From contig JBHHXB010000001.1 of NCBI GenBank assembly GCA_046756825.1, forward strand, positions 1-33,365: a stretch of 33,365 nucleotides of DNA. Reading direction: 5' to 3'. Origin of the DNA: Nitrospiria bacterium (GTDB lineage Bacteria > Nitrospirota > Nitrospiria > SBBL01 > JAADHI01). Positions 1-33,365 of the stretch are shown piece after piece (position 1 is the first letter of the stretch; the number at the start of each line of letters is the position of its first letter). The translations under genes and the position numbers were made by a program. The notes below the pieces were generated by a model. That model did not search any database. It was not told the DNA's origin and saw nothing but the letters and a program-made list of their open reading frames with translations.

Positions 1-356
1 TCCACTTCGGCTTCCTCCACCACGACCAGTTCGATGCAGTACAAACCATCCACATCGGCGATAAAGGTCGGTGTCGCCGTTTCCGGACCGCTGAGCTGTG
101 TCGCGCTGCCCTGTGGAGTGGCCAGAATGCGCCACCGAAAATTGATCTCATCGCCGTCCGGGTCGCGGCTATTCGAGCCGTCCAGAGACACCAATGCGCC
201 GTTTGCCACATTCTGATCCGGCCCGGCGTCGGCGACGGGTTTGTTGTTTGTCTGAACAAGTGCGGCCTGATCCGGTTCGTCATCCACACACCCCGCAAAA
301 AAAAGACTGCAAAGAACCAGAATCGAAAAGAAAAGCCGAAAACCCCGTGTCCGCAC
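1..356 (-). CDS. Lipoprotein with PKD-like domain (C-terminal part cut off by window edge)
   Basis: The minus-strand frame is open from 356 to the left edge; it is absent from the ORF track because no stop lies in the window. GTG at 356 gives VRTRGFRLFFSILVLCSLFFAGC, with n-region, h-region and lipobox FAGC. In-frame ATGs at 413 and 425 are alternative starts. Downstream, ADAGPDQNV..LDGSNSRDPDGDEINFRW is a PKD-type signature. Confidence 0.5.
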   Translation of the reverse strand, partial: MRTRGFRLFFSILVLCSLFFAGCVDDEPDQAALVQTNNKPVADAGPDQNVANGALVSLDGSNSRDPDGDEINFRWRILATPQGSATQLSGPETATPTFIADVDGLYCIELVVVEEAEV

Positions 357-429
357 ACATGTCTCAATATTTGGATATCGGGATTCGCTTCTTATTTTTT
401 TGATGTTTTTCATTTTCTGCACCATATTC

Positions 430-3216
430 CTAGGGTGTAAAACGGGAACGCGCGCGGCTGCGATCGGTCATTTTTTCAGCCAGTTCCCTTCGGTTAAATT
501 CATTAAAAGAAAAACCCGCCGCTCGAAAGGCCTCCACCTTCCAAGTCACTTCCTCTCCCACGGAGATGGCTTTGAGCAAGGGAGAAACCGCCTCGGGAAA
601 GGGCGGCAGGGTGATCTCTTCGAGCGCGCCGGGCACCCAGGCCTGCCACAGACGATCCCCGTTTTTAGCTTCCAGCCTCACGTGATAGAGATCCACCGGC
701 CCGGTTCCGGGCCGCCACGCAAAGACCGGCGTCTCGCCGACATTCGCCGCACCCGGCCCGGGGGACAGCAACACCGGCGGCGCGGGGAGGGAAACATCCA
801 GACTTGAAGGGATTTCGGACAAATTTTGGAGGATTGAAAAACTGCTCGTTTCGTCCGCCTTTTGCGCCAACACGCCCAGAAAAAAGCTTTCAAGCCCCTC
901 GGTCTGAATCGAGCGAATACGATATTGCGAGCCCGGCGACGCTTTCAAAATGTCCGTGTCGGTTCCGGTGAACACGCGGCCCTGCGGCACGACGGCCCCC
1001 ATTGAGGCCATTTTCAGATCGCTCACCTTAAACCCCGCAGGCAGGGAAATTGTGCCCGTCGTTTCAAAAAATACGGGACGCTGGTCGAAAAAAATATCGA
1101 AGGGCAGCCTCCCCCCCGGCCCCAGCGGCCCCAGGCCGGTCCCAAAAGTGAGGTTATAAGACGCCTCATTCGACGCGGCCGAGCCGGTGCGAAAAGCGGT
1201 AAAACCCAGCCGCCGTTTTGAGGCCGGGAAGGACATCCGATACTCCCCGCCGCCGCTTCCCTTCGACATGCGAATCAGGTAATCCCCCTCCGTCAACGCA
1301 GTGATGTTGACATTGCCCGAGGCATCCGTCACGCAGGAGCTGGTACATTCGAGCCCGCCTCCGATCAACAAAAGGTCGCTTCCAGTTAAAGCCGTGTCAT
1401 CGGCCCCTCTCACAGTGAGGGTCGATACGTTCGGAGGGGGCGGAGAAGGCACCTCGCGTTTGACCAATTCGACGAGCCGGACGCTGTTGGGATAGACGGG
1501 AAGCGTCCGCCGGTCTAAAAGCACTCCGGCGGCGTCACGGGCAGTCAAGGTGTACACACCAGCACTCTGCGCCAAGGGGAGATCCAGAACGACAAAACCA
1601 CCGGAGGCATCGGTCTGGCACGAATTCTCGCTGAATGCACATAAAATATTGCCTGAAACGTCAATGGCATAGGCTTTTCCGGCAAATGTTCCCGCTTGAT
1701 CCGTCACGGAAAGCACGGCGTTTGAGATGGGCTCGACCCCTGGATCCCCGTTGAGATCCAAAGCCCCTGTCTTTTTCGTCACCCGGCCCAATATCTCGCC
1801 GTGATTGGGCAGAAAACCCAAACGATTCGGAATATTACCTTCAGCATCCGCCCGGGCGGGGTCTGGAATCCGCGCCTGAATGACCATGTCGGTCAAGACA
1901 CTCAAGGGCACCGCGCTCAAGGGATAGTTCGATTTGGGCCGGTCGTGAAAAGAGACCTCCTGATAGGTCGCCCTGAAACCGCTGCCCGCAGCAATAAAAA
2001 CGACGTAGCGGCTGTTGGACGGACGACCCGAAACCTGATAGTGCCCCGCCGTGACCACGCCGCCATTGGCCGTGAAGGATTCTTCAAACGTGTCGCCGGA
2101 AAAATTGATCACGGCGCGCGGCACCCCGATATTCCCGCCGCTTAACGGGCCTTTTTCCTCTTCCTCCCGGTAGTCGGGCCGAAATGCCACCACCCTGCCG
2201 CTAAGGCTGAGCGTGCTTGAAATGGGGTCAACCGGCAGAGTAAAGACCACCGATCCTTCCGACGGAAGACGGAGAAATCTGAGCCCCACGCCGATGCCCC
2301 GGCTTTCCGAAAAAAGAATCACATCATTATTGGGCACCAATTTCAGAAAAAGAAACCGGCCGTCGTCCGTCGTCGCGGCCAGGGCCGGGTCGAGTTCGCC
2401 CGCCGCATTAAAATAATACGCGCGACCCGCGTCGGCCCCGTTAAAGTATTCCGCCCTCACCTGAACCCCGGACTGGGGGACATGGGCCGCATTGATCACC
2501 GTCCCCAAAACGGCCGTTTCCCCAAAGTTTTGGCGGACACCGGCTTTTTCCGCCCAGAGATCGAGATCCTTCGCATAAACAAAGGTGAGGTTCCGGGGTG
2601 ACGAGCCGTCGAAGTCGATCCGCTGATGCGTGAGGGAGCGGACGGGGCCGTTGAGTTGAAACCCGCCCATGGCATCAATGACCGCCAGAAATGCGGTTTC
2701 GTCTTTCCCGACATCAAACACCTTCCCCTCAATCGACCCGTCGGAGAGCACCTCATCCCTCGGCGCCAGGGGAACCGACACCCGCGAGGCGTTCACTTGA
2801 TAAAACGAGGTGTTTTGAAAGAGGACGGGAAAGGGCGCGTCGGCACAGCCGAAGCAGGCGTAGACGTGGATATCCTGAGGACCGAACACCTCTTCAAAGG
2901 TGGCGATGCCCTGGGAATTTGTGGTGGCGGACCTTGCGCCATCCCTCCCTAAAAAAACCTGGGCGTCGGGAATCGGAGATCGCAGCACCTCGTTAAAAAC
3001 CAGAACCTCCAATCGGCCTTGAATCGGCCCGCCCGCCGTCCCGCCATCCTTGGAGGCAAGCGCGGCCGTCACATTGTGTTGCCCGGTATCGCTGCAGGCC
3101 GCCAAGAACCCCAGCAAAATCATCAGCGGCGCCCACCGAAACCATCGGGTCACGACTGGACCGCGCCGCGCCGCCCCCGGCCTTCGAGATTTTTTAATGT
3201 GTTGCTTGTTCGTCAT
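430..3216 (-). CDS. Large lipoprotein (928 aa) with repeated carboxypeptidase-regulatory-like / Ig-like beta-sandwich domains
   Basis: Lies in ORF 430..3372. The start is moved to ATG 3216, 17 nt after the stop of the upstream gene (3233). This gives MTNKQHIKKSRRPG...LMILLGFLAAC with lipobox LAAC. The motif T(D/N)xxG-hydrophobic-x-hydrophobic recurs (TNSQGIATFEEV, TDDGRFLFLKL, TDASGGFVVLDL, TDASGNVNITAL) and is typical of CarboxypepD_reg-like folds. No catalytic motif was recognised. Confidence 0.7.
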   Translation of the reverse strand: MTNKQHIKKSRRPGAARRGPVVTRWFRWAPLMILLGFLAACSDTGQHNVTAALASKDGGTAGGPIQGRLEVLVFNEVLRSPIPDAQVFLGRDGARSATTNSQGIATFEEVFGPQDIHVYACFGCADAPFPVLFQNTSFYQVNASRVSVPLAPRDEVLSDGSIEGKVFDVGKDETAFLAVIDAMGGFQLNGPVRSLTHQRIDFDGSSPRNLTFVYAKDLDLWAEKAGVRQNFGETAVLGTVINAAHVPQSGVQVRAEYFNGADAGRAYYFNAAGELDPALAATTDDGRFLFLKLVPNNDVILFSESRGIGVGLRFLRLPSEGSVVFTLPVDPISSTLSLSGRVVAFRPDYREEEEKGPLSGGNIGVPRAVINFSGDTFEESFTANGGVVTAGHYQVSGRPSNSRYVVFIAAGSGFRATYQEVSFHDRPKSNYPLSAVPLSVLTDMVIQARIPDPARADAEGNIPNRLGFLPNHGEILGRVTKKTGALDLNGDPGVEPISNAVLSVTDQAGTFAGKAYAIDVSGNILCAFSENSCQTDASGGFVVLDLPLAQSAGVYTLTARDAAGVLLDRRTLPVYPNSVRLVELVKREVPSPPPPNVSTLTVRGADDTALTGSDLLLIGGGLECTSSCVTDASGNVNITALTEGDYLIRMSKGSGGGEYRMSFPASKRRLGFTAFRTGSAASNEASYNLTFGTGLGPLGPGGRLPFDIFFDQRPVFFETTGTISLPAGFKVSDLKMASMGAVVPQGRVFTGTDTDILKASPGSQYRIRSIQTEGLESFFLGVLAQKADETSSFSILQNLSEIPSSLDVSLPAPPVLLSPGPGAANVGETPVFAWRPGTGPVDLYHVRLEAKNGDRLWQAWVPGALEEITLPPFPEAVSPLLKAISVGEEVTWKVEAFRAAGFSFNEFNRRELAEKMTDRSRARSRFTP

Positions 3217-3232
3217 CCTGCTTTTTCCCGCC

Positions 3233-6200
3233 TCAGAAAACGAGCCGAAGCCCGACGGTCCCGACGATTTTTTCATACGACCCCTGGGCGCTCGTGGTCC
3301 CCGACACGAGGGCTTCCTCTGTGTCCGGCGGAATGCTGTCGAGATTGGATCGATGCCCCAACCACGAGCCATTCACCAAAATCTGAATCCCCCGCTCCAG
3401 CCCGATGGTCAGACCAAGACGCACGGACTGACTTTTCGTCTTTCGTTTTTTTGAAAATCCGGTCTCCTGATAAAGATAGTCGCGATAGGCGTACTCGTAG
3501 GCCAGGTTGAGTTGAACACCGCGCATCAAGGGTCTGTCATACTGAATCGACGGAGAGGTTGCCAAAAAGGTAAACTTTCTGCCCTTGCGTCTGGTATTAA
3601 CATTCGCGAAAGCCCGGGCGCCCAGGGTGAGACGCCCGCCCGCCCACTGGCTTCTAAAATAGGTCCCCGAAATCGTGGGCTGATAGGCATCCAGGTCACT
3701 GTTGTTGACGGAATCAAACAGTCTAACCCGGCCCTCGACGGCGAGACTTCCGCCTTCGTCCACATTCGAAAATGTACTGATCGTCACTTCATGTCCCTGA
3801 CTGGAAAGAGCGCCCTCAAACAGGCTGAGCTGGTATTCATATTCAAGGGTCCTTCTTGTTCGATACCCCCTCTTTTCATAATACAGGCGTGTCCCGGTCG
3901 AGAAGAAGGAGACCTGATCCTTGATAAAACTCGACAACTGCGGGGTCAGGCGCAGGCCGAGACGCCGACCGCCGCCGTAATCAAACACCCGCTGATATTG
4001 GCCGACGAGACTGGAAAGAATGTCGTTCGTCGGATCCTCGCTTAAGGTGATGTTGTTATCGACGGTCGTTTGATAGGCGATGGATCGGGTGACAAAGAGA
4101 CGGCTGACGCGCTCTTCGATTTCCTCCCGAAAAGCGGCGGGCAAATCTTTATCCTCCAAGGCAATGTTATAGTGCTTGAGCGCATTCTCAGATTGACCGA
4201 CTTCCTCGTAAAGACTGGCCAGACGCAGTCGTTTCGCCCGGTCTTTGGGCGCAAGCGCCACCGCCTGGTTAAAGTGCCTCAGCGCTTCCCCGGCATTCTT
4301 CCGGCGAAGCGCGATAAAACCTAAATTAAAATACCCCATGGGCTCCTCGGGATCGAGTACGAGCAAGGCCTCAAACTCGGCGCGCGCGGCAGACAGGTTG
4401 CCCTCCCGGCCCGACACAACCCCATTGAGGAGGTGAAAGCGGACCTGAGCAAAACGCCTTACCTTCCCGAAGGTGAGCGGGAGCAGTGCCGCGTAATCCT
4501 GAACGCCCGCCTCTTCCGCCCGGCCCACCTCGATCTGTTCCGCAATCACCTGGAGCATCATCTTGCTGTCTTCGGGGGCAAGCCGGGATAATCGTTGCAA
4601 CAGATGCCGTGCCAGACCCAATTTTTCCTCAAAACGAAACACCTGCCCCCCCGCAGCCAGCCCCGGCAGCGCCGATAAAAAATCGGACTCGGTCCGGACT
4701 TCGCGAATGAGAGCGAGCACCTTGGAAATTTGAATCTCCGAGAGAATCAGATAGGCGTTTTTATCCTTTGGATCCAGTGTCATCACCTTTTCAAAGGCCA
4801 CGACCGCCGCGTCAAAATCCTTGATCTGCTGATAAAACACACCCAGATTAAAAAAGTTCGCGGGGTTGTCCGGCTGCACTTCAATGGCGGTCTGAAACCA
4901 TTTGAGCGCCGATTCAAATTGCCGGGTGCGCATGGCGATTTTCCCCCGGACAGAGAAGGTGCTGACCCGCGCGCTTTCTCCCTCGGCATTTTTAGAGTTC
5001 ACTCCGGCTGCTTTTTCATAAAAAGCCACGGCTTTTTCAAGGGCTTCCCGCTGCTCATAGAGACTGCCGAGATGAATATAGGCCCTCTGGTGACGCGGGT
5101 TTTCCTGAACCGTTTTCAGAAACAAGGCCTCCGCTTTCCGGGTATCGCCCAGTTGAAGATGAATCCTTCCCATGTTGAAATAAAGCGCCGCCTGTGCACG
5201 AGAAGTTTTCAAGGCTCCCTCAAAAACGCTCAAGGCTTCCTTCAAACGTCCCTGTTGCGCCAACAGACTTCCTCTTAGCAGGGGAATTTTTTGATTCGCG
5301 CTCACGCCCCCGGGATTCTCCGCATTGATGTCCACGGCACGGGTAAAGGCCGCAAGGGCTTCCGCAAGCCGTCCCTGACTCTCATACAAGTTCCCAAGAT
5401 TCAGATAGGTTTCCTGGTGTCCGGCATCGGCGGACAGAACTTTTAAAAAGGCCTGCTCCGCCTCTTTCGGCCGCTTTTGAATCATATAAATCCGGCCGAT
5501 GTGATAGTGAAGCTCGGCCTGCTCTCCCGAGAAAGACAGCGCATTCAAAAAGACCGACAGGGCTTCCTCAAAACGCCCGTGGCGGGCAAGCAGCCTCCCC
5601 TGTAATACGGGCATCTTGCTTTTGGCGATTTGCGCGCCCGGCCCTTCCGTATTGATCGCCAGCACTTTTTCAAAACGCGCGAGGGCCTGTTCAATATCCC
5701 CCTGACGCGCGTAAAGATCCCCCAGTCTGACGTGGGCGTCCTGATGATCGGGGTTGATGGCAACGACCTGTTGAAAGGCTTTTTCGGCGGCGGGGTCATC
5801 CTTTTTTTGAAGATAGATCAGACCGATATTGTAGTGCACGCCCGGATCGTCCGGGGTGATTTTTTCGGCTGCCTTGAACAGTCCCAGGGCCTGATCAAAA
5901 TTTCGTGAACGGGCCTGTAAAATCCCCTGAATCATTTTGATTTTAAATCGGCTGACGCTCATCATCTCCCCTGGCGGCCCCAGTTTGAGCACGGCTTCAT
6001 AAACCTCGAGCGCCTCGGATAATTTTTGACGTGCCTCCAATAAACCGGCCAGCCGAAGACGGGCTTCAATGCCGCCCGGATCAAGGCGGATGGCCTCTCT
6101 TAGCGCGGCTTCGGCCGGATCGAGACGCCCCAGCCTTAAGTAACTGATCCCCAGACGAAGCTGAATCTCTGCTTCGTCTGGAAATGTTTTGGACAGGGAC

Positions 6201-6403
6201 TCAAAAAAATCGACGGCATCCTGCCATTTTCCGGCCCGCATAAATTGTCTACCCTCGTCCATTCCTTTTTGAAGCGACGGCTTCGACACCGTCTCCGCCC
6301 AGGCCATGCCGGAAAAGATCAACACAATGGCCACGGCCTGTTTTATGTGCCGCTTCAAGCTCGGATTCAAAAGAAAAATCGGATCCCCGCCGTGAGTTCC
6401 CAT
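3233..6403 (-). CDS. TPR-repeat protein fused to a C-terminal outer-membrane beta-barrel (BcsC/PgaA/PelB/Slam-like architecture)
   Basis: 1056-aa ORF. Signal peptide ..KQAVAIVLIFSGMAWA/ETV. About 700 aa of degenerate 34-residue TPR units follow (repeated A..A...F..AL.L.P....A...LG..Y). The last ~320 aa show alternating-hydrophobic strands and end ..VGLRLVF, the terminal aromatic beta-signal. ATG 6403 overlaps the upstream gene by 37 nt. TTG at 6358 (MKRHIKQAV...) would remove the overlap. Confidence 0.8.
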   Translation of the reverse strand: MGTHGGDPIFLLNPSLKRHIKQAVAIVLIFSGMAWAETVSKPSLQKGMDEGRQFMRAGKWQDAVDFFESLSKTFPDEAEIQLRLGISYLRLGRLDPAEAALREAIRLDPGGIEARLRLAGLLEARQKLSEALEVYEAVLKLGPPGEMMSVSRFKIKMIQGILQARSRNFDQALGLFKAAEKITPDDPGVHYNIGLIYLQKKDDPAAEKAFQQVVAINPDHQDAHVRLGDLYARQGDIEQALARFEKVLAINTEGPGAQIAKSKMPVLQGRLLARHGRFEEALSVFLNALSFSGEQAELHYHIGRIYMIQKRPKEAEQAFLKVLSADAGHQETYLNLGNLYESQGRLAEALAAFTRAVDINAENPGGVSANQKIPLLRGSLLAQQGRLKEALSVFEGALKTSRAQAALYFNMGRIHLQLGDTRKAEALFLKTVQENPRHQRAYIHLGSLYEQREALEKAVAFYEKAAGVNSKNAEGESARVSTFSVRGKIAMRTRQFESALKWFQTAIEVQPDNPANFFNLGVFYQQIKDFDAAVVAFEKVMTLDPKDKNAYLILSEIQISKVLALIREVRTESDFLSALPGLAAGGQVFRFEEKLGLARHLLQRLSRLAPEDSKMMLQVIAEQIEVGRAEEAGVQDYAALLPLTFGKVRRFAQVRFHLLNGVVSGREGNLSAARAEFEALLVLDPEEPMGYFNLGFIALRRKNAGEALRHFNQAVALAPKDRAKRLRLASLYEEVGQSENALKHYNIALEDKDLPAAFREEIEERVSRLFVTRSIAYQTTVDNNITLSEDPTNDILSSLVGQYQRVFDYGGGRRLGLRLTPQLSSFIKDQVSFFSTGTRLYYEKRGYRTRRTLEYEYQLSLFEGALSSQGHEVTISTFSNVDEGGSLAVEGRVRLFDSVNNSDLDAYQPTISGTYFRSQWAGGRLTLGARAFANVNTRRKGRKFTFLATSPSIQYDRPLMRGVQLNLAYEYAYRDYLYQETGFSKKRKTKSQSVRLGLTIGLERGIQILVNGSWLGHRSNLDSIPPDTEEALVSGTTSAQGSYEKIVGTVGLRLVF

Positions 6404-7197
6404 CCGCTTAAGTCAATCTCCAATATCCGCCGCACATTGTCCGGGCCGACATACTGCACGGGGTCGCCCGGCTGTGGAATGGCGCGCGCGACGCCCACGG
6501 CGTCATCCACGGCGTCGCGCTCTAAAAAGGTGTGCCGAAACGATTTGTAAAATAACTGCCTTGTTTTGCCCGTCCTGTAAAGCGCATCCACGCCCACAGC
6601 GAACCACTTCGTTAAATAATAATCCCCGCCGACGCCCCACTCCAACATATAGCCCCCCTCGCTTTCCGCGCGAGAGAGAATGTTCCTCAGAAACTCCTGA
6701 TTCCCTGTATCAAACACATAATTAAAGTCTTCCCGGTAATTCACCTTGATGAGGCTGAACAGACCGATGTCAAGATAAAGGCGGTGTTTTTTGGGAGCAT
6801 CCAGAACATGATAGCGCCCGTGCAAGGCGTATTCATTGAAAGAAACACGAGTCGTTCTTTTCGCCGTGAAGGGCACGATGCCGAAATCCTGAAATTGAAT
6901 CTCGCTCTCCTCGATCGCGGTGGACTCGCCTTCCCAGAACGAGGTTTTCAACATCAGGGAAAAGCGCGGACGGATACGCCACTCGATACCGATGCCGTGT
7001 ACAGGACCGCCTTCCACACCGGGACTGCCCCCCACGCGCGGCGGAATAAAAGTCGTCTGCTGCAGCTGGCCCGTATTCAATAAATTGAGCTTGGCCTGGC
7101 TGTAGCCCGTGGAAATCTGGACATTCCATTCAGCTAAAACATCGGCAGGCCACAGGAACAACCCTAAAAAAATAAACGCGAAAAACAATCCCTTCAT
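6367..7197 (-). CDS. Outer-membrane beta-barrel protein, family unknown
   Basis: 276 aa. Signal peptide MKGLFFAFIFLGLFLWPADVLA/EW. Alternating beta-strand pattern, with C-terminus ..LTAGIRFFF. Confidence 0.7.
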   Translation of the reverse strand: MKGLFFAFIFLGLFLWPADVLAEWNVQISTGYSQAKLNLLNTGQLQQTTFIPPRVGGSPGVEGGPVHGIGIEWRIRPRFSLMLKTSFWEGESTAIEESEIQFQDFGIVPFTAKRTTRVSFNEYALHGRYHVLDAPKKHRLYLDIGLFSLIKVNYREDFNYVFDTGNQEFLRNILSRAESEGGYMLEWGVGGDYYLTKWFAVGVDALYRTGKTRQLFYKSFRHTFLERDAVDDAVGVARAIPQPGDPVQYVGPDNVRRILEIDLSGWELTAGIRFFF

Positions 7198-7440
7198 TCC
7201 ATAACAAACAAAACAGCATTTTTAATATATTTATTGATTTTTTACAAATACTAAATTCACGTCTCCTTATTATCTCACACGATACCGCTCTAAACCTCTC
7301 TCTTCAGCACAAGCGTGACTTTCCCGAAAACAGGATCATCCCTGGAAAAATCGGTTCAAACGAATCTTTTCAAAAGTTCAAGCAAAGGGCGGGTGGATTT
7401 CACGAGGATCGGCGCTAGCTTCCTGAGCGAAAATCGCACG

Positions 7441-8907
7441 CTAAAAGCTATACTTTATTTCAAAAAAAACACGGTCACGATTCACAAAGGTCCCCACAAA
7501 TTGAAACAAACGATCATTCGCCGGTGCCGCGAGATCGGGGAGCAGTGTCTCCCGGTGACCAAAGAAAAAATCCCCGCCCACGGCCAATTGAATACTATCC
7601 GTCATCCTGTACGTCGCCTTTGGCTTGAACAAAACCTCCTCATTGTTAATCAAATAGAGTAAAAAGGCTTGACCCGTGAGCGAGCCTGAGAGAAAGCCGC
7701 GCCGCGCAAACACGCTGATAAAGGTGTCGTACTGGTCTTGAAAGAAAACCGGCTGGTGATTAAAAATAATCCACTGCGAGACGGCCAGGGAAATATCTGT
7801 ACCCAAGAGAATGCTGTCCGCTTCGACGCCCCAGCGCACGTGATCCCGTTTGAGCGCGCCGTTATGATCAAGCCGGTTATCGCCGTCCAAATCGGCTAAA
7901 CGGGTCCCGAAATACTTTCCGGCGATATAAGAGGCCTCGCCCTTTAAAATGACGCGCTTTAAATTCAACATCATCGCCGCGCCGAAAATATGCATCCGAT
8001 GAAATTCCGGATCAAAGACCGGGCCGCAATCCGGGTCGGTCACCGGCTGATCAAATTGCAAGGTGACGGGAAGACATTTCGCCGGCGGGGTGACAAAACG
8101 AAATCCCGTAAATTCGCGAAAAGGTGTCGGAAAATCATCCCAGGTATAAAAATAGCTCAAAGCCAAATCCACCCCCGGCCATGACCGGGAAACACGCAGA
8201 CCGGCTTCTGAATTTCTGAATGTTTGCGGCGGGGACTTCTGACCGGGCAGACGTTGAAACAACTCCCATTCAGAGCCCGGCGGTGCGGGTTTGTGCGGCG
8301 TAATTTCAGGGATCCAGAGCGCCTCAATTTGATACGCCCCCGCGTAATAGTTGGCCTTCGCCATCCATAACGGAATCCGAAAATCAATCAGATCGGGGAG
8401 AATGAATTCTCTGAAATCAAGCGGGTTGATTTCATCCAGTATGCGAAAGCCCAGAAGTTGCTCCCAAACCACGATCTGTCTGCCGATTCGAAGATCAAGG
8501 TTTTGAAACGAGCCGTCAAAATAGACCTCGCGATATTCGGCAAATTCCCGGTTATCTTCTTCTGCGCGTTGAGAGACAAAGGCCAACGGCAGATTGGGGT
8601 CATTGGGCGGATTCACTGTATCGTAATCCGCAAAAAGATACACGGCATCAAGCCAGCCCCATCCCGAGGCAAAAAAATACAGGTTGGGCAGAAGATCCGC
8701 CTGGCTTTCTAAAAAGAGGATGTTTCTGATTTTTGTAAAAGTGGCCGGTTCTCGAATCCTGAAGGCCGTCTCGTTTTTAAGATACCCTCCCAAGCGCACA
8801 CGCGGGAAGTCTGAGTCTTCCGCGGCATAAGGGATTGCGGTTGGGGATAAACATAACGACACCCCGATCAACCACAAAAAAAAACGGGAAAGGACGTTCA
8901 GGAACAC
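7441..8907 (-). CDS. Outer-membrane beta-barrel protein, DUF1302 / alginate-export-like
   Basis: Lies in ORF 7441..9051. The first 48 codons from ATG 9051 would run through a strong hairpin terminator and encode an Arg/His/Pro/Phe-rich non-signal sequence. GTG 8907 gives MFLNVLSRFFLWLIGVSLCLSPTAIPYA/AE, a signal peptide. RLGGYLKNETAFR and IGRQIVVWEQLLGFRILDEINPLD resemble the DUF1302 / Alginate_exp signature (lG+Q.v.WG......D.iNP.D). C-terminus ..FFEIKYSF. Confidence 0.6.
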   Translation of the reverse strand: MFLNVLSRFFLWLIGVSLCLSPTAIPYAAEDSDFPRVRLGGYLKNETAFRIREPATFTKIRNILFLESQADLLPNLYFFASGWGWLDAVYLFADYDTVNPPNDPNLPLAFVSQRAEEDNREFAEYREVYFDGSFQNLDLRIGRQIVVWEQLLGFRILDEINPLDFREFILPDLIDFRIPLWMAKANYYAGAYQIEALWIPEITPHKPAPPGSEWELFQRLPGQKSPPQTFRNSEAGLRVSRSWPGVDLALSYFYTWDDFPTPFREFTGFRFVTPPAKCLPVTLQFDQPVTDPDCGPVFDPEFHRMHIFGAAMMLNLKRVILKGEASYIAGKYFGTRLADLDGDNRLDHNGALKRDHVRWGVEADSILLGTDISLAVSQWIIFNHQPVFFQDQYDTFISVFARRGFLSGSLTGQAFLLYLINNEEVLFKPKATYRMTDSIQLAVGGDFFFGHRETLLPDLAAPANDRLFQFVGTFVNRDRVFFEIKYSF

Positions 8908-8980
8908 ACGGACCTTTTGAATCCTGTGGAGCCTGATTTTTAACGAAAAAAGCGAAAAGTGGCGATCAGGGGCGTGAGGA

Positions 8981-9041
8981 AAAAAGAAGGGCCTATGGTG
9001 CGGGATGAAACGGTATCCTCGCTGCCATAGGCCCCTTTTTT
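8981..9041. terminator. Long hairpin with T-runs on both strands, directly after the second secreted-paralogue gene
   Basis: GGGCCTATGG (8989-8998) pairs perfectly with CCATAGGCCC (9025-9034). An inner GCGAGGAT/ATCC-CGC helix extends the stem. On the minus strand it is followed by TTCTTTTTT, on the plus strand by CTTTTTT. It begins 29 nt after the stop at 9063. Confidence 0.6.
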
Positions 9042-9062
9042 GACACAGCATTCAGAAATAAA

Positions 9063-9740
9063 CTAGAAGCTCTGATCCACCGTCGCGGGCAAACCCGTAT
9101 CAAACACGATGCTTGAGCTGAATCCCGGGGTTGTTGGATCTGTCACAAGCTGATCGATATGAGTGTTGAATCCGCCCGTACCGTCGGGAGTCAGGGTCAA
9201 GTCATTCCGAGTCAAACCCTGACCGGGATCTGTAATGCTTTGGGTGATATTGATATTGGTACCGACCATATCTTCCTGCCCCGGGCCGGTCCCCTTGTTA
9301 ATGATATTCAGATTATCCATCCGGACCAATATGTCCACCGACGGAACAGGCGGGGTGGTCGCCGTACCGCCGTCCGTGGCTGCTTTCAGGCTTTGCTTAA
9401 AGGTGATGTTGTTCGTGGACGTCGTTGTCGTCGCGCCTGTCACGGCACCACCCGGGGTAAAAGTCTCCTGAATAAATTCAGAACCCGTGGAGCCGTCCGG
9501 TTTGCTGCGGATAATCATGTGATTCAAAAGCTGCCCGCCAATCGTCACCTGCTCCTGAAAGAAGACATTATCTCCAATGGCTTCAAACAAACGATTCGTT
9601 CCGCCCGCCAAACCGCAGGCCGCCTGACTGGCGCAGGTCCCGTCGTTAAAGCTGGTTGTCGTCTGCGCTTCCACCATGCCCGCCGAAAACAGGATTCCCA
9701 AGGTCATCAACCCCAGGATTGTATTTTTTAATTTCATCAT
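9063..9740 (-). CDS. Secreted Thr/Gly/Gln-rich protein, unknown family (paralogue B)
   Basis: Lies in ORF 9063..9758. ATG 9740 is preceded by AAGGAGGT. Signal peptide MMKLKNTILGLMTLGILFSAGMVEA/QTT. Shares the blocks FFQEQVTIGG, FIQETF, ITFKQSL and VDIL with the upstream gene. Ends ..VDQSF. Confidence 0.75.
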   Translation of the reverse strand: MMKLKNTILGLMTLGILFSAGMVEAQTTTSFNDGTCASQAACGLAGGTNRLFEAIGDNVFFQEQVTIGGQLLNHMIIRSKPDGSTGSEFIQETFTPGGAVTGATTTTSTNNITFKQSLKAATDGGTATTPPVPSVDILVRMDNLNIINKGTGPGQEDMVGTNINITQSITDPGQGLTRNDLTLTPDGTGGFNTHIDQLVTDPTTPGFSSSIVFDTGLPATVDQSF

Positions 9741-9782
9741 TCCTACCTCCTTAGTCAATGCATTTTCCCTTAAAGTATTCGT

Positions 9783-10520
9783 CTATCTAACTTGAACGAT
9801 GGTCGGCGATCCACCTGTCGTAAAGTCCATGTTCTGGCTAAAGACAGTGGCTCCCAGCGCATCGGTCACCTTCACTTCCTGGGAAATGGTGGTACAAAAT
9901 GGCGACGTAGTCCCGCAAGAGGGGTCTGTTGCCTCCTGCCCCTTCACCACAAAATTAGGGAGAATGTCAACATTCGTGAAGCTCAAGCCTCCGGCCTGTC
10001 CCGCGACAGCGGCCCCTCCGTCCACCTGCTGGTGGATATGAATATCCTGTCCGGGGTCAAGACTGGAGGTCGTCGAAAAACCCGGCCCTGTCAAGGACTG
10101 CCGAAAGGCGATGCTGGTCTGACTCGGCGGCGGCGTCACGGGCGAAGTGGTATTGTTTTGCGTTGTTGGACTTCTTTGGCTTCCCATCAAAACAAAACTT
10201 TCCTGAATAAACGAAGTCCCGATCTGAGAGGCTTCCAAAACGGAGTGAATTGCAAGTTGAGGCGGCGCGGCGGCCCCGCCAATCGTCACATTCACAAATT
10301 CCTGCACAAAGAAACTCCCGCTGCCCATTACGCCCTCTGTCGTCACCAACTGCCCGGAAAGGGGAACGCCGCTTCCGCCGACACCCGAGTGAACAAAGGG
10401 AAACGGCGAGGGGTTATCAGTGAAGGTTGGGGCACCGACTTGCGCTTCGGCCTGTCCAACACCCGAAGTGATCAGCATGCCGATGACTAATAGGAGCAAC
10501 CCTCCTTTTCTTAAAATCAT
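9783..10520 (-). CDS. Secreted Thr/Gly/Ser/Pro-rich protein, unknown family (paralogue A)
   Basis: Lies in ORF 9783..10595. ATG 10520 is preceded by TAAGGAGGAATGGT. Signal peptide MILRKGGLLLLVIGMLITSGVGQAEA/QV. Carries the blocks FFVQEFVNVTIGG, FIQESF, IAFRQSL and VDIL. Confidence 0.75.
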   Translation of the reverse strand: MILRKGGLLLLVIGMLITSGVGQAEAQVGAPTFTDNPSPFPFVHSGVGGSGVPLSGQLVTTEGVMGSGSFFVQEFVNVTIGGAAAPPQLAIHSVLEASQIGTSFIQESFVLMGSQRSPTTQNNTTSPVTPPPSQTSIAFRQSLTGPGFSTTSSLDPGQDIHIHQQVDGGAAVAGQAGGLSFTNVDILPNFVVKGQEATDPSCGTTSPFCTTISQEVKVTDALGATVFSQNMDFTTGGSPTIVQVR

Positions 10521-10657
10521 ACCATTCCTCCTTACATTAAATAACCAGAAAACCTGCTGGGTTCTGTTAAAAATATATTTAATACAAAAATCCATTCAGT
10601 AAACGGCGAATCTCGCACCCCCTGGCATCATTCAACCCATAAGGGCAATGTAGGGGC

Positions 10658-10686
10658 CTTATAAACGAAAACATAACTTCTGTCAA
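10658..10686 (-). promoter_or_regulatory. Sigma70-type promoter for the secreted-paralogue genes
   Basis: Minus strand reads TTGACA (10686-10681), a 17-nt spacer, then TATAAG (10663-10658). The predicted 5' UTR is ~130 nt to ATG 10520. Confidence 0.5.
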
Positions 10687-10829
10687 GCCGGAAGTCCTAA
10701 CAATCGCTTCGATTGATGCTTCCAATCACTCAAGAGACAACGAGGCTCACGCTTAAAACGAGGAGGTTTATCCTTTCCATTTCTGTTTTTGGGGAAAAAT
10801 CACCCGCTTATAGTCTTTTCATGAATCGT

Positions 10830-11768
10830 CTAGCTTTTTGGTCGTTCGTCAAACAGGCCGGAGAGAAAGGCTTCGGGCGTAAAGGGGATGAGGTCTTCGG
10901 TGCCTTCTCCGACACCGACATACAGAACGGGAACTGAAAGGGATTCGACGATGGGAATCACGATGCCGCCTTTGCCGCTGCCGTCCAGTTTGGTGAGGAT
11001 GATACCTGTCAGTCCCACAGCCTTTTGGAAATGCTCGGCCTGGGAGAGCGCGTTTTGGCCCGTCGTGGCGTCCAGCACGAGGATTTTTTGGTGCGGGGCC
11101 TCCGGAATCTGCTTTGAAATAACGCGGGTCATTTTCTTCAATTCTTCCATCAGGTTGTGCTTGGTTTGCAAACGGCCCGCCGTGTCGATCAAAACGTGGT
11201 CCGCCCGGCGCGCCAGGCCCGCGCTGACGGCGTCATAGGCGACCGCGGAAGGGTCGGCTTCCCCATGATGGCGAATCACGTCCACCCCGACGCGCTCCCC
11301 CCAGATGGCCAGTTGATTGGCCGCACCCGCCCGAAAGGTGTCCGCCGCCGCCAATAACACCTTCTTTCCTTCGGATGTGAGCTGTGATGCGATTTTCCCG
11401 ATCGAGGTGGTTTTGCCGACCCCATTCACCCCGACAAAAAGGGTGACAGTCGGAATAACAGGAGAGGCGGCGAGGCCCTGCCCCGTCGCAACCTTGGCCA
11501 GGATTGCTGAAAGCGACGCGCGAAGTTTTTCTTTCAACGCGGACACGTCCGTCACTTCTTTTCGATCCACGGATGCCTTTAGATCGTCAATTAAATCCTG
11601 GGTCACCGCCACGCCAAGATCCGCGCCAATCAGAAATGCCTCCAGGGCATCAAGCATACCGTCGTCGATCTGTGTTTTTCGGTGGAAAATTCCATCGAAC
11701 CCCGAGGCAAAATAGGCCCGTGTTTTCGAGAGCGCAGCCCCTGTTTTTTTGAAAAATCCACTACTCAT
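10830..11768 (-). CDS. ftsY: Signal recognition particle receptor FtsY
   Basis: 312 aa. NG domain with GVNGVGKTTSIGK (P-loop), DTAGR and TKLDG motifs. The start overlaps the ybeY stop (ATGA). Confidence 0.95.
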   Translation of the reverse strand: MSSGFFKKTGAALSKTRAYFASGFDGIFHRKTQIDDGMLDALEAFLIGADLGVAVTQDLIDDLKASVDRKEVTDVSALKEKLRASLSAILAKVATGQGLAASPVIPTVTLFVGVNGVGKTTSIGKIASQLTSEGKKVLLAAADTFRAGAANQLAIWGERVGVDVIRHHGEADPSAVAYDAVSAGLARRADHVLIDTAGRLQTKHNLMEELKKMTRVISKQIPEAPHQKILVLDATTGQNALSQAEHFQKAVGLTGIILTKLDGSGKGGIVIPIVESLSVPVLYVGVGEGTEDLIPFTPEAFLSGLFDERPKS

Positions 11769-12211
11769 ACCGACGGGCTCCCGATTCTTTTTAAAATAAA
11801 GCGTTCCCGGCGGGTCATTTTTCTTTCCTCCGCCTCCGAGCGTTCGTGATCGTATCCTAAAAGATGCAGGATGCCGTGAATGAGCAGAATCAACAACTGC
11901 CCGGATCGGTCCCGCCCATACCGCAGCGCGTCTGATTCCGCCATCTCAAGCGAGATCATCACATCACCCAAGAAAGCGGGATGCAGATCACCCCCGATGC
12001 CCTCACGCATCGGAAACGACAGCACATCGGTCGGCCGATCGATTTGACGATAGTCCCGGTTGTAGACCCGAATCCGGCGATTGTTCACGAAAACGACCGT
12101 GACTTCGCCATTCTCCATTTTCTGCAGCAATAAAACCTGCCGAACCCAATGATGAACCTGCGCTTGATCGACGGGGTATTTTCGCTGCCGGTTTAATATC
12201 GAAATCCGCAT
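11765..12211 (-). CDS. ybeY: Endoribonuclease YbeY (rRNA maturation)
   Basis: 148 aa with HGILHLLGYDH zinc-binding motif. Confidence 0.95.
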   Translation of the reverse strand: MRISILNRQRKYPVDQAQVHHWVRQVLLLQKMENGEVTVVFVNNRRIRVYNRDYRQIDRPTDVLSFPMREGIGGDLHPAFLGDVMISLEMAESDALRYGRDRSGQLLILLIHGILHLLGYDHERSEAEERKMTRRERFILKRIGSPSV

Positions 12212-12219
12212 GGGAGACG

Positions 12220-13227
12220 TTATTGGGAAGAGAAGCTTGTTTTATCGCCGCGATTTTTTTCCTGATAGCGTTCATAGGCCGAGATAATCTCCTTCACCAG
12301 AGGATGTCGAACTACGTCCTTTCCGGTGAAATAGGTAAATTGAACGCTACGCACCTCCTCCAAGACCTTTTGAATTTCAACCAGGCCGGAGATTTCTCCT
12401 TTGGGCAAGTCAATTTGCGTCACATCCCCCGTGATGACGGCCTTAGAACGGAAACCCAAACGCGTTAAAAACATTTTCATCTGCATCGACGTCGTGTTTT
12501 GCGCTTCATCCAAAATGATAAAGGCATCATTTAAGGTGCGTCCCCGCATGAAGGCCAGGGGCGCGATTTCAATCTCTCCCCGCTCCAGCAGCCGGTTGAC
12601 GTGGTCGGCTTCCATCATGTCATACAGGGCATCGTAGAGCGGGCGCAGATAGGGATTCACCTTTTCAACGAGCGTGCCCGGCAGAAAACCGAGACTTTCG
12701 CCCGCCTCGACGGCGGGCCGAACCAGGACAATACGCTCCACTTCTTTTTTTAAAAAGGCCGAAACCGCCATCGCCATCGCAAGATAGGTCTTGCCGGTTC
12801 CCGCAGGCCCGATGCCCGCGACCACGTCGTATTCCCGAATATGGTCGATGTAACGTCTCTGCGCGACAGATTTGGGGCCGATGGCGCGTTTTTTCTGAGA
12901 GACGATAATCCGCTCTGCCTTGGCATCGTTCAGAGCCGAGGGCGCATCGCCATTGTCTTCGGAAAGGATGTCCTGGATGACCTGATTCACTTCTTCCGTG
13001 GTGAGGTGGTGTTCATTTCTGGCAAGCCGCATCAGCTGGGTAATGGCTTGCTCGGCTTGCTCGACCTGATCCAGGACCCCGGTGGCGCGAATTTCCTGAC
13101 CTCTCGCCGTGATCTCGACGGAAAAGGCATCCTCAATCATCTTGATGTGTTGATCGTAACTTCCAAAGAGCGCCAGCTTGTTGGTCTCGGCGTGTATGGT
13201 GATTTTTTTTAAAAAGGGTCGATTCAA
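12220..13227 (-). CDS. phoH: PhoH-like ATPase (PhoH/YbeZ)
   Basis: 335 aa with Walker A GPAGTGKTYLAMA and ILDEAQN (Walker B). It occupies the usual position upstream of ybeY. The start appears to be TTG. Confidence 0.9.
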   Translation of the reverse strand: MNRPFLKKITIHAETNKLALFGSYDQHIKMIEDAFSVEITARGQEIRATGVLDQVEQAEQAITQLMRLARNEHHLTTEEVNQVIQDILSEDNGDAPSALNDAKAERIIVSQKKRAIGPKSVAQRRYIDHIREYDVVAGIGPAGTGKTYLAMAMAVSAFLKKEVERIVLVRPAVEAGESLGFLPGTLVEKVNPYLRPLYDALYDMMEADHVNRLLERGEIEIAPLAFMRGRTLNDAFIILDEAQNTTSMQMKMFLTRLGFRSKAVITGDVTQIDLPKGEISGLVEIQKVLEEVRSVQFTYFTGKDVVRHPLVKEIISAYERYQEKNRGDKTSFSSQ

Positions 13228-13251
13228 AGACTTATTTTTGTGTGGGCGATC

Positions 13252-14301
13252 CTACGATGATGACGGATGATTCGCGGTTTCCAGGGGCGGCTCGCCACCT
13301 GTTTCAGTATAAAGGATCGTCTGCTTCGTGCCCGTCACCCAGCCGACGTTCTGATCGGAGAAGTGAACACCCGTCAAAAACTGCAGGGTTCCCGTGGTCT
13401 GCTGTACCCAGGTTTCTCCACCGTCCTTGGTTTGCAATACCGTTCCGCCCGCGCCAACCACCCAGCCATGATTTTCATCCACAAAGGAAACATCGAGCAA
13501 GAGGGAATTGAGTTCGCTTTTTTGAGCCGCCCAGGTTTTTCCACCGTCCGTCGTTTTTAAAATCAAGCCCGCGCTCCCGACAATCCACCCGATATCCCGG
13601 TTCACGAAAAAAATACGCAGCAGGTCGATTGTCGTGCCCGTTTGCCGGATCGACCAGTTTTTCCCACCGTTTTCAGTATAAAGCAGGTTTCCTTTATGCG
13701 CGGTAATCCAGCCGTGATCGGGGTCGGTAAACAGGGCATAATTCATGGTCAGCCGCGATTCGCCCTTCGCCTTCAACCAGGTCCGGCCACCGTCATCGGT
13801 TGAAAGCAGGTTGCCCTTGATGCCGGTCACCCAGCCCCGCTTTTCATCAATAAAAAAAACCGAGGTCAGATCTTTTTTCACCCCGCTGGGCTGCGGATTC
13901 CAGGTATGGCCCCCGTCCGCCGTATGCGCAATCAAGCCCCGGTCCCCAACCACCCAGCCGAGCCGCTCGTTCAGAAAAAAAATCGACACAATCGGGACCT
14001 TTGTTCCGATTTCCTGCTGTACCCACTCCTTGCCGCCGTTTTCCGTGTGGAGAATCACTCCTTTGTCACCCGTTACCCAGCCCTTTTTGTCATTCAGAAA
14101 AAACAGGCCGCCGAGAGAAGTATCCACGGGAACCGTCTGGACATCCCAACCCGTTGAAATTTCAGAGCGGTCAGGCATCTCGGGGGCCCTTGGGCATCCC
14201 AGGATCAGCAGGCTCAAAAAAATTAAAAGTGGCGCACGCAGGCCAACCCCTCTGTGATTTGATATTTTCACTGTTCTCCCGCAATCCACATTCAGCCTCA
14301 T
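13252..14301 (-). CDS. BNR/Asp-box beta-propeller lipoprotein, Ycf48-like
   Basis: 349 aa with lipobox LLILGC. Repeated Asp-box-like units: TENGGKEW, TADGGHTW, TDDGGRTW, TENGGKNW, TTDGGKTW, TKDGGETW, each followed by G-W-hydrophobic-hydrophobic-G. ATGA overlap with the upstream gene. Confidence 0.75.
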   Translation of the reverse strand: MRLNVDCGRTVKISNHRGVGLRAPLLIFLSLLILGCPRAPEMPDRSEISTGWDVQTVPVDTSLGGLFFLNDKKGWVTGDKGVILHTENGGKEWVQQEIGTKVPIVSIFFLNERLGWVVGDRGLIAHTADGGHTWNPQPSGVKKDLTSVFFIDEKRGWVTGIKGNLLSTDDGGRTWLKAKGESRLTMNYALFTDPDHGWITAHKGNLLYTENGGKNWSIRQTGTTIDLLRIFFVNRDIGWIVGSAGLILKTTDGGKTWAAQKSELNSLLLDVSFVDENHGWVVGAGGTVLQTKDGGETWVQQTTGTLQFLTGVHFSDQNVGWVTGTKQTILYTETGGEPPLETANHPSSS

Positions 14302-15281
14302 TTGACTTTCAAAAGCATCCAGTCTTCTTCCTGGTTTTCATTTTTAAAAAGCCCCTTCATTGTGCCGGCGAACAGGGTCTTTTTTTTCAGGGGATGGGAG
14401 ACCACCGTCAATACGGAGGAGGGCGATTTTGAAAGCAGACGCCACGAATCTCCGCCGTCCGTGCTCTGATAAACACCGTCGCTGTTCCCCGCATAAACGA
14501 TATTTGAATCTTCCCGGTCCACGGCAATGGATGAAATAAAGGTAGTCTTAAAACCTTCGTTTCGCGCTTCCCAGTGGCCGCCCCCATCGACTGATTTAAA
14601 CACGCCTTTTCCCGTGCCTGCGTACACTGTATCGGGATGAACAGGGTCAAACTGGACGGTGTTGACCGCCCAGCCCTTGGTTTCCCGCGAGGCCATCCGC
14701 CATTGCCTCGCGGAGTTACTGGTCATATAAACACCGTCATTGGTCCCCGCCATAATGATCTCCCGGTTACGGGGATGGAAGGTCAGCGAAATGACAAAGC
14801 GGTTGCCCATGCCCATGTTCACATCGGTCCATGAACTCCCGCCGTCGATCGTCAGATAAACACCGTGATTTGTCCCGGCGTACACACGCTTTGACTCGAC
14901 GGGGTCCACGATCACCGCGTTCACCGCCTGCGTCCCCACATTGTCATCCAGCCCATGGCTGACCACATTCCAATGCCCCCCGCTGTCAATACTCCGGTAG
15001 ACGCTGTCGCCGTACGTCCCGGCATAAATCACGGAAGACAGGGAGGGATTCACCGCGATCGAGGCAATATTATAGCTCGTCAAGCCCTTATTCATTTCGC
15101 TGAACGTCGCGCCCCCGTCCTCACTTTTATAAAACCCTCCGCCCGAAGTCCCGACGTAAACGATTTCGGATTTGTGATAGCTAAACCCGATCGAAAAAAC
15201 ATTCGCCCGCCGTTCGCAACCCGTGAAGACGAAAAAAATAAGGACAGGGATGATTTTAAACCGAGGGTAAAATCGCGTCAT
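14298..15281 (-). CDS. BNR/Asp-box beta-propeller lipoprotein
   Basis: Lies in ORF 14298..15335. ATG 15281 gives MTRFYPRFKIIPVLIFFVFTGC (lipobox); ATG 15308 and 15335 are alternative starts. Asp-box units: SEDGGATF, SIDSGGHW, TIDGGSSW, SVDGGGHW, STDGGDSW. Confidence 0.7.
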   Translation of the reverse strand: MTRFYPRFKIIPVLIFFVFTGCERRANVFSIGFSYHKSEIVYVGTSGGGFYKSEDGGATFSEMNKGLTSYNIASIAVNPSLSSVIYAGTYGDSVYRSIDSGGHWNVVSHGLDDNVGTQAVNAVIVDPVESKRVYAGTNHGVYLTIDGGSSWTDVNMGMGNRFVISLTFHPRNREIIMAGTNDGVYMTSNSARQWRMASRETKGWAVNTVQFDPVHPDTVYAGTGKGVFKSVDGGGHWEARNEGFKTTFISSIAVDREDSNIVYAGNSDGVYQSTDGGDSWRLLSKSPSSVLTVVSHPLKKKTLFAGTMKGLFKNENQEEDWMLLKVK

Positions 15282-15427
15282 TTCAGCCCTAAAAAATATC
15301 GTGGGCATCGTACCATATCTTTTTCGCAGAGACAATCAAACCGCAGCCCCTCCCGCTCATTCGAGCCGCCTGATGACCTTTTGCGCCGCGGAATATCACG
15401 GCCTGACAAACCGCCTCGTGATCCTCC

Positions 15428-17383
15428 ATGCCAAGCCCCTTCATTGACATTGATATTAAAGGAAAGTTAGAATATTTGATTGCAAATGAGGCTCTCGTGA
15501 CAACATTAACCCAATCCCAAAAAAAATCAGGCAGCCATCCCCGGCTTGGCGAGTTTCTGTCCCAAAAAGGGCACCTCTCCGAACGGCAAATTAACTGGGC
15601 GCTTGAAGAGCAGAAAAAAACCGGGAAGCGGCTTGGCGAAATCCTGAGCACGCTTAAAATCGTCTCCGAGGACCTGGTCGCGCAGTCCCTGGGGGCCATC
15701 CATGATATTCCCTACGTCACGCCGCACACACTGACCATCGAATCCGATCTCTTTTTGATGATTCCCGAATGGCTTGCCCGCCGTCACCTCGCCGTGCCGA
15801 TCCGGATTCACGAACGGGAGTTTGTCATCGCAATGACCGACCCTTTGAATTACGAAACCTTGAACGACCTTCGGTTTTATGCGGGCATGGCCATCAGCCC
15901 CGTCATCGCCACGCGCAAAAACATACTGGAGACCATCGAACAGAACTATCATTTTGACACTTCTTCTGTCGAAAAAATCGTTCAGGCCTCCGCCAAAGAT
16001 TTTGAAGAAGGCACCCTGCAAGTCATTCCAGACATCGCGGAAGCCAACCTGCTGCATACCGATACCCGTGCACTCGAGGAAAAAAGTCAACTGGGGCCCG
16101 TCGTGCAGCTCACCAATGTCATTGTCGGAAAGGCCATTAAATTGCGGGCCAGCGACATCCATATCGAGCCGGGACAAAAGGATTTTCGCGTGCGCTATCG
16201 CATTGACGGGCTGCTCAAAGAAGAGATGCGGCTCCCCAAATGGGTGCAAAGCCCGCTGGTGTCCCGGATCAAAATTCTCGCCACGCTGGATATCTCGGAG
16301 CGGCGGCTTCCGCAGGACGGCGCCGTTCGTGTCATGGCGGAAGGACGGGCGGTGGATCTTCGTGTGTCCACTCTGCCGACTACCCACGGGGAAAAGGTCG
16401 TGCTGAGAATCCTGGATCAATCGAAGGTCCTGATCGACATCGATCAGGTCGGCCTGCAGGATAAAGACGCCGAAATCGTCCGAAAAATGATCCGAAAACA
16501 GAAAGGGATGATCCTGGTGACAGGCCCCACCGGCAGCGGGAAAACGACGACGCTTTACGCCCTTATTCAGGAGCTCAAGTCGGTCACCAATAATTTAACA
16601 ACCGTCGAAGACCCGGTGGAGTATACGATCGACGGCATCAACCAGATTCAGATCAATAATGAAGTCGGGCTCACATTTTCCAGTTGTCTTCGCTCCATTC
16701 TCCGTCAAGATCCCAATATTATCTTCGTCGGGGAAATCCGAGATAAAGAGACCGCGGAAATCGCCTTTCGGGCCGCGATGACGGGGCACCTGGTTCTTTC
16801 GACGCTTCACACCAATGACGCTCCCTCCACCATTACACGTCTGGTGGATATCGGCATCCCGCCCTACTTGATTTCCTCCAGTCTCGTCGGCGTTATTGCG
16901 CAGCGTCTCGTGCGGAAACGCTGCACACGCTGCAAGGAGCTCATTGGGGAGGAGGATACCGAACCCGACCGCCGCAGAACAGGCTGTTCCCTGTGTAATC
17001 ACACGGGTTTCAGTGGCAGAGTCGGGGTCTTCGAAGTCATGCCCATCACCCCGAAAACCCGTGAACTGATTTCGTCGGGGGCCACCGATGAGGAAATCCG
17101 CGCCGCGAGCACCTCTGTGGGCATGACGACGATGGAGGAGGACGCACTCGTAAAAGCCAGGGCGGGGATGACAACACTGGAAGAGGTGGCGCGCGTGGTC
17201 GAGAAGGAAGAAGTCTTCAAAAGCACCTGTCCGACCTGCCAGCGATCCATCCGCATTGATTTCCTGATCTGCCCCTATTGCGCGGAGGACTCCCCCTATG
17301 TCTGCAATGCCTGCGGGAAACTGCTTCAGCCGGACTGGACGGCCTGTCCCTACTGTCGGCATGAAATTTCACAACATACCTGA
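15428..17383 (+). CDS. GspE/PilB-family secretion ATPase with T2SSE_N-like N-domain and C-terminal tandem zinc ribbons
   Basis: 651 aa. N-terminal GEFLSQKGHLSERQINWALEEQKKTGKRLGEIL matches T2SSE_N/MshEN type. Also Walker A GPTGSGKTT, VGEIRD, the His box LSTLHTNDA and the family tetra-Cys CTRC...CSLC. An extra ~53-aa tail carries two C-x2-C-x10-C-x2-C units. Confidence 0.9.
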   Translation: MPSPFIDIDIKGKLEYLIANEALVTTLTQSQKKSGSHPRLGEFLSQKGHLSERQINWALEEQKKTGKRLGEILSTLKIVSEDLVAQSLGAIHDIPYVTPHTLTIESDLFLMIPEWLARRHLAVPIRIHEREFVIAMTDPLNYETLNDLRFYAGMAISPVIATRKNILETIEQNYHFDTSSVEKIVQASAKDFEEGTLQVIPDIAEANLLHTDTRALEEKSQLGPVVQLTNVIVGKAIKLRASDIHIEPGQKDFRVRYRIDGLLKEEMRLPKWVQSPLVSRIKILATLDISERRLPQDGAVRVMAEGRAVDLRVSTLPTTHGEKVVLRILDQSKVLIDIDQVGLQDKDAEIVRKMIRKQKGMILVTGPTGSGKTTTLYALIQELKSVTNNLTTVEDPVEYTIDGINQIQINNEVGLTFSSCLRSILRQDPNIIFVGEIRDKETAEIAFRAAMTGHLVLSTLHTNDAPSTITRLVDIGIPPYLISSSLVGVIAQRLVRKRCTRCKELIGEEDTEPDRRRTGCSLCNHTGFSGRVGVFEVMPITPKTRELISSGATDEEIRAASTSVGMTTMEEDALVKARAGMTTLEEVARVVEKEEVFKSTCPTCQRSIRIDFLICPYCAEDSPYVCNACGKLLQPDWTACPYCRHEISQHT

Positions 17384-17434
17384 CGATGGCGAGCCACTGT
17401 TTGTTCGCCACACACCACGATTGAAAGCCGACGC

Positions 17435-17836
17435 ATGTACACCGTGACCCGTGAAATCAATTTCTGCTACGGACACCGGCTCTTAAACTATCCGGGGAAA
17501 TGCCGTCATTTGCATGGTCATAATGGACGAGTCGAGATTGAAATCTACGCCGAAAAACTGGACGCGCTCGGCATGGTTCGGGATTTTGAAGAAATCAAAG
17601 AGATCGTCGAAAGCTGGATCACCCAACACATTGACCATAAAATGATTTTGTGCAGGAAAGATCCCATCATCCCCGTCTTAAAGACATTGGATGAAGCATA
17701 TATTCTTGTGAATGAAAACCCCACCGCTGAAGTCATCGCGAAAATGATTTACGACTATGCACAAACCCAGGGACTGCCCGTGTCAGAGGTGCGGCTTTGG
17801 GAAAATGACCGTTCCTGCGCGGCTTATCGAAAATAA
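17435..17836 (+). CDS. queD: 6-carboxy-5,6,7,8-tetrahydropterin synthase (6-pyruvoyl-tetrahydropterin synthase family)
   Basis: 133 aa. FCYGHRL and HLHGHN zinc/catalytic motifs typical of QueD/PTPS. Confidence 0.85.
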   Translation: MYTVTREINFCYGHRLLNYPGKCRHLHGHNGRVEIEIYAEKLDALGMVRDFEEIKEIVESWITQHIDHKMILCRKDPIIPVLKTLDEAYILVNENPTAEVIAKMIYDYAQTQGLPVSEVRLWENDRSCAAYRK

Positions 17837-17877
17837 AATCAGATCAGGATCTTTTAATCCGGTCGTGAACTGCCCGG

Positions 17878-18711
17878 CTAAAAGAATGACAGGAGTTGGA
17901 CGAGGGTTTCCCGCATGGCTTTTCGCTCGACGACCATGTCGATCATACCGTGCTCCAGCAGAAACTCCGCCCGTTGAAACCCCTTTGGAAGCTGCGCTTT
18001 GATGGTTTGCTGAATCACACGCGGCCCGGCAAACCCGATCAGGGATTTAGGCTCCGCGATAATAATATCCCCCAGCATTGCAAAACTTGCGGTCACCCCG
18101 CCAAAGGTCGGGTCGGTCAGGATTGAAATAAAGAGCCCTTTTGCCTCTTGCAGCTGTGCAACCGCCGCGGAGGTTTTCGCCATCTGCATGAGAGACAACA
18201 CCCCCTCCTGCATTCTTGCTCCCCCCGAGGCGCAAAAAAGAACAAACGGGATCTTTTCCACTTTGGCGCGTTCAAGCCCCCGCGTTAATTTCTCGCCCAC
18301 AACGGAACCCATACTGCCGGCCATAAAACTGAAATTTAAAATTGCGAGAGCAACCGGACGGCAATTGATTTTCGCCCCGCCAATCACCAGGGCATCGGGA
18401 TAGCCTGTTTTTTCCTGACTCTTATTCAATCGCTCAGGATATTTCATGCTGTCTTTAAAGGCCAGCGGATCTTTGGGGGACAGGGCGGCATCCCATTCCT
18501 GAAACGACCCTTCATCGGCAATCAACCCAATGCGCTCATTCACCGAGATGGGGAAGTGATAATCACACTTCGGGCACACCTTGTCGGAGCGGACCAACTC
18601 CTTGCGGTAAATAATGCCCCGGCAATTGTTGCATTTGACCCAAAGCCCCTCCGGAAATTTCACTTTCCTGGGGTCGGTTAAAAGATGTCGTTCCTTTTTA
18701 AACCAGGGCAT
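17878..18711 (-). CDS. accD: Acetyl-CoA carboxylase carboxyltransferase beta subunit
   Basis: Lies in ORF 17878..18741; ATG 18711 gives MPWFKKE. N-terminal Zn ribbon CNNC...CPKCDYHF, and carboxyltransferase core GGARMQEG. Confidence 0.9.
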   Translation of the reverse strand: MPWFKKERHLLTDPRKVKFPEGLWVKCNNCRGIIYRKELVRSDKVCPKCDYHFPISVNERIGLIADEGSFQEWDAALSPKDPLAFKDSMKYPERLNKSQEKTGYPDALVIGGAKINCRPVALAILNFSFMAGSMGSVVGEKLTRGLERAKVEKIPFVLFCASGGARMQEGVLSLMQMAKTSAAVAQLQEAKGLFISILTDPTFGGVTASFAMLGDIIIAEPKSLIGFAGPRVIQQTIKAQLPKGFQRAEFLLEHGMIDMVVERKAMRETLVQLLSFF

Positions 18712-18771
18712 CCCGCCATCCCTTTCCCAGCGATGATACAAGCAAGAAAAATACTACCATGCCGCGAAACC

Positions 18772-20190
18772 TCAATACCGGTAGTGCTCGGCTTTATACG
18801 GCCCGTCCACGGAAACCCCGATGTATTGGGCCTGTTCCGGACTCAGACGCGTCAATTTCGCGCCAACGTGCTCCAAATGCAAACGGGCCACTTCTTCGTC
18901 CAGCGCCTTCGGCAAACGATAGACATCGGTTTTGTAATCATTTTTCCAAAGCTCAATTTGCGCAAGGGTCTGATTTGTAAAGGAATTGCTCATCACAAAA
19001 GACGGGTGCCCCGTCGCGCAACCCAGGTTCACCAGCCGGCCTTCCGCAAGCAGAATAATCGAATGCCCATCCGGGAAGTGATATTCATCAACCTGCTCTT
19101 TAATATTCACTTTTTGAATGCCGGGGATCTGGTTCAATTTGGAGACCTGGATTTCATTATCGAAATGACCGATATTGCAGACAATGGCCTTGTCGTTCAT
19201 GCGCAGCATGTGCTCCGCGGTAATTACATCGAAATTGCCCGTCGTCGTCACGTAGATGTTTCCCTCGGCCAAGGCATCTTCCATCGTCATGACTTCAAAG
19301 CCTTCCATGGCCGCCTGTAACGCGCAAATGGGGTCGATTTCGGTAATAATGACCCGTGCACCATAGGATTTCATGGAGTGCGCGCAGCCCTTGCCGACAT
19401 CACCGTAGCCCGCAACAACGACCACCTTTCCCGCGATCATAATATCCGTCGCCCGTTTAATGCCATCGGCCAAAGACTCCCGGCACCCGTACAGGTTGTC
19501 GAACTTCGACTTGGTCACGGAGTCATTCACGTTAAATGCGGGAAAGAGGAGTTTTCCCTCCTCCATCATGTGATAGAGCCGATGCACACCCGTCGTTGTC
19601 TCTTCCGACACGCCCTTGATTTCTCCGGCAATCCGACGCCATCGTGCTGGATCTTCTTTGCAGGATCCCTTCAAAGACCGAAACAGCTCCACTTCGTCTT
19701 CGGTCGCGTCCTCTTTATCCAGGATAGAAGGGTCTTCCTCCGCATCCCGCCCGACATGAATCATCATCGTCGCGTCCCCGCCGTCATCGACGATCAACTG
19801 AGGGCCCTTCCCTTCGGGAAACAGCAGGGCTTGTTTTGTACACCACCAATATTCTTCGAGGGTTTCACCCTTCCACGCAAAAACGGGAATACCCAGATCC
19901 GCGATCGCGGCGGCGGCATGATCTTGTGTTGAAAAGATATTACAACTGGCCCACCGGACATTCGCGCCCAAGGCCACCAGCGTCTTGATTAAAACCGCAG
20001 TCTGAATGGTCATGTGCAGGGAGCCGGTAATGCGCGCGCCCGCAAGCGGTTTTTCCGAACCGTATTTTTTTTGCAATGACATGAGGCCCGGCATTTCCGC
20101 CTCAGCAAGGGCAATTTCCTTATGTCCCCACCCGGCTAAAGACATGTCCCTGATTTTATAGTCATTTCCCGTAACAGCCGTATTCGCCAT
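18772..20190 (-). CDS. ahcY: S-adenosyl-L-homocysteine hydrolase
   Basis: 472 aa. N-terminus [30 protein letters not shown]-binding GYGDVGKG and HFDNEI motifs. Confidence 0.97.
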
Positions 20191-20263
20191 CTTTACCCTC
20201 TTTTATTGGACTGATTCAATCTGATTTATATCCTTTAATCGCGTTCGCACTCAACCCGGTCTA

Positions 20264-21418
20264 TTAAACAATGCCTGCGGCCACCTTCAGTTTTTCCGAT
20301 AGCTCGGTATTCTCCCACGTAAAATCGGGGTCATTTCTTCCAAAATGTCCGTAGGCCGCTGTTTTTTTATAGATCGCTCTTTTGAGTTTCAAATGCTCAA
20401 TGATCCCTCTCGGAGACATCGGGAAAAACTCTCTCACGAGTTTTACAAGTTTTTCCTGTGAGATCTTGCCCGTCCCCTGTGTATCGATCAGGACGGAAAC
20501 CGGATCAACCACCCCGATCGCATAGGCCAGTTGAACCTCGCAGCGATCCGCTAATTCTGCCGCGACGATATTTTTGGCAATATAACGCGCCATGTAAGAT
20601 GCGGAGCGGTCCACCTTGGAAGGGTCTTTTCCTGAAAACGCGCCCCCGCCATGACTGCCCACACCGCCATAGGTATCGACGATGATTTTCCGGCCCGTAA
20701 GCCCCGCGTCTCCCTGAGGCCCGCCGATGACAAATCGACCCGTTGGATTAATGTGATAGATAATGCTTTCCTCGTCAATCATCTCATTCGGAATCACCGG
20801 TTTAATCACTTTTTCAATAATATCTTCCCGAAGCTCCTTCAATGTGATATCCGGGCTGTGCTGTGTCGAAATGACAATGGTCGAAACCCGAACCGGCTTT
20901 CCATCACGATATTCAATCGTGACCTGTGATTTTCCGTCGGGTCTCAAGTAGGGAAGCACATCCTCTTTTCTGACTTGAGCAAGCTGTTTTGTTAATTTAT
21001 GAGCAAAGGTAATCGGCATGGGCATTAATTCCGGGGTTTCATTCGTCGCATAGCCAAACATCAGCCCTTGATCCCCCGCGCCACCGGGATCGACGCCCAT
21101 CGCAATATCCGGGGATTGATTGTGTATTGAGGTCATTACACCGCAGGTTTCATAATCATAGCCGTACTTGGCCCGCGTATAACCAATGCCTTTTATCGTT
21201 TCCCGTACAATATCGGGTATTTCAACATAAACAGAAGTGGTGATTTCTCCTGCGACGAACGCGATCCCCGTGGTCACAAAAGATTCACAGGCCACCCGGC
21301 ACTCGGGGTCGCCCTGAATAATGGCATCCAGCACCGCATCTGAAATCTGATCTGCGATTTTATCGGGATGCCCTTCGGTCACAGATTCCGAAGTAAATAA
21401 AAAATTATCACGGGCCAT
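20264..21418 (-). CDS. metK: S-adenosylmethionine synthetase
   Basis: Lies in ORF 20264..21424. ATG 21418 is preceded by [38 protein letters not shown] and GGGAFSGKD motifs. Confidence 0.97.
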
Positions 21419-21473
21419 GCTCACCTCCTAATGTGCGGTGGGTTGAACACTTGCATATCATCTTTGGCTCAAC

Positions 21474-21502
21474 ATTATACCGCTTTATTTGATAAAGTTC
21501 AG
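21474..21502 (-). promoter_or_regulatory. Candidate metK promoter
   Basis: The minus strand has a perfect TATAAT (21479-21474). The -35 at 17-nt spacing is weak (CTGAAC, 21502-21497). Confidence 0.4.
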
Positions 21503-21523
21503 CGTTCCGGGTTTTGATCAGAC

Positions 21524-21571
21524 AAAATAAAAGGGTGGCTGCCCGAATTACAGACAGCCACCCTTTTATTT
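21524..21571. terminator. Bidirectional rho-independent terminator ending the cytochrome operon
   Basis: GGGTGGCTG (21533-21541) pairs with CAGCCACCC (21555-21563) around a 13-nt loop. It is flanked by AAAATAAAA upstream and TTTTATTT downstream, so a U-tract follows the stem on either strand. It lies 19 nt after the stop at 21590. Confidence 0.7.
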
Positions 21572-21589
21572 AGAATTTCGGTTGTTTAC

Positions 21590-23368
21590 TTATCCTTCTT
21601 CTCCTTCACCTTCGTGGTCTTTTTTATACTGAATCGCTGCGGCACGGGCCCAGCTCAACAAACCAATCAGGACAAAAAAGACAACCGGGGGAACAACGTA
21701 AACCGTGGTCGGAATCGGCGGCTCCATCATCAGGTAATAAAATGTGGAAAGCGCCATACGGCCACCAACTTCACCGGCATCGCCATCCCAGGCGAAAAAG
21801 GTCATCGGGATGTTTTTGCCATTCACAAGCTGTGCCGACTTTTCTTTATCCTCGGTCAACAAGGCTCTTTTCATGATGACGCGCCAGCGGCCGTTTTCCC
21901 ATTTGGAATAAACCACTTTGACGTTTTTGTCATCCCGCACCTGAAGGGCATCGATGCCATGGCCTTCAATTTCCTCCACGGTGCCGTCGGACTGCCATTT
22001 CCAGATATCCACGCCGTGTTTTTCGTCGCCATGAATAAAGTAGGGCTTCAAGGGCGGCGCAAGGGTTTCCCAAACCTGCGGAAACTGAACCGCGATCCCG
22101 TCATTGTAGACACCGACGGGCTCCGGGTTCACGTCTTTTAAAGGTCCACGGGCACGGTCATTTTCGTGAGTGTATTGCGTGGTGTTGATCGCCGGAAAGG
22201 CCAACGACGACAGGCGTTTGAAATCATACTTGGCTTCGGCGCTTTCATCACGATGGCTTTCCGTCCGGTCATCCCACTCAAAAAGAATAACCACGTCCTT
22301 GTCGTTATAAAGGGAGCGGACCCGAATATCGTCCACCGTCCGGATAAAGTGACGCGGCGGCTGAATAATCTGGCTCGCCATCCCCACAAACTGAGGTTCC
22401 AGCACATCCCATTTTTCATCCGTCGGCGATTCCGGCAGTCCACCCTCTTCCACGAACTTGGACTTAATGACAAAGCCAATGGCCGGCCGACCTGTTTCAG
22501 GGTCCAACGGCCGTTTGACATCCGTCAGCGACATGACAAAGTTGGCGACGTGCCATCTTTCTTCCTCGCTCAACTCGTCAGCGAAAGACGGCATTGGCGT
22601 TCCATTCAACCCCGTAGAAATCTCTCTAAAAATATTTCTGGGATTATAGGGATCACGCCGGTTCCCTCTTAAATTCCACGGCTTTTGAAGATTCGCCGGA
22701 AAGATCGGGAAGGCCCAGTCATCCCGCTGCGTCAGGTTCCCGTTTCCGCGGCCTTCGACACCGTGACATTCCACACATTTTGCCTTGTTCATAAAAATGT
22801 CACGGCCCTGCTCAATGCTTTCCGGGGACGATGGAATCTGGGTACCGTAACTGATGACGGTAATTTCCTCATCGGGATCATCAAATTCCCGATCCTTCAC
22901 CAGTTCCTTCTTGACAAAGGCCACCACGTCTATCCGTTCCTGCTTGGAGAGAATGGCACCCCACGCCGGCATCACCGAACCGGGAAGCCCGTGGGTCACC
23001 GAGTTAAAAAGATCCTCATCCGTTGGCAACTCTCCGCTTCCCGTATGCCGAATCTTGAAAGTTCCGGCATTAAAGTTTCTGGGCTTGGTCGCCAGGCGAA
23101 TCGCGGAAGGGCCGTCACCCGCGCCATCCGGCCCGTGACACCACACACATTTACGAAAATAGACCCCCTTGCCGGCCTCGATATTACCGCCCAAGGTTCC
23201 CGGTTTGTAGGTACCGGGGGTGGGCTCCAGGGGCGCGGGGGCGACTTTGAAGATCTGCGCCTCTCCGGGGAGAGCAGATGCCAGCACCAAAGCGGCCGCC
23301 GCTCCCAGCCCGATGATTGCCCCTTTCAGGCCCTCAACAGCCTTTCTTTCTCTCTTTTCTTCAATCAT
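21590..23368 (-). CDS. Dihaem c-type cytochrome fused to an EB_dh/NxrC-like (DOMON-type) haem-b domain, with C-terminal TM anchor
   Basis: Lies in ORF 21590..23389, whose listed start is TTG; ATG 23368 follows GGGAG. N-terminal signal/anchor GAIIGLGAAAALVLASALPGEA. Two class-I haem sites, CVWCHGPDGAGDG..GSVMPAW and CVECHGVEGRGNG..GTPMPSF, are CcoP-like. The following ~300 aa carry VDIWKWQSDG, GRWRVIMKRAL and FFAWDGDAGEVGGRMALS, resembling the haem-b gamma-subunit domain of ethylbenzene dehydrogenase/Ser/Clr/Nxr enzymes. Terminal TM VVPPVVFFVLIGLLSWA. The domain call is at motif level only. Confidence 0.75.
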   Translation of the reverse strand: MIEEKRERKAVEGLKGAIIGLGAAAALVLASALPGEAQIFKVAPAPLEPTPGTYKPGTLGGNIEAGKGVYFRKCVWCHGPDGAGDGPSAIRLATKPRNFNAGTFKIRHTGSGELPTDEDLFNSVTHGLPGSVMPAWGAILSKQERIDVVAFVKKELVKDREFDDPDEEITVISYGTQIPSSPESIEQGRDIFMNKAKCVECHGVEGRGNGNLTQRDDWAFPIFPANLQKPWNLRGNRRDPYNPRNIFREISTGLNGTPMPSFADELSEEERWHVANFVMSLTDVKRPLDPETGRPAIGFVIKSKFVEEGGLPESPTDEKWDVLEPQFVGMASQIIQPPRHFIRTVDDIRVRSLYNDKDVVILFEWDDRTESHRDESAEAKYDFKRLSSLAFPAINTTQYTHENDRARGPLKDVNPEPVGVYNDGIAVQFPQVWETLAPPLKPYFIHGDEKHGVDIWKWQSDGTVEEIEGHGIDALQVRDDKNVKVVYSKWENGRWRVIMKRALLTEDKEKSAQLVNGKNIPMTFFAWDGDAGEVGGRMALSTFYYLMMEPPIPTTVYVVPPVVFFVLIGLLSWARAAAIQYKKDHEGEGEEG

Positions 23369-23433
23369 TATATTTATTCTCCCTTTCAAATCACATTCCA
23401 GTCAAATGGACTCGTAAAACGTTCCAAAAGAGA

Positions 23434-24435
23434 TCATCCCCATGTTCTTGGAAAGAATCCTGTATGCCAGTATTCAAAGATGATCACTTTCCAGATTTCG
23501 TTTGTCGTCAGATGCTTTTCCCAGGGCGGCATGGCCGAGGCCCAGGGGAAGGCTTCACGCGACAAATCCGGTCCACCTTTTGACACACGCCAGAACACAA
23601 AGGTCTCCTGTAACTGAGAGATGGTCCCAGGGTCGGCAAAGTTTGCTGGAATGGGGTTAAAGGCAAATGAAAAGGGGCCTTTTCCGTCGAGGTTGTCCCC
23701 ATGGCAGAAGAAGCAACCGGCGGTTCCAAAGAACACAACGCCCCCTTGCTGGACTTGTTGAAGAAACTTGGGCACATCACCTGTCCAGGCATTTCCACCA
23801 AAATATTGGGCTTCATCACCCACCTTCAGGTAGTTCCCGTCATCCCCAATCCGAAATGGATTTTCCGCAGTTTGAAGGTTCAATGTTTTTTTATGAACAT
23901 TGATACTTGCCGGCGGCGCCGGATGCACCGTCCTCAACTCGATCGGCTCTCCGAATTTCGGGAGCATCTGGTTGTAGGTTTGAAAGGCGATCAACCCCGG
24001 CACAATCAGGAAGGTCGCGTAACGCGAAATTTTCGCCGTTCCATGATCTTCCCGCAACATCACCGCAATGGGATGGGAAAATTCCTCCCACGAGGGTCTT
24101 GTAATGGAGCAATAAAGAAAGATCGCCACCGTACAGACTCCCATGTACATCGCCAGCAAGGTGAAAGGAATCGGCGGCCGCAAGATAACACGAAAACCGA
24201 CATAACAAATAATCCACAGCAGGGGCGCCTGGATGAGTTTCGGCAAGGGAATCCCCATTTTGTCCTTAATCAGCCATGCGGACAGAATTGCGAAGGTCAC
24301 AAGACCCACCTCGATCGCGACAAAGGTTCCGGCGTCGAAAGGACCGCCACCACCACCGGCCCAGGCAAACATCGGGACAGCCAGGATCAGTGCCAAGACC
24401 TGCGCAAACAAAGTCTTTGGTTTAAACTTACTCAT
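23434..24435 (-). CDS. Polytopic membrane protein with C-terminal monohaem cytochrome c domain
   Basis: 333 aa, AGGAGG upstream. The N-terminal ~170 aa hold about 4-5 hydrophobic helices. The C-terminal part has CFFCHGDNLDGKG ... SAMPPWEKHLTTNEIWKVIIFEYW, a class-I cytochrome c. Confidence 0.8.
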   Translation of the reverse strand: MSKFKPKTLFAQVLALILAVPMFAWAGGGGGPFDAGTFVAIEVGLVTFAILSAWLIKDKMGIPLPKLIQAPLLWIICYVGFRVILRPPIPFTLLAMYMGVCTVAIFLYCSITRPSWEEFSHPIAVMLREDHGTAKISRYATFLIVPGLIAFQTYNQMLPKFGEPIELRTVHPAPPASINVHKKTLNLQTAENPFRIGDDGNYLKVGDEAQYFGGNAWTGDVPKFLQQVQQGGVVFFGTAGCFFCHGDNLDGKGPFSFAFNPIPANFADPGTISQLQETFVFWRVSKGGPDLSREAFPWASAMPPWEKHLTTNEIWKVIIFEYWHTGFFPRTWG

Positions 24436-24466
24436 AATTACTTTGCCTCCTTTTTCATACGACTGC

Positions 24467-25747
24467 TTAGTTTAAGCCGATAAAGGTTGAATTTTCGATC
24501 CCTCTGTTCGTCGAAACCCGTGCAGACAGACCTCCCTCATCAAACATCGGCTTATTCCCGGCAAACGCCTCACCGGTTTTCGCTTTTGCCTCCGGTTTTT
24601 TAATGGGGCCTTCTTTTTCATTCGGAAGACGATCCATCCCATCGGCGAGAGCTGCGGCCTCATCCTGCGCAATCAAGTGATCCACAAGCACGTCCAGGCC
24701 GGATACCGTGAATTTGTGCTTAAAGTCCTTTATCATGTCATCCGCAAAACCCGGCACAATAAAGGCGCCCGGATCCATGATCGACTCAATGATGTATTCA
24801 CGCGGCGTCGTCGCATGGGCCTTTCCGGCCTTCACCGCCGCCTGATATTCGGGCGACTTGATACGGTTCGGCGCGTTCGTCCCTTCAATTAACAGAGGCC
24901 CTATAGCGCCGGTTTTGGCGACGGAAATACCGGGGATCTTATGACAGGCGTAACAGGTCATTTTCGTCACAATCTCCTCCGGCGATTCAGAACCCAGCGC
25001 CACAGGAGGTCCTGCCGGTTTTTCTTCTTCCACCGGCGCTTCCTCTCCCGCGCCAAGATCCTTACCCCAATAAGCCTCCCAGTCTTCCTTGGCGGTCCAC
25101 TTCGAGGGGTCGTCCCGCATTTGGAGAAAAGAGACAACCGCGACAATCTCCGTATCCACCAGTAGAATGGGCGGTTTGTTAATGATCGGCATCGGGCTGA
25201 CCGTATCGTTCGTTCCCTTCAGGCCAAAGCCTTCCACCACGAAGCAGTTCGGGCAGTACTCCGATTCGATCAAGTACTGTCCGCCCGTTTCGGCGTGAGG
25301 CACAATCCCCGAATCTTTTTCCCCATTTGCATGACGTTTCTTTGACTCCTCGTAGCGAACCTCCTTGATGCGCTCGTGAGAGCGCTGTTCCTCGCTGACC
25401 TGAAGCAATTTCTGAGGCTCCGTTTTCAAGGCAATCAGGTTCGGGCAACGATCCGCCTTCTGCTCCATAAAAAACCGATGACAAAGCGGACACTGCCCCT
25501 TACCGATCGGCCCTTCACCCTTTGCCAGCACGCCCAGCGGATCATGAGAACCGAAAATAATTTTCTCCCCCATTTCCTGCAGCATTTCGGGCGTGACCGC
25601 CGAAACGTCGATGGCTTCAGCCGCCTCCGGGGCGTCCCCTCGAATCTGCGGCAGCCAGTTGGTGTATGCCGCAAAAATCCCTAGAATCGTGCAGTACCAG
25701 AGGGCCACCTTAAGTACAATGCGTCCTGCTCCTTTTTTCTTAGCCAT
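24467..25747 (-). CDS. Membrane-anchored dihaem c-type cytochrome
   Basis: Lies in ORF 24467..25915. ATG 25747 is preceded by GAGGAGAAGG and gives MAKKKGAGRIVLKVALWYCTILGIFAAY (signal anchor). Haem sites CPLCH and CYACHKIPG, plus a CPNC pair. Confidence 0.8.
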   Translation of the reverse strand: MAKKKGAGRIVLKVALWYCTILGIFAAYTNWLPQIRGDAPEAAEAIDVSAVTPEMLQEMGEKIIFGSHDPLGVLAKGEGPIGKGQCPLCHRFFMEQKADRCPNLIALKTEPQKLLQVSEEQRSHERIKEVRYEESKKRHANGEKDSGIVPHAETGGQYLIESEYCPNCFVVEGFGLKGTNDTVSPMPIINKPPILLVDTEIVAVVSFLQMRDDPSKWTAKEDWEAYWGKDLGAGEEAPVEEEKPAGPPVALGSESPEEIVTKMTCYACHKIPGISVAKTGAIGPLLIEGTNAPNRIKSPEYQAAVKAGKAHATTPREYIIESIMDPGAFIVPGFADDMIKDFKHKFTVSGLDVLVDHLIAQDEAAALADGMDRLPNEKEGPIKKPEAKAKTGEAFAGNKPMFDEGGLSARVSTNRGIENSTFIGLN

Positions 25748-25777
25748 ACCTTCTCCTCTGTTCCTTTCTTTGCTACG

Positions 25778-25815
25778 TTGGCCCAAGGGGAGCGGGATTG
25801 CCCCCCCCTGGCCAA
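25778..25815 (-). promoter_or_regulatory. GC-rich stem-loop in the CydA-like / cytochrome c intergenic spacer
   Basis: TTGGCC (25778-83) pairs with GGCCAA (25810-15). Inner G-runs (25787-96) pair with the C8 run (25801-08). No U-tract follows. Confidence 0.3.
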
Positions 25816-25829
25816 TCAAACTCCCGTCA

Positions 25830-27764
25830 TCAGTGACTTCCCGCCGGCACAGCCTTGCCAGCGGCTGCGGCCGCTTCCGCTTCCACCTTCTTCTTGCCCG
25901 CGCCCGCAAGGGCACTCAGCCAGAAAACGAAGAGGAGCATCGTCCAGAACAGAAGCACATTGAGCGAGTTAATATTGCCCGCATAGCCGAGCGGATTTGT
26001 AAACGCCCACGGCGAATTGTCTCTCAGGATCTCATTGACATGCCAGTGAAGACGGACAGAGGAGCGCAGATAGCCCATCACCGCCATTGTCCAGGTAAAG
26101 GCCACGGCCAGCATAAACAGGGCGTAAGCCCCTCTCACAGACATCCTGCCCCAGCGAATTTCGCCGACCTGTTCCGCGCCTTTCAACATCTTCACATTCA
26201 CGGTCACACCGACAAAAAGAACTGTCAAGGTTGAAGCCACCTGGGGCACCGAAAGACCGATCCGGACATTGGCCGGAATAAAGTAGCCATAGACCCCCAG
26301 GAACAGAATATTGGCTTCCGCACCCAGAACCAGGAAGAATAAAAAGATATTCCCCTTCCAGGCCCAAGGCACCTTAAGATTAAGATTGCACCGCTGATAA
26401 ATAATAAAACAAACAACGGTTGTCGTAATCATTGTATTGATCGCTGTGTTTTTCGCCGACATCACCCCGTAGTTTCCGACAACGGGATGCTGCGCACCGC
26501 CCATCGCCTTCAACTCCGCCGGTGTCATCACCAGGGTATGCGGTGTCAACCAGGAGATGGTGGATACAACCAAGACCGCCAGCATGAATTTGAAATACGG
26601 ATAATATCTTTCAGAACCCGGCATACGGCCCATGGCCTGAAAAAGATAGTAGTTCACCGTGATAAACAGGGTCGCAATCATTGTGGCCTGCATAATAAAC
26701 ACCCAGGCCAGCAAACCGCCCATCAGGGTGATCCCCATCTGCTGCCGATATGCGTAAATTTCCCGCATCAGCCAATAACCCGCGAAGGGAAGCGGAATCA
26801 AGGCAAGAATCCCCATAAACATGGCGATGTAACTCATCCAGTCATAGTGCCCTTTTTCCTCAGGGGTCTTGGCTGCAAGAAACTTAAATGCAGAGTAGGC
26901 CGCAACAACACCGCCGCCAAAAGCCGCATTCCCCAAAATACGATGAATCACGATGGGCACCATCAGCGGGTTGTGCATGACCTTCCATATATCCCCCAGA
27001 AAGCGGCCCTGCGCATCCACCCCGGCCGGCGACATCATAAAGCTGACCCAGGTATTCGCCATCACCATCAGCACGATACCAACGGCATTCAACACAGTAC
27101 CCAATGCAAGATGGCTCCATTTCCAGTCGCCGTCGCCATCGTTCATGGCATCCCAGCCATAGTAATAGACGTACAACACGCCGCTCTCCAAAATAAAGAG
27201 CAAGGCGTAAATATGCATCACAGGCCTAAAGATCCCCGATAAATACCGGAAAAAGCCCGGATAAAGGGCAAGAAACGAAAATATTAAGATCCCGCCCAAA
27301 ATGGCCGTCACAGAGTAGGCCGTCAAACTGATCTTCATCATTTCATGGGCCAGATCGTCAAACTTTTTCCCCGCCTTCTGATCTTTCCCAAACTGAATAA
27401 TTCCGATCAGCTCCATAACCCAGACAAACATGGGAACCGCCAAAACAAAGCTTCCAAAATACAAATGCTGCTGATTTGCAATCCAGATAATTGTTCGACT
27501 TTGAAAGTCGCCATAAGAACCATAATCATCCGGATAAACAAGCTCACCCGCGGGAGGGCCGGAAACGATTCCGAACTCGCCCTCTTCCTTGTAAAAAACG
27601 TCTTTCGCTTTTTCTGGTTCTGCTTCTCCTTCCTCCGCCACAGCCGCCTCTTCCTGCGCCATCACAACGGCAGGGGCGAACGGAAGAAGGACGAGCATCC
27701 CAATCATGCTCAGCAGGAGCCACGCTCCGACCTTCTTTTTGCTGTCTCTAAATAGATTTAACAT
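25830..27764 (-). CDS. Cytochrome bd-like oxidase subunit I homologue (CydA-like, paralogue 1)
   Basis: 644 aa, AAGGAGGA upstream. Polytopic. WIANQQHLYFGSFVLAVPMFVWVMELIG matches the first CydA helix with its haem-ligand His. NTWVSFMMSPAGVD matches the CydA W-M-Q-x-P-x-G block, followed by IHRIL. It has an extra N-terminal TM plus an acidic linker. No canonical Q-loop or GRQPW block was seen. Confidence 0.85.
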   Translation of the reverse strand: MLNLFRDSKKKVGAWLLLSMIGMLVLLPFAPAVVMAQEEAAVAEEGEAEPEKAKDVFYKEEGEFGIVSGPPAGELVYPDDYGSYGDFQSRTIIWIANQQHLYFGSFVLAVPMFVWVMELIGIIQFGKDQKAGKKFDDLAHEMMKISLTAYSVTAILGGILIFSFLALYPGFFRYLSGIFRPVMHIYALLFILESGVLYVYYYGWDAMNDGDGDWKWSHLALGTVLNAVGIVLMVMANTWVSFMMSPAGVDAQGRFLGDIWKVMHNPLMVPIVIHRILGNAAFGGGVVAAYSAFKFLAAKTPEEKGHYDWMSYIAMFMGILALIPLPFAGYWLMREIYAYRQQMGITLMGGLLAWVFIMQATMIATLFITVNYYLFQAMGRMPGSERYYPYFKFMLAVLVVSTISWLTPHTLVMTPAELKAMGGAQHPVVGNYGVMSAKNTAINTMITTTVVCFIIYQRCNLNLKVPWAWKGNIFLFFLVLGAEANILFLGVYGYFIPANVRIGLSVPQVASTLTVLFVGVTVNVKMLKGAEQVGEIRWGRMSVRGAYALFMLAVAFTWTMAVMGYLRSSVRLHWHVNEILRDNSPWAFTNPLGYAGNINSLNVLLFWTMLLFVFWLSALAGAGKKKVEAEAAAAAGKAVPAGSH

Positions 27765-27790
27765 TAAGCTTTCCTCCTTAAGGAAGTTTT

Positions 27791-27816
27791 AAAGAAAAGA
27801 CTGCCAAAAAGCAGTC
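27791..27816 (-). promoter_or_regulatory. Short hairpin plus U-tract between mini-ORF and CydA-like gene (possible attenuator or processing site)
   Basis: Minus strand reads GACTGC-tttttg-GCAGTC followed by TTTTCTTT. The stem is only 6 bp. Confidence 0.3.
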
Positions 27817-27832
27817 AAGGTTTTTGCCAACC

Positions 27833-27991
27833 CTAATTGAGGCCATAGAAGTAGTCGAGGTTTTGCGCCGGCCCCATCAAAACCCAATTCAAAAAAAGGT
27901 AATAGTAGAGTGATGTTCCAGCGAACATAATCACACCCCACACAATTTTCTGGCCGATACCGACCTTTTCCTGTGCTTGCTCATCTGACAT
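27833..27991 (-). CDS. Single-TM mini-protein (52 aa), candidate small subunit
   Basis: Below the track's 60-aa cutoff. ATG 27991 is preceded by AAAGGGGCAGATAA. Product MSDEQAQEKVGIGQKIVWGVIMFAGTSLYYYLFLNWVLMGPAQNLDYFYGLN has one clear TM helix. Same strand, 69 nt upstream of the CydA-like gene. Confidence 0.45.
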   Translation of the reverse strand: MSDEQAQEKVGIGQKIVWGVIMFAGTSLYYYLFLNWVLMGPAQNLDYFYGLN

Positions 27992-28064
27992 TTATCTGCC
28001 CCTTTATTTTTAATCAGCTCAGGTTACAAGTAAGCTTACAACTCAACTACATCAACGCTTGAAT

Positions 28065-28181
28065 CTAATGAATAAATCCAGGCGGCGCATGCATCGAATA
28101 CCAGCTAGCCCAGCATAAAAATGCTACGGACAGCCAGAATAATTTTTTACCAATATTTGCTTTTGGCCTATCTTCCGCCAT
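28065..28181 (-). CDS. Mini-protein (38 aa) with short hydrophobic segment, candidate small subunit
   Basis: ATG 28181 is preceded by TAAGGGGGGTTCTCGTC. Product MAEDRPKANIGKKLFWLSVAFLCWASWYSMHAPPGFIH. It is the first ORF after the predicted transcription start. Confidence 0.4.
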   Translation of the reverse strand: MAEDRPKANIGKKLFWLSVAFLCWASWYSMHAPPGFIH

Positions 28182-28237
28182 GACGAGAACCCCCCTTAAT
28201 ACTGTTGGCTACACTTTTCCGGTGTTGAAATGACGGG

Positions 28238-28266
28238 ACTATAGCCCAAATGATTTGCCTTGTCAA
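28238..28266 (-). promoter_or_regulatory. Sigma70-type promoter of the bd-like/cytochrome c operon
   Basis: Minus strand reads GGC-TTGACA (28266-28261), a 17-nt spacer, then TATAGT (28243-28238). Confidence 0.55.
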
Positions 28267-28380
28267 GCCCAAACACACCCGGCAAAACCCTGGTCAAGGC
28301 TTGACTTCATTTAGTCCGTTATGGTTATAGTAATTAATATTTTTTAACTTGAGGAATCAGGGAAAAGGGAGAAGTTACAG

Positions 28381-28524
28381 ATGAAGCTACCAAAGAAACA
28401 GGAAGACGCGCCTTATTATTCTCATAAGAATTCGCCTCTTTTTGATCTCTTCATTATTATCGGTCTTATTTTTAACGGCTTGTTCGTTATCTTCTTCCTT
28501 TTGTACTGGCTGGAACTGGTCTAA
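28381..28524 (+). CDS. Single-TM mini-protein (47 aa), divergent from the operon
   Basis: ATG 28381 is preceded by AAGGGAGAAG. Product MKLPKKQEDAPYYSHKNSPLFDLFIIIGLIFNGLFVIFFLLYWLELV. A possible promoter lies upstream: TTGACT 28301-06, 19-nt spacer, TATAGT 28326-31. Confidence 0.35.
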   Translation: MKLPKKQEDAPYYSHKNSPLFDLFIIIGLIFNGLFVIFFLLYWLELV

Positions 28525-28534
28525 AACCCTTTTG

Positions 28535-28559
28535 CTGTAAAATTTCTGAAATTTTACAG
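28535..28559. repeat. Perfect 11-bp inverted repeat between convergent genes (weak terminator candidate)
   Basis: CTGTAAAATTT-ctg-AAATTTTACAG. The stem is AT-rich and no clear U-tract follows on either side. Confidence 0.35.
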
Positions 28560-28586
28560 ACCACGCTTCTCATCATTCACCACCCG

Positions 28587-29420
28587 CTATTGCTCTTCTG
28601 TTTTTGCGCACCTGAATCCAACCGCTTCATAGCGGTACCCCGGGATCATTTTCAATCTTCCCGTTGTTCTGCCCGAGTAGAGCGAATCCCGCCACGACGA
28701 CCCCCTCAACACCTTCATTTCTCCTTGTTCAGGCCCTTGGGGGTTTTTTGAAGGGCCCTGCGCATAATATTGATCGTCGTACCAGTCCTGCACCCACTCA
28801 CGGACATTTCCCGCCATGTCATAAAGACCGTAGGGGCTTTTATCCTGCTCATAGGACCCCACAGTCATCGTAAATACGCCCCGATCATCTTTTCCCTTAA
28901 AATTAGCAAAGGTCGGCTCAAATTTTTCCGTCCAGGGCCAAGACAATCCCTCGGTGCCTCGTGCGGCTTTTTCCCATTCCGCCTCGGTCGGCAAACGCAG
29001 GCCCGCCCACTCGCAATACGCGTAAGCATCCAGCCAGCTCACGTAAATCGCGGGTTGGTTGGGGTGATTAAAAAAGTGAATATCCTTCACGTAACGATTC
29101 AGGGGTTTTCGATGACCGGTCGTCGCGACAAACTGATCATATTGATGCTGGGTGACTTCATACTGGTGGATCGCAAAAGCATCAAGATACACCGCACGCT
29201 TGGGTTGCTCATCCGTACCCCCGTCTTCGGCCCCCATGATAAATTCCCCGGCCGGGATCACAATCATCGGATTGTCTCGCGGCGGCTCGGAAAAGTTAAT
29301 GGGGTTTTCGGCGACCACAGCCGTCCTGTCCTTTGGTTGAGAGGAAATAATCATGAAAATCCCCACCCCCACCAAAAATAAAATGAAAAGAACATAAACC
29401 CTGATAAATGTCTTATCCAT
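28587..29420 (-). CDS. Membrane-anchored formylglycine-generating-enzyme (FGE/SUMF1) family domain protein
   Basis: 277 aa. N-terminal TM VYVLFILFLVGVGIFMIIS. FGE-sulfatase motifs RLPTEAEWEKAARG, YGLYDMAGNVREW, RGSSW and GFRCA. Confidence 0.85.
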   Translation of the reverse strand: MDKTFIRVYVLFILFLVGVGIFMIISSQPKDRTAVVAENPINFSEPPRDNPMIVIPAGEFIMGAEDGGTDEQPKRAVYLDAFAIHQYEVTQHQYDQFVATTGHRKPLNRYVKDIHFFNHPNQPAIYVSWLDAYAYCEWAGLRLPTEAEWEKAARGTEGLSWPWTEKFEPTFANFKGKDDRGVFTMTVGSYEQDKSPYGLYDMAGNVREWVQDWYDDQYYAQGPSKNPQGPEQGEMKVLRGSSWRDSLYSGRTTGRLKMIPGYRYEAVGFRCAKTEEQ

Positions 29421-29524
29421 ATCTTTATCTTGACCTCACAATCACTTGAAAATCAGGTTAGCATAAAGCAAGAAATGGAATCAAAACCCCCTTCACGACT
29501 TTATGCGTCGGGCTTGATCACGCC

Positions 29525-29553
29525 TTGACAGCCAAGCGGCACCCCGCTATTAT
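29525..29553 (+). promoter_or_regulatory. Sigma70-type promoter of the second CydA-like gene
   Basis: TTGACA (29525-30), a 17-nt spacer, then TATTAT (29548-53), 40 nt upstream of ATG 29593. Confidence 0.55.
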
Positions 29554-29592
29554 CCCCAATGACTTATTACGGCGACCAACACGGATTACCTC

Positions 29593-31479
29593 ATGAATCA
29601 CATACAAAGCCGCGCATGCTTTTACATGACCTTTTTACTCACAGCCCTCATCCTTTTCACAACCGCCGCCCCGGGTAAAGACGCACTCGCTTCGTCCCCG
29701 TCATCCGGCATTTCAGAAGACATCTATTTTAAAACACCGGGCACCATTTCAGGCCCGCACGCGCCGGAATTGAATTACCCGGAAAGCTACGACGGAAGCG
29801 GAAAGCTCGACAACCGCTCGATCCTGTGGGTGCTCATCCAGCAGCATTTTTTCCTGGGGAGTTTCATCCTTGGGGTGCCCATGATGGCCTGGATGCTGGA
29901 AATTTTCAGTTATTTTCGACGAAAGTCCAATCCGGCCAGCGCGGAAAAACATGACAGTCTGGCCCACGAATTCATGCGGATCGGGCTTCCGTTTTATCCG
30001 CTCACGATTGTCTTCGGGTTTGCATTGCTCGGTGCATTCATTTTTCTCTACAGTGAATTTTCGAGATACATGTCAACGATCTTTCGCCCGGTTCTTTATT
30101 TTTATGTGGTCGTCTTCTTTTTAGAGAATGTATTGCTCTACGCCTACACCAAAACCTGGGATCGCTGGAAAACAGGGATCGCCAAGTGGAAACATCTGGG
30201 GCTCGGGGCGGCGACCTGCTTCAACGGCCTCGTCATCATCTATCTTGCGAACGCCTTGATGGCCTTTATGATGTCACCGGCCGGCGTTGATTCGGAAGGC
30301 CATTATCTCGGCAACATCTGGAACGCCGTCAACACGCCGCTCTGGAACCCCCTCAACATTCACCGGATTCTGGCCAGCATCATGTTCAGCGGCGCGGTTA
30401 TCGCGGCCTACGCCGCCTATCAAATGCTGACGACCCGCGACCCGGCAAAGCGCGCGCACTACGACTGGATGGGGCACGTCTCCATCATGATCGCCATCGT
30501 CAATCTTTTTATCCTCCCCTTCGCGGGCTACTGGTTCGCGAAAGAGATCTTTATTTACCGGCAGCGGATGGGCGTGACCCTCATGGGCGGTAAACTGAGC
30601 TGGCCCTTTATCATGCAGGCCATGTTGATCGGGCTCATTTTCATGACCGTCACCTATTATCTTTGGCAGGGCACCGCGCGCATGCGCGGCTCGGAGCGCT
30701 ACCGGCATCTGGTTAAATACACCATGTTTATCCTGGCCACCGCCTTTTTGATTTGGGCCACACCGCACACGATTCCCGCGAGTCAGGGCGAATTCAAGGC
30801 GATGGGCGGCTCACAGCATCCGATTGTCGGCTACTACGGCACCATGGCCGCAAAGAACACCGCCATTAACACCATGATTTTGAGCTTCGGGCTGTGCTAC
30901 ATCATCTTTCACCGATGCAACAAAGAAATCACCGTCTCGTGGTCCCGCTGGGGGAATACCGTCATGGCGCTCATGTTCATCGGCGCGGAGGCCTTCGTTA
31001 TCTTCGTCGGCGTCTACGGTTTTTTCATCCCGGCCAATGTCCGCGTCAAGCTGGCCTTTCCGCAGTTCATGGTAGCCATCAGCGCCCTGACGGGCGGCAT
31101 GCTGCTGAACATCGCCATGCTGAGGAAATCAAAAATCATCGGCCCTGTGCAATGGGGGAAACTCCCGACTTCCGGGGCCTTCGCCCTTTTTTCACTGGCC
31201 GTGTTCATCTCGACCACAATGGTTTTAATGGGCTACATTCGTTCCTCGGTGCGTCTGGACTGGCACGTCACGGAAATCCTGAAGGATACGACGCCTTGGG
31301 CGGGCACCCCTTCCCTGAGCTACGCCATGGGCATGGTGGTGTTTAATGTCGTGGTTTTCTGGGCGATCAGCACAGTCATCTTCCGAATCGGAAATCGCAA
31401 GACCACGAGAACCTTTTCGATGAGATCAAATCCCGTCACGTCGAGCGGCACTTCGCCCGAAGAATCACCCCTGCCGTAA
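29593..31479 (+). CDS. Cytochrome bd-like oxidase subunit I homologue (CydA-like, paralogue 2)
   Basis: 628 aa. It can be aligned by eye with 25830..27764 over essentially its whole length. Identical blocks include FMMSPAGVD, IHRIL, HYDWM, LPFAGYW, GSERY, TPHT, KAMGG.QHP, AKNTAINTMI, FIPANVR and RSSVRL.WHV. Confidence 0.85.
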   Translation: MNHIQSRACFYMTFLLTALILFTTAAPGKDALASSPSSGISEDIYFKTPGTISGPHAPELNYPESYDGSGKLDNRSILWVLIQQHFFLGSFILGVPMMAWMLEIFSYFRRKSNPASAEKHDSLAHEFMRIGLPFYPLTIVFGFALLGAFIFLYSEFSRYMSTIFRPVLYFYVVVFFLENVLLYAYTKTWDRWKTGIAKWKHLGLGAATCFNGLVIIYLANALMAFMMSPAGVDSEGHYLGNIWNAVNTPLWNPLNIHRILASIMFSGAVIAAYAAYQMLTTRDPAKRAHYDWMGHVSIMIAIVNLFILPFAGYWFAKEIFIYRQRMGVTLMGGKLSWPFIMQAMLIGLIFMTVTYYLWQGTARMRGSERYRHLVKYTMFILATAFLIWATPHTIPASQGEFKAMGGSQHPIVGYYGTMAAKNTAINTMILSFGLCYIIFHRCNKEITVSWSRWGNTVMALMFIGAEAFVIFVGVYGFFIPANVRVKLAFPQFMVAISALTGGMLLNIAMLRKSKIIGPVQWGKLPTSGAFALFSLAVFISTTMVLMGYIRSSVRLDWHVTEILKDTTPWAGTPSLSYAMGMVVFNVVVFWAISTVIFRIGNRKTTRTFSMRSNPVTSSGTSPEESPLP

Positions 31480-31504
31480 GTTTGAACCTGTTCTCACATA
31501 AACT

Positions 31505-32284
31505 CTAATCGCTCTGGTTTTCCTCAACAATTTTTGGAACGACTTCGGCCGCCTTTCCGCAGAGCGTCACATCAGCTAAACCGGAGAGCGCGGGTGCGGG
31601 ATTGATTTCCACGACAAAGGCTCCTGAGTCCTTCGCCATCGACGCGAAAGAGGCCGCGGGCTGAACCACTGCGGAAGTGCCGATGACCAGCATCAGGTCA
31701 CAGGCCCGGCATTCGGCGATACTTCGCGTTAAATGCCCGCTGTCAATCGCCTCCCCAAACCAGACAATGTCCGGCCTGAGCAGGTCGGCACAATGCGCGC
31801 ACGTTGGAAGAGGCGGCAAATCCAAGTCGCGATTCTCCATTTTCTGGCCGCAGCCCATGCAACGCATCCGCCAAATATCACCGTGCAGCATAATCATGTT
31901 CCGGCTGCCCGCCAAGGCATGCAAACCGTCCACATTTTGCGTGATCAACAAATATCGCGCCGCCCGCGCCTCAAGCCGCGCCAGGGCCTCATGCGCGGCG
32001 TTGGTTTTTTTTGAGGCAATCAAACCACGCCGCCACTGATACCAGGACCAAACCAGCGTCGGATCGCGCGCAAAGGCCCCGGGCGTCGCCAAATCCTCCG
32101 CCCGGTGGGTTTTCCACAGCCCCTCATCCCCTCGAAAGGTCGGGATGCCGCTTTCAGCGGAAACCCCCGCGCCGGTTAAAACAACAAGGGATTTTGAAGC
32201 AAAAACACGTCGTCGCACATCGTCAATGGAAGCCTCCAAATCTCCTCCGCATTTCCCGGTCCCCGCGTCCTCATCATTGCGCAT
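31505..32284 (-). CDS. cobB: NAD-dependent protein deacylase, Sir2 family
   Basis: 259 aa. GAGVSAESGIPTFRG, QNVDGLH and the Zn motif CxxC...CxxC (CMGC..CAHC). Confidence 0.9.
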   Translation of the reverse strand: MRNDEDAGTGKCGGDLEASIDDVRRRVFASKSLVVLTGAGVSAESGIPTFRGDEGLWKTHRAEDLATPGAFARDPTLVWSWYQWRRGLIASKKTNAAHEALARLEARAARYLLITQNVDGLHALAGSRNMIMLHGDIWRMRCMGCGQKMENRDLDLPPLPTCAHCADLLRPDIVWFGEAIDSGHLTRSIAECRACDLMLVIGTSAVVQPAASFASMAKDSGAFVVEINPAPALSGLADVTLCGKAAEVVPKIVEENQSD

Positions 32285-32302
32285 GACGTCCTCAACAACG
32301 AC

Positions 32303-32330
32303 TTGACAGAATTAAATTAAGCGGTACGAT
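32303..32330 (+). promoter_or_regulatory. Candidate sigma70 promoter of an orphan short transcript
   Basis: TTGACA (32303-08), a 16-nt spacer, then TACGAT (32325-30). The -10 is imperfect. Confidence 0.35.
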
Positions 32331-32336
32331 TTCTAT

Positions 32337-32428
32337 GTTCATTGTTATTTCTCCTTAGCACCAAGTGAACAAGAAGCAGACAGCACGAACCCCCTTCGGA
32401 CAGCAGACCGGAGGGGGTTTTTGCTTTG
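32337..32428 (+). ncRNA. Candidate small RNA (~90 nt) defined by promoter plus terminator
   Basis: The region lies between a plus-strand promoter-like element and a strong plus-oriented intrinsic terminator. It has no plausible ORF (only a 7-codon ATG frame). It sits between two minus-strand genes. Confidence 0.3.
32390..32428 (+). terminator. Rho-independent terminator, plus-strand orientation
   Basis: CCCCCTTCGG (32390-99) pairs with CCGGAGGGGG (32408-17): 10 bp with one G-U, 8-nt loop. It is followed by TTTTTGCTTTG. The minus-strand side lacks a U-tract. Confidence 0.65.
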
Positions 32429-32481
32429 TCTCAATTGGGGTAACGAGAAAAAAGAAATGCGAAAAGGCTGAACCCATCCCC

Positions 32482-33042
32482 TCAGCGCACGGGGTTTTCG
32501 GGGCCGCGGCCACGGAAGGCATCCACAAACTCCAGCACCTTTTTTTTATCCAGTCCCTTCAGGCGCAGGATGGCCCGCCAGGCGGTCACGATGACGGGGT
32601 GTTCCTTATCGTCGCGCGTCACCATCAACATGCCATCCCACTGGCCGAGATATTTGTGCGTCAAGTCCTTCAGCCACTTCACCTCTTCCGCCGACAAGGC
32701 GGAGCGGTCAAAATACAGCACGATGTTGCCGTGCTCCAAATTATGCACCAGAAGCTCGGGCCGCGTCTCGCTCGCCTCGTAAACACTCGGGGGCAGCCAG
32801 CGCGGATCGTGCGGGCCGGAGGTCGGGGGATCCGTTTTATAAAAGGAGCGTGTTCCCTCGCGGATGTGTCCGTGGCCTTCGTTTTCATAAAACTCGACCC
32901 CTTCCGGCACATCCGGCGGCATGGGGGGGCCTTGCTGGGCCCCAGCCCCGGAAGAAAACCACAACAGGGCCGCCAGAATCAAAAAAGCAAAATAGCCTTT
33001 CTTTTGAGTAATTCTTGAAATGGTGTCTATCCGATTTTGCAT
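32482..33042 (-). CDS. DUF3105-family secreted/membrane-anchored protein
   Basis: Lies in ORF 32482..33075, whose listed start is TTG. ATG 33042 is preceded by AAGGGGA and gives MQNRIDTISRITQKKGYFAFLILAALLWFSSGAGA. PPTSGPH...LVHNLEHGNIVLYF matches the DUF3105 signature. ATG 33066 is an alternative start. Confidence 0.7.
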   Translation of the reverse strand: MQNRIDTISRITQKKGYFAFLILAALLWFSSGAGAQQGPPMPPDVPEGVEFYENEGHGHIREGTRSFYKTDPPTSGPHDPRWLPPSVYEASETRPELLVHNLEHGNIVLYFDRSALSAEEVKWLKDLTHKYLGQWDGMLMVTRDDKEHPVIVTAWRAILRLKGLDKKKVLEFVDAFRGRGPENPVR

Positions 33043-33081
33043 GTTGAATCCCCTTCGGCCAAACATATTTCCCAAATAAAG

Positions 33082-33351
33082 TTAAGACACTTCGCAAACG
33101 CGCTTGATCAAGGCCGACACCGCAATCTTGTCCCCGCCGATTTCTTCAATCTCCGCCTTGGCCTTGGCGACAGAGGGAACGGCCGTGTCGGGCAATATGA
33201 CGGACTCCCCCGCCTTTCGGGCTCGCGCCTCCACAATCACGCGCACCACAGCCCGTGACGAAACCGGCAGCGCCTCCAGTTCCCGAAGCGCCCCGGTCGT
33301 CCATTCCATTTCGGGCTCGGGAATCTGCAAGGTGACCTCCCCTTGAATCAT
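33082..33351 (-). CDS. Small protein with PCP_red-like (protochlorophyllide-reductase 57-kDa C-terminal-type) domain; may be N-terminally longer
   Basis: 89 aa. EWTTGALRELEALPVSSRAVVRVIVEARARKAGESVI resembles the W-x-x-E-A-x-x-x-L-x-x-I-P-x-x-V-R...A...G pattern of that domain. The frame stays open upstream to the window edge (..SCQA before the Met), so the start is uncertain. Confidence 0.4.
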   Translation of the reverse strand: MIQGEVTLQIPEPEMEWTTGALRELEALPVSSRAVVRVIVEARARKAGESVILPDTAVPSVAKAKAEIEEIGGDKIAVSALIKRVCEVS

Positions 33352-33365
33352 GGCCTGGCAGGACA

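Follow-up and report, generated by a model that had tools for sequence, protein, structure and literature searches.

Type XI (Slam) secretion systems are defined by a periplasmic TPR region and a barrel of about 14 strands, with genes for lipoprotein or soluble cargo adjacent (PMC8406197). A second reference point is DUF1302, whose partners in Shewanella, Pseudomonas, and Castellaniella are DUF1329, a COG4447 BNR/YCF48-like protein, and an RND exporter (bioRxiv 10.1101/072470; PMC6394551). In Proteobacteria, DUF1302 has been linked to the handling of hydrophobic compounds or envelope components and not to protein export (bioRxiv 10.1101/072470; PMC6394551; bioRxiv 10.1101/2020.07.04.188060). 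The literature has not settled the function of this proteobacterial module, and in published models the fold of the DUF1302 barrel is similar to that of AlgE (PMC13499233).

Here, we describe a gene block on the minus strand of positions 1–10,686 of a 33,365-nt stretch of DNA (the window) from a member of the Nitrospirota. The block matches no characterized secretion or transport system. As a tentative best explanation (probability about 0.38), we propose that it may be an export or display module, Sec-dependent and confined to the outer membrane, that delivers proteins to the cell surface or past it.

Gene content and targeting signals

The elements named in the preliminary description are all present, in the order given there:

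10658..10686, minus strand: promoter-like site of putative function (−35 TTGACA at 10686–10681, 17-nt spacer, −10 TATAAG at 10663–10658)
9783..10520, minus strand: paralogue A, a 245-aa Sec-signal protein (signal peptide ...GQAEA/QV; the start is the NCBI call)
9063..9740, minus strand: paralogue B, a 225-aa Sec-signal protein (signal peptide ...GMVEA/QT)
8979..9036, minus strand: intrinsic-terminator-like hairpin and U tract, between B and the DUF1302 gene
7441..8907, minus strand: DUF1302 barrel (PF06980), 488 aa from a GTG at 8907 (signal peptide ...IPYAA/EDSD)
6367..7197, minus strand: probable small outer-membrane barrel of 276 aa with amphipathic strands (signal peptide ...DVLA/EWNV; C terminus GIRFFF)
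3233..6403, minus strand: TPR-barrel fusion of 1056 aa, comprising about 750 aa of TPR repeats and a 287-aa C-terminal domain (3236–4096)
430..3216, minus strand: 928-aa lipoprotein with CarboxypepD_reg-type β-sandwich modules (lipobox LAAC/S)
1..425, minus strand: N-terminal part of a PKD lipoprotein (lipobox FAGC/V; PKD E 4.7e-10), the gene being cut by the contig end

By direct reading of the sequences, A, B, and the three barrel proteins each have a signal peptidase I site, and both lipoproteins have a lipobox without Asp at +2. Pfam and NCBIfam profile searches detected no enzyme-type domain in any product of the locus, in agreement with the original view of a locus without enzymes.

The promoter-like site matches the consensus at 11 of 12 positions, the last base of the −10 element being G. 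The final T of this element is usually invariant, and the promoter scan did not list the site because it lacks that base. Comparison with two related loci (L008 and L009) showed no conservation of the site at the DNA level. The stem of the terminator-like element (approximately 8987–9036) reads GGGGCCUAUGG...CCAUAGGCCC and is followed by UUCUUUUUU; its folding energy is −31.7 kcal/mol (z −3.68), and one of 200 shuffled sequences folds as well.

In the 928-aa lipoprotein, one CarboxypepD_reg domain passes the Pfam threshold (38.9 bits vs 32.3), three regions are weakly related to one another (hhalign 44–75%), and no relative was found in the PDB. Full-length relatives of the truncated PKD lipoprotein have about 840–1230 residues and combine PKD with Laminin_G_3 (LamG) and a Kelch β-propeller, an extension that had escaped the preliminary description. 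Domains of the PKD, LamG, Kelch, and prealbumin-like types are characteristic of surface binding proteins.

Secreted paralogues and probable outer-membrane barrels

A and B, described earlier as paralogues, are only weakly similar by plain BLASTP (E 5e-4). Profile–profile alignment with hhalign gave 98.3% probability (E 2e-14) over 187 columns, which identifies the two proteins as true but distant paralogues. Both are acidic (pI 4.5 for A, which is rich in G, T, S, V, Q, and P, and 4.2 for B, which is Thr-rich), with K+R at 2–4% and T+G+S at approximately 35%, a composition typical of surface or extracellular proteins. Each gene is preceded by a perfect AAGGAGG ribosome-binding site, a motif that is rare elsewhere in the contig. 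Strong ribosome-binding sites and a strong terminator after a gene pair are the usual layout for an abundant subunit whose gene precedes those of its machinery.

Two small secreted paralogues encoded before outer-membrane channels had suggested a fibre system like curli (csgBA plus csgG) or Fap. In a functional amyloid of this type, A and B would serve as major and nucleator subunits; their richness in Gln and Thr and the recurring hydrophobic-x-Q-x-hydrophobic motifs in both are consistent with this idea. Their internal repeats, however, do not rise above shuffled controls, and neither protein matches CsgA, CsgB, FapC, LolA-type proteins, or any solved structure. A and B are also ordered, not of low complexity; strong conservation from end to end and two conserved Cys in each protein are what globular folds would show. 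Profile searches with Pfam and NCBIfam revealed no homologues of CsgG, CsgE, CsgF, FapF, or FapD. Tests of curli and Fap membership thus fail at the sequence level; the fibre or amyloid reading is not supported, and we consider it very improbable.

The DUF1302 assignment stands, with a match to PF06980 at E 6.8e-18 (65.4 bits vs a cut-off of 23.2) that spans only profile positions 95–363 of 541; identity to orthologues is 65–81%. The only family match of the 276-aa protein is a subthreshold one to OMP_b-brl (E 0.0017), and it has no sequence relative in the PDB; it is present in all long loci at 52–80% identity. In the fusion protein, the repeats match TPR_2 in Pfam (E 4.5e-80), while the C-terminal 287 aa match neither a Pfam family nor a PDB sequence. 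Amphipathicity analysis combined with manual reading suggests that this domain has about 14 amphipathic transmembrane strands and ends in GLRLVF. Both AlphaFold models were of low quality (pLDDT 43.7 and 45.1). The model of the C-terminal domain of the TPR protein contains a partial sheet with long hairpins (pLDDT 58–77 over residues 100–230), with which Foldseek returned only generic outer-membrane-barrel matches (E ≥ 0.016). Neither the barrel of the TPR protein nor the 276-aa protein has a family assignment, which, like the poor models, weighs against an export module.

Among the barrels, only DUF1302 reached an above-threshold family assignment, and the roles linked to it in Proteobacteria, which lie outside protein export, also count against such a module. 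The assignment favors an alternative, namely uptake or export of a small or hydrophobic substrate, or of an envelope lipid component, with A and B taking the place of LolA-like DUF1329 as periplasmic or surface binders and the lipoproteins capturing or handing over the substrate. BNR/YCF48 proteins are partners in the modules of Shewanella, Pseudomonas, and Castellaniella (bioRxiv 10.1101/072470; PMC6394551), and two YCF48/BNR-like lipoprotein genes, overlooked at first, lie 2.7 kb upstream of the present locus, as they do in L008, L009, and L015. However, Manganitrophus-type loci have no BNR genes nearby, and genes for DUF1329 (PF07044) and RND are missing from the 33-kb contig and, in all relatives, from the 10 kb around the locus. 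A and B lack similarity to LolA-type proteins, and their composition appears unlike that of typical periplasmic binding proteins. We regard this transport role as possible but unlikely.

The length of the fusion protein and its long TPR region joined to a C-terminal barrel also recall BcsC and PelB, so that a BcsC/PelB/PgaA-type porin for exopolysaccharide export might be envisaged, its synthase encoded elsewhere and the remaining proteins serving as accessory matrix components. Matches to the NCBIfam BcsC and PgaA models are confined to the TPR part and far below the cut-offs (61.8 vs 858 and 51.6 vs 366.65, respectively), and membership of this porin type fails at the sequence level. The barrel, apparently of about 14 strands and not 16, has no sequence match in Pfam or the PDB, and no glycosyltransferase, synthase, or polysaccharide-modifying enzyme is encoded within 10 kb of any locus, which makes a polysaccharide porin improbable. 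More generally, profile searches assigned the locus to no characterized polysaccharide, LPS/lipid, or TonB system, the kinds of assignment that would have spoken against the novelty originally proposed.

Conservation of the arrangement

The whole gene set is confined to Manganitrophaceae-like Nitrospirota, a restriction not noted in the preliminary description; Manganitrophus is a manganese-oxidizing bacterium, and in Ca. Manganitrophus noduliformans the A protein is NKE70891.1. The A family is an orphan, with 29 proteins in an indexed search and five clusters among 1.84 billion representative proteins, all from this clade. A, B, the DUF1302 barrel, and the 276-aa protein are conserved together (47–82% identity among loci), and identity of the TPR protein and the 928-aa lipoprotein falls to 35–45% in Manganitrophus-type loci. 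Upstream of A, every relative encodes a third, Gly-rich secreted protein (C376) that is absent from the window and had likewise been missed.

Synteny across relatives, proposed earlier as a check, is conserved: the seven-gene order is identical in 10 of 10 long loci from different genera, and the arrangement is thus more than chance. Within 10 kb there is no ATPase, inner-membrane part, enzyme, DUF1329, or RND partner; the relatives, searched up to 10 kb on either side, lack an enzyme, ATPase, DUF1329, RND, or TonB-dependent receptor gene.

The arrangement could also have arisen from two unrelated units that adjoin by descent, C376-A-B being envelope proteins with a role of their own and the downstream genes a general outer-membrane structural or lipoprotein-display unit. 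The strong terminator between the units, the spacer of 150–650 nt in relatives, and the origin of all loci from a single narrow clade are consistent with this. Because of that clade, synteny is weak evidence of coupling, and shared descent could partly account for the conserved adjacency. On the other hand, 10 of 11 informative loci retain order and adjacency, and these span lineages that share only about 60% identity in the locus proteins and differ in upstream neighbors (ftsY or a Big_5 lipoprotein gene, depending on the locus). The exception, L010, is an 8-kb MAG contig in which C376-A-B is followed not by barrels but by convergent unrelated genes. As it stands this contig speaks against an export module and for separate units, but it is short and could reflect a rearrangement or misassembly. 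On balance, we think it rather unlikely that the two units are unrelated.

Proposed mode of action and comparison with known systems

An export or display module would consist of two transcription units. The first would begin at the promoter, include A and B, and stop at the terminator; in relatives, C376 comes ahead of these genes. It would yield large amounts of small, acidic, all-β proteins rich in Thr, Gly, Ser, and Gln. The second, reached by read-through or from its own start, would supply the machinery, that is, an AlgE/Occ-like DUF1302 channel, the small barrel, and the fusion protein, in which a barrel of about 14 strands is attached to a long TPR scaffold in the periplasm, together with two large lipoproteins carrying surface-binding-type domains. 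Because no ATPase, inner-membrane, or TonB-type component is present, the energy for translocation, if any occurs, would have to come from folding or assembly on the outside, as it does in curli, Fap, type V, and type XI systems. We infer the surface location of A, B, and the lipoproteins, any functional link between the units, and any pairing of a barrel with a cargo.

One parallel in architecture and gene logic is type XI secretion, a TPR region with a barrel of about 14 strands adjoining lipoprotein and soluble-protein genes (PMC8406197). Here too, the TPR region is N-terminal and periplasmic, genes for lipoproteins and small soluble secreted proteins adjoin the fusion gene, and no energy source is encoded. 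The Slam analogy drawn in the preliminary description thus holds for architecture but not for family. PF04575 (DUF560) is not matched, and Slam/T11SS membership fails at the sequence level; the TPR region has about 750 aa instead of about 140, a TbpB-type eight-strand cargo barrel was not detected, a TonB-dependent receptor partner is absent, and the host phylum lies outside Proteobacteria.

With the DUF1302/DUF1329/BNR(COG4447)/RND modules of Proteobacteria (for example, Sama_1588-1591, PP_0765/0766, AmeABCD), the locus shares an above-threshold PF06980 barrel and, in the present subclade, nearby YCF48/BNR-like β-propeller proteins. It differs in that no locus has DUF1329 or an RND exporter, the PF06980 match is partial, the host belongs to Nitrospirota, and the partners are orphan families, a TPR-barrel protein, and giant lipoproteins. 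Like BcsC, PelB, PgaA, and AlgK-AlgE, it joins a long TPR scaffold to an outer-membrane barrel, but its barrel matches no family and appears to have about 14 strands instead of 16, and a neighboring synthase, glycosyltransferase, or modifying enzyme is absent. The parallel with curli (CsgBA/CsgEFG) and Fap (FapA-F) lies in a pair of small secreted paralogues that precede the outer-membrane components in transcription, and in export that would depend on Sec and need no ATP; in contrast to these systems, imperfect repeats, a CsgG/FapF-type channel, CsgE/CsgF, and a FapD protease are absent, and A and B look globular and are strongly conserved.

Gene content of the envelope locus

Every element that the preliminary description had listed for the minus strand of positions 1 to 10,686 was found. 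The locus has an operon-like layout. Two secreted proteins, A and B, are encoded at its head, followed by three putative outer-membrane barrel proteins (the DUF1302 barrel, a 276-aa protein, and a TPR-barrel protein, hereafter the TPR protein) and two lipoproteins.

Features of the locus (positions in the window)
10686-10658, minus strand: promoter-like site read from the sequence (TTGACA, 17-nt spacer, TATAAG)
9783-10520, minus strand: A, with a clear signal-peptidase-I signal and a perfect AAGGAGG ribosome-binding site
9063-9740, minus strand: B, with a clear signal-peptidase-I signal and a perfect AAGGAGG ribosome-binding site
430-3216, minus strand: 928-aa lipoprotein with a lipobox, one significant CarboxypepD_reg domain, and weak internal repeats
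1-425, minus strand: PKD lipoprotein with a lipobox, cut by the contig end

The signal peptides of A and B and the lipoboxes of the last two products are thus as first described; the sequence of A is that of NCBI protein ACE5F7_00035. The TTGACA/TATAAG site is no more than plausible as a promoter; it was missing from the output of the promoter scan because the last base of its -10 element is G, and the region did not align with the relatives. The 5' leader of A has no exceptional secondary structure (z = -1.8), and an Rfam search over positions 1 to 11,000 gave no riboswitch and no known RNA. The proposed terminator 3' of B is a strong hairpin, with a folding energy of -31.7 kcal/mol (z = -3.7), and the start of the DUF1302 gene was placed 3' of it, at GTG 8907.

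The DUF1302 assignment holds, with a PF06980 match above the Pfam cut-off (65.4 bits against a gathering score of 23.2, E = 6.8e-18) that spans profile positions 95 to 363 of 541; orthologues in relatives are likewise annotated PF06980. A 243-nt gap with no conserved small ORF separates this gene from that of the 276-aa protein, which has a signal peptide, amphipathic strands, and a C-terminal FFF, gave only a sub-threshold OMP_b-brl match in Pfam, and returned nothing in an exact sequence look-up. The TPR protein (1056 aa) consists of approximately 750 aa of TPR repeats and a 287-aa tail ending in GLRLVF, for which an amphipathicity scan, manual reading, and a partial low-confidence model suggest about 14 amphipathic strands. 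The C-terminal 287 to 331 aa of this protein and five orthologues gave no Pfam match at E up to 1–10. Profile-profile comparisons detected no relation of the three barrels to one another, nor of the secreted proteins to the lipoprotein. Pfam and NCBIfam searches gave no enzyme-type domain in any locus product of the window, in agreement with the initial reading of the locus as free of enzymes, and the module lacks an energy-supplying component.

The AlphaFold predictions for A (23 sequences, pLDDT 43.7) and for the barrel domain of the TPR protein (three sequences, pLDDT 45.1) were poor because the alignments were not deep. The barrel-domain model contains a partial sheet of long hairpins, which agrees with a transmembrane barrel and is too poor to classify. 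Foldseek searches with these two models returned only nonsignificant, generic matches that allow no conclusion about family, and profile searches against PDB sequences gave nothing meaningful for A, B, the 276-aa protein, the barrel domain, the 928-aa lipoprotein, or C376, a Gly-rich secreted protein encoded in relatives.

The relationship between A and B is marginal in a direct BLASTP comparison (E = 5e-4), and a search of 1.84 billion representatives with an A-family HMM misses B. When profiles of 23 A and 10 B sequences were compared, the probability of homology was 98.3% (E = 2e-14) over 187 columns, which is near full length, and we therefore consider A and B to be real but old paralogues, as had been suggested. 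Both are strongly conserved, look globular, and share the motifs FFxQE, FxQE[ST]F, and [AT]F[RK]Q. Two candidate relationships of the A family were rejected: the CHRD label of the Manganitrophus orthologue (UniRef100_A0A7X6DPB4 = NKE70891.1), Pfam CHRD being found in 0 of 23 members, and a 1758-aa repeat protein (E = 5.7e-4), whose match is short and looks compositional.

Conservation and gene order in relatives

The locus is real, conserved, and restricted to one clade. An indexed search gave 29 A-family proteins, and an exhaustive HMMER scan of the same 1.84 billion representatives gave five true clusters only, so that the family is extremely narrow in range. Its members come from Candidatus Manganitrophus and other Manganitrophaceae-like Nitrospirota, among them GCA_016200325 (L005) and strain Mn1 (L001), both included as Manganitrophaceae in a comparative study (PMC9040806). 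A GTDB scan gave five loci, and a metagenome scan with the 276-aa protein as query gave one. No paper describing the locus was found in a literature search.

The proposal that the gene set is conserved across genomes was borne out by ten long loci (L001, L005, L008, L009, L011, L012/L013, L014, L015, L017, and L019), which share one invariant order: A, B, DUF1302, 276-aa protein, TPR-barrel, lipoprotein of about 900 aa, and PKD lipoprotein. Across the nine intact long loci (frameshifted L012 left out), identity to the window is 48 to 81% for A, 56 to 79% for B, 65 to 81% for the DUF1302 barrel, and 52 to 80% for the 276-aa protein. In the Manganitrophus-type loci, the TPR protein is only about 35% identical and the lipoprotein 42 to 46%. 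In the “complete” Manganitrophus MAG (CP114561.1; L012/L013), frameshifts interrupt several genes of the locus (those for the DUF1302 barrel, 276-aa barrel, TPR-barrel, and both lipoproteins) and probably reflect long-read assembly error rather than pseudogenization. The PKD gene of relatives extends into Laminin_G_3 and a Kelch β-propeller, the full-length protein has no catalytic domain above threshold, and housekeeping genes follow 3' of it.

In every relative, C376 (approximately 370–390 aa) is a third secreted protein encoded directly upstream of A, between A and either ftsY or a Big_5 lipoprotein gene. It carries poly-Gly tracts after the signal peptide, in mid-protein, and at the C terminus.

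C376 in three related loci (positions in each locus)
L008, 8811-9920
L009, 8821-9933
L015, 8802-9902

Profile-profile comparison gave no significant relation of C376 to A or B, though short motifs are similar. The 33 kb of the window contain no C376 homologue, and the corresponding gap measures about 310 bp (10521–10829); lineage-specific loss, relocation, or an assembly gap could each account for this. The upstream neighbors vary by sub-clade: ftsY stands there in some, and the Big_5 lipoprotein gene precedes C376 in Manganitrophus-type loci. We therefore conclude that the block moves as a unit.

The terminator between B and the DUF1302 gene raises the question of whether A and B (with C376) and the barrels with their lipoproteins are two unrelated units that happen to be neighbors. 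One locus, L010 (Nitrospirae bacterium nzgw269, 1–8124), is consistent with this: on this 8-kb contig, unrelated genes in convergent orientation, one of them for a histidine kinase, come after C376, A, and B, and it is the sole locus where they are separated from the DUF1302 barrel cluster. The invariant order of the ten long loci argues for a connection, and we regard two unrelated units as rather unlikely.

Elsewhere, the window, which is an entire 33,365-bp contig of a Nitrospiria MAG, carries the housekeeping genes ftsY, ybeY, phoH, accD, ahcY, and metK, and, 2.7 kb upstream of the locus, a tandem pair of YCF48/BNR-like β-propeller lipoprotein genes (PSII_BNR, E = 7.5e-51).

YCF48/BNR-like lipoprotein genes
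13252-14301, minus strand: lipobox LILGC
14298-15335, minus strand: lipobox VFTGC

The pair occupies the same position in L008, L009, and L015 and is not found near Manganitrophus-type loci. A T2SSE/PilB-type ATPase that carries an MshEN domain and has a double zinc ribbon at its C terminus is encoded at 15428–17383 (plus strand); a gene of this type adjoins the BNR genes in L015 too, and the contig has no other pilus or secretion genes beside it. FGE-sulfatase (formylglycine-generating-enzyme-like) genes occur at 28587–29420 of the window and at 3085–4089 of L019, where the gene overlaps the beginning of the Big_5 lipoprotein gene that immediately precedes the locus. The cluster at positions 21590 to 31479 is similar to unusual clusters of terminal-oxidase genes that have been discussed in Manganitrophaceae (PMC9040806). 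One of its products joins a dihaem-type cytochrome c to an EB_dh (haem b) domain, two more are candidate c-type cytochromes, and two divergent cytochrome bd subunit-I-like proteins are encoded on opposite strands.

Proposed function

We propose, with modest confidence (0.38), that the locus encodes an outer-membrane-only, Sec-dependent module for the export or display of surface proteins. Its abundant cargo or subunits would be A and B, joined in relatives by C376; the two giant lipoproteins would act as surface binding proteins. The targeting signals, the paralogy, the co-conservation, the operon-like layout, and the lack of energy-supplying and enzymatic components are observed, whereas the surface location, the pairing of channels with cargo, and the coupling of the two units are inferred. 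A more specific version, which we put forward tentatively and consider about as unlikely as two unrelated units, is an undescribed export and assembly pathway confined to the outer membrane and to Manganitrophaceae-like Nitrospirota. Here, A and B (with C376) would pass through the DUF1302 barrel, the TPR-14-strand barrel, or both, the latter belonging to no known secretion family, and would form a surface layer with the giant lipoproteins.

Such a layer, if it exists, could be important to cells that live on solid surfaces of Mn(II) carbonate and Mn oxide. To our knowledge, the hosts form the only known lineage of manganese-oxidizing chemolithoautotrophs. Since their surface must handle an insoluble substrate and an insoluble product, a clade-specific, strongly conserved surface module would be a sensible object of proteomics and cryo-electron tomography.

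Comparison with known outer-membrane systems

We know of no proven function for DUF1302 proteins. No structure has been solved; models show an AlgE/Occ-like barrel of 18 strands, and binding to DUF1329 is predicted (PMC13499233). Proteobacterial DUF1302 genes show cofitness or co-induction with genes for DUF1329, an RND exporter, and a BNR protein of COG4447 (bioRxiv 10.1101/072470; bioRxiv 10.1101/2020.07.04.188060; PMC6394551). In contrast, the LolA-like DUF1329 (PF07044) is absent from the window products and from within 10 kb in relatives, and no RND (COG1033) exporter gene was seen in any locus. A substrate or lipid channel of the DUF1302 type, working with novel partners, would account for the PF06980 match, and the nearby YCF48/BNR-like pair is suggestive at most of a link to a DUF1302 module; given the missing partners, we regard this alternative, which with that of two unrelated units is the chief competitor of our proposal, as possible but doubtful. 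Such a channel with accessory proteins would make this an ordinary, though orphan, envelope locus, whereas export or display of surface proteins would give the widespread DUF1302 family a new functional context.

Profile searches assigned the locus to no characterized polysaccharide-porin or TonB-type system. The TPR protein shares its long TPR-barrel layout with the porins BcsC, PgaA, and PelB. Its NCBIfam matches lie far below the cut-offs and cover the TPR part only (BcsC, 61.8 bits against 858; PgaA, 51.6 against 366.65), its barrel has no Pfam family and no PDB sequence match, and relatives carry no synthase or glycosyltransferase within 10 kb; a porin of this type is very unlikely. No domains of TonB-dependent uptake (Plug, TonB_dep_Rec, TonB/ExbBD) were present in the window products or neighbors.

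The preliminary description had likened the paralogue pair to curli and Fap subunits, and this likeness fails. The best 12-mer pairs within A and B score 30 to 31, inside the range reached after shuffling (25.6 to 25.7 ± 3.4 to 3.5, maximum 37–38); neither protein has internal repeats above this background. Pfam and NCBIfam searches of the products gave no Csg families (CsgG, CsgE, CsgF), FapC/FapB repeats, FapF barrel, or FapD C39 peptidase; FapF appeared only among generic Foldseek matches to the poor barrel model (E = 1.2). A fiber or amyloid system, with A and B as its subunits, would fit a pair of small secreted paralogues, and the globular look and strong conservation of both make it very improbable.

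The suggested parallel with Slam-type translocons stands in part. The C termini of the TPR protein and five orthologues do not match DUF560/SlipAM (PF04575), and NilB/Slam proteins have a TPR region only about one-fifth as long (PMC8406197). Pfam gave no TbpB-type domain in A, B, either lipoprotein, or the PKD protein of relatives, and PDB sequence searches gave no relatives for A, B, and the 928-aa lipoprotein. By architecture and gene logic, Slam/type XI is nevertheless the nearest analogue (PMC8406197). If the module does export or display proteins, it would add new outer-membrane components to the ATP-independent two-step secretion represented by curli, Fap, type V, and type XI, namely a TPR-barrel that falls in neither the DUF560 nor the BcsC/PgaA families and a DUF1302 barrel lacking the partners it usually has.

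Follow-up and report, generated by a model that had tools for sequence, protein, structure and literature searches.

Two neighbouring genes, A and B, in a 33,365-nt stretch of DNA from a Nitrospiria bacterium (contig JBHHXB010000001.1, hereafter the window) encode diverged, paralogous secreted proteins and head a large cluster of outer-membrane and lipoprotein genes. Their sequences and genomic setting indicate that these proteins are probably abundant exported cargo of the outer-membrane machinery, or its carrier. The A/B sequences whose source can be traced all come from Nitrospirota assemblies of Manganitrophaceae type or from unclassified metagenomes, and so far as sources can be traced the family appears, on its sequence matches, to be restricted to one lineage, that of manganese-oxidising Nitrospirota.

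Growth by Mn(II) oxidation has, to our knowledge, been demonstrated in culture only for members of Candidatus Manganitrophaceae. At the cell surface these bacteria meet MnCO3, which is an insoluble substrate, and a Mn oxide product that is likewise insoluble and a strong oxidant. A published comparative genomic study describes three lineage-restricted complexes, PCC_1, TO_2 and Complex_I_3 (PMC9040806); its main text and the accessible portions of its supplementary files contain no mention of the A/B operon. Judged from the homologues retrieved, the distribution of A/B is similarly narrow to that of these complexes.

Genes A and B and their family

The two genes are located as follows:

9783..10520, minus strand: gene A, 245-aa precursor; ATG at 10520 with GGAGG 7 nt upstream, stop at 9783
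9063..9740, minus strand: gene B, 225-aa precursor; ATG at 9740 with AAGGAGG upstream, stop at 9063

Both are real genes under strong constraint. Homologues of A form 29 clusters with 51-81% identity and those of B form 32; dN/dS is 0.036 for A against the related locus L004 and 0.04-0.08 for B. The conservation of homologues and the low dN/dS mark the minus-strand frames as genuine, and the plus-strand ORFs 9159-9731 and 9792-10490 are regarded as spurious. Sequence and start-site reading agree with a preliminary description of this DNA in assigning both genes Sec signal peptides and strong Shine-Dalgarno sites. The signal peptides comprise residues 1-26 of A (cleavage between GQAEA and QV) and 1-25 of B (between GMVEA and QT), and contain neither a lipobox nor a twin-arginine motif. 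Since the Ala-Gln junction is invariant across both families, the mature proteins begin with Gln.

Mature A is composed of Gly (11.9%), Thr (11.9%), Ser (11.4%), Gln (8.2%) and Pro (8.2%) as characteristic residues, and mature B of Thr (17%) and Gly (12.5%); Thr, Gly, Ser, Gln and Asn together account for about 47-48% of the window A and B. These percentages bear out the Thr/Gly/Gln/Ser/Pro-rich character noted at the outset. The 57 A/B homologues contain no Trp, 0-2 Tyr, about 6-8 Lys plus Arg and about 16 Asp plus Glu residues. This acidic, Thr/Gly/Ser/Gln-rich bias is that of extracellular fibre and surface proteins. Each protein was also described as having one Cys pair, at opposite ends, and this holds throughout the family: the pair is C202-x6-C209 near the C-terminus of A and C36-x5-C42 near the N-terminus of B, and exactly two Cys are present in 27 of 27 A-type and 30 of 30 B-type homologues.

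Mature A carries the blocks FFxQEF, H92, FxQESF and AFRQS, preceded by a conserved N-terminal motif, FTDNPSPFP(F/Y)VH, that is predicted to be disordered; B carries FFQEQ, H74, FIQETF, TFKQS and D142 and terminates in VDQSF. By BLASTP the two proteins match only weakly (E 5e-4). Profile-profile alignment by hhalign of the two families gave a probability of 98.6% (E 6.8e-16) at full length and 97.4% (E 1.2e-11, 150 columns) after removal of the signal peptides, by which measure A and B are true, diverged paralogues, far beyond chance. The alignment confirms the paralogy and the shared FxQExF-type motifs proposed earlier, with FFxQE, FxQExF and (I/L)xF(K/R)Q as homologous, near-invariant blocks. 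The VDIL block, also listed as shared, proved to be a coincidence, as VDILVRMD of B pairs with FSTTSSLD of A, and NVDILPN of A with NDLTLTPD of B.

The preliminary description recognised no known family, and further searches led to the same result. Neither A nor B matched Pfam or NCBIfam; Pfam matches were likewise absent from 38 A/B family members and from 27 A-type members, sequence and profile searches of the PDB yielded nothing significant, and the structural comparison described below gave no significant match. Chance matches in the family and PDB searches comprised Metchnikowin, CD276 and tau. When 1.84 billion representatives were scanned exhaustively by HMM, 11 proteins matched, all of A or B type. 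One A orthologue, A0A7X6DPB4 of Ca. Manganitrophus noduliformans, is named CHRD in UniProt. A resembles CHRD in its beta-rich character, and its IHIHQ motif is loosely reminiscent of the CHRD HIH motif; CHRD identity was rejected, as Pfam CHRD (PF07452) matched none of the 27 A-type members even with E allowed up to 10, and the label appears to be an automatic annotation. A 321-aa T/G/S/Q/N-rich secreted protein of the distant locus L018 seems B-like by eye (C-x5-C, GDGFIQVQ, YVDQSF), but as a B relative it was also rejected, its HMM scores being no better than those of 2000 shuffles.

Predicted fold

AlphaFold2 modelling of A with 27 close homologues produced an all-beta but unreliable model (pLDDT 47). 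For B, the alignment of both families gave a model of moderate confidence only (pLDDT 69.3, pTM 0.54), consisting of ten beta strands of 8-10 residues, almost without helix, arranged as an antiparallel meander in which hairpins are joined by two-residue turns and short and long loops alternate. To the extent of this model, the beta-rich fold anticipated from sequence alone is upheld. Most predicted strands have one polar face, often rich in Thr and Asn, and one hydrophobic face, at the centre of which a Glu, His or Gln is conserved (E63, H74, E92, Q116, Q167, Q197 and Q223). Because the hydrophobic faces carry these residues, the proteins are predicted to be soluble rather than lipid-embedded. 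Cross-strand neighbours, such as E63-H74-E92 of B, are derived from hairpin geometry only. The invariant polar residues of A/B are only Glu-His-Glu-Asp, which constitute a candidate divalent-metal site.

Comparison of the B model with the PDB and BFVD by Foldseek returned no match at E <=0.001; the best matches had TM-scores <=0.24 and E >=0.34. At E >=0.37 and TM <=0.17, and with a model of pLDDT 69, the top non-significant matches include the LolA-fold RseB and VioE. Lipid-binding folds, namely Bet v 1/START and an FABP-like protein, also appear among the non-significant matches.

Three specific folds had been suggested, a solenoid, an amyloid and a small barrel. Self-profile hhalign detected no off-diagonal internal repeats in mature A or B, and for that reason a solenoid or amyloid is not supported; the antiparallel meander of the model and the lack of beta-helix matches in Foldseek speak against them as well. 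As to the barrel, the ending VDQSF of B had been compared to an outer-membrane beta-signal. The terminal Q(S/N)F is indeed conserved in the B family. Canonical beta-signals, however, have alternating hydrophobic residues, a pattern that is seen at the C-termini of the three neighbouring barrels and is missing from B. The reported ending VQVR of A is correct for the window copy (IVQVR), which is a local variant, while the family norm is IVQGP.

Gene neighbourhood and expression signals

The following features surround A and B:

10658..10686, minus strand: TTGACA-17 nt-TATAAG, a promoter-like site; the start codon of A follows 138 nt downstream
8980..9041, minus strand: GC-rich hairpin with a U-run behind it, immediately following the B stop codon and preceding the barrel genes
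7441..8907, minus strand: DUF1302-family outer-membrane beta-barrel, about 488 aa; Pfam PF06980, E 6.8e-18; C-terminus FFEIKYSF
6367..7197, minus strand: small outer-membrane beta-barrel, 276 aa, with signal peptide; C-terminus GIRFFF; weak OMP_b-brl match, E 0.0017
3233..6403, minus strand: TPR protein, 1056 aa, with signal peptide, about 700 aa of TPR and a ~280-aa C-terminal domain ending in GLRLVF
430..3126, minus strand: large lipoprotein, about 898 aa; lipobox LLGFLAAC; CarboxypepD_reg-type Ig-like domains (PF13620, E 1.1e-9)
1..425, minus strand: 5' portion of the gene for another large lipoprotein, which continues beyond the window; lipobox LFFAGC

The promoter-like site is the single match in the window, and none of 100 shuffles contained one. 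It sits in the spacer between ftsY and A, which can be aligned with the spacer between ftsY and a third secreted gene, Z, in locus L004. Rfam searches detected no riboswitch, Mn-sensing or otherwise, over the whole window or, permissively, over 8850-10900, and no Rfam element in the A leader. The 107-nt region holding the hairpin has a folding energy of -35.7 kcal/mol (z -3.5 against shuffles). A strong hairpin occurs at the same position after B in ten of ten loci, each time with a different sequence, and a U-run follows it in the window and in L004, L005 and L008, the three marine loci most closely related to it. Judged from the sequence, this terminator-like hairpin may act as an intrinsic terminator, an attenuator or an mRNA-stabilising structure between B and the barrel genes, and would uncouple A/B mRNA levels from those of the membrane genes. 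As read from these signals, A/B is the promoter-proximal unit of the operon, bounded by the hairpin, and is probably expressed highly relative to the barrel genes. RNA levels for Mn1 are given in Table S6 of PMC9040806. Mn1 Z, A and B lie at about 1011829-1011831, anchored on RlmN (Ga0306812_1011827) and a PP-loop gene (1011822).

The neighbourhood comparison bears out the linkage of A and B to outer-membrane genes, the A-B pair lying immediately before the DUF1302 gene wherever the flank is available; the searches brought to light neither a known-family match nor homologues unlinked to outer-membrane genes. The order A-B-DUF1302-small barrel-TPR-lipoprotein is invariant wherever the flank is long enough, both giant lipoproteins being present in such loci, and the upstream neighbours of the cluster differ between marine-type and freshwater loci. 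The DUF1302 barrel scores 65.4 bits against a Pfam cut-off of 23.2 and is 62-81% identical across all A/B loci; its start is probably the GTG at 8907, this being uncertain, since the longest ORF, to 9051, overlaps the hairpin. The small barrel (~275 aa) is kept in all A/B loci with enough downstream flank and in several distant barrel loci. The TPR protein, with TPR family matches down to E 4.5e-80, is present in all loci, and its C-terminal part is kept also in distant ones; this part is probably a barrel, in an architecture like that of BcsC, PgaA or Slam. The large lipoprotein, probably starting at M83 of a 980-aa ORF that reaches 3372, is found in Manganitrophaceae-type loci and was not seen after the TPR gene in L018, the sole distant locus with enough flank. 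Orthologues of the second lipoprotein in L001 and L010 contain PKD, Kelch and Laminin_G domains. Genes for glycosyltransferases, synthases or polymer modification are absent from the operon and from the rest of the window.

In relatives, gene Z lies upstream of A; it is missing from the window. Z is Gly-rich, carries the FxQE/FxQ motifs common to A and B, has the Ala-Gln junction in seven of eight sequences and is distantly related to A/B (hhalign 75.8%, E 2.3e-5), with no significant match in the family searches. It contains Trp and Tyr.

More distant loci have a DUF1302 barrel with 40-44% identity, and upstream of it LolA_like (PF17131)/DUF1329-related proteins of 258-288 aa, present as two tandem paralogues in locus L020 and separated from the barrel by a small CopG-like gene where this is present. 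These modules also hold an MMPL/RND pump, a small outer-membrane protein and a TPR protein. The composition of the LolA_like carriers (7 Trp, 12 Tyr, 38 Lys plus Arg) is opposite to that of A/B. An assignment of A/B as LolA_like at the sequence level was rejected, as hhalign of the A/B profiles against the four LolA_like neighbours of related barrels gave a probability of <1%; PF17131 and PF07044 matched none of 38 family members (E up to 1) and none of 27 A-type members (E up to 10).

Known systems and possible functions

Among the closest known systems are the modules of LolA_like/DUF1329, DUF1302 and MMPL/RND proteins, including the DUF1302-DUF1329-BNR-RND set of Pseudomonas. Like the A/B cluster, they comprise an orthologous DUF1302 barrel, a small outer-membrane protein, a TPR protein with a C-terminal beta domain, and one or two secreted proteins of ~200-290 aa upstream of the barrel; BNR is a member of the Pseudomonas set, and two BNR/Ycf48-like genes are located near A/B in the window. 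Unlike these modules, the A/B cluster has no MMPL pump and no CopG-like gene but adds two giant lipoproteins and, in relatives, Z, and A/B are without detectable homology to the LolA_like or DUF1329 proteins. DUF1302 has been modelled as an 18-strand barrel resembling AlgE (PMC13499233), and envelope-component export or esterase activity has been proposed for the DUF1302-DUF1329 module (bioRxiv 10.1101/2020.07.04.188060).

The TPR protein allows comparison with two further groups of systems. Slam proteins consist of TPR and a DUF560 barrel, and export adjacent beta-barrel cargo such as TbpB or hemophilin. The A/B operon shares with this type XI system an outer-membrane protein with N-terminal periplasmic TPR and a C-terminal beta domain, adjoining cargo-like genes for Sec-dependent soluble beta proteins, and large lipoproteins that could be surface-displayed. 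It differs in having no TbpBBD-type domains in A/B, a TPR region of about 700 aa compared with about 150 aa in Slam, and two further barrels, and the resemblance is architectural only. Assignment of the TPR protein as DUF560/Slam or BcsC-type was rejected, since its C-terminal 297 aa and those of its M. noduliformans orthologue showed no Pfam match at E up to 10. With the exopolysaccharide exporters AlgK/AlgE, BcsC, PgaA and PelB (TPR plus a 16-18-strand barrel) the operon shares the AlgE-like DUF1302 model and a long TPR protein, which in NCBIfam has partial similarity, below cut-offs, to the TPR of PgaA and BcsC; unlike them, it has other protein products where polysaccharide-synthesis genes would be.

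We tentatively favour, on sequence and synteny, the reading that A and B may be abundant exported surface cargo of the co-encoded outer-membrane apparatus. Both proteins would enter the periplasm via Sec, where their disulfides would form; the co-encoded barrels would then either carry them through the outer membrane or attach them to it, with the TPR domain as a possible periplasmic receptor or scaffold. They would become an abundant surface or extracellular component, possibly an A-B hetero-oligomer, plus Z in relatives, facing Mn(II) carbonate and Mn(III/IV) oxide surroundings. Passage through the barrels and a surface location are deduced from this arrangement, as is any role in mineral or metal binding. 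Sec export, the fibre- or surface-like composition, the soluble strand pattern, the near-consensus promoter, the strong Shine-Dalgarno sites, the hairpin, the invariant synteny and Z, which hints at a multi-subunit assembly, are all in keeping with cargo, and known exporters of polymers and proteins likewise join a TPR domain to a barrel. Against it, a folded beta protein of ~21 kDa would need to cross the outer membrane unfolded, the operon encodes no energy source or chaperone, and there are no repeats, no fibre-like fold and no structural neighbours of the moderate-confidence model; the LolA_like periplasmic carriers upstream of the barrel in distant modules also count against cargo.

Because these carriers fill the A/B slot, the distant modules favour a periplasmic partner role, in which A and B are carrier, adaptor or plug proteins docking on the DUF1302 barrel. 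As carriers they would replace LolA_like/DUF1329, being non-homologous or diverged beyond recognition, and shuttle a ligand, either hydrophobic or a metal, towards the outer membrane or away from it. The tandem LolA_like genes of L020, the reported DUF1302-DUF1329 pairing and predicted complex (PMC13499233; bioRxiv 10.1101/2020.07.04.188060), mature lengths of about 200-220 aa with a ten-strand meander in B, near the size of LolA-type carriers, the repeated LolA-fold and lipid-binding folds among the non-significant Foldseek matches, and a conserved polar stripe within the hydrophobic face that could line a ligand cavity are consistent with this role. The hhalign and Pfam results, the opposite composition, the low TM-scores and the absence of an MMPL pump to feed a carrier in the Manganitrophaceae operon count against it, and it is the main rival of the cargo reading, possible but somewhat less likely. 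A/B moreover have Thr/Pro-rich segments and hardly any Lys or Arg, features unusual in periplasmic carriers. A sub-case of export, already raised in the preliminary description, is quite unlikely; here A and B, as nucleator and major subunit, would build a functional amyloid or a beta-solenoid fibre and be secreted unfolded by the barrels. Like the curli (CsgB/CsgA, CsgG/E/F) and Fap (FapB/FapC, FapF) systems, A and B are paired, small, Sec-dependent, G/Q/N/S/T-rich and Lys/Arg-poor paralogues behind one promoter, co-encoded with dedicated outer-membrane barrels but set apart transcriptionally from this machinery, here by the hairpin; the Gln central in most strands could form a ladder, the conserved Cys pair is reminiscent of the CxxC at the FapC C-terminus, and Z adds a distantly related third secreted gene to the nucleator analogy. 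CsgA and CsgB consist of tandem imperfect 19-23-aa repeats with a Ser-x5-Gln-x-Gly-x-Gly-Asn-type motif, whereas A and B have no such repeats, are predicted to form antiparallel hairpins, not stacked rungs, and match no beta-helix or amyloid in Foldseek and no Curlin or Fap in Pfam; the machinery genes alongside encode a DUF1302 barrel, a small barrel and a TPR-barrel protein and no homologues of CsgG, CsgE, CsgF, FapF or FapD, and the carriers in the A/B slot of distant modules weaken the nucleator analogy. Least probable are small integral outer-membrane barrels, or subunits of a hetero-oligomeric barrel. The ten short strands with alternating short and long loops, the terminal Phe of B and the adjoining barrel genes would suit them, but with no Trp and 0-2 Tyr in 57 members A/B have no aromatic girdle, in contrast to means of 11 Trp and 22 Tyr in the adjacent DUF1302 barrels; conserved Glu, His and Gln are central on the hydrophobic faces, VDQSF has no hydrophobic residues at -2 and -4 (-2 and -3 are polar), A ends in QGP or QVR, and Foldseek found no significant outer-membrane barrel.

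The favoured cargo reading can be extended to a speculative and rather unlikely proposal. Z, A and B may be cargo of a new export route of DUF1302 barrel, small barrel and TPR-barrel protein, evolved from a LolA_like/MMPL lipid-type module by swapping its periplasmic and inner-membrane parts; the exported proteins would form an acidic, Thr-rich surface layer or soluble shuttle, poor in oxidisable residues and binding Mn via Glu-His-Glu-Asp. That Z contains Trp and Tyr makes it less plausible that oxidisable residues were lost in adapting to Mn oxides. If the proposal is true, the layer or shuttle would deliver Mn(II) to extracellular oxidation machinery, or would template or deflect Mn(III/IV) oxide and so keep the cell unencrusted, and the operon would join PCC_1, TO_2 and Complex_I_3 as a fourth trait that defines the lineage of manganese chemolithoautotrophs.

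DUF1302 is an unsolved family of interest in Pseudomonas and ESKAPE pathogens, and a DUF1302 module whose LolA_like/MMPL parts have been swapped for unrelated proteins is a natural experiment that could help to reveal the transport substrate of such barrels. The A/B family, strongly conserved and apparently set for high expression, is a concrete candidate, open to experiment, for a part in the surface biology of lithotrophic growth on manganese.

Genes A and B and the operon they open

The minus-strand genes A and B encode two secreted proteins and are followed by genes for a DUF1302 barrel, a small outer-membrane protein (OMP), a TPR protein and two large lipoproteins:

10686-10658, minus: near-consensus promoter-like site TTGACA-17-TATAAG, 138 nt upstream of A
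9783-10520, minus: gene A, 245 aa; ATG at 10520, GGAGG 7 nt upstream, stop at 9783
9063-9740, minus: gene B, 225 aa; ATG at 9740, AAGGAGG upstream, stop at 9063
8980-9041, minus: long GC-rich hairpin plus U-run, immediately 3' of the B stop codon
7441-8907, minus: DUF1302 barrel (Pfam E 6.8e-18)
6367-7197, minus: small barrel, 276 aa
3233-6403, minus: TPR protein, 1056 aa
430-3126, minus: lipoprotein of ~900 aa with CarboxypepD_reg domains
1-425, minus: start of a second lipoprotein, whose orthologues have PKD, Kelch and Laminin_G domains

The promoter-like site is the only match of its type within the window. Both proteins begin with Sec-type signal peptides, ending AEA|Q in A and VEA|Q in B, and neither peptide contains a lipobox or twin-arginine motif; the Sec signals and strong Shine-Dalgarno sites noted in the preliminary description are thus borne out. 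Plus-strand ORFs overlapping A and B were taken as antisense artefacts. The 107-nt region around the hairpin has a folding energy of -35.7 kcal/mol (z -3.5), and a strong hairpin lies 3' of B in 10/10 loci; the sequences are unrelated, an indication that selection is on the structure itself, in the role of terminator, attenuator or mRNA stabiliser. In the TPR protein, the C-terminal 297 aa (3233-4126, minus; domain ~280 aa) are conserved and end in a canonical beta-signal, ...GLRLVF. Pfam searches of this domain returned no matches, DUF560 and BcsC-type barrels included; the TPR repeats may be joined here to a barrel domain that has not been described.

Paralogy, conservation and family searches

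A and B each have ~30 homologue clusters, at 50-82% identity. Comparison with the nearest relatives gives dN/dS of 0.04-0.08 and saturated synonymous sites, indicating strong purifying selection on both genes. A direct BLASTP comparison of A with B is marginal (E 5e-4); the two family profiles can be aligned over their whole length (hhalign 98.6%, E 6.8e-16), and the alignment survives removal of the signal peptides (97.4%, E 1.2e-11, 150 columns), confirming that the two are paralogues. Common to both families, in B numbering, are F60, Q62, E63, H74, F89, Q91, E92, F94, F114, Q116, D142, P185, F191, T193, Q197, F207, F213, T215, G216 and Q223. Every member has exactly two cysteines, as C-x5-C near the N-terminus in B and C-x6-C near the C-terminus in A, so the single Cys pair at opposite ends proposed earlier holds for both families. 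Three of the shared motif blocks proposed with it are correct, while 'VDIL' lies at non-homologous positions in A and B. The window A ends in ...IVQVR (9783-9800) where nearly all homologues have ...IVQGP, a local change in an otherwise conserved C-terminus.

With the most distant members added, F71, E74, H92, E107, D155, G178, F208, Q214, F227 and G236 (A numbering) remain invariant, and the only invariant polar residues are therefore Glu-His-Glu-Asp and one Gln. Judged from sequence, the Glu-His-Glu-Asp set would be a reasonable candidate for divalent-metal ligands, of obvious interest in a manganese oxidiser. The segment FTDNPSPFP(F/Y)VH at the N-terminus of mature A combines high conservation with predicted disorder, and could act as a peptide for recognition or interaction.

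The description of A and B as belonging to no recognisable family stood throughout. Pfam and NCBIfam gave no matches for A or B. Nor did Pfam match any of 38 family members (cut-off E 1) or, with the cut-off relaxed to E 10, any of the 27 A-type proteins. Sequence and profile searches of PDB yielded no hits or only chance ones. When the joint A/B profile was run with HMMER exhaustively over 1.84 billion cluster representatives, it recovered 11 proteins, all A- or B-type. UniProt names the M. noduliformans A orthologue 'CHRD domain-containing protein', an identity rejected here, as the orthologue is not picked up by the Pfam CHRD model. An AF2 model of A from a shallow alignment was unusable (pLDDT 47), and one of B from 55 sequences of both families (pLDDT 69.3, pTM 0.54) contains ten beta strands of 8-10 residues, with residues 41-90 at pLDDT about 88. 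Foldseek searches of the B model against PDB and BFVD returned nothing at E 0.001 or below; the best matches (all TM <=0.25) included LolA-fold RseB and VioE, levivirus coats and Bet v 1/START proteins, which have antiparallel meander sheets in common.

Synteny and the wider DUF1302 module

The A-B-DUF1302-OMP-TPR-lipoprotein order is identical in Ca. Manganitrophus noduliformans and five other species-level genomes, and is kept in metagenome contigs with sufficient flank and around the gene for P0063, a distant B-type protein, so that the pair adjoins the barrel in relatives, a linkage the preliminary description had proposed to check. The B-DUF1302 spacer is ~155 nt in the window and ~650 nt in the freshwater genus (L001:11466-12120; also L007 and L009), where it includes a called 109-aa ORF. 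Carrier genomes are titled Nitrospirota, Nitrospiria, Manganitrophaceae or Manganitrophus. The OFTM isolate prefix of two close relatives probably refers to the Oslofjord subsea-tunnel study, which reported Manganitrophus-like MAGs in Mn-rich biofilms (PMC11442690); the isolate names are absent from its main text.

Upstream neighbours are ftsY, ybeY, phoH and two BNR genes in the window and marine-type relatives, and a Big_5 protein in the freshwater genus; because they differ, the conserved unit begins with the secreted proteins. In every locus except the window, the distant P0066 locus included, a further secreted protein, Z, is encoded immediately upstream of A. The N-terminal portion of Z matches the FxQE/FxQ region of A and B at moderate significance (hhalign 75.8%, E 2.3e-5, 64 columns). 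The window promoter-like site sits in a spacer matching the ftsY-Z spacer of its relative, which suggests that Z-A-B may be a single transcription unit there.

The two tandem BNR/Ycf48-like genes (PSII_BNR, Sortilin-Vps10; 13252-15335, minus) are found four genes upstream of A. In Pseudomonas, genes with BNR domains cofit with DUF1302, DUF1329 and RND genes; the adjacency to A may be incidental, since it is seen only in the window and marine-type relatives. Transcribed divergently from them is a type II/IV secretion ATPase (15428-17383, plus; T2SSE with an MshEN domain and a C-terminal double zinc-ribbon). Farther along, 21590-27764 (minus) and 29593-31479 (plus) encode two cytochrome bd-like subunits I, 644 and 628 aa long, a 599-aa protein that joins a di-haem cytochrome c to an EB_dh (haem b) domain, and another cytochrome c. 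This set resembles the non-canonical 'TO' terminal-oxidase clusters reported in Ca. Manganitrophaceae.

A metagenome scan with the DUF1302 alignment separated barrels at >=62% identity, which are preceded by A and/or B wherever enough upstream sequence is present, from those at 40-44%, which retain the small OMP and TPR-barrel protein and have LolA_like (PF17131)/DUF1329-related proteins of 258-288 aa in place of A/B. In one distant locus two tandem LolA_like paralogues (288 and 278 aa; L020:146-1889) precede a DUF1302-MMPL-OMP-TPR module, paralleling the A/B pair. Most distant loci encode a small CopG-like protein and three (L020-L022) an MMPL/RND pump. Upstream genes in two others (L017:169-1509 and L019:4100-5193, both minus) encode Cys/His-rich proteins with many (M)KNPCHGSNPC repeats of metal-binding look, one secreted and one with membrane segments. 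DUF1302 has been linked with DUF1329, BNR and RND genes by cofitness and a predicted complex (PMC13499233; bioRxiv 10.1101/2020.07.04.188060), and modelled as an 18-strand barrel resembling AlgE (PMC13499233). Compared with the distant module, the Manganitrophaceae version has dropped the pump and acquired Z, A and B as well as two giant lipoproteins, and the operon is best described as a variant of a poorly understood DUF1302-centred outer-membrane module.

Possible roles of A and B

The preliminary description proposed a beta-rich solenoid, amyloid or small barrel, of which the beta-rich character stands. Composition is extreme and conserved in 57 homologues (no Trp, 0-2 Tyr, ~6-8 Lys and Arg residues, ~16 Asp and Glu), and Thr, Gly, Ser, Gln and Asn make up ~47-48% of the window A and B. 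When AF2 strand boundaries were combined with the conservation table, most predicted strands had one polar face, often rich in Thr, Asn or Ser, and one hydrophobic face with a conserved polar residue at its centre (E63, H74, E92, Q116, Q167, Q197, S/Q209, Q223); by hairpin geometry, a two-residue turn at 68-69 would set E63 opposite H74. A lipid-embedded barrel is disfavoured by these central polar residues, by the C-termini, which are non-canonical, and by the missing aromatic girdle; contradicted by both composition and strand pattern, an integral barrel is very improbable. The first three features favour a soluble beta protein whose core or cavity contains a polar stripe. Amyloid specifically is doubtful, as no internal repeats were detected in A or B and a solenoid prediction is likewise absent.

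The LolA_like genes upstream of the 40-44% barrels place A/B in the periplasmic-carrier position of an older trafficking module. A/B might accordingly remain in the periplasm as functional replacements of LolA_like, to which the equivalent position, similar size, all-beta meander and weak recurrence of LolA-fold matches in Foldseek would correspond; this is nevertheless the less likely of two mechanisms compatible with the data, given that the composition of A/B is opposite to that of the LolA_like carriers, that the pump is missing and that hhalign gives a homology probability below 1% between them. The more likely of the two, though still tentative, is that the barrels would bring A and B (and, in relatives, Z) to the cell surface as abundant products, which would form a layer or soluble pool there, exposed to the Mn mineral environment. 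Such export is consistent with a composition of extracellular type, with a promoter-proximal unit bounded by the hairpin, with the set of several paralogues and with the exporter-like pairing of a TPR domain and a barrel; against it, an energy source is not among the operon-encoded products.

The A/B protein family is new, with family, structural and literature matches all absent, and the locus is unmentioned in the available main text and supplementary material of the comparative-genomics paper on the lineage (PMC9040806). In manganese chemolithoautotrophs the operon is a candidate for a lineage-restricted surface system, and its natural swap of partners may help explain what DUF1302 barrels do.

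Follow-up and report, generated by a model that had tools for sequence, protein, structure and literature searches.

A gene cluster resembling OR-N2/TO_1 cytochrome bd-like complexes in a Nitrospiria bacterium

Layout and conservation of the operon

The window analysed here is the whole 33,365-nucleotide stretch of contig JBHHXB010000001.1 (assembly GCA_046756825.1). On its minus strand, positions 28266–21525 hold, in order, a promoter, two mini-ORFs (38 and 52 aa), a gene for a 644-residue CydA-like protein, three cytochrome c genes and a terminator. The features of the operon and its surroundings are listed below.

28238–28266, minus strand: sigma-70-type promoter TTGACA-17-TATAGT (11/12 match, top site of the scan)
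28065–28181, minus strand: mini-ORF 1, 38-aa hydrophobic-core peptide, SD-preceded
27833–27991, minus strand: mini-ORF 2, 52-aa single-TM peptide (ORF call, hydropathy, conservation)
27799–27816, minus strand: short hairpin and T-run between mini-ORF 2 and the CydA-like gene (terminator-like site in the scan)
25830–27764, minus strand: CydA-like subunit, 644 aa, assigned to the OR-N2 type (Pfam Cyt_bd_oxida_I, hhalign, Foldseek)
24467–25747, minus strand: dihaem cytochrome c of 426 aa with a membrane anchor (CPLCH, CYACH), homologous to Kuenenia Kustd1711
23434–24435, minus strand: polytopic monohaem cytochrome c, 333 aa (CFFCH; Pfam Cytochrom_C, E 1.9e-4)
21590–23389, minus strand: dihaem cytochrome c (CVWCH, CVECH) with an EB_dh/NxrC-like domain and a C-terminal TM helix (Pfam, PDB matches)
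21525–21571, minus strand: intrinsic terminator hairpin and T-run (RNAfold)
28381–28524, plus strand: third mini-ORF, 47-aa hydrophobic peptide, divergent from the operon promoter (tblastn)
28587–29420, minus strand: membrane-anchored FGE-sulfatase-family protein (SUMF1/PvdO/EgtB-like; Pfam FGE-sulfatase, E 2.3e-59)
29593–31479, plus strand: second CydA-like paralogue, 628 aa (Pfam, E 1.4e-16)

The original prediction of a promoter-to-terminator operon combining a CydA-like gene with c-haem genes was borne out by ORF, motif, Pfam, promoter and hairpin checks, and the five CxxCH motifs that it placed across the operon agree exactly with the motif check. Its near-consensus promoter is the best-scoring site in a region where promoter-like sites are no more numerous than expected by chance (11 observed versus 8.3 ± 3.5); the −35 element CTTGACA and the −10 element CTATAGT are kept in nine of ten aligned related loci (the exception being L008), with diverged flanks. 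The strong terminator hairpin (21571–21525), also predicted, was missed by the terminator scan and picked up with RNAfold (−34.2 kcal/mol, z = −9.97 versus shuffles); equivalent hairpins and T-runs lie 3′ of the gene in eight other loci, with different stem sequences and the pairing kept. The short hairpin at 27799–27816 is a possible partial terminator or RNA-stabilizing element; hairpins at the equivalent place in several related loci are not homologous to one another.

More than 21 related loci keep the gene order, as does Ca. Nitrospira bockiana, in which the predicted co-conservation of the cytochrome genes with the CydA-like gene also holds; it holds too in all related loci whose length allows a judgement. 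The closest genomes, Nitrospirota/Manganitrophaceae MAGs, have an identical order, as does a complete Ca. Manganitrophus genome (L013) at 75% identity, and the four-gene order is common to Troglogloeales, Nitrospira and Kuenenia. Both upstream mini-ORFs, which had been predicted, are real and conserved as peptides. The mini-ORF 1 peptide (motif GK..F.....F..W..WY...PPG) is kept in 19 other loci, including Ca. N. bockiana, down to ∼26% identity. A profile search with mini-ORF 2 (motif YY..L(N/D)W.LM..QNL.(F/Y)PY) retrieved 301 clusters, among them the annotated copy of this contig (ACE5F7_00110), all unnamed or 'hypothetical' save a few with generic, likely mislabelled names. Both peptides are likely to be small structural subunits comparable to CydX/CydS. 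The divergent 47-aa ORF, absent from the original prediction, gives tblastn matches in 17 loci, all in syntenic position (E ≤ 1e-6, 87–44% identity), and a weak match (E 0.001) in Ca. N. bockiana, where a 34-aa gene is called; it is a candidate for a possible extra component. Those parts of the published OR-N2 descriptions that we consulted do not mention any of the three mini-ORFs.

The FGE-sulfatase gene lies upstream of the cluster in 15 loci, with two copies in Ca. N. bockiana. The 628-aa CydA-like gene, which the original prediction left out, starts 1.3 kb beyond the operon promoter; it adjoins the cluster in eight loci and lies 3.7 kb upstream in Ca. N. bockiana. Its product shares 43–46% identity with the 644-aa protein and retains the equivalents of H100, H218, H274, H306, H409, H426 and H575. 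OR-N CydA paralogues have been proposed to pair as CydAA′ complexes, and the 628-aa protein is a candidate either for such a CydA′ partner or for an independent enzyme. A Pfam scan of all ORFs of at least 120 aa on the 33-kb contig, save those almost wholly inside a longer opposite-strand ORF, revealed no CydB, haem-copper oxidase, molybdopterin or FeS protein, as had been claimed. The earlier description as 'CydA-only' leaves the adjacent paralogue out of account.

The CydA-like subunit and the cytochromes

The 644-aa protein belongs to the CydA superfamily, as predicted, by both sequence and predicted fold. It matches Pfam Cyt_bd_oxida_I (E 4.6e-21, 75 bits versus a cut-off of 26) over its N-terminal part only (profile positions 3–240 of 418), and the Pfam and hhalign matches end ahead of the Q-loop. 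The AF2 model (pLDDT 75) contains 14 TM helices plus an N-terminal signal/anchor helix; the top ten PDB matches from Foldseek are all CydA chains, and the predicted fold is that of CydA over the entire chain. Alignment with E. coli CydA by hhalign equates H100 with H19, Y186 with E99, E193 with E107, H218 with H126 and H274 with H186; the 121 aligned sequences all share H100, H218 and H274, and at least 97% of them share Y186 and E193. All of the OR-N2 signature residues in Table S6 of Murali et al. are found (H100, Y186, E193, H218, H274, M435/N439, S568 and W574). Tyr stands in for the canonical E99 and Ser for the b595 ligand E445, so the protein does not fully keep the three-haem site known from canonical bd oxidases.

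The first cytochrome gene lies in a 482-aa ORF whose start is most likely the SD-preceded ATG at 25747, giving 426 aa. Its product matches Kustd1711 (PDB 7ZS0/7ZS1; E 2.1e-6), the haems of which have potentials of about +350 mV (PMC11791136). The 333-aa monohaem protein has N-terminal hydrophobic segments (by hydropathy) and a C-terminal cytochrome c domain, and occupies the same place in the gene order in all loci. The last cytochrome comprises 599 aa from TTG 23389 or 592 aa from the SD-preceded ATG 23368, the latter being close to the 593 aa given originally. Pfam identifies its C-terminal domain as EB_dh (E 1.5e-16, 61.6 bits versus a cut-off of 33.3), as expected, and finds two Cytochrome_CBB3/Cytochrom_C matches; TIGR03477 scores 95 bits, which is under its cut-off. 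The PDB matches include 6H5L_B (E 1e-49), NxrC (7B04_C), EbdC (2IVF_C) and CcoP, the EB_dh matches to Kuenenia NxrC and to EbdC being weaker. All 120 listed relatives of this fused protein match at E 1e-173 or better, and all three Pfam families are present in 118 of them, the remaining two being short sequences (432 and 335 aa). The distal residues M140 and M266 of the dihaem domain are conserved. The Met/Lys pair that ligates haem b in EbdC has been replaced, and the putative ligand positions H453 and M545 are occupied as such in 65/119 and 89/119 sequences, respectively. Of the 'haem-b domain' proposed earlier, the EB_dh/NxrC-like membership stands, and the haem b is a putative cofactor.

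Identity, proposed function and alternatives

The operon almost certainly encodes an OR-N2-type cytochrome bd-like membrane complex of Nitrospirota, corresponding to a TO_1-type cluster, because its composition, OR-N2 signature residues and gene order agree with the published descriptions. OR-N2 is a subfamily of the cytochrome bd superfamily with operons containing several cytochromes c and an ebdC homologue (Murali et al., 2021). The counterpart in Nitrospira moscoviensis consists of bd-like_3, two membrane cytochromes c and alt_NxrC_2, to which Kuenenia kustd1712-1709 is equivalent; in Ca. Manganitrophaceae the same cluster is named TO_1 (Yu & Leadbetter, 2020; Yu et al., 2022). The cluster is therefore not new, having been described in Nitrospira, anammox bacteria and manganese-oxidizing Nitrospirota. 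The original prediction correctly pointed to such genes in Nitrospira, Nitrospina and anammox genomes, and its interpretation is supported, but it understated how well clusters of exactly this composition are documented. Its statement that no complex of this kind has been isolated held up, as we found no solved or purified homologue in the PDB or in the literature up to 2025. We checked each point on which it could have fallen (CydA score, EB_dh domain, co-conservation, prior complex), and it stood on all of them. To the published picture we add the three mini-ORFs as conserved peptides and the CydA-like paralogue and FGE-like gene as conserved neighbours.

Judged from sequence, the complex is most likely a cytochrome-c-fed O2 reductase, and we give a probability of roughly 55% to its working by the following mechanism. 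High-potential electrons would reach the periplasm, here probably from Mn(II) oxidation via outer-membrane/periplasmic cytochromes and in nitrite oxidizers from NXR. Their entry point would be the periplasmic EB_dh/dihaem-c subunit together with the two c-type cytochromes anchored in the membrane, a wire with five His/Met-type c-haems and possibly one b-haem. From there they would move to a haem on H274 in the CydA-like protein and onwards to the active-site haem on H100 in the conserved four-helix core, where O2 would be reduced to water. Protons would be drawn from the cytoplasm via the conserved E193/H218 channel, so that charge separation would generate a proton-motive force. Quinol is not the expected donor, since extra transmembrane helices take the place of the Q-loop. 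The Kustd1711 potentials and the conserved distal Met residues both fit a high-potential path. O2 reduction is favoured by the invariance, in 121/121 sequences, of the equivalents of H19 (ligand of the O2-reducing haem), H186 (b558) and H126 (channel), by the retention of the E107 equivalent in at least 97% of them, by the CydA fold of the chain, by Ca. Manganitrophaceae lacking nitrification genes and its marine genus lacking a cbb3 oxidase, and by TO_1 having the highest expression of the TO complexes in strain Mn1. Against it stand the alterations of the canonical three-haem site and the fact that the literature as of 2025 contains no purified or assayed OR-N enzyme; the poor conservation of H453/M545 speaks against the wire as drawn. 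A further point against it is that anammox bacteria, which are strict anaerobes, carry the same four genes within their nxr cluster, where O2 reduction cannot be the main role.

That same location, in anaerobic Kuenenia, is compatible with a possible if rather doubtful reading in which the module is not an oxidase; instead it would dock a periplasmic enzyme of the type-II DMSO-reductase family (NXR, for example) at the membrane and move electrons between that enzyme and the membrane/quinone pool (e.g. in reverse electron transport) in the manner of alternative complex III. An NxrC/EbdC-type domain, as in the last subunit, docks the α–β catalytic module in known enzymes, and the module was proposed earlier to be an NXR anchor or reverse-electron-flow complex in Nitrospina and Nitrospira. 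However, the closest relatives of the contig come from a family reported without nitrification genes, the contig has no Mo/FeS partner, the quinol-binding Q-loop is missing, and the H19 ligand and proton-channel residues, needless in a simple electron conduit, are kept in all or nearly all members. It is improbable that the CydA-like site instead reduces or detoxifies another small oxidant (NO, nitrite, peroxide or peroxynitrite): canonical bd oxidases do act on NO and peroxide, the active-site residues are changed (E99 to Y, E445 to S) and the module occurs in anaerobic, NO-metabolizing anammox bacteria, but its very high expression during aerobic Mn(II)/nitrite oxidation fits respiration better than detoxification. 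We infer the physical association of the six products solely from co-transcription and synteny, and the genes might be co-transcribed without their products forming one complex, the cytochromes being general carriers and the CydA-like protein pairing with its paralogue only. The paralogue, a conserved neighbour without cytochromes of its own, and the CydAA′ proposal would agree with this arrangement; we nevertheless consider it unlikely, as the four-gene order is held from Troglogloeales to Nitrospira and Kuenenia, and order kept over such phylogenetic distance usually reflects physical interaction.

Comparison with known systems

The OR-N2/TO_1-type complex shares with canonical CydAB(X) (qOR1-3; E. 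coli, PDB 6RKO) the CydA fold, the N-terminal four-helix haem core (H19, E107, H126 and H186) and operon-encoded small single-TM peptides analogous to CydX. It differs in having no Q-loop/quinol site and no CydB, 14 rather than 9 TM helices, and Tyr and Ser in place of E99 and E445; its cytochrome c partners imply a different electron donor. The EbdC/NxrC γ subunits (EB_dh, TIGR03477) are matched above the Pfam threshold and by 7B04_C and 2IVF_C, whereas here a dihaem cytochrome c and a TM anchor are fused to the domain, which falls below the TIGR03477 cut-off, has the EbdC Met/Lys ligands replaced and has no α/β partner nearby.

N. moscoviensis (bd-like_3/alt_NxrC_2) and Kuenenia (kustd1712-1709) have the four genes in identical order; Nitrospira also has a second bd-like gene a few genes away, and the Kuenenia dihaem subunit Kustd1711 (PDB 7ZS0) is homologous to that described here. 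Both possess NXR, whereas the contig has no NXR genes, and the Kuenenia module lies inside the nxr cluster, while the family related to the contig is reported without nitrification genes. TO_1 of Ca. Manganitrophus noduliformans likewise pairs its bd-like oxidase with two cytochromes c and a CISM-type cytochrome b located in the periplasm, but the contig represents another clade, of more marine/vent-like character, in which a second CydA-like paralogue is adjacent; none occurs within 10 kb in freshwater Manganitrophus loci. From OR-N2 nothing substantive sets the operon apart, the conserved mini-ORFs (two upstream, one divergent) being an addition here. The two agree in their 14 TM helices, several cytochromes c, ebdC homologue and host phylum Nitrospirota, and in H19, Y (for E99), E107, H126, H186, M/N (for M393), S (for E445) and W441 (Murali et al., 2021).

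The gene unit and its signals

The window is one complete MAG contig of 33,365 bp. The minus-strand unit at 28266-21525 was recovered as originally predicted, with the ORFs listed below and five CxxCH motifs identical to those first reported for it.

Features of the unit and of the region upstream of it (window coordinates; strand; description)
29593-31479; plus; second CydA-like paralogue, 628 residues, 43-46% identical to the 644-residue protein
28587-29420; minus; FGE-sulfatase-family protein (SUMF1/PvdO/EgtB-like), next to the cluster on its upstream side and membrane-anchored at the N terminus
28381-28524; plus; third mini-ORF, 47 residues, hydrophobic; transcribed away from the operon promoter and towards the FGE-like gene
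28181-28065; minus; mini-ORF 1, 38 residues, from ORF calling
27991-27833; minus; mini-ORF 2, 52 residues; hypothetical protein ACE5F7_00110 in the contig annotation
27799-27816; minus; intra-operon hairpin of 7 bp followed by a T-run, between the 52-residue ORF and the CydA-like gene
27764-25830; minus; CydA-like gene, 644 residues
start 25747 (ATG, SD-preceded); minus; dihaem cytochrome c gene between the 644- and 333-residue genes, 426 residues from this most plausible start
24435-23434; minus; polytopic monohaem cytochrome c gene, 333 residues
start 23389 (TTG, 599 residues) or the better-placed 23368 (ATG, 592 residues); minus; last ORF, dihaem cytochrome c-EB_dh

The unit had also been described as bracketed by a promoter and a strong terminator, and both signals stood up to comparison with related loci. 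The promoter (TTGACA-17-TATAGT) matches at 11 of 12 positions and was the top site of the scan, and nine of ten aligned related loci retain both of its hexamers (-35 and -10) within diverged flanking sequence. Promoter-like sites are not more numerous in the region than expected by chance, and the promoter is therefore assigned on match quality and conservation, not on site count. The terminator hairpin (-34.2 kcal/mol, z = -10) was not picked up by the pattern scan; hairpins of different stem sequence with pairing retained occupy its position in eight other loci. Non-homologous hairpins likewise recur in several relatives at the position of the intra-operon hairpin, which could adjust how much of the small subunits is made relative to the large ones. 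A conserved AAGTCAAG motif (~28300-28330, minus strand) precedes the -35 hexamer by ~35 nt, and an ACCATAA motif lies further upstream; both are common to most of the close loci and may be regulator-binding sites.

Pfam was run on contig ORFs of at least 120 residues, excluding those lying almost wholly within a longer opposite-strand ORF. Among the ORFs scanned on the 33-kb contig there was no CydB (no match to Cyt_bd_oxida_II), haem-copper oxidase, molybdopterin or FeS protein, in agreement with the original account of missing partners, and no NxrA/B-like ORF. Rfam at gathering thresholds and ARAGORN found no riboswitch or RNA gene in the whole window, and no SAM riboswitch at metK and ahcY (18772-21424, minus strand). 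These two genes come after the cluster in almost every Troglogloeales locus and not in Ca. Nitrospira bockiana; they are excluded from the operon because the strong terminator and a separate TATAAT and SD sequence intervene. The remaining contig, including 430-6403 and 13252-15335 (both minus strand), is unrelated to the cluster. It encodes a 980-residue CarboxypepD_reg ORF overlapping a 1056-residue TPR ORF by 140 bp, a DUF1302 protein, FtsY, YbeY, PhoH, two tandem BNR/Ycf48-like proteins, a T2SS/T4P ATPase with a zinc ribbon, PTPS, an AccD-like protein and Sir2.

The CydA-like protein and the cytochromes

The 644-residue protein matches PF01654 (Cyt_bd_oxida_I) with 75 bits against a cut-off of 26 (E 4.6e-21), over profile positions 3-240 of 418 only, and its AlphaFold2 model (pLDDT 75) retrieved CydA chains as all ten of its best PDB matches in Foldseek (E down to 3.8e-7), confirming that it is CydA-like; NCBIfam holds no model for either CydA-like protein. 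Profile-sequence alignment by hhalign to authentic E. coli CydA pairs H100, Y186, E193, H218 and H274 with H19, E99, E107, H126 and H186, respectively, the channel positions Y186 and E193 being one residue closer together than their E. coli counterparts. In E. coli CydA, H19 is a ligand of the O2-reducing haem and H186 a ligand of haem b558. All 121 aligned sequences have H100, H218 and H274; for Y186 and E193 the share is at least 97%. The protein has the four-helix core with H19 and H186 equivalents that marks the cytochrome bd superfamily, and lacks the features of a canonical CydAB quinol oxidase (Q-loop, E99 and E445). E99 is replaced by Y186 and E445 by S568, the latter equivalence being derived from residue offsets in the published OR-N2 mapping and not from an alignment. 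The hhalign alignment stops at E. coli residue 212, short of the Q-loop, and the model places transmembrane helices where that loop would be expected; DSSP assigns 14 long helices to the model after an N-terminal signal/anchor helix. Four further histidines (H306, H409, H426 and H575) are invariant or nearly so.

The family is large: the candidates scored include more than 7,800 clusters (90% identity) with E <= 1e-10, and clustering at 50% identity gives 160 representative clusters with E <= 1e-30. Five distant representatives (P0362, P0364, P0371, P0373 and P0382) are 780-890 residues long, which suggests fusions with extra domains.

The last protein of the unit contains Cytochrome_CBB3/Cytochrom_C twice, followed by EB_dh (PF09459; E 1.5e-16, 61.6 bits against a cut-off of 33.3), above the gathering score. 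The original assignment of an NxrC/EB_dh-type domain thus holds for the family. The Met/Lys axial haem-b ligands of EbdC/NxrC are not kept: across 119 sequences, the EbdC Lys position aligns with M545 (Met in 89/119) and the Met position of the NxrC 'RMGD' motif with H453 (His in 65/119, Phe in 47/119). The haem b of this domain is therefore regarded as putative. The score against TIGR03477 (95.5 bits) is below its cut-off of 169.85. In the fused dihaem domain the distal methionines M140 and M266 are conserved. The dihaem-c/EB_dh architecture is widespread, with 1,905 proteins matching at E <= 1e-5; each of the 120 matches listed reaches E 1e-173 or better, the three Pfam families occurring together in 118.

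The 426-residue dihaem protein matches the solved structure of Kustd1711 (7ZS0/7ZS1; E 2e-6), the haems of which have potentials of ~+350 mV. The closest loci (L001 250-1260, L002 246-1172, L004 3-620, L005 218-1249 and L027 288-1409) encode a paralogue of this cytochrome (41-45% identical) ~9 kb upstream of the cluster, a distance that falls beyond the end of the window.

Conservation and neighbouring genes

The closest loci, with CydA-like proteins 92-71% identical to the 644-residue protein, come from MAGs of Nitrospirota, Ca. Manganitrophaceae and Ca. Troglogloeales and include one complete Ca. Manganitrophus genome. All 21 loci with sufficient sequence preserve the order mini-ORF(s), CydA-like, dihaem c, polytopic monohaem c and dihaem-EB_dh, and shorter related contigs do so up to their ends. 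This order is also found, including the two small upstream ORFs, in the nitrite oxidiser Ca. Nitrospira bockiana (CydA-like protein 59% identical), so that the cytochrome genes are indeed co-conserved with the CydA-like gene. Other arrangements were also seen: an uncultured Nitrospirota contig (L030, 4582-16691) carries three tandem CydA-like/cytochrome modules, and in a Hydrothermarchaeota archaeon MAG (L029, 2734-5567) a CydA-like gene (44% identical) is followed by a monohaem-c homologue.

From Troglogloeales to Nitrospira, the peptides encoded by both mini-ORFs are conserved and have recognisable motifs. Pfam gave no credible match and NCBIfam no model for either, and the 301 clusters of the 52-residue family are essentially all unnamed or 'hypothetical'. 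Chance ORFs can be dismissed, since the peptide sequences are kept while the DNA has diverged. In 17 related loci the syntenic position encodes the 47-residue peptide as well (87-44% identity); Ca. N. bockiana has a called 34-residue gene there that matches weakly.

The FGE-family gene adjoins the cluster in 15 loci, and Ca. N. bockiana has two copies of it in tandem. FGE itself is a copper enzyme, and FGE-like NirV proteins accompany copper nitrite reductase; the neighbour may be a maturation factor. The 628-residue paralogue retains the equivalents of H19, E107, H126 and H186; no cytochrome genes or mini-ORFs belong to it. It adjoins the cluster in eight related loci and is absent within 10 kb in freshwater Manganitrophus loci; both it and the FGE-family gene neighbour the cluster in the marine clade and, arranged differently, in Ca. 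N. bockiana. Since this paralogue is conserved nearby, the original term 'CydB-less', correct in that no CydB was found among the ORFs scanned, has to be read with the published proposals of CydAA' pairing of OR-N paralogues in mind. That the functional unit exceeds the four-gene TO_1/OR-N2 module, with a CydAA'-type 644 + 628 heterodimer, the 38-, 52- and 47-residue micro-proteins, FGE-family maturation and an extra metal or haem at H306/H409/H426/H575, and serves as the main O2 reductase of marine Manganitrophaceae without haem-copper oxidases, is an improbable, speculative extension.

Function and relation to known systems

We consider it nearly certain (probability about 0.95) that the cluster is of the OR-N2/TO_1 type, found here in one more uncultured Nitrospirota genome. 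Murali, Gennis and Hemp (2021) divide the bd superfamily into qOR, OR-C and OR-N, and their Table S6 gives for OR-N2 (reference TKS59798.1) 14 transmembrane helices and H99, Y183, E190, H213, H269, M430/N434, S563 and W569. All of these residues are present in the 644-residue protein at small offsets (H100, Y186, E193, H218, H274, M435/N439, S568 and W574), and 97% or more of the 121 sequences keep each of them. The original interpretation was sound; as composition and signature residues match published clusters, it concerns a kind of cluster already named and repeatedly discussed. It had also been stated that no complex of this composition is known to have been isolated. A PDB sequence search returned one weak CydA match (E 0.0026), indicating that no OR-N structure has been solved, a literature search combining bd-like, cryo-EM and nitrite oxidoreductase found none, and as late as 2024 and 2025 published work describes the enzyme as uncharacterised and its oxygen affinity as unknown.

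The haem core and proton-channel residues of CydA are conserved and the quinol site is lost, and the five c-type haem motifs lie on three membrane-anchored, periplasm-facing proteins. The products would form one complex that takes high-potential electrons from the periplasm and reduces O2 at the H100 haem, and a proton-motive force could arise by charge separation, by analogy with canonical bd. We favour this O2-reductase mechanism, if only slightly. Supporting context comes from the Manganitrophaceae, which are reported to lack nitrification genes, include a marine genus without a cbb3 oxidase and express TO_1 very highly. Against O2 reduction speak the replacement of E99 and E445 and the strictly anaerobic anammox bacteria that carry the same module inside an nxr cluster. 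This keeps alive the older idea that the cluster is an anchor for NXR or a device for reverse electron transport; that idea fits less well with Ca. Manganitrophaceae reported to lack nitrification genes and with a contig on which no NxrA/B was detected.

Which enzyme reduces O2 in Nitrospira, many Nitrospinota and manganese-oxidising Nitrospirota has been asked since 2010, and OR-N bd-like complexes are the main candidates. The contig adds a further well-preserved OR-N2 example with clear transcription signals and by itself makes the question no more testable. It does provide a fuller parts list for purification or modelling: two or three conserved micro-proteins, an adjacent CydA' paralogue and an FGE-like gene beside the cluster, together with four additional invariant histidines and non-canonical ligands in the EB_dh domain.

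Compared with known systems, the cluster is closest to OR-N2, with which it shares the 14 transmembrane helices after a signal/anchor helix in the model and an operon with several cytochromes c and an ebdC homologue. TO_1 of Ca. Manganitrophaceae, the composition of which comes from a preprint, is likewise a single cluster that joins a bd-like oxidase to two cytochromes c and a periplasmic CISM cytochrome b, and clusters of this type are syntenic in Manganitrophaceae/Troglogloeales MAGs at 71-92% identity. The bd-like_3/alt_NxrC_2 cluster of Nitrospira moscoviensis, with a second bd-like gene a few genes away, ranks in the top 40 genes by transcription, and its conservation extends to Nitrospina and anammox bacteria (Mundinger et al.). 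The same four genes in unchanged order make up this cluster and that of Kuenenia, namely kustd1712 (cydA-like), kustd1711 (dihaem), kustd1710 (monohaem) and kustd1709 (dihaem). Unlike NXR-associated modules, the contig has no NxrA/B-like ORF; the EB_dh domain is common to the EbdC/NxrC gamma subunits, whereas their Met/Lys ligands and full TIGR03477 score are missing here. Canonical CydAB differs in having the Q-loop, E99 and E445, which the protein lacks, and CydB, which was not found among the ORFs scanned on the contig.

Follow-up and report, generated by a model that had tools for sequence, protein, structure and literature searches.

A pair of OR-N2-type cytochrome bd-like proteins with additional conserved histidines in a marine Nitrospirota genome

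Described relatives and layout of the locus

Mundinger et al. 2019 described in Nitrospira a gene cluster of the order bd-like_3, cytochrome c, cytochrome c and alt_NxrC_2, with bd-like_4 close by, separated by a few genes, in every Nitrospira genome (PMC6606698), and the same module is found in Nitrospina and anammox bacteria (Lucker et al. 2013; PMC3578206). A TO_1 terminal-oxidase cluster has been reported from Ca. Manganitrophus/Ca. Troglogloeales in work on manganese oxidisers (Yu et al. 2022; PMC9040806). The paralogue pair considered here is one already described, as bd-like_3 and bd-like_4 (PMC6606698) and as OR-N2 (bioRxiv 10.1101/2021.01.16.426971). The window, by which we mean the whole analysed stretch of 33,365 nucleotides, belongs to a marine Troglogloeales/Ca. 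Manganitrophaceae-like Nitrospirota genome, resembling those of manganese oxidisers, that is 94% complete in 309 contigs; an oxidase missing from the assembly could sit in a gap. The window contains two intact ORFs of 644 and 628 aa, henceforth referred to as A and B, within the following features:

21590..23389 (-): 599-aa alt-NxrC-like protein (Pfam Cytochrome_CBB3, Cytochrom_C, EB_dh)
23434..24435 (-): four-TM protein of 333 aa whose C-terminus carries a monohaem cytochrome c
24467..25747 (-): dihaem cytochrome c anchored in the membrane (2 CxxCH), probably starting at M57 of a 482-aa ORF
25830..27764 (-): protein A, OR-N2-type cytochrome bd-like membrane protein, 644 aa (ORF and PF01654)
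25833..26864 (-): A residues 301-644, OR-N-specific C-terminal part, TM6-TM13 (conservation)
26865..27500 (-): A residues 89-300, CydA-homologous core TM1-TM5 with H100, Y186, E193, H218 and H274 (hhalign, codons checked)
27501..27764 (-): A residues 1-88, helix 7-29 (signal anchor or signal peptide), an acidic linker and then the conserved stretch on the periplasmic side, VSGPPAGELVYPDDYG
27833..27991 (-): mini-ORF of 52 aa with one helix, upstream of A
28065..28181 (-): mini-ORF of 38 aa with one helix, upstream of A
28587..29420 (-): protein of the FGE-sulfatase family, encoded between A and B (Pfam PF03781, 201.6 bits)
29593..31479 (+): protein B, second OR-N2-type bd-like protein, 628 aa (ORF and PF01654)

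The operon runs from A through the dihaem cytochrome c and the monohaem cytochrome c to the alt-NxrC-like haem-b protein, which comprises a signal or anchor helix, two haem-c domains, an EB_dh haem-b domain and a C-terminal TM helix, and scores 95.5 bits, below the cut-off, against NCBIfam DMSO_red_II_gam. Gene content and order match those of the Nitrospira bd-like_3 cluster, and this four-gene order, including the dihaem cytochrome c gene directly adjoining the A-type gene, is repeated in Nitrospira, Nitrospinaceae and Pseudomonadota loci. As in Nitrospira, conserved mini-ORFs lie upstream of the A-type gene: both are conserved at locus L006, the 38-aa one retains its position and pattern in the Nitrospira loci L005 and L027, and the 52-aa one shares with these two loci a C-terminal Q(N/G)LDY(F/W)Y-like motif. 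The wider order common to Nitrospira (PCP_red ... B ... FGE-sulfatase ... A-cyt c-cyt c-altNxrC) is also recognisable, with the second paralogue a few genes off, the FGE-sulfatase gene in between and PCP_red beyond; however, B is inverted relative to A in the host, whereas the two are co-directional in Nitrospira. The FGE-sulfatase gene serves as a syntenic marker of the pair, since bd-like_4 and bd-like_3 of N. bockiana and Nitrospira G050 likewise have a member of this family between them, and one is found at the pair in the closest relatives of the window genome. Gene B is solitary and divergent from A, and, unlike the OR-N2 operons of Murali, which like that of A contain several cytochromes c and an ebdC homologue, it lacks cytochrome c and EB_dh genes of its own. 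The A operon probably corresponds to TO_1, which likewise pairs a bd-like protein with a cytochrome b in the periplasm and occurs in most Troglogloeales; this match is drawn from the description in that paper and from gene content. A TO_2-type cluster (two MrpD-like genes, a bd-like/cyt c fusion, cytochromes c and EB_dh) lies on another contig of the host, C88.

Family membership, orthology and distribution

A and B almost certainly belong to the OR-N2 subfamily of the cytochrome bd superfamily. As the first-pass annotation had seen by eye, they are paralogues that can be aligned end to end (BLASTP: 44% identity and 65% positives over 586 aligned residues, with 5 gap positions). Both match PF01654 (A, 75.3 bits; B, 60.6 bits), the match over cut-off being restricted to profile positions 3-240 of 418, its N-terminal half. 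The AF2 model of A (pLDDT 82.9) contains 14 helices, the number given for OR-N2 by Murali, and that of B (pLDDT 84.1) has the same layout; K+R counts orient both proteins (25 inside vs 11 outside in A, 28 vs 18 in B). Foldseek with A returned significant matches to bd chains only, with CydA chains on top (E 1.8e-8 to 7e-4), those of bd-II and bd-I best (E 1.8e-8), and a TM-score of up to 0.60 on the target. The spacing of H100, Y186, E193, H218, H274, M435/N439, S568 and W574 in A equals that of the OR-N2 reference row in Murali supplementary Table 6, and reproduces the subfamily pattern H19/H, E99/Y, E107/E, H126/H, H186/H, M393/M(N), E445/S and W441/W.

In the phylogeny, A groups with Nitrospira bd-like_3 (SH-aLRT 96), to which it is 60-64% identical, and A, B, bd-like_3 and bd-like_4 form a single clade (support 100) inside the single copies of Nitrospinaceae and Pseudomonadota. 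By sequence, A is identified as the orthologue of bd-like_3, and B, whose grouping with bd-like_4 has a tree support of only 78, is assigned as the orthologue of bd-like_4 by synteny with N. bockiana and Nitrospira G050. Among named relatives, Troglogloeales and Ca. Manganitrophus MAGs are closest to B. A-, B- and C-type copies were present in each of the 25 genomes of the order that were searched, the host among them, and the third bd-like copy of the host, on C88, is a relative of NIDE0901 (bd-like_2). Adjacency of A and B is limited to Nitrospira and part of the window genome's relatives; elsewhere in Troglogloeales, Ca. Manganitrophus GAC4 included, the 10 kb on either side of B contained no A-type gene. 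Mean pairwise identity is 0.61 in the B clade vs 0.725 in the A clade, indicating that B evolves faster.

Conserved histidines and the comparison with canonical CydA

Membership of the CydA superfamily, claimed by the first-pass annotation, was borne out by hhalign of A against E. coli CydA, in which A 95-297 aligns with E. coli 17-214 only and the TM1-TM5 core pairs H19 with H100, E107 with E193, H126 with H218 and H186 with H274. Both A and B retain the first five CydA helices, haem ligands of the His19 and His186 types and, as part of the proton channel on the cytoplasmic side, the His126 and Glu107 equivalents, as in canonical CydA (E. coli bd-I/bd-II, Geobacillus, Mycobacterium; PDB 6rko, 7oy2, 5doq, 7nkz). 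In contrast to canonical CydA, A lacks the Q-loop, Lys252/Glu257 and the GRQPW block, has Y186 at the position of Glu99, where B has Tyr too, and S568 at that of Glu445, and has four more TM helices. The missing Q-loop and GRQPW block had been noticed earlier, and the alignments agree: TM6 and the following helix are only some 30 residues apart in A vs about 150 in E. coli, a short loop and extra helices replace the Q-loop in both proteins, and neither the PF01654 profile nor hhalign revealed any other recognisable quinone site in A or B. The C-terminal 345 residues of A could not be aligned significantly with either CydA or CydB of E. coli (probability <1%). The extra N-terminal module described earlier is likewise present in both: a hydrophobic helix (A 7-29, B 2-25), with VMA|QE as a candidate cleavage site in A, is separated from TM1 by some 50-60 residues that include two short strands and the conserved SGPxAP..YP..Y stretch, which amounts to an 81-residue N-terminal extension of A relative to E. 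coli (H19 to H100). Y81, R90 and W94 of A are invariant across the family.

The first-pass annotation had further proposed an invariant set of histidines in eight motifs shared by A and B, and all eight (QQH, LAHE, KW(S/K)H, IHRIL, HYDWM, TPHT, QHP(V/I)VG and RL(H/D)WHV) are in the BLASTP alignment. The pair by itself is no more than suggestive of a histidine excess, 8 of 11 His of A in the aligned region being kept in B vs 44% overall identity (binomial p = 0.053). The signal is stronger at family level. Across 212 family sequences (154 A-type and 58 B-type), 6 of the 12 His of A are at least 98% conserved vs 126 of 644 positions overall (Fisher p = 0.017), namely H100, H218, H274, H409 (26538-26540), H426 (26487-26489) and H575 (26040-26042); the last three lie in the C-terminal part, where M435 and S568 are also invariant. 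Invariance did not extend to the rest of the proposed set: H140, the LAHE residue, is replaced by Y in most A-type sequences and varies between R, H and K in B-type ones, the position of H573 is F/D/N in other family members, and that of H306 is H or Y.

As equivalents of E. coli H19 and H186, H100 and H274 are the predicted haem ligands, and H218 is the predicted proton-channel residue equivalent to H126, with which the KWxH motif aligns (hhalign; Murali supplementary Table 6). LAHE, KWxH and HYDWM lie at cytoplasmic helix ends (AlphaFold helices and positive-inside rule), which keeps them out of any site next to the haems on the periplasmic side. H409, H426 and H575, however, are on the periplasmic side and have roles that the canonical equivalents do not cover, so the claim of more conserved His than haem ligands explain stands. 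These three are typical of OR-N2, absent from the columns of Murali Suppl. Table 6, and kept in most other OR-N2 relatives, some divergent relatives lacking H409 or H426; the one OR-N1 copy examined keeps H575 alone. H426 lies in an invariant GGxQHPxxG loop with pLDDT of about 41-45 in both AF2 models, and bd-like_2 and the C88 copy have HHP and HWH doublets at the same motifs. Most likely, H409, H426 and H575 would stand in for the lost Glu445/GRQPW region as ligands or propionate contacts, or would bind an extra cofactor. As a whole, the first-pass interpretation is partly supported.

Proposed role and alternative explanations

The best overall explanation, to which we give a probability of about 0.6, is that A and B are ancient OR-N2 paralogues and that A forms a complex with cytochromes around a bd-type haem site. 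A, the two mini-TM proteins, the dihaem and monohaem cytochromes c and the dihaem-c/EB_dh haem-b protein would together form a membrane complex into which periplasmic electrons pass via five c-haems and one b-haem, O2 most likely being reduced at the high-spin haem of bd type. For this last role, as judged from sequence, we consider the odds to be about even. Sequence searches of the PDB found no OR-N-type chain and a literature search no structure of an OR-N1 or OR-N2 member; since none is known to have been purified or solved, we infer O2 reduction from homology and from the absence of other oxidases, as PF00115 (COX1), full-length CydA and, unlike in canonical cytochrome bd systems, a CydB over cut-off were not found in the 94% complete host genome, which leaves the three bd-like copies as its only recognisable O2 reductases.

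The three periplasmic histidines would fit a different chemistry, in which H409, H426 and H575, perhaps with Tyr186, bind a CuB-like copper beside the high-spin haem and O2 is reduced by a convergent haem-copper mechanism. Their conservation, their location where bd haems sit, the low-confidence H426 loop, as expected of a cofactor- or partner-dependent loop, the invariant Tyr in place of Glu99, the copper ligands put forward for the related bd-like_2 protein and the doublets of bd-like_2 and the C88 copy all point this way. We nevertheless regard a copper site as unlikely, because there is no fold or sequence kinship to COX1 and some divergent relatives lack H409 or H426. Moreover, the histidines sit in loops and helix ends, whereas haem-copper oxidases have a mid-helix H...HH pattern. 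As the first-pass annotation mentioned, a CuB-like argument has been made for nitrite oxidisers, but the copper ligands proposed are a predicted site of another, related paralogue, NIDE0901 (bd-like_2), and not of A or B (PMC6606698). Somewhat less improbable, though still doubtful, is that the A complex is not a terminal oxidase but an electron-routing module like alternative complex III. The loss of Glu99 and Glu445 would be compatible with this, and conservation of the cluster in strictly anaerobic anammox bacteria, according to the cited papers, argues against O2 as an obligatory substrate. Against routing speak the lack of any recognisable quinone site, the strictly kept His19-type ligand, E193 and H218, which fit a proton-consuming catalytic haem, a genome otherwise devoid of recognisable O2 reductases, and the lack of an NxrA-sized molybdoenzyme among its six PF00384 hits.

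With regard to B, which retains all conserved residues and evolves faster, the bd-type oxidase reading makes it most likely an alternative catalytic subunit for the partners of A or the second subunit of an A-B pair. That B is instead a degenerate, CydB-like structural partner in a CydAA'-type heterodimer in which A alone is catalytic seems improbable to us. In favour of such a partnership are the co-occurrence of A and B in all 25 genomes, their proximity in Nitrospira and the closest relatives, the lack of cytochrome c or EB_dh genes of B's own and its faster evolution, and CydAA'-type pairing has been proposed for OR-N proteins (PMC10839748, PMC12342949). But the pairing proposed there is between an OR-N1 and an OR-N2 protein, whereas A and B are both OR-N2; B is unlinked to A in many Troglogloeales genomes; and B keeps every mark of a catalytic subunit (H85, Y171, E178, H201, H257, M418, H392, H409 and H558), unlike Murali's 'b-type' partners, which lose those residues.

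In contrast to the Nitrospira system, the two largest PF00384 hits of the host are ActB/QrcB-like and NuoG/Fdh-like and none is NxrA-sized, which implies that the A module works without nitrite oxidoreductase in this lineage. Further, with Tyr186 and Ser568 in place of Glu99 and Glu445, two residues that matter at the di-haem O2 site of canonical enzymes, the active site would be unlike that of every tested bd oxidase.

Two CydA-like paralogues and their relation to quinol-oxidising CydA

The first-pass annotation had described two diverged CydA-like paralogues in this region, and both (A and B; residue numbers are those of A unless B is stated) proved to be intact open reading frames, which align with each other in BLASTP at 44% identity across 586 aligned residues with five gap positions. 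The genes of the locus are:

21590-23389, minus strand: 599-aa protein in which two haem-c domains are combined with an EB_dh haem-b domain and a C-terminal helix
23434-24435, minus strand: 4-TM monohaem cytochrome c, downstream of A
24467-25747, minus strand: membrane dihaem cytochrome c, downstream of A
25830-27764, minus strand: A, 644 aa
27833-27991, minus strand: mini-ORF of 52 aa with a single helix, directly upstream of A
28065-28181, minus strand: mini-ORF of 38 aa with a single helix, directly upstream of A
28587-29420, minus strand: FGE-sulfatase-family gene, between A and B
29593-31479, plus strand: B, 628 aa
31505-33351, minus strand: Sir2-family deacetylase, DUF3105 and PCP_red-domain genes, after B, in the same order as in the closest relatives

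Both proteins matched the Pfam family PF01654 (Cyt_bd_oxida_I) at 75.3 bits (A) and 60.6 bits (B) against a cut-off of 26.2 bits, the matches being restricted to profile positions 3-240 of 418; NCBIfam holds no model for either protein. The AlphaFold2 models (A, pLDDT 82.9 and pTM 0.83; B, pLDDT 84.1 and pTM 0.86) have an identical layout, consisting of an N-terminal helix (A 7-29, B 2-25), a segment of 50-60 residues with two short strands and an SGPxAP..YP..Y stretch, and thirteen further long helices (14 in all). The extra N-terminal module noticed earlier is genuine, an extension of 81 residues in A by hhalign against E. coli CydA; judged from sequence, its helix could be a signal peptide, cleaved between VMA and QE in A and between ALA and SS in B, or could stay uncleaved as an anchor. 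No internal repeat was found in A when its N-terminal half was compared with its middle and C-terminal parts. When the A model was searched against the PDB with Foldseek, ten CydA chains were retrieved (E 1.8e-8 to 7e-4) with target TM-scores of 0.46-0.60 at large rmsd values, so that the global fit is loose; CydB chains ranked after the CydA chains and significance was confined to bd chains. PDB sequence searches with A and B found no OR-N-type chain (OR-N denoting cytochrome bd subfamilies), and returned one weak CydA match for A (9r2g, E 0.0026) and none for B. Topology was derived from the helix positions in the models and the positive-inside rule: with the N-terminus set inside, the predicted cytoplasmic and periplasmic loops contain 25 vs 11 Lys and Arg residues in A and 28 vs 18 in B, and H100 and H274 are placed towards the periplasm, in agreement with the solved bd oxidases.

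The alignment with E. coli CydA that had been proposed as a check succeeded for the TM1-TM5 core only. A profile of 80 relatives aligned residues 95-297 of A with E. coli 17-214 in hhalign, pairing H100 with H19, E193 with E107, H218 with H126 and H274 with H186, whereas the remaining 345 residues did not align and A 300-644 gave no significant alignment (probability <1%) with either the C-terminal region of E. coli CydA or with CydB. The haem-ligand positions H19 and H186 thus correspond to H100 and H274 in A and to H85 and H257 in B, and are invariant in 212 sequences (154 A-type and 58 B-type) collected by protein searches; the position of Glu99 is occupied by an invariant Tyr186. The suspicion that the quinol-site elements are missing was borne out: the profile and hhalign alignments end at E. 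coli residue 214, only ~30 residues separate TM6 from the next helix, and neither the Q-loop with Lys252 and Glu257 nor the (E)YGRQPW block has a counterpart in A or B. In the genome no match to the CydB family (PF02322) exceeded the cut-off (best 18.6 vs 35.6 bits), and none lay in the window. Overall, A and B resemble cytochrome bd subunit I in their PF01654 match, His19/His186-type ligands and CydA fold, but differ from quinol-oxidising CydA (qOR1-4a) in being without the Q-loop, Glu99, GRQPW and a partner CydB gene. Public names for their homologues read 'cytochrome ubiquinol oxidase subunit I', even though the quinol-binding loop is missing.

Subfamily placement and orthology

A and B share with subfamily OR-N2 (Murali et al. 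2021, bioRxiv 10.1101/2021.01.16.426971) the 14 TM helices and an H,Y,E,H,H,M/N,S,W residue pattern at the positions H19, E99, E107, H126, H186, M393, E445 and W441. The pattern comprises H100, Y186, E193, H218, H274, M435/N439, S568 and W574 in A, and H85, Y171, E178, H201, H257, M418, S551 and W557 in B, and the spacings in A are equal to, or at most 2 residues off, those of the OR-N2 reference row TKS59798.1 of Murali et al. In Supplementary Table 6 of that study OR-N2 has Glu99 replaced by Tyr and Glu445 by Ser (S568 in A); the M393 and E445 equivalences depend on the manual alignment behind that table, as hhalign aligned none of the C-terminal half. In OR-N2 operons an ebdC homologue stands with several cytochromes c (Murali et al. 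2021). A has an operon of this type, its EB_dh gene being the ebdC homologue, but B is a solitary gene between the FGE-sulfatase and Sir2 genes without a cytochrome/EB_dh operon of its own. The OR-N2 placement is based on the residue table, on operon context and on a tree that includes Nitrospira bd-like paralogues identified by context.

An A-type cluster has been described in Nitrospira moscoviensis (Mundinger et al. 2019, PMC6606698). In Ca. Nitrospira bockiana and in a complete Nitrospira-family genome (G050) the genes run PCP_red ... bd-like_4 ... FGE-sulfatase ... bd-like_3 - cyt c - cyt c - alt_NxrC, so that the neighbours match those of the window, where B is inverted; A is the counterpart of bd-like_3 and B, by synteny, that of bd-like_4. 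The FGE-sulfatase family holds the same place in Nitrospira (in one or two copies), which indicates that the linkage is conserved across the class, and in N. bockiana PCP_red is again found near bd-like_4. Both mini-ORFs upstream of A are kept in the closest relative, and their position and motifs (an IGKK-hydrophobic helix; ...Q(N/G)LDY(F/W)Y) recur in two Nitrospira genomes (L005 and L027), there upstream of bd-like_3; they may be CydX/CydS-like small subunits.

Phylogenetic placement, also suggested at first pass, united A, B, bd-like_3 and bd-like_4 in a single clade of the maximum-likelihood tree (SH-aLRT 100), within which A grouped with bd-like_3 (SH-aLRT 96) and B with bd-like_4 (SH-aLRT 78). 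This clade nests inside genes present as single copies in Nitrospinaceae and Pseudomonadota, where they carry the same four-gene module. Given the value for B with bd-like_4 and this nesting, one ancient duplication in Nitrospiria that produced A and B is supported mainly by synteny. The B clade evolves faster, with a mean clade identity of 0.61 vs 0.725 for the A clade, and the nearest named relatives of B come from marine Nitrospiria/Nitrospirota bacterium MAGs, Ca. Troglogloeales and Ca. Manganitrophus. In a Nitrospinaceae MAG (OFTM379; L022, 10001-21002) the four-gene module (bd-like, cyt c, cyt c, EB_dh) occurs twice in tandem, complete both times, and the two bd-like proteins fall in different deep OR-N2 clades.

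The host genome (2.36 Mb, 309 contigs, 94% complete) contains neither a COX1 family member (PF00115) nor a full-length CydA. It does contain a third bd-like gene on another contig (C88; L034 58-8853), encoding an 804-aa protein with a fused C-terminal cytochrome c, which is preceded by genes for two MrpD-like, antiporter-type subunits and followed by genes for two cytochromes c, one dihaem and one monohaem, and for a dihaem-c/EB_dh protein. This cluster has the TO_2 arrangement, which is reported to be confined to Ca. Manganitrophaceae (PMC9040806). A-, B- and C88-type copies were present in all 25 genomes searched in the order, the host included. Six PF00384-type molybdopterin-family matches were detected in the host, none of them NxrA-sized, and the largest two resemble ActB/QrcB and NuoG/Fdh.

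Conserved histidines and the copper question

Every one of the eight His motifs on which the first-pass annotation had built an invariant set lies within the alignment of A and B, but the set itself is smaller than proposed. Across the 212 sequences six histidines (H100, H218, H274, H409, H426 and H575) are at least 98% conserved, whereas H140 (LAHE) is Tyr in most A-type proteins, H306 (HYDWM) is His or Tyr across the family and H573 is as a rule Phe, Asp or Asn. H184 and H264 are kept in the A clade only, and H295 of B is a conserved His peculiar to the B clade. No residue type is more enriched among invariant positions than His (6/12 vs 126/644 overall, Fisher p = 0.017), and the six are mostly retained in wider representatives at 29-50% identity. 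On the topology described, H100, H264, H274, H409, H426, H573 and H575 are periplasmic, H140, H218 (KWxH) and H306 lie at cytoplasmic helix ends and H184 is in the outer part of TM3.

The OR-N2 canonical residues include the H19 and H186 ligands and the proton-channel residue H126 (Murali et al., Suppl. Table 6), and by alignment H100, H274 and H218 are these residues. The same table has no columns for H409 (end of TM8, TPHT motif), H426 (in an invariant GGxQHPxxG loop with pLDDT ~41-45 in both models) or H575 (RLxWHV, after TM12). The earlier claim that there are more conserved histidines than the canonical ones account for thus stands, and the puzzle of 'too many histidines' now comes down to three periplasmic residues and the Tyr at the Glu99 position. 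Bd-like_1 of G050, the sole OR-N1-type protein examined, is without H409, H426 and E193. The C-terminus of A reads ...PAGSH (last codon 25833-25835), a conserved cytoplasmic tail motif whose final-column His is common to 109 of the 154 A-type proteins; Nitrospira bd-like_3 likewise ends in ...PAGSH and bd-like_1 in ...PAGSK.

The published argument for a CuB-like site, which had been brought up for these proteins, was made for a paralogue other than A or B. Copper ligands were proposed for the NIDE0901-type protein, which is bd-like_2 (PMC6606698, PMC8115632), and bd-like_2, identified in G050 from its Rieske/cytochrome b neighbourhood, groups with the C88 copy (support 100), so that the argument concerns the C88 clade. 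A was also considered as the NIDE0901/bd-like_2 orthologue and this was rejected, bd-like_2 being 39% identical to A and grouping with the C88 copy. At the motifs of H426 and H575, bd-like_2 has HHP and HWH doublets, and so does the C88 copy.

H409, H426 and H575, the Tyr at the Glu99 position and the loop left unplaced by AlphaFold would fit an additional metal or haem site, and would fit equally well replacement ligands and propionate contacts for the third haem in proteins without Glu445 and GRQPW. The CuB of haem-copper oxidases belongs to the COX1 fold, where a His and an HH pair on neighbouring helices hold it beside the high-spin haem. There is no PF00115 similarity, Foldseek gave significance only for bd chains, with a NOR chain at E 1.4, and H409, H426 and H575 sit in loops or at helix ends, all of which argues against a site of this type. 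We regard it as unlikely that these three histidines, with Tyr186 in the place of Glu99, form a non-haem metal (copper) site by the H100-ligated high-spin haem, with A and B as isoforms sharing cytochrome partners; were it true, the bd scaffold would have converged on haem-copper chemistry. Overall, the original observation is confirmed and its interpretation partly supported.

Proposed function of the A complex and meaning for the family

In the best-supported reading, which is inferred from homology and from the lack of other oxidases, the A complex would act as a cytochrome c:O2 oxidoreductase fed from the periplasm. Electrons would travel through five c-haems and one b-haem to the bd-type catalytic haem, and protons would be supplied via a cytoplasmic path with H218 and E193. 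The main rival reading is that the complex routes electrons to quinone for reverse electron transport, a role proposed for the same cluster in Nitrospina and N. moscoviensis and in keeping with the reported conservation of the cluster in anaerobic anammox bacteria, but A has no recognisable quinone site. B retains all marker residues and is more plausibly an alternative catalytic subunit than a degenerate CydB-like partner, with an A-B heterodimer a conceivable arrangement.

A literature search found no structure of a bd-like oxidase, and none of the OR-N proteins has been characterised, purified or solved. A and B are additional members of this known, biochemically uncharacterised family, and the window leaves knowledge of the family unchanged. 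It is nevertheless a clean example, with both paralogues intact alongside partner cytochromes and conserved mini-ORFs, in a lineage in which no NxrA-sized enzyme was found. A recognised haem-copper oxidase is missing from most Nitrospira and from the manganese-oxidising Nitrospirota, and the bd-like proteins are their standing candidates for the terminal oxidase.
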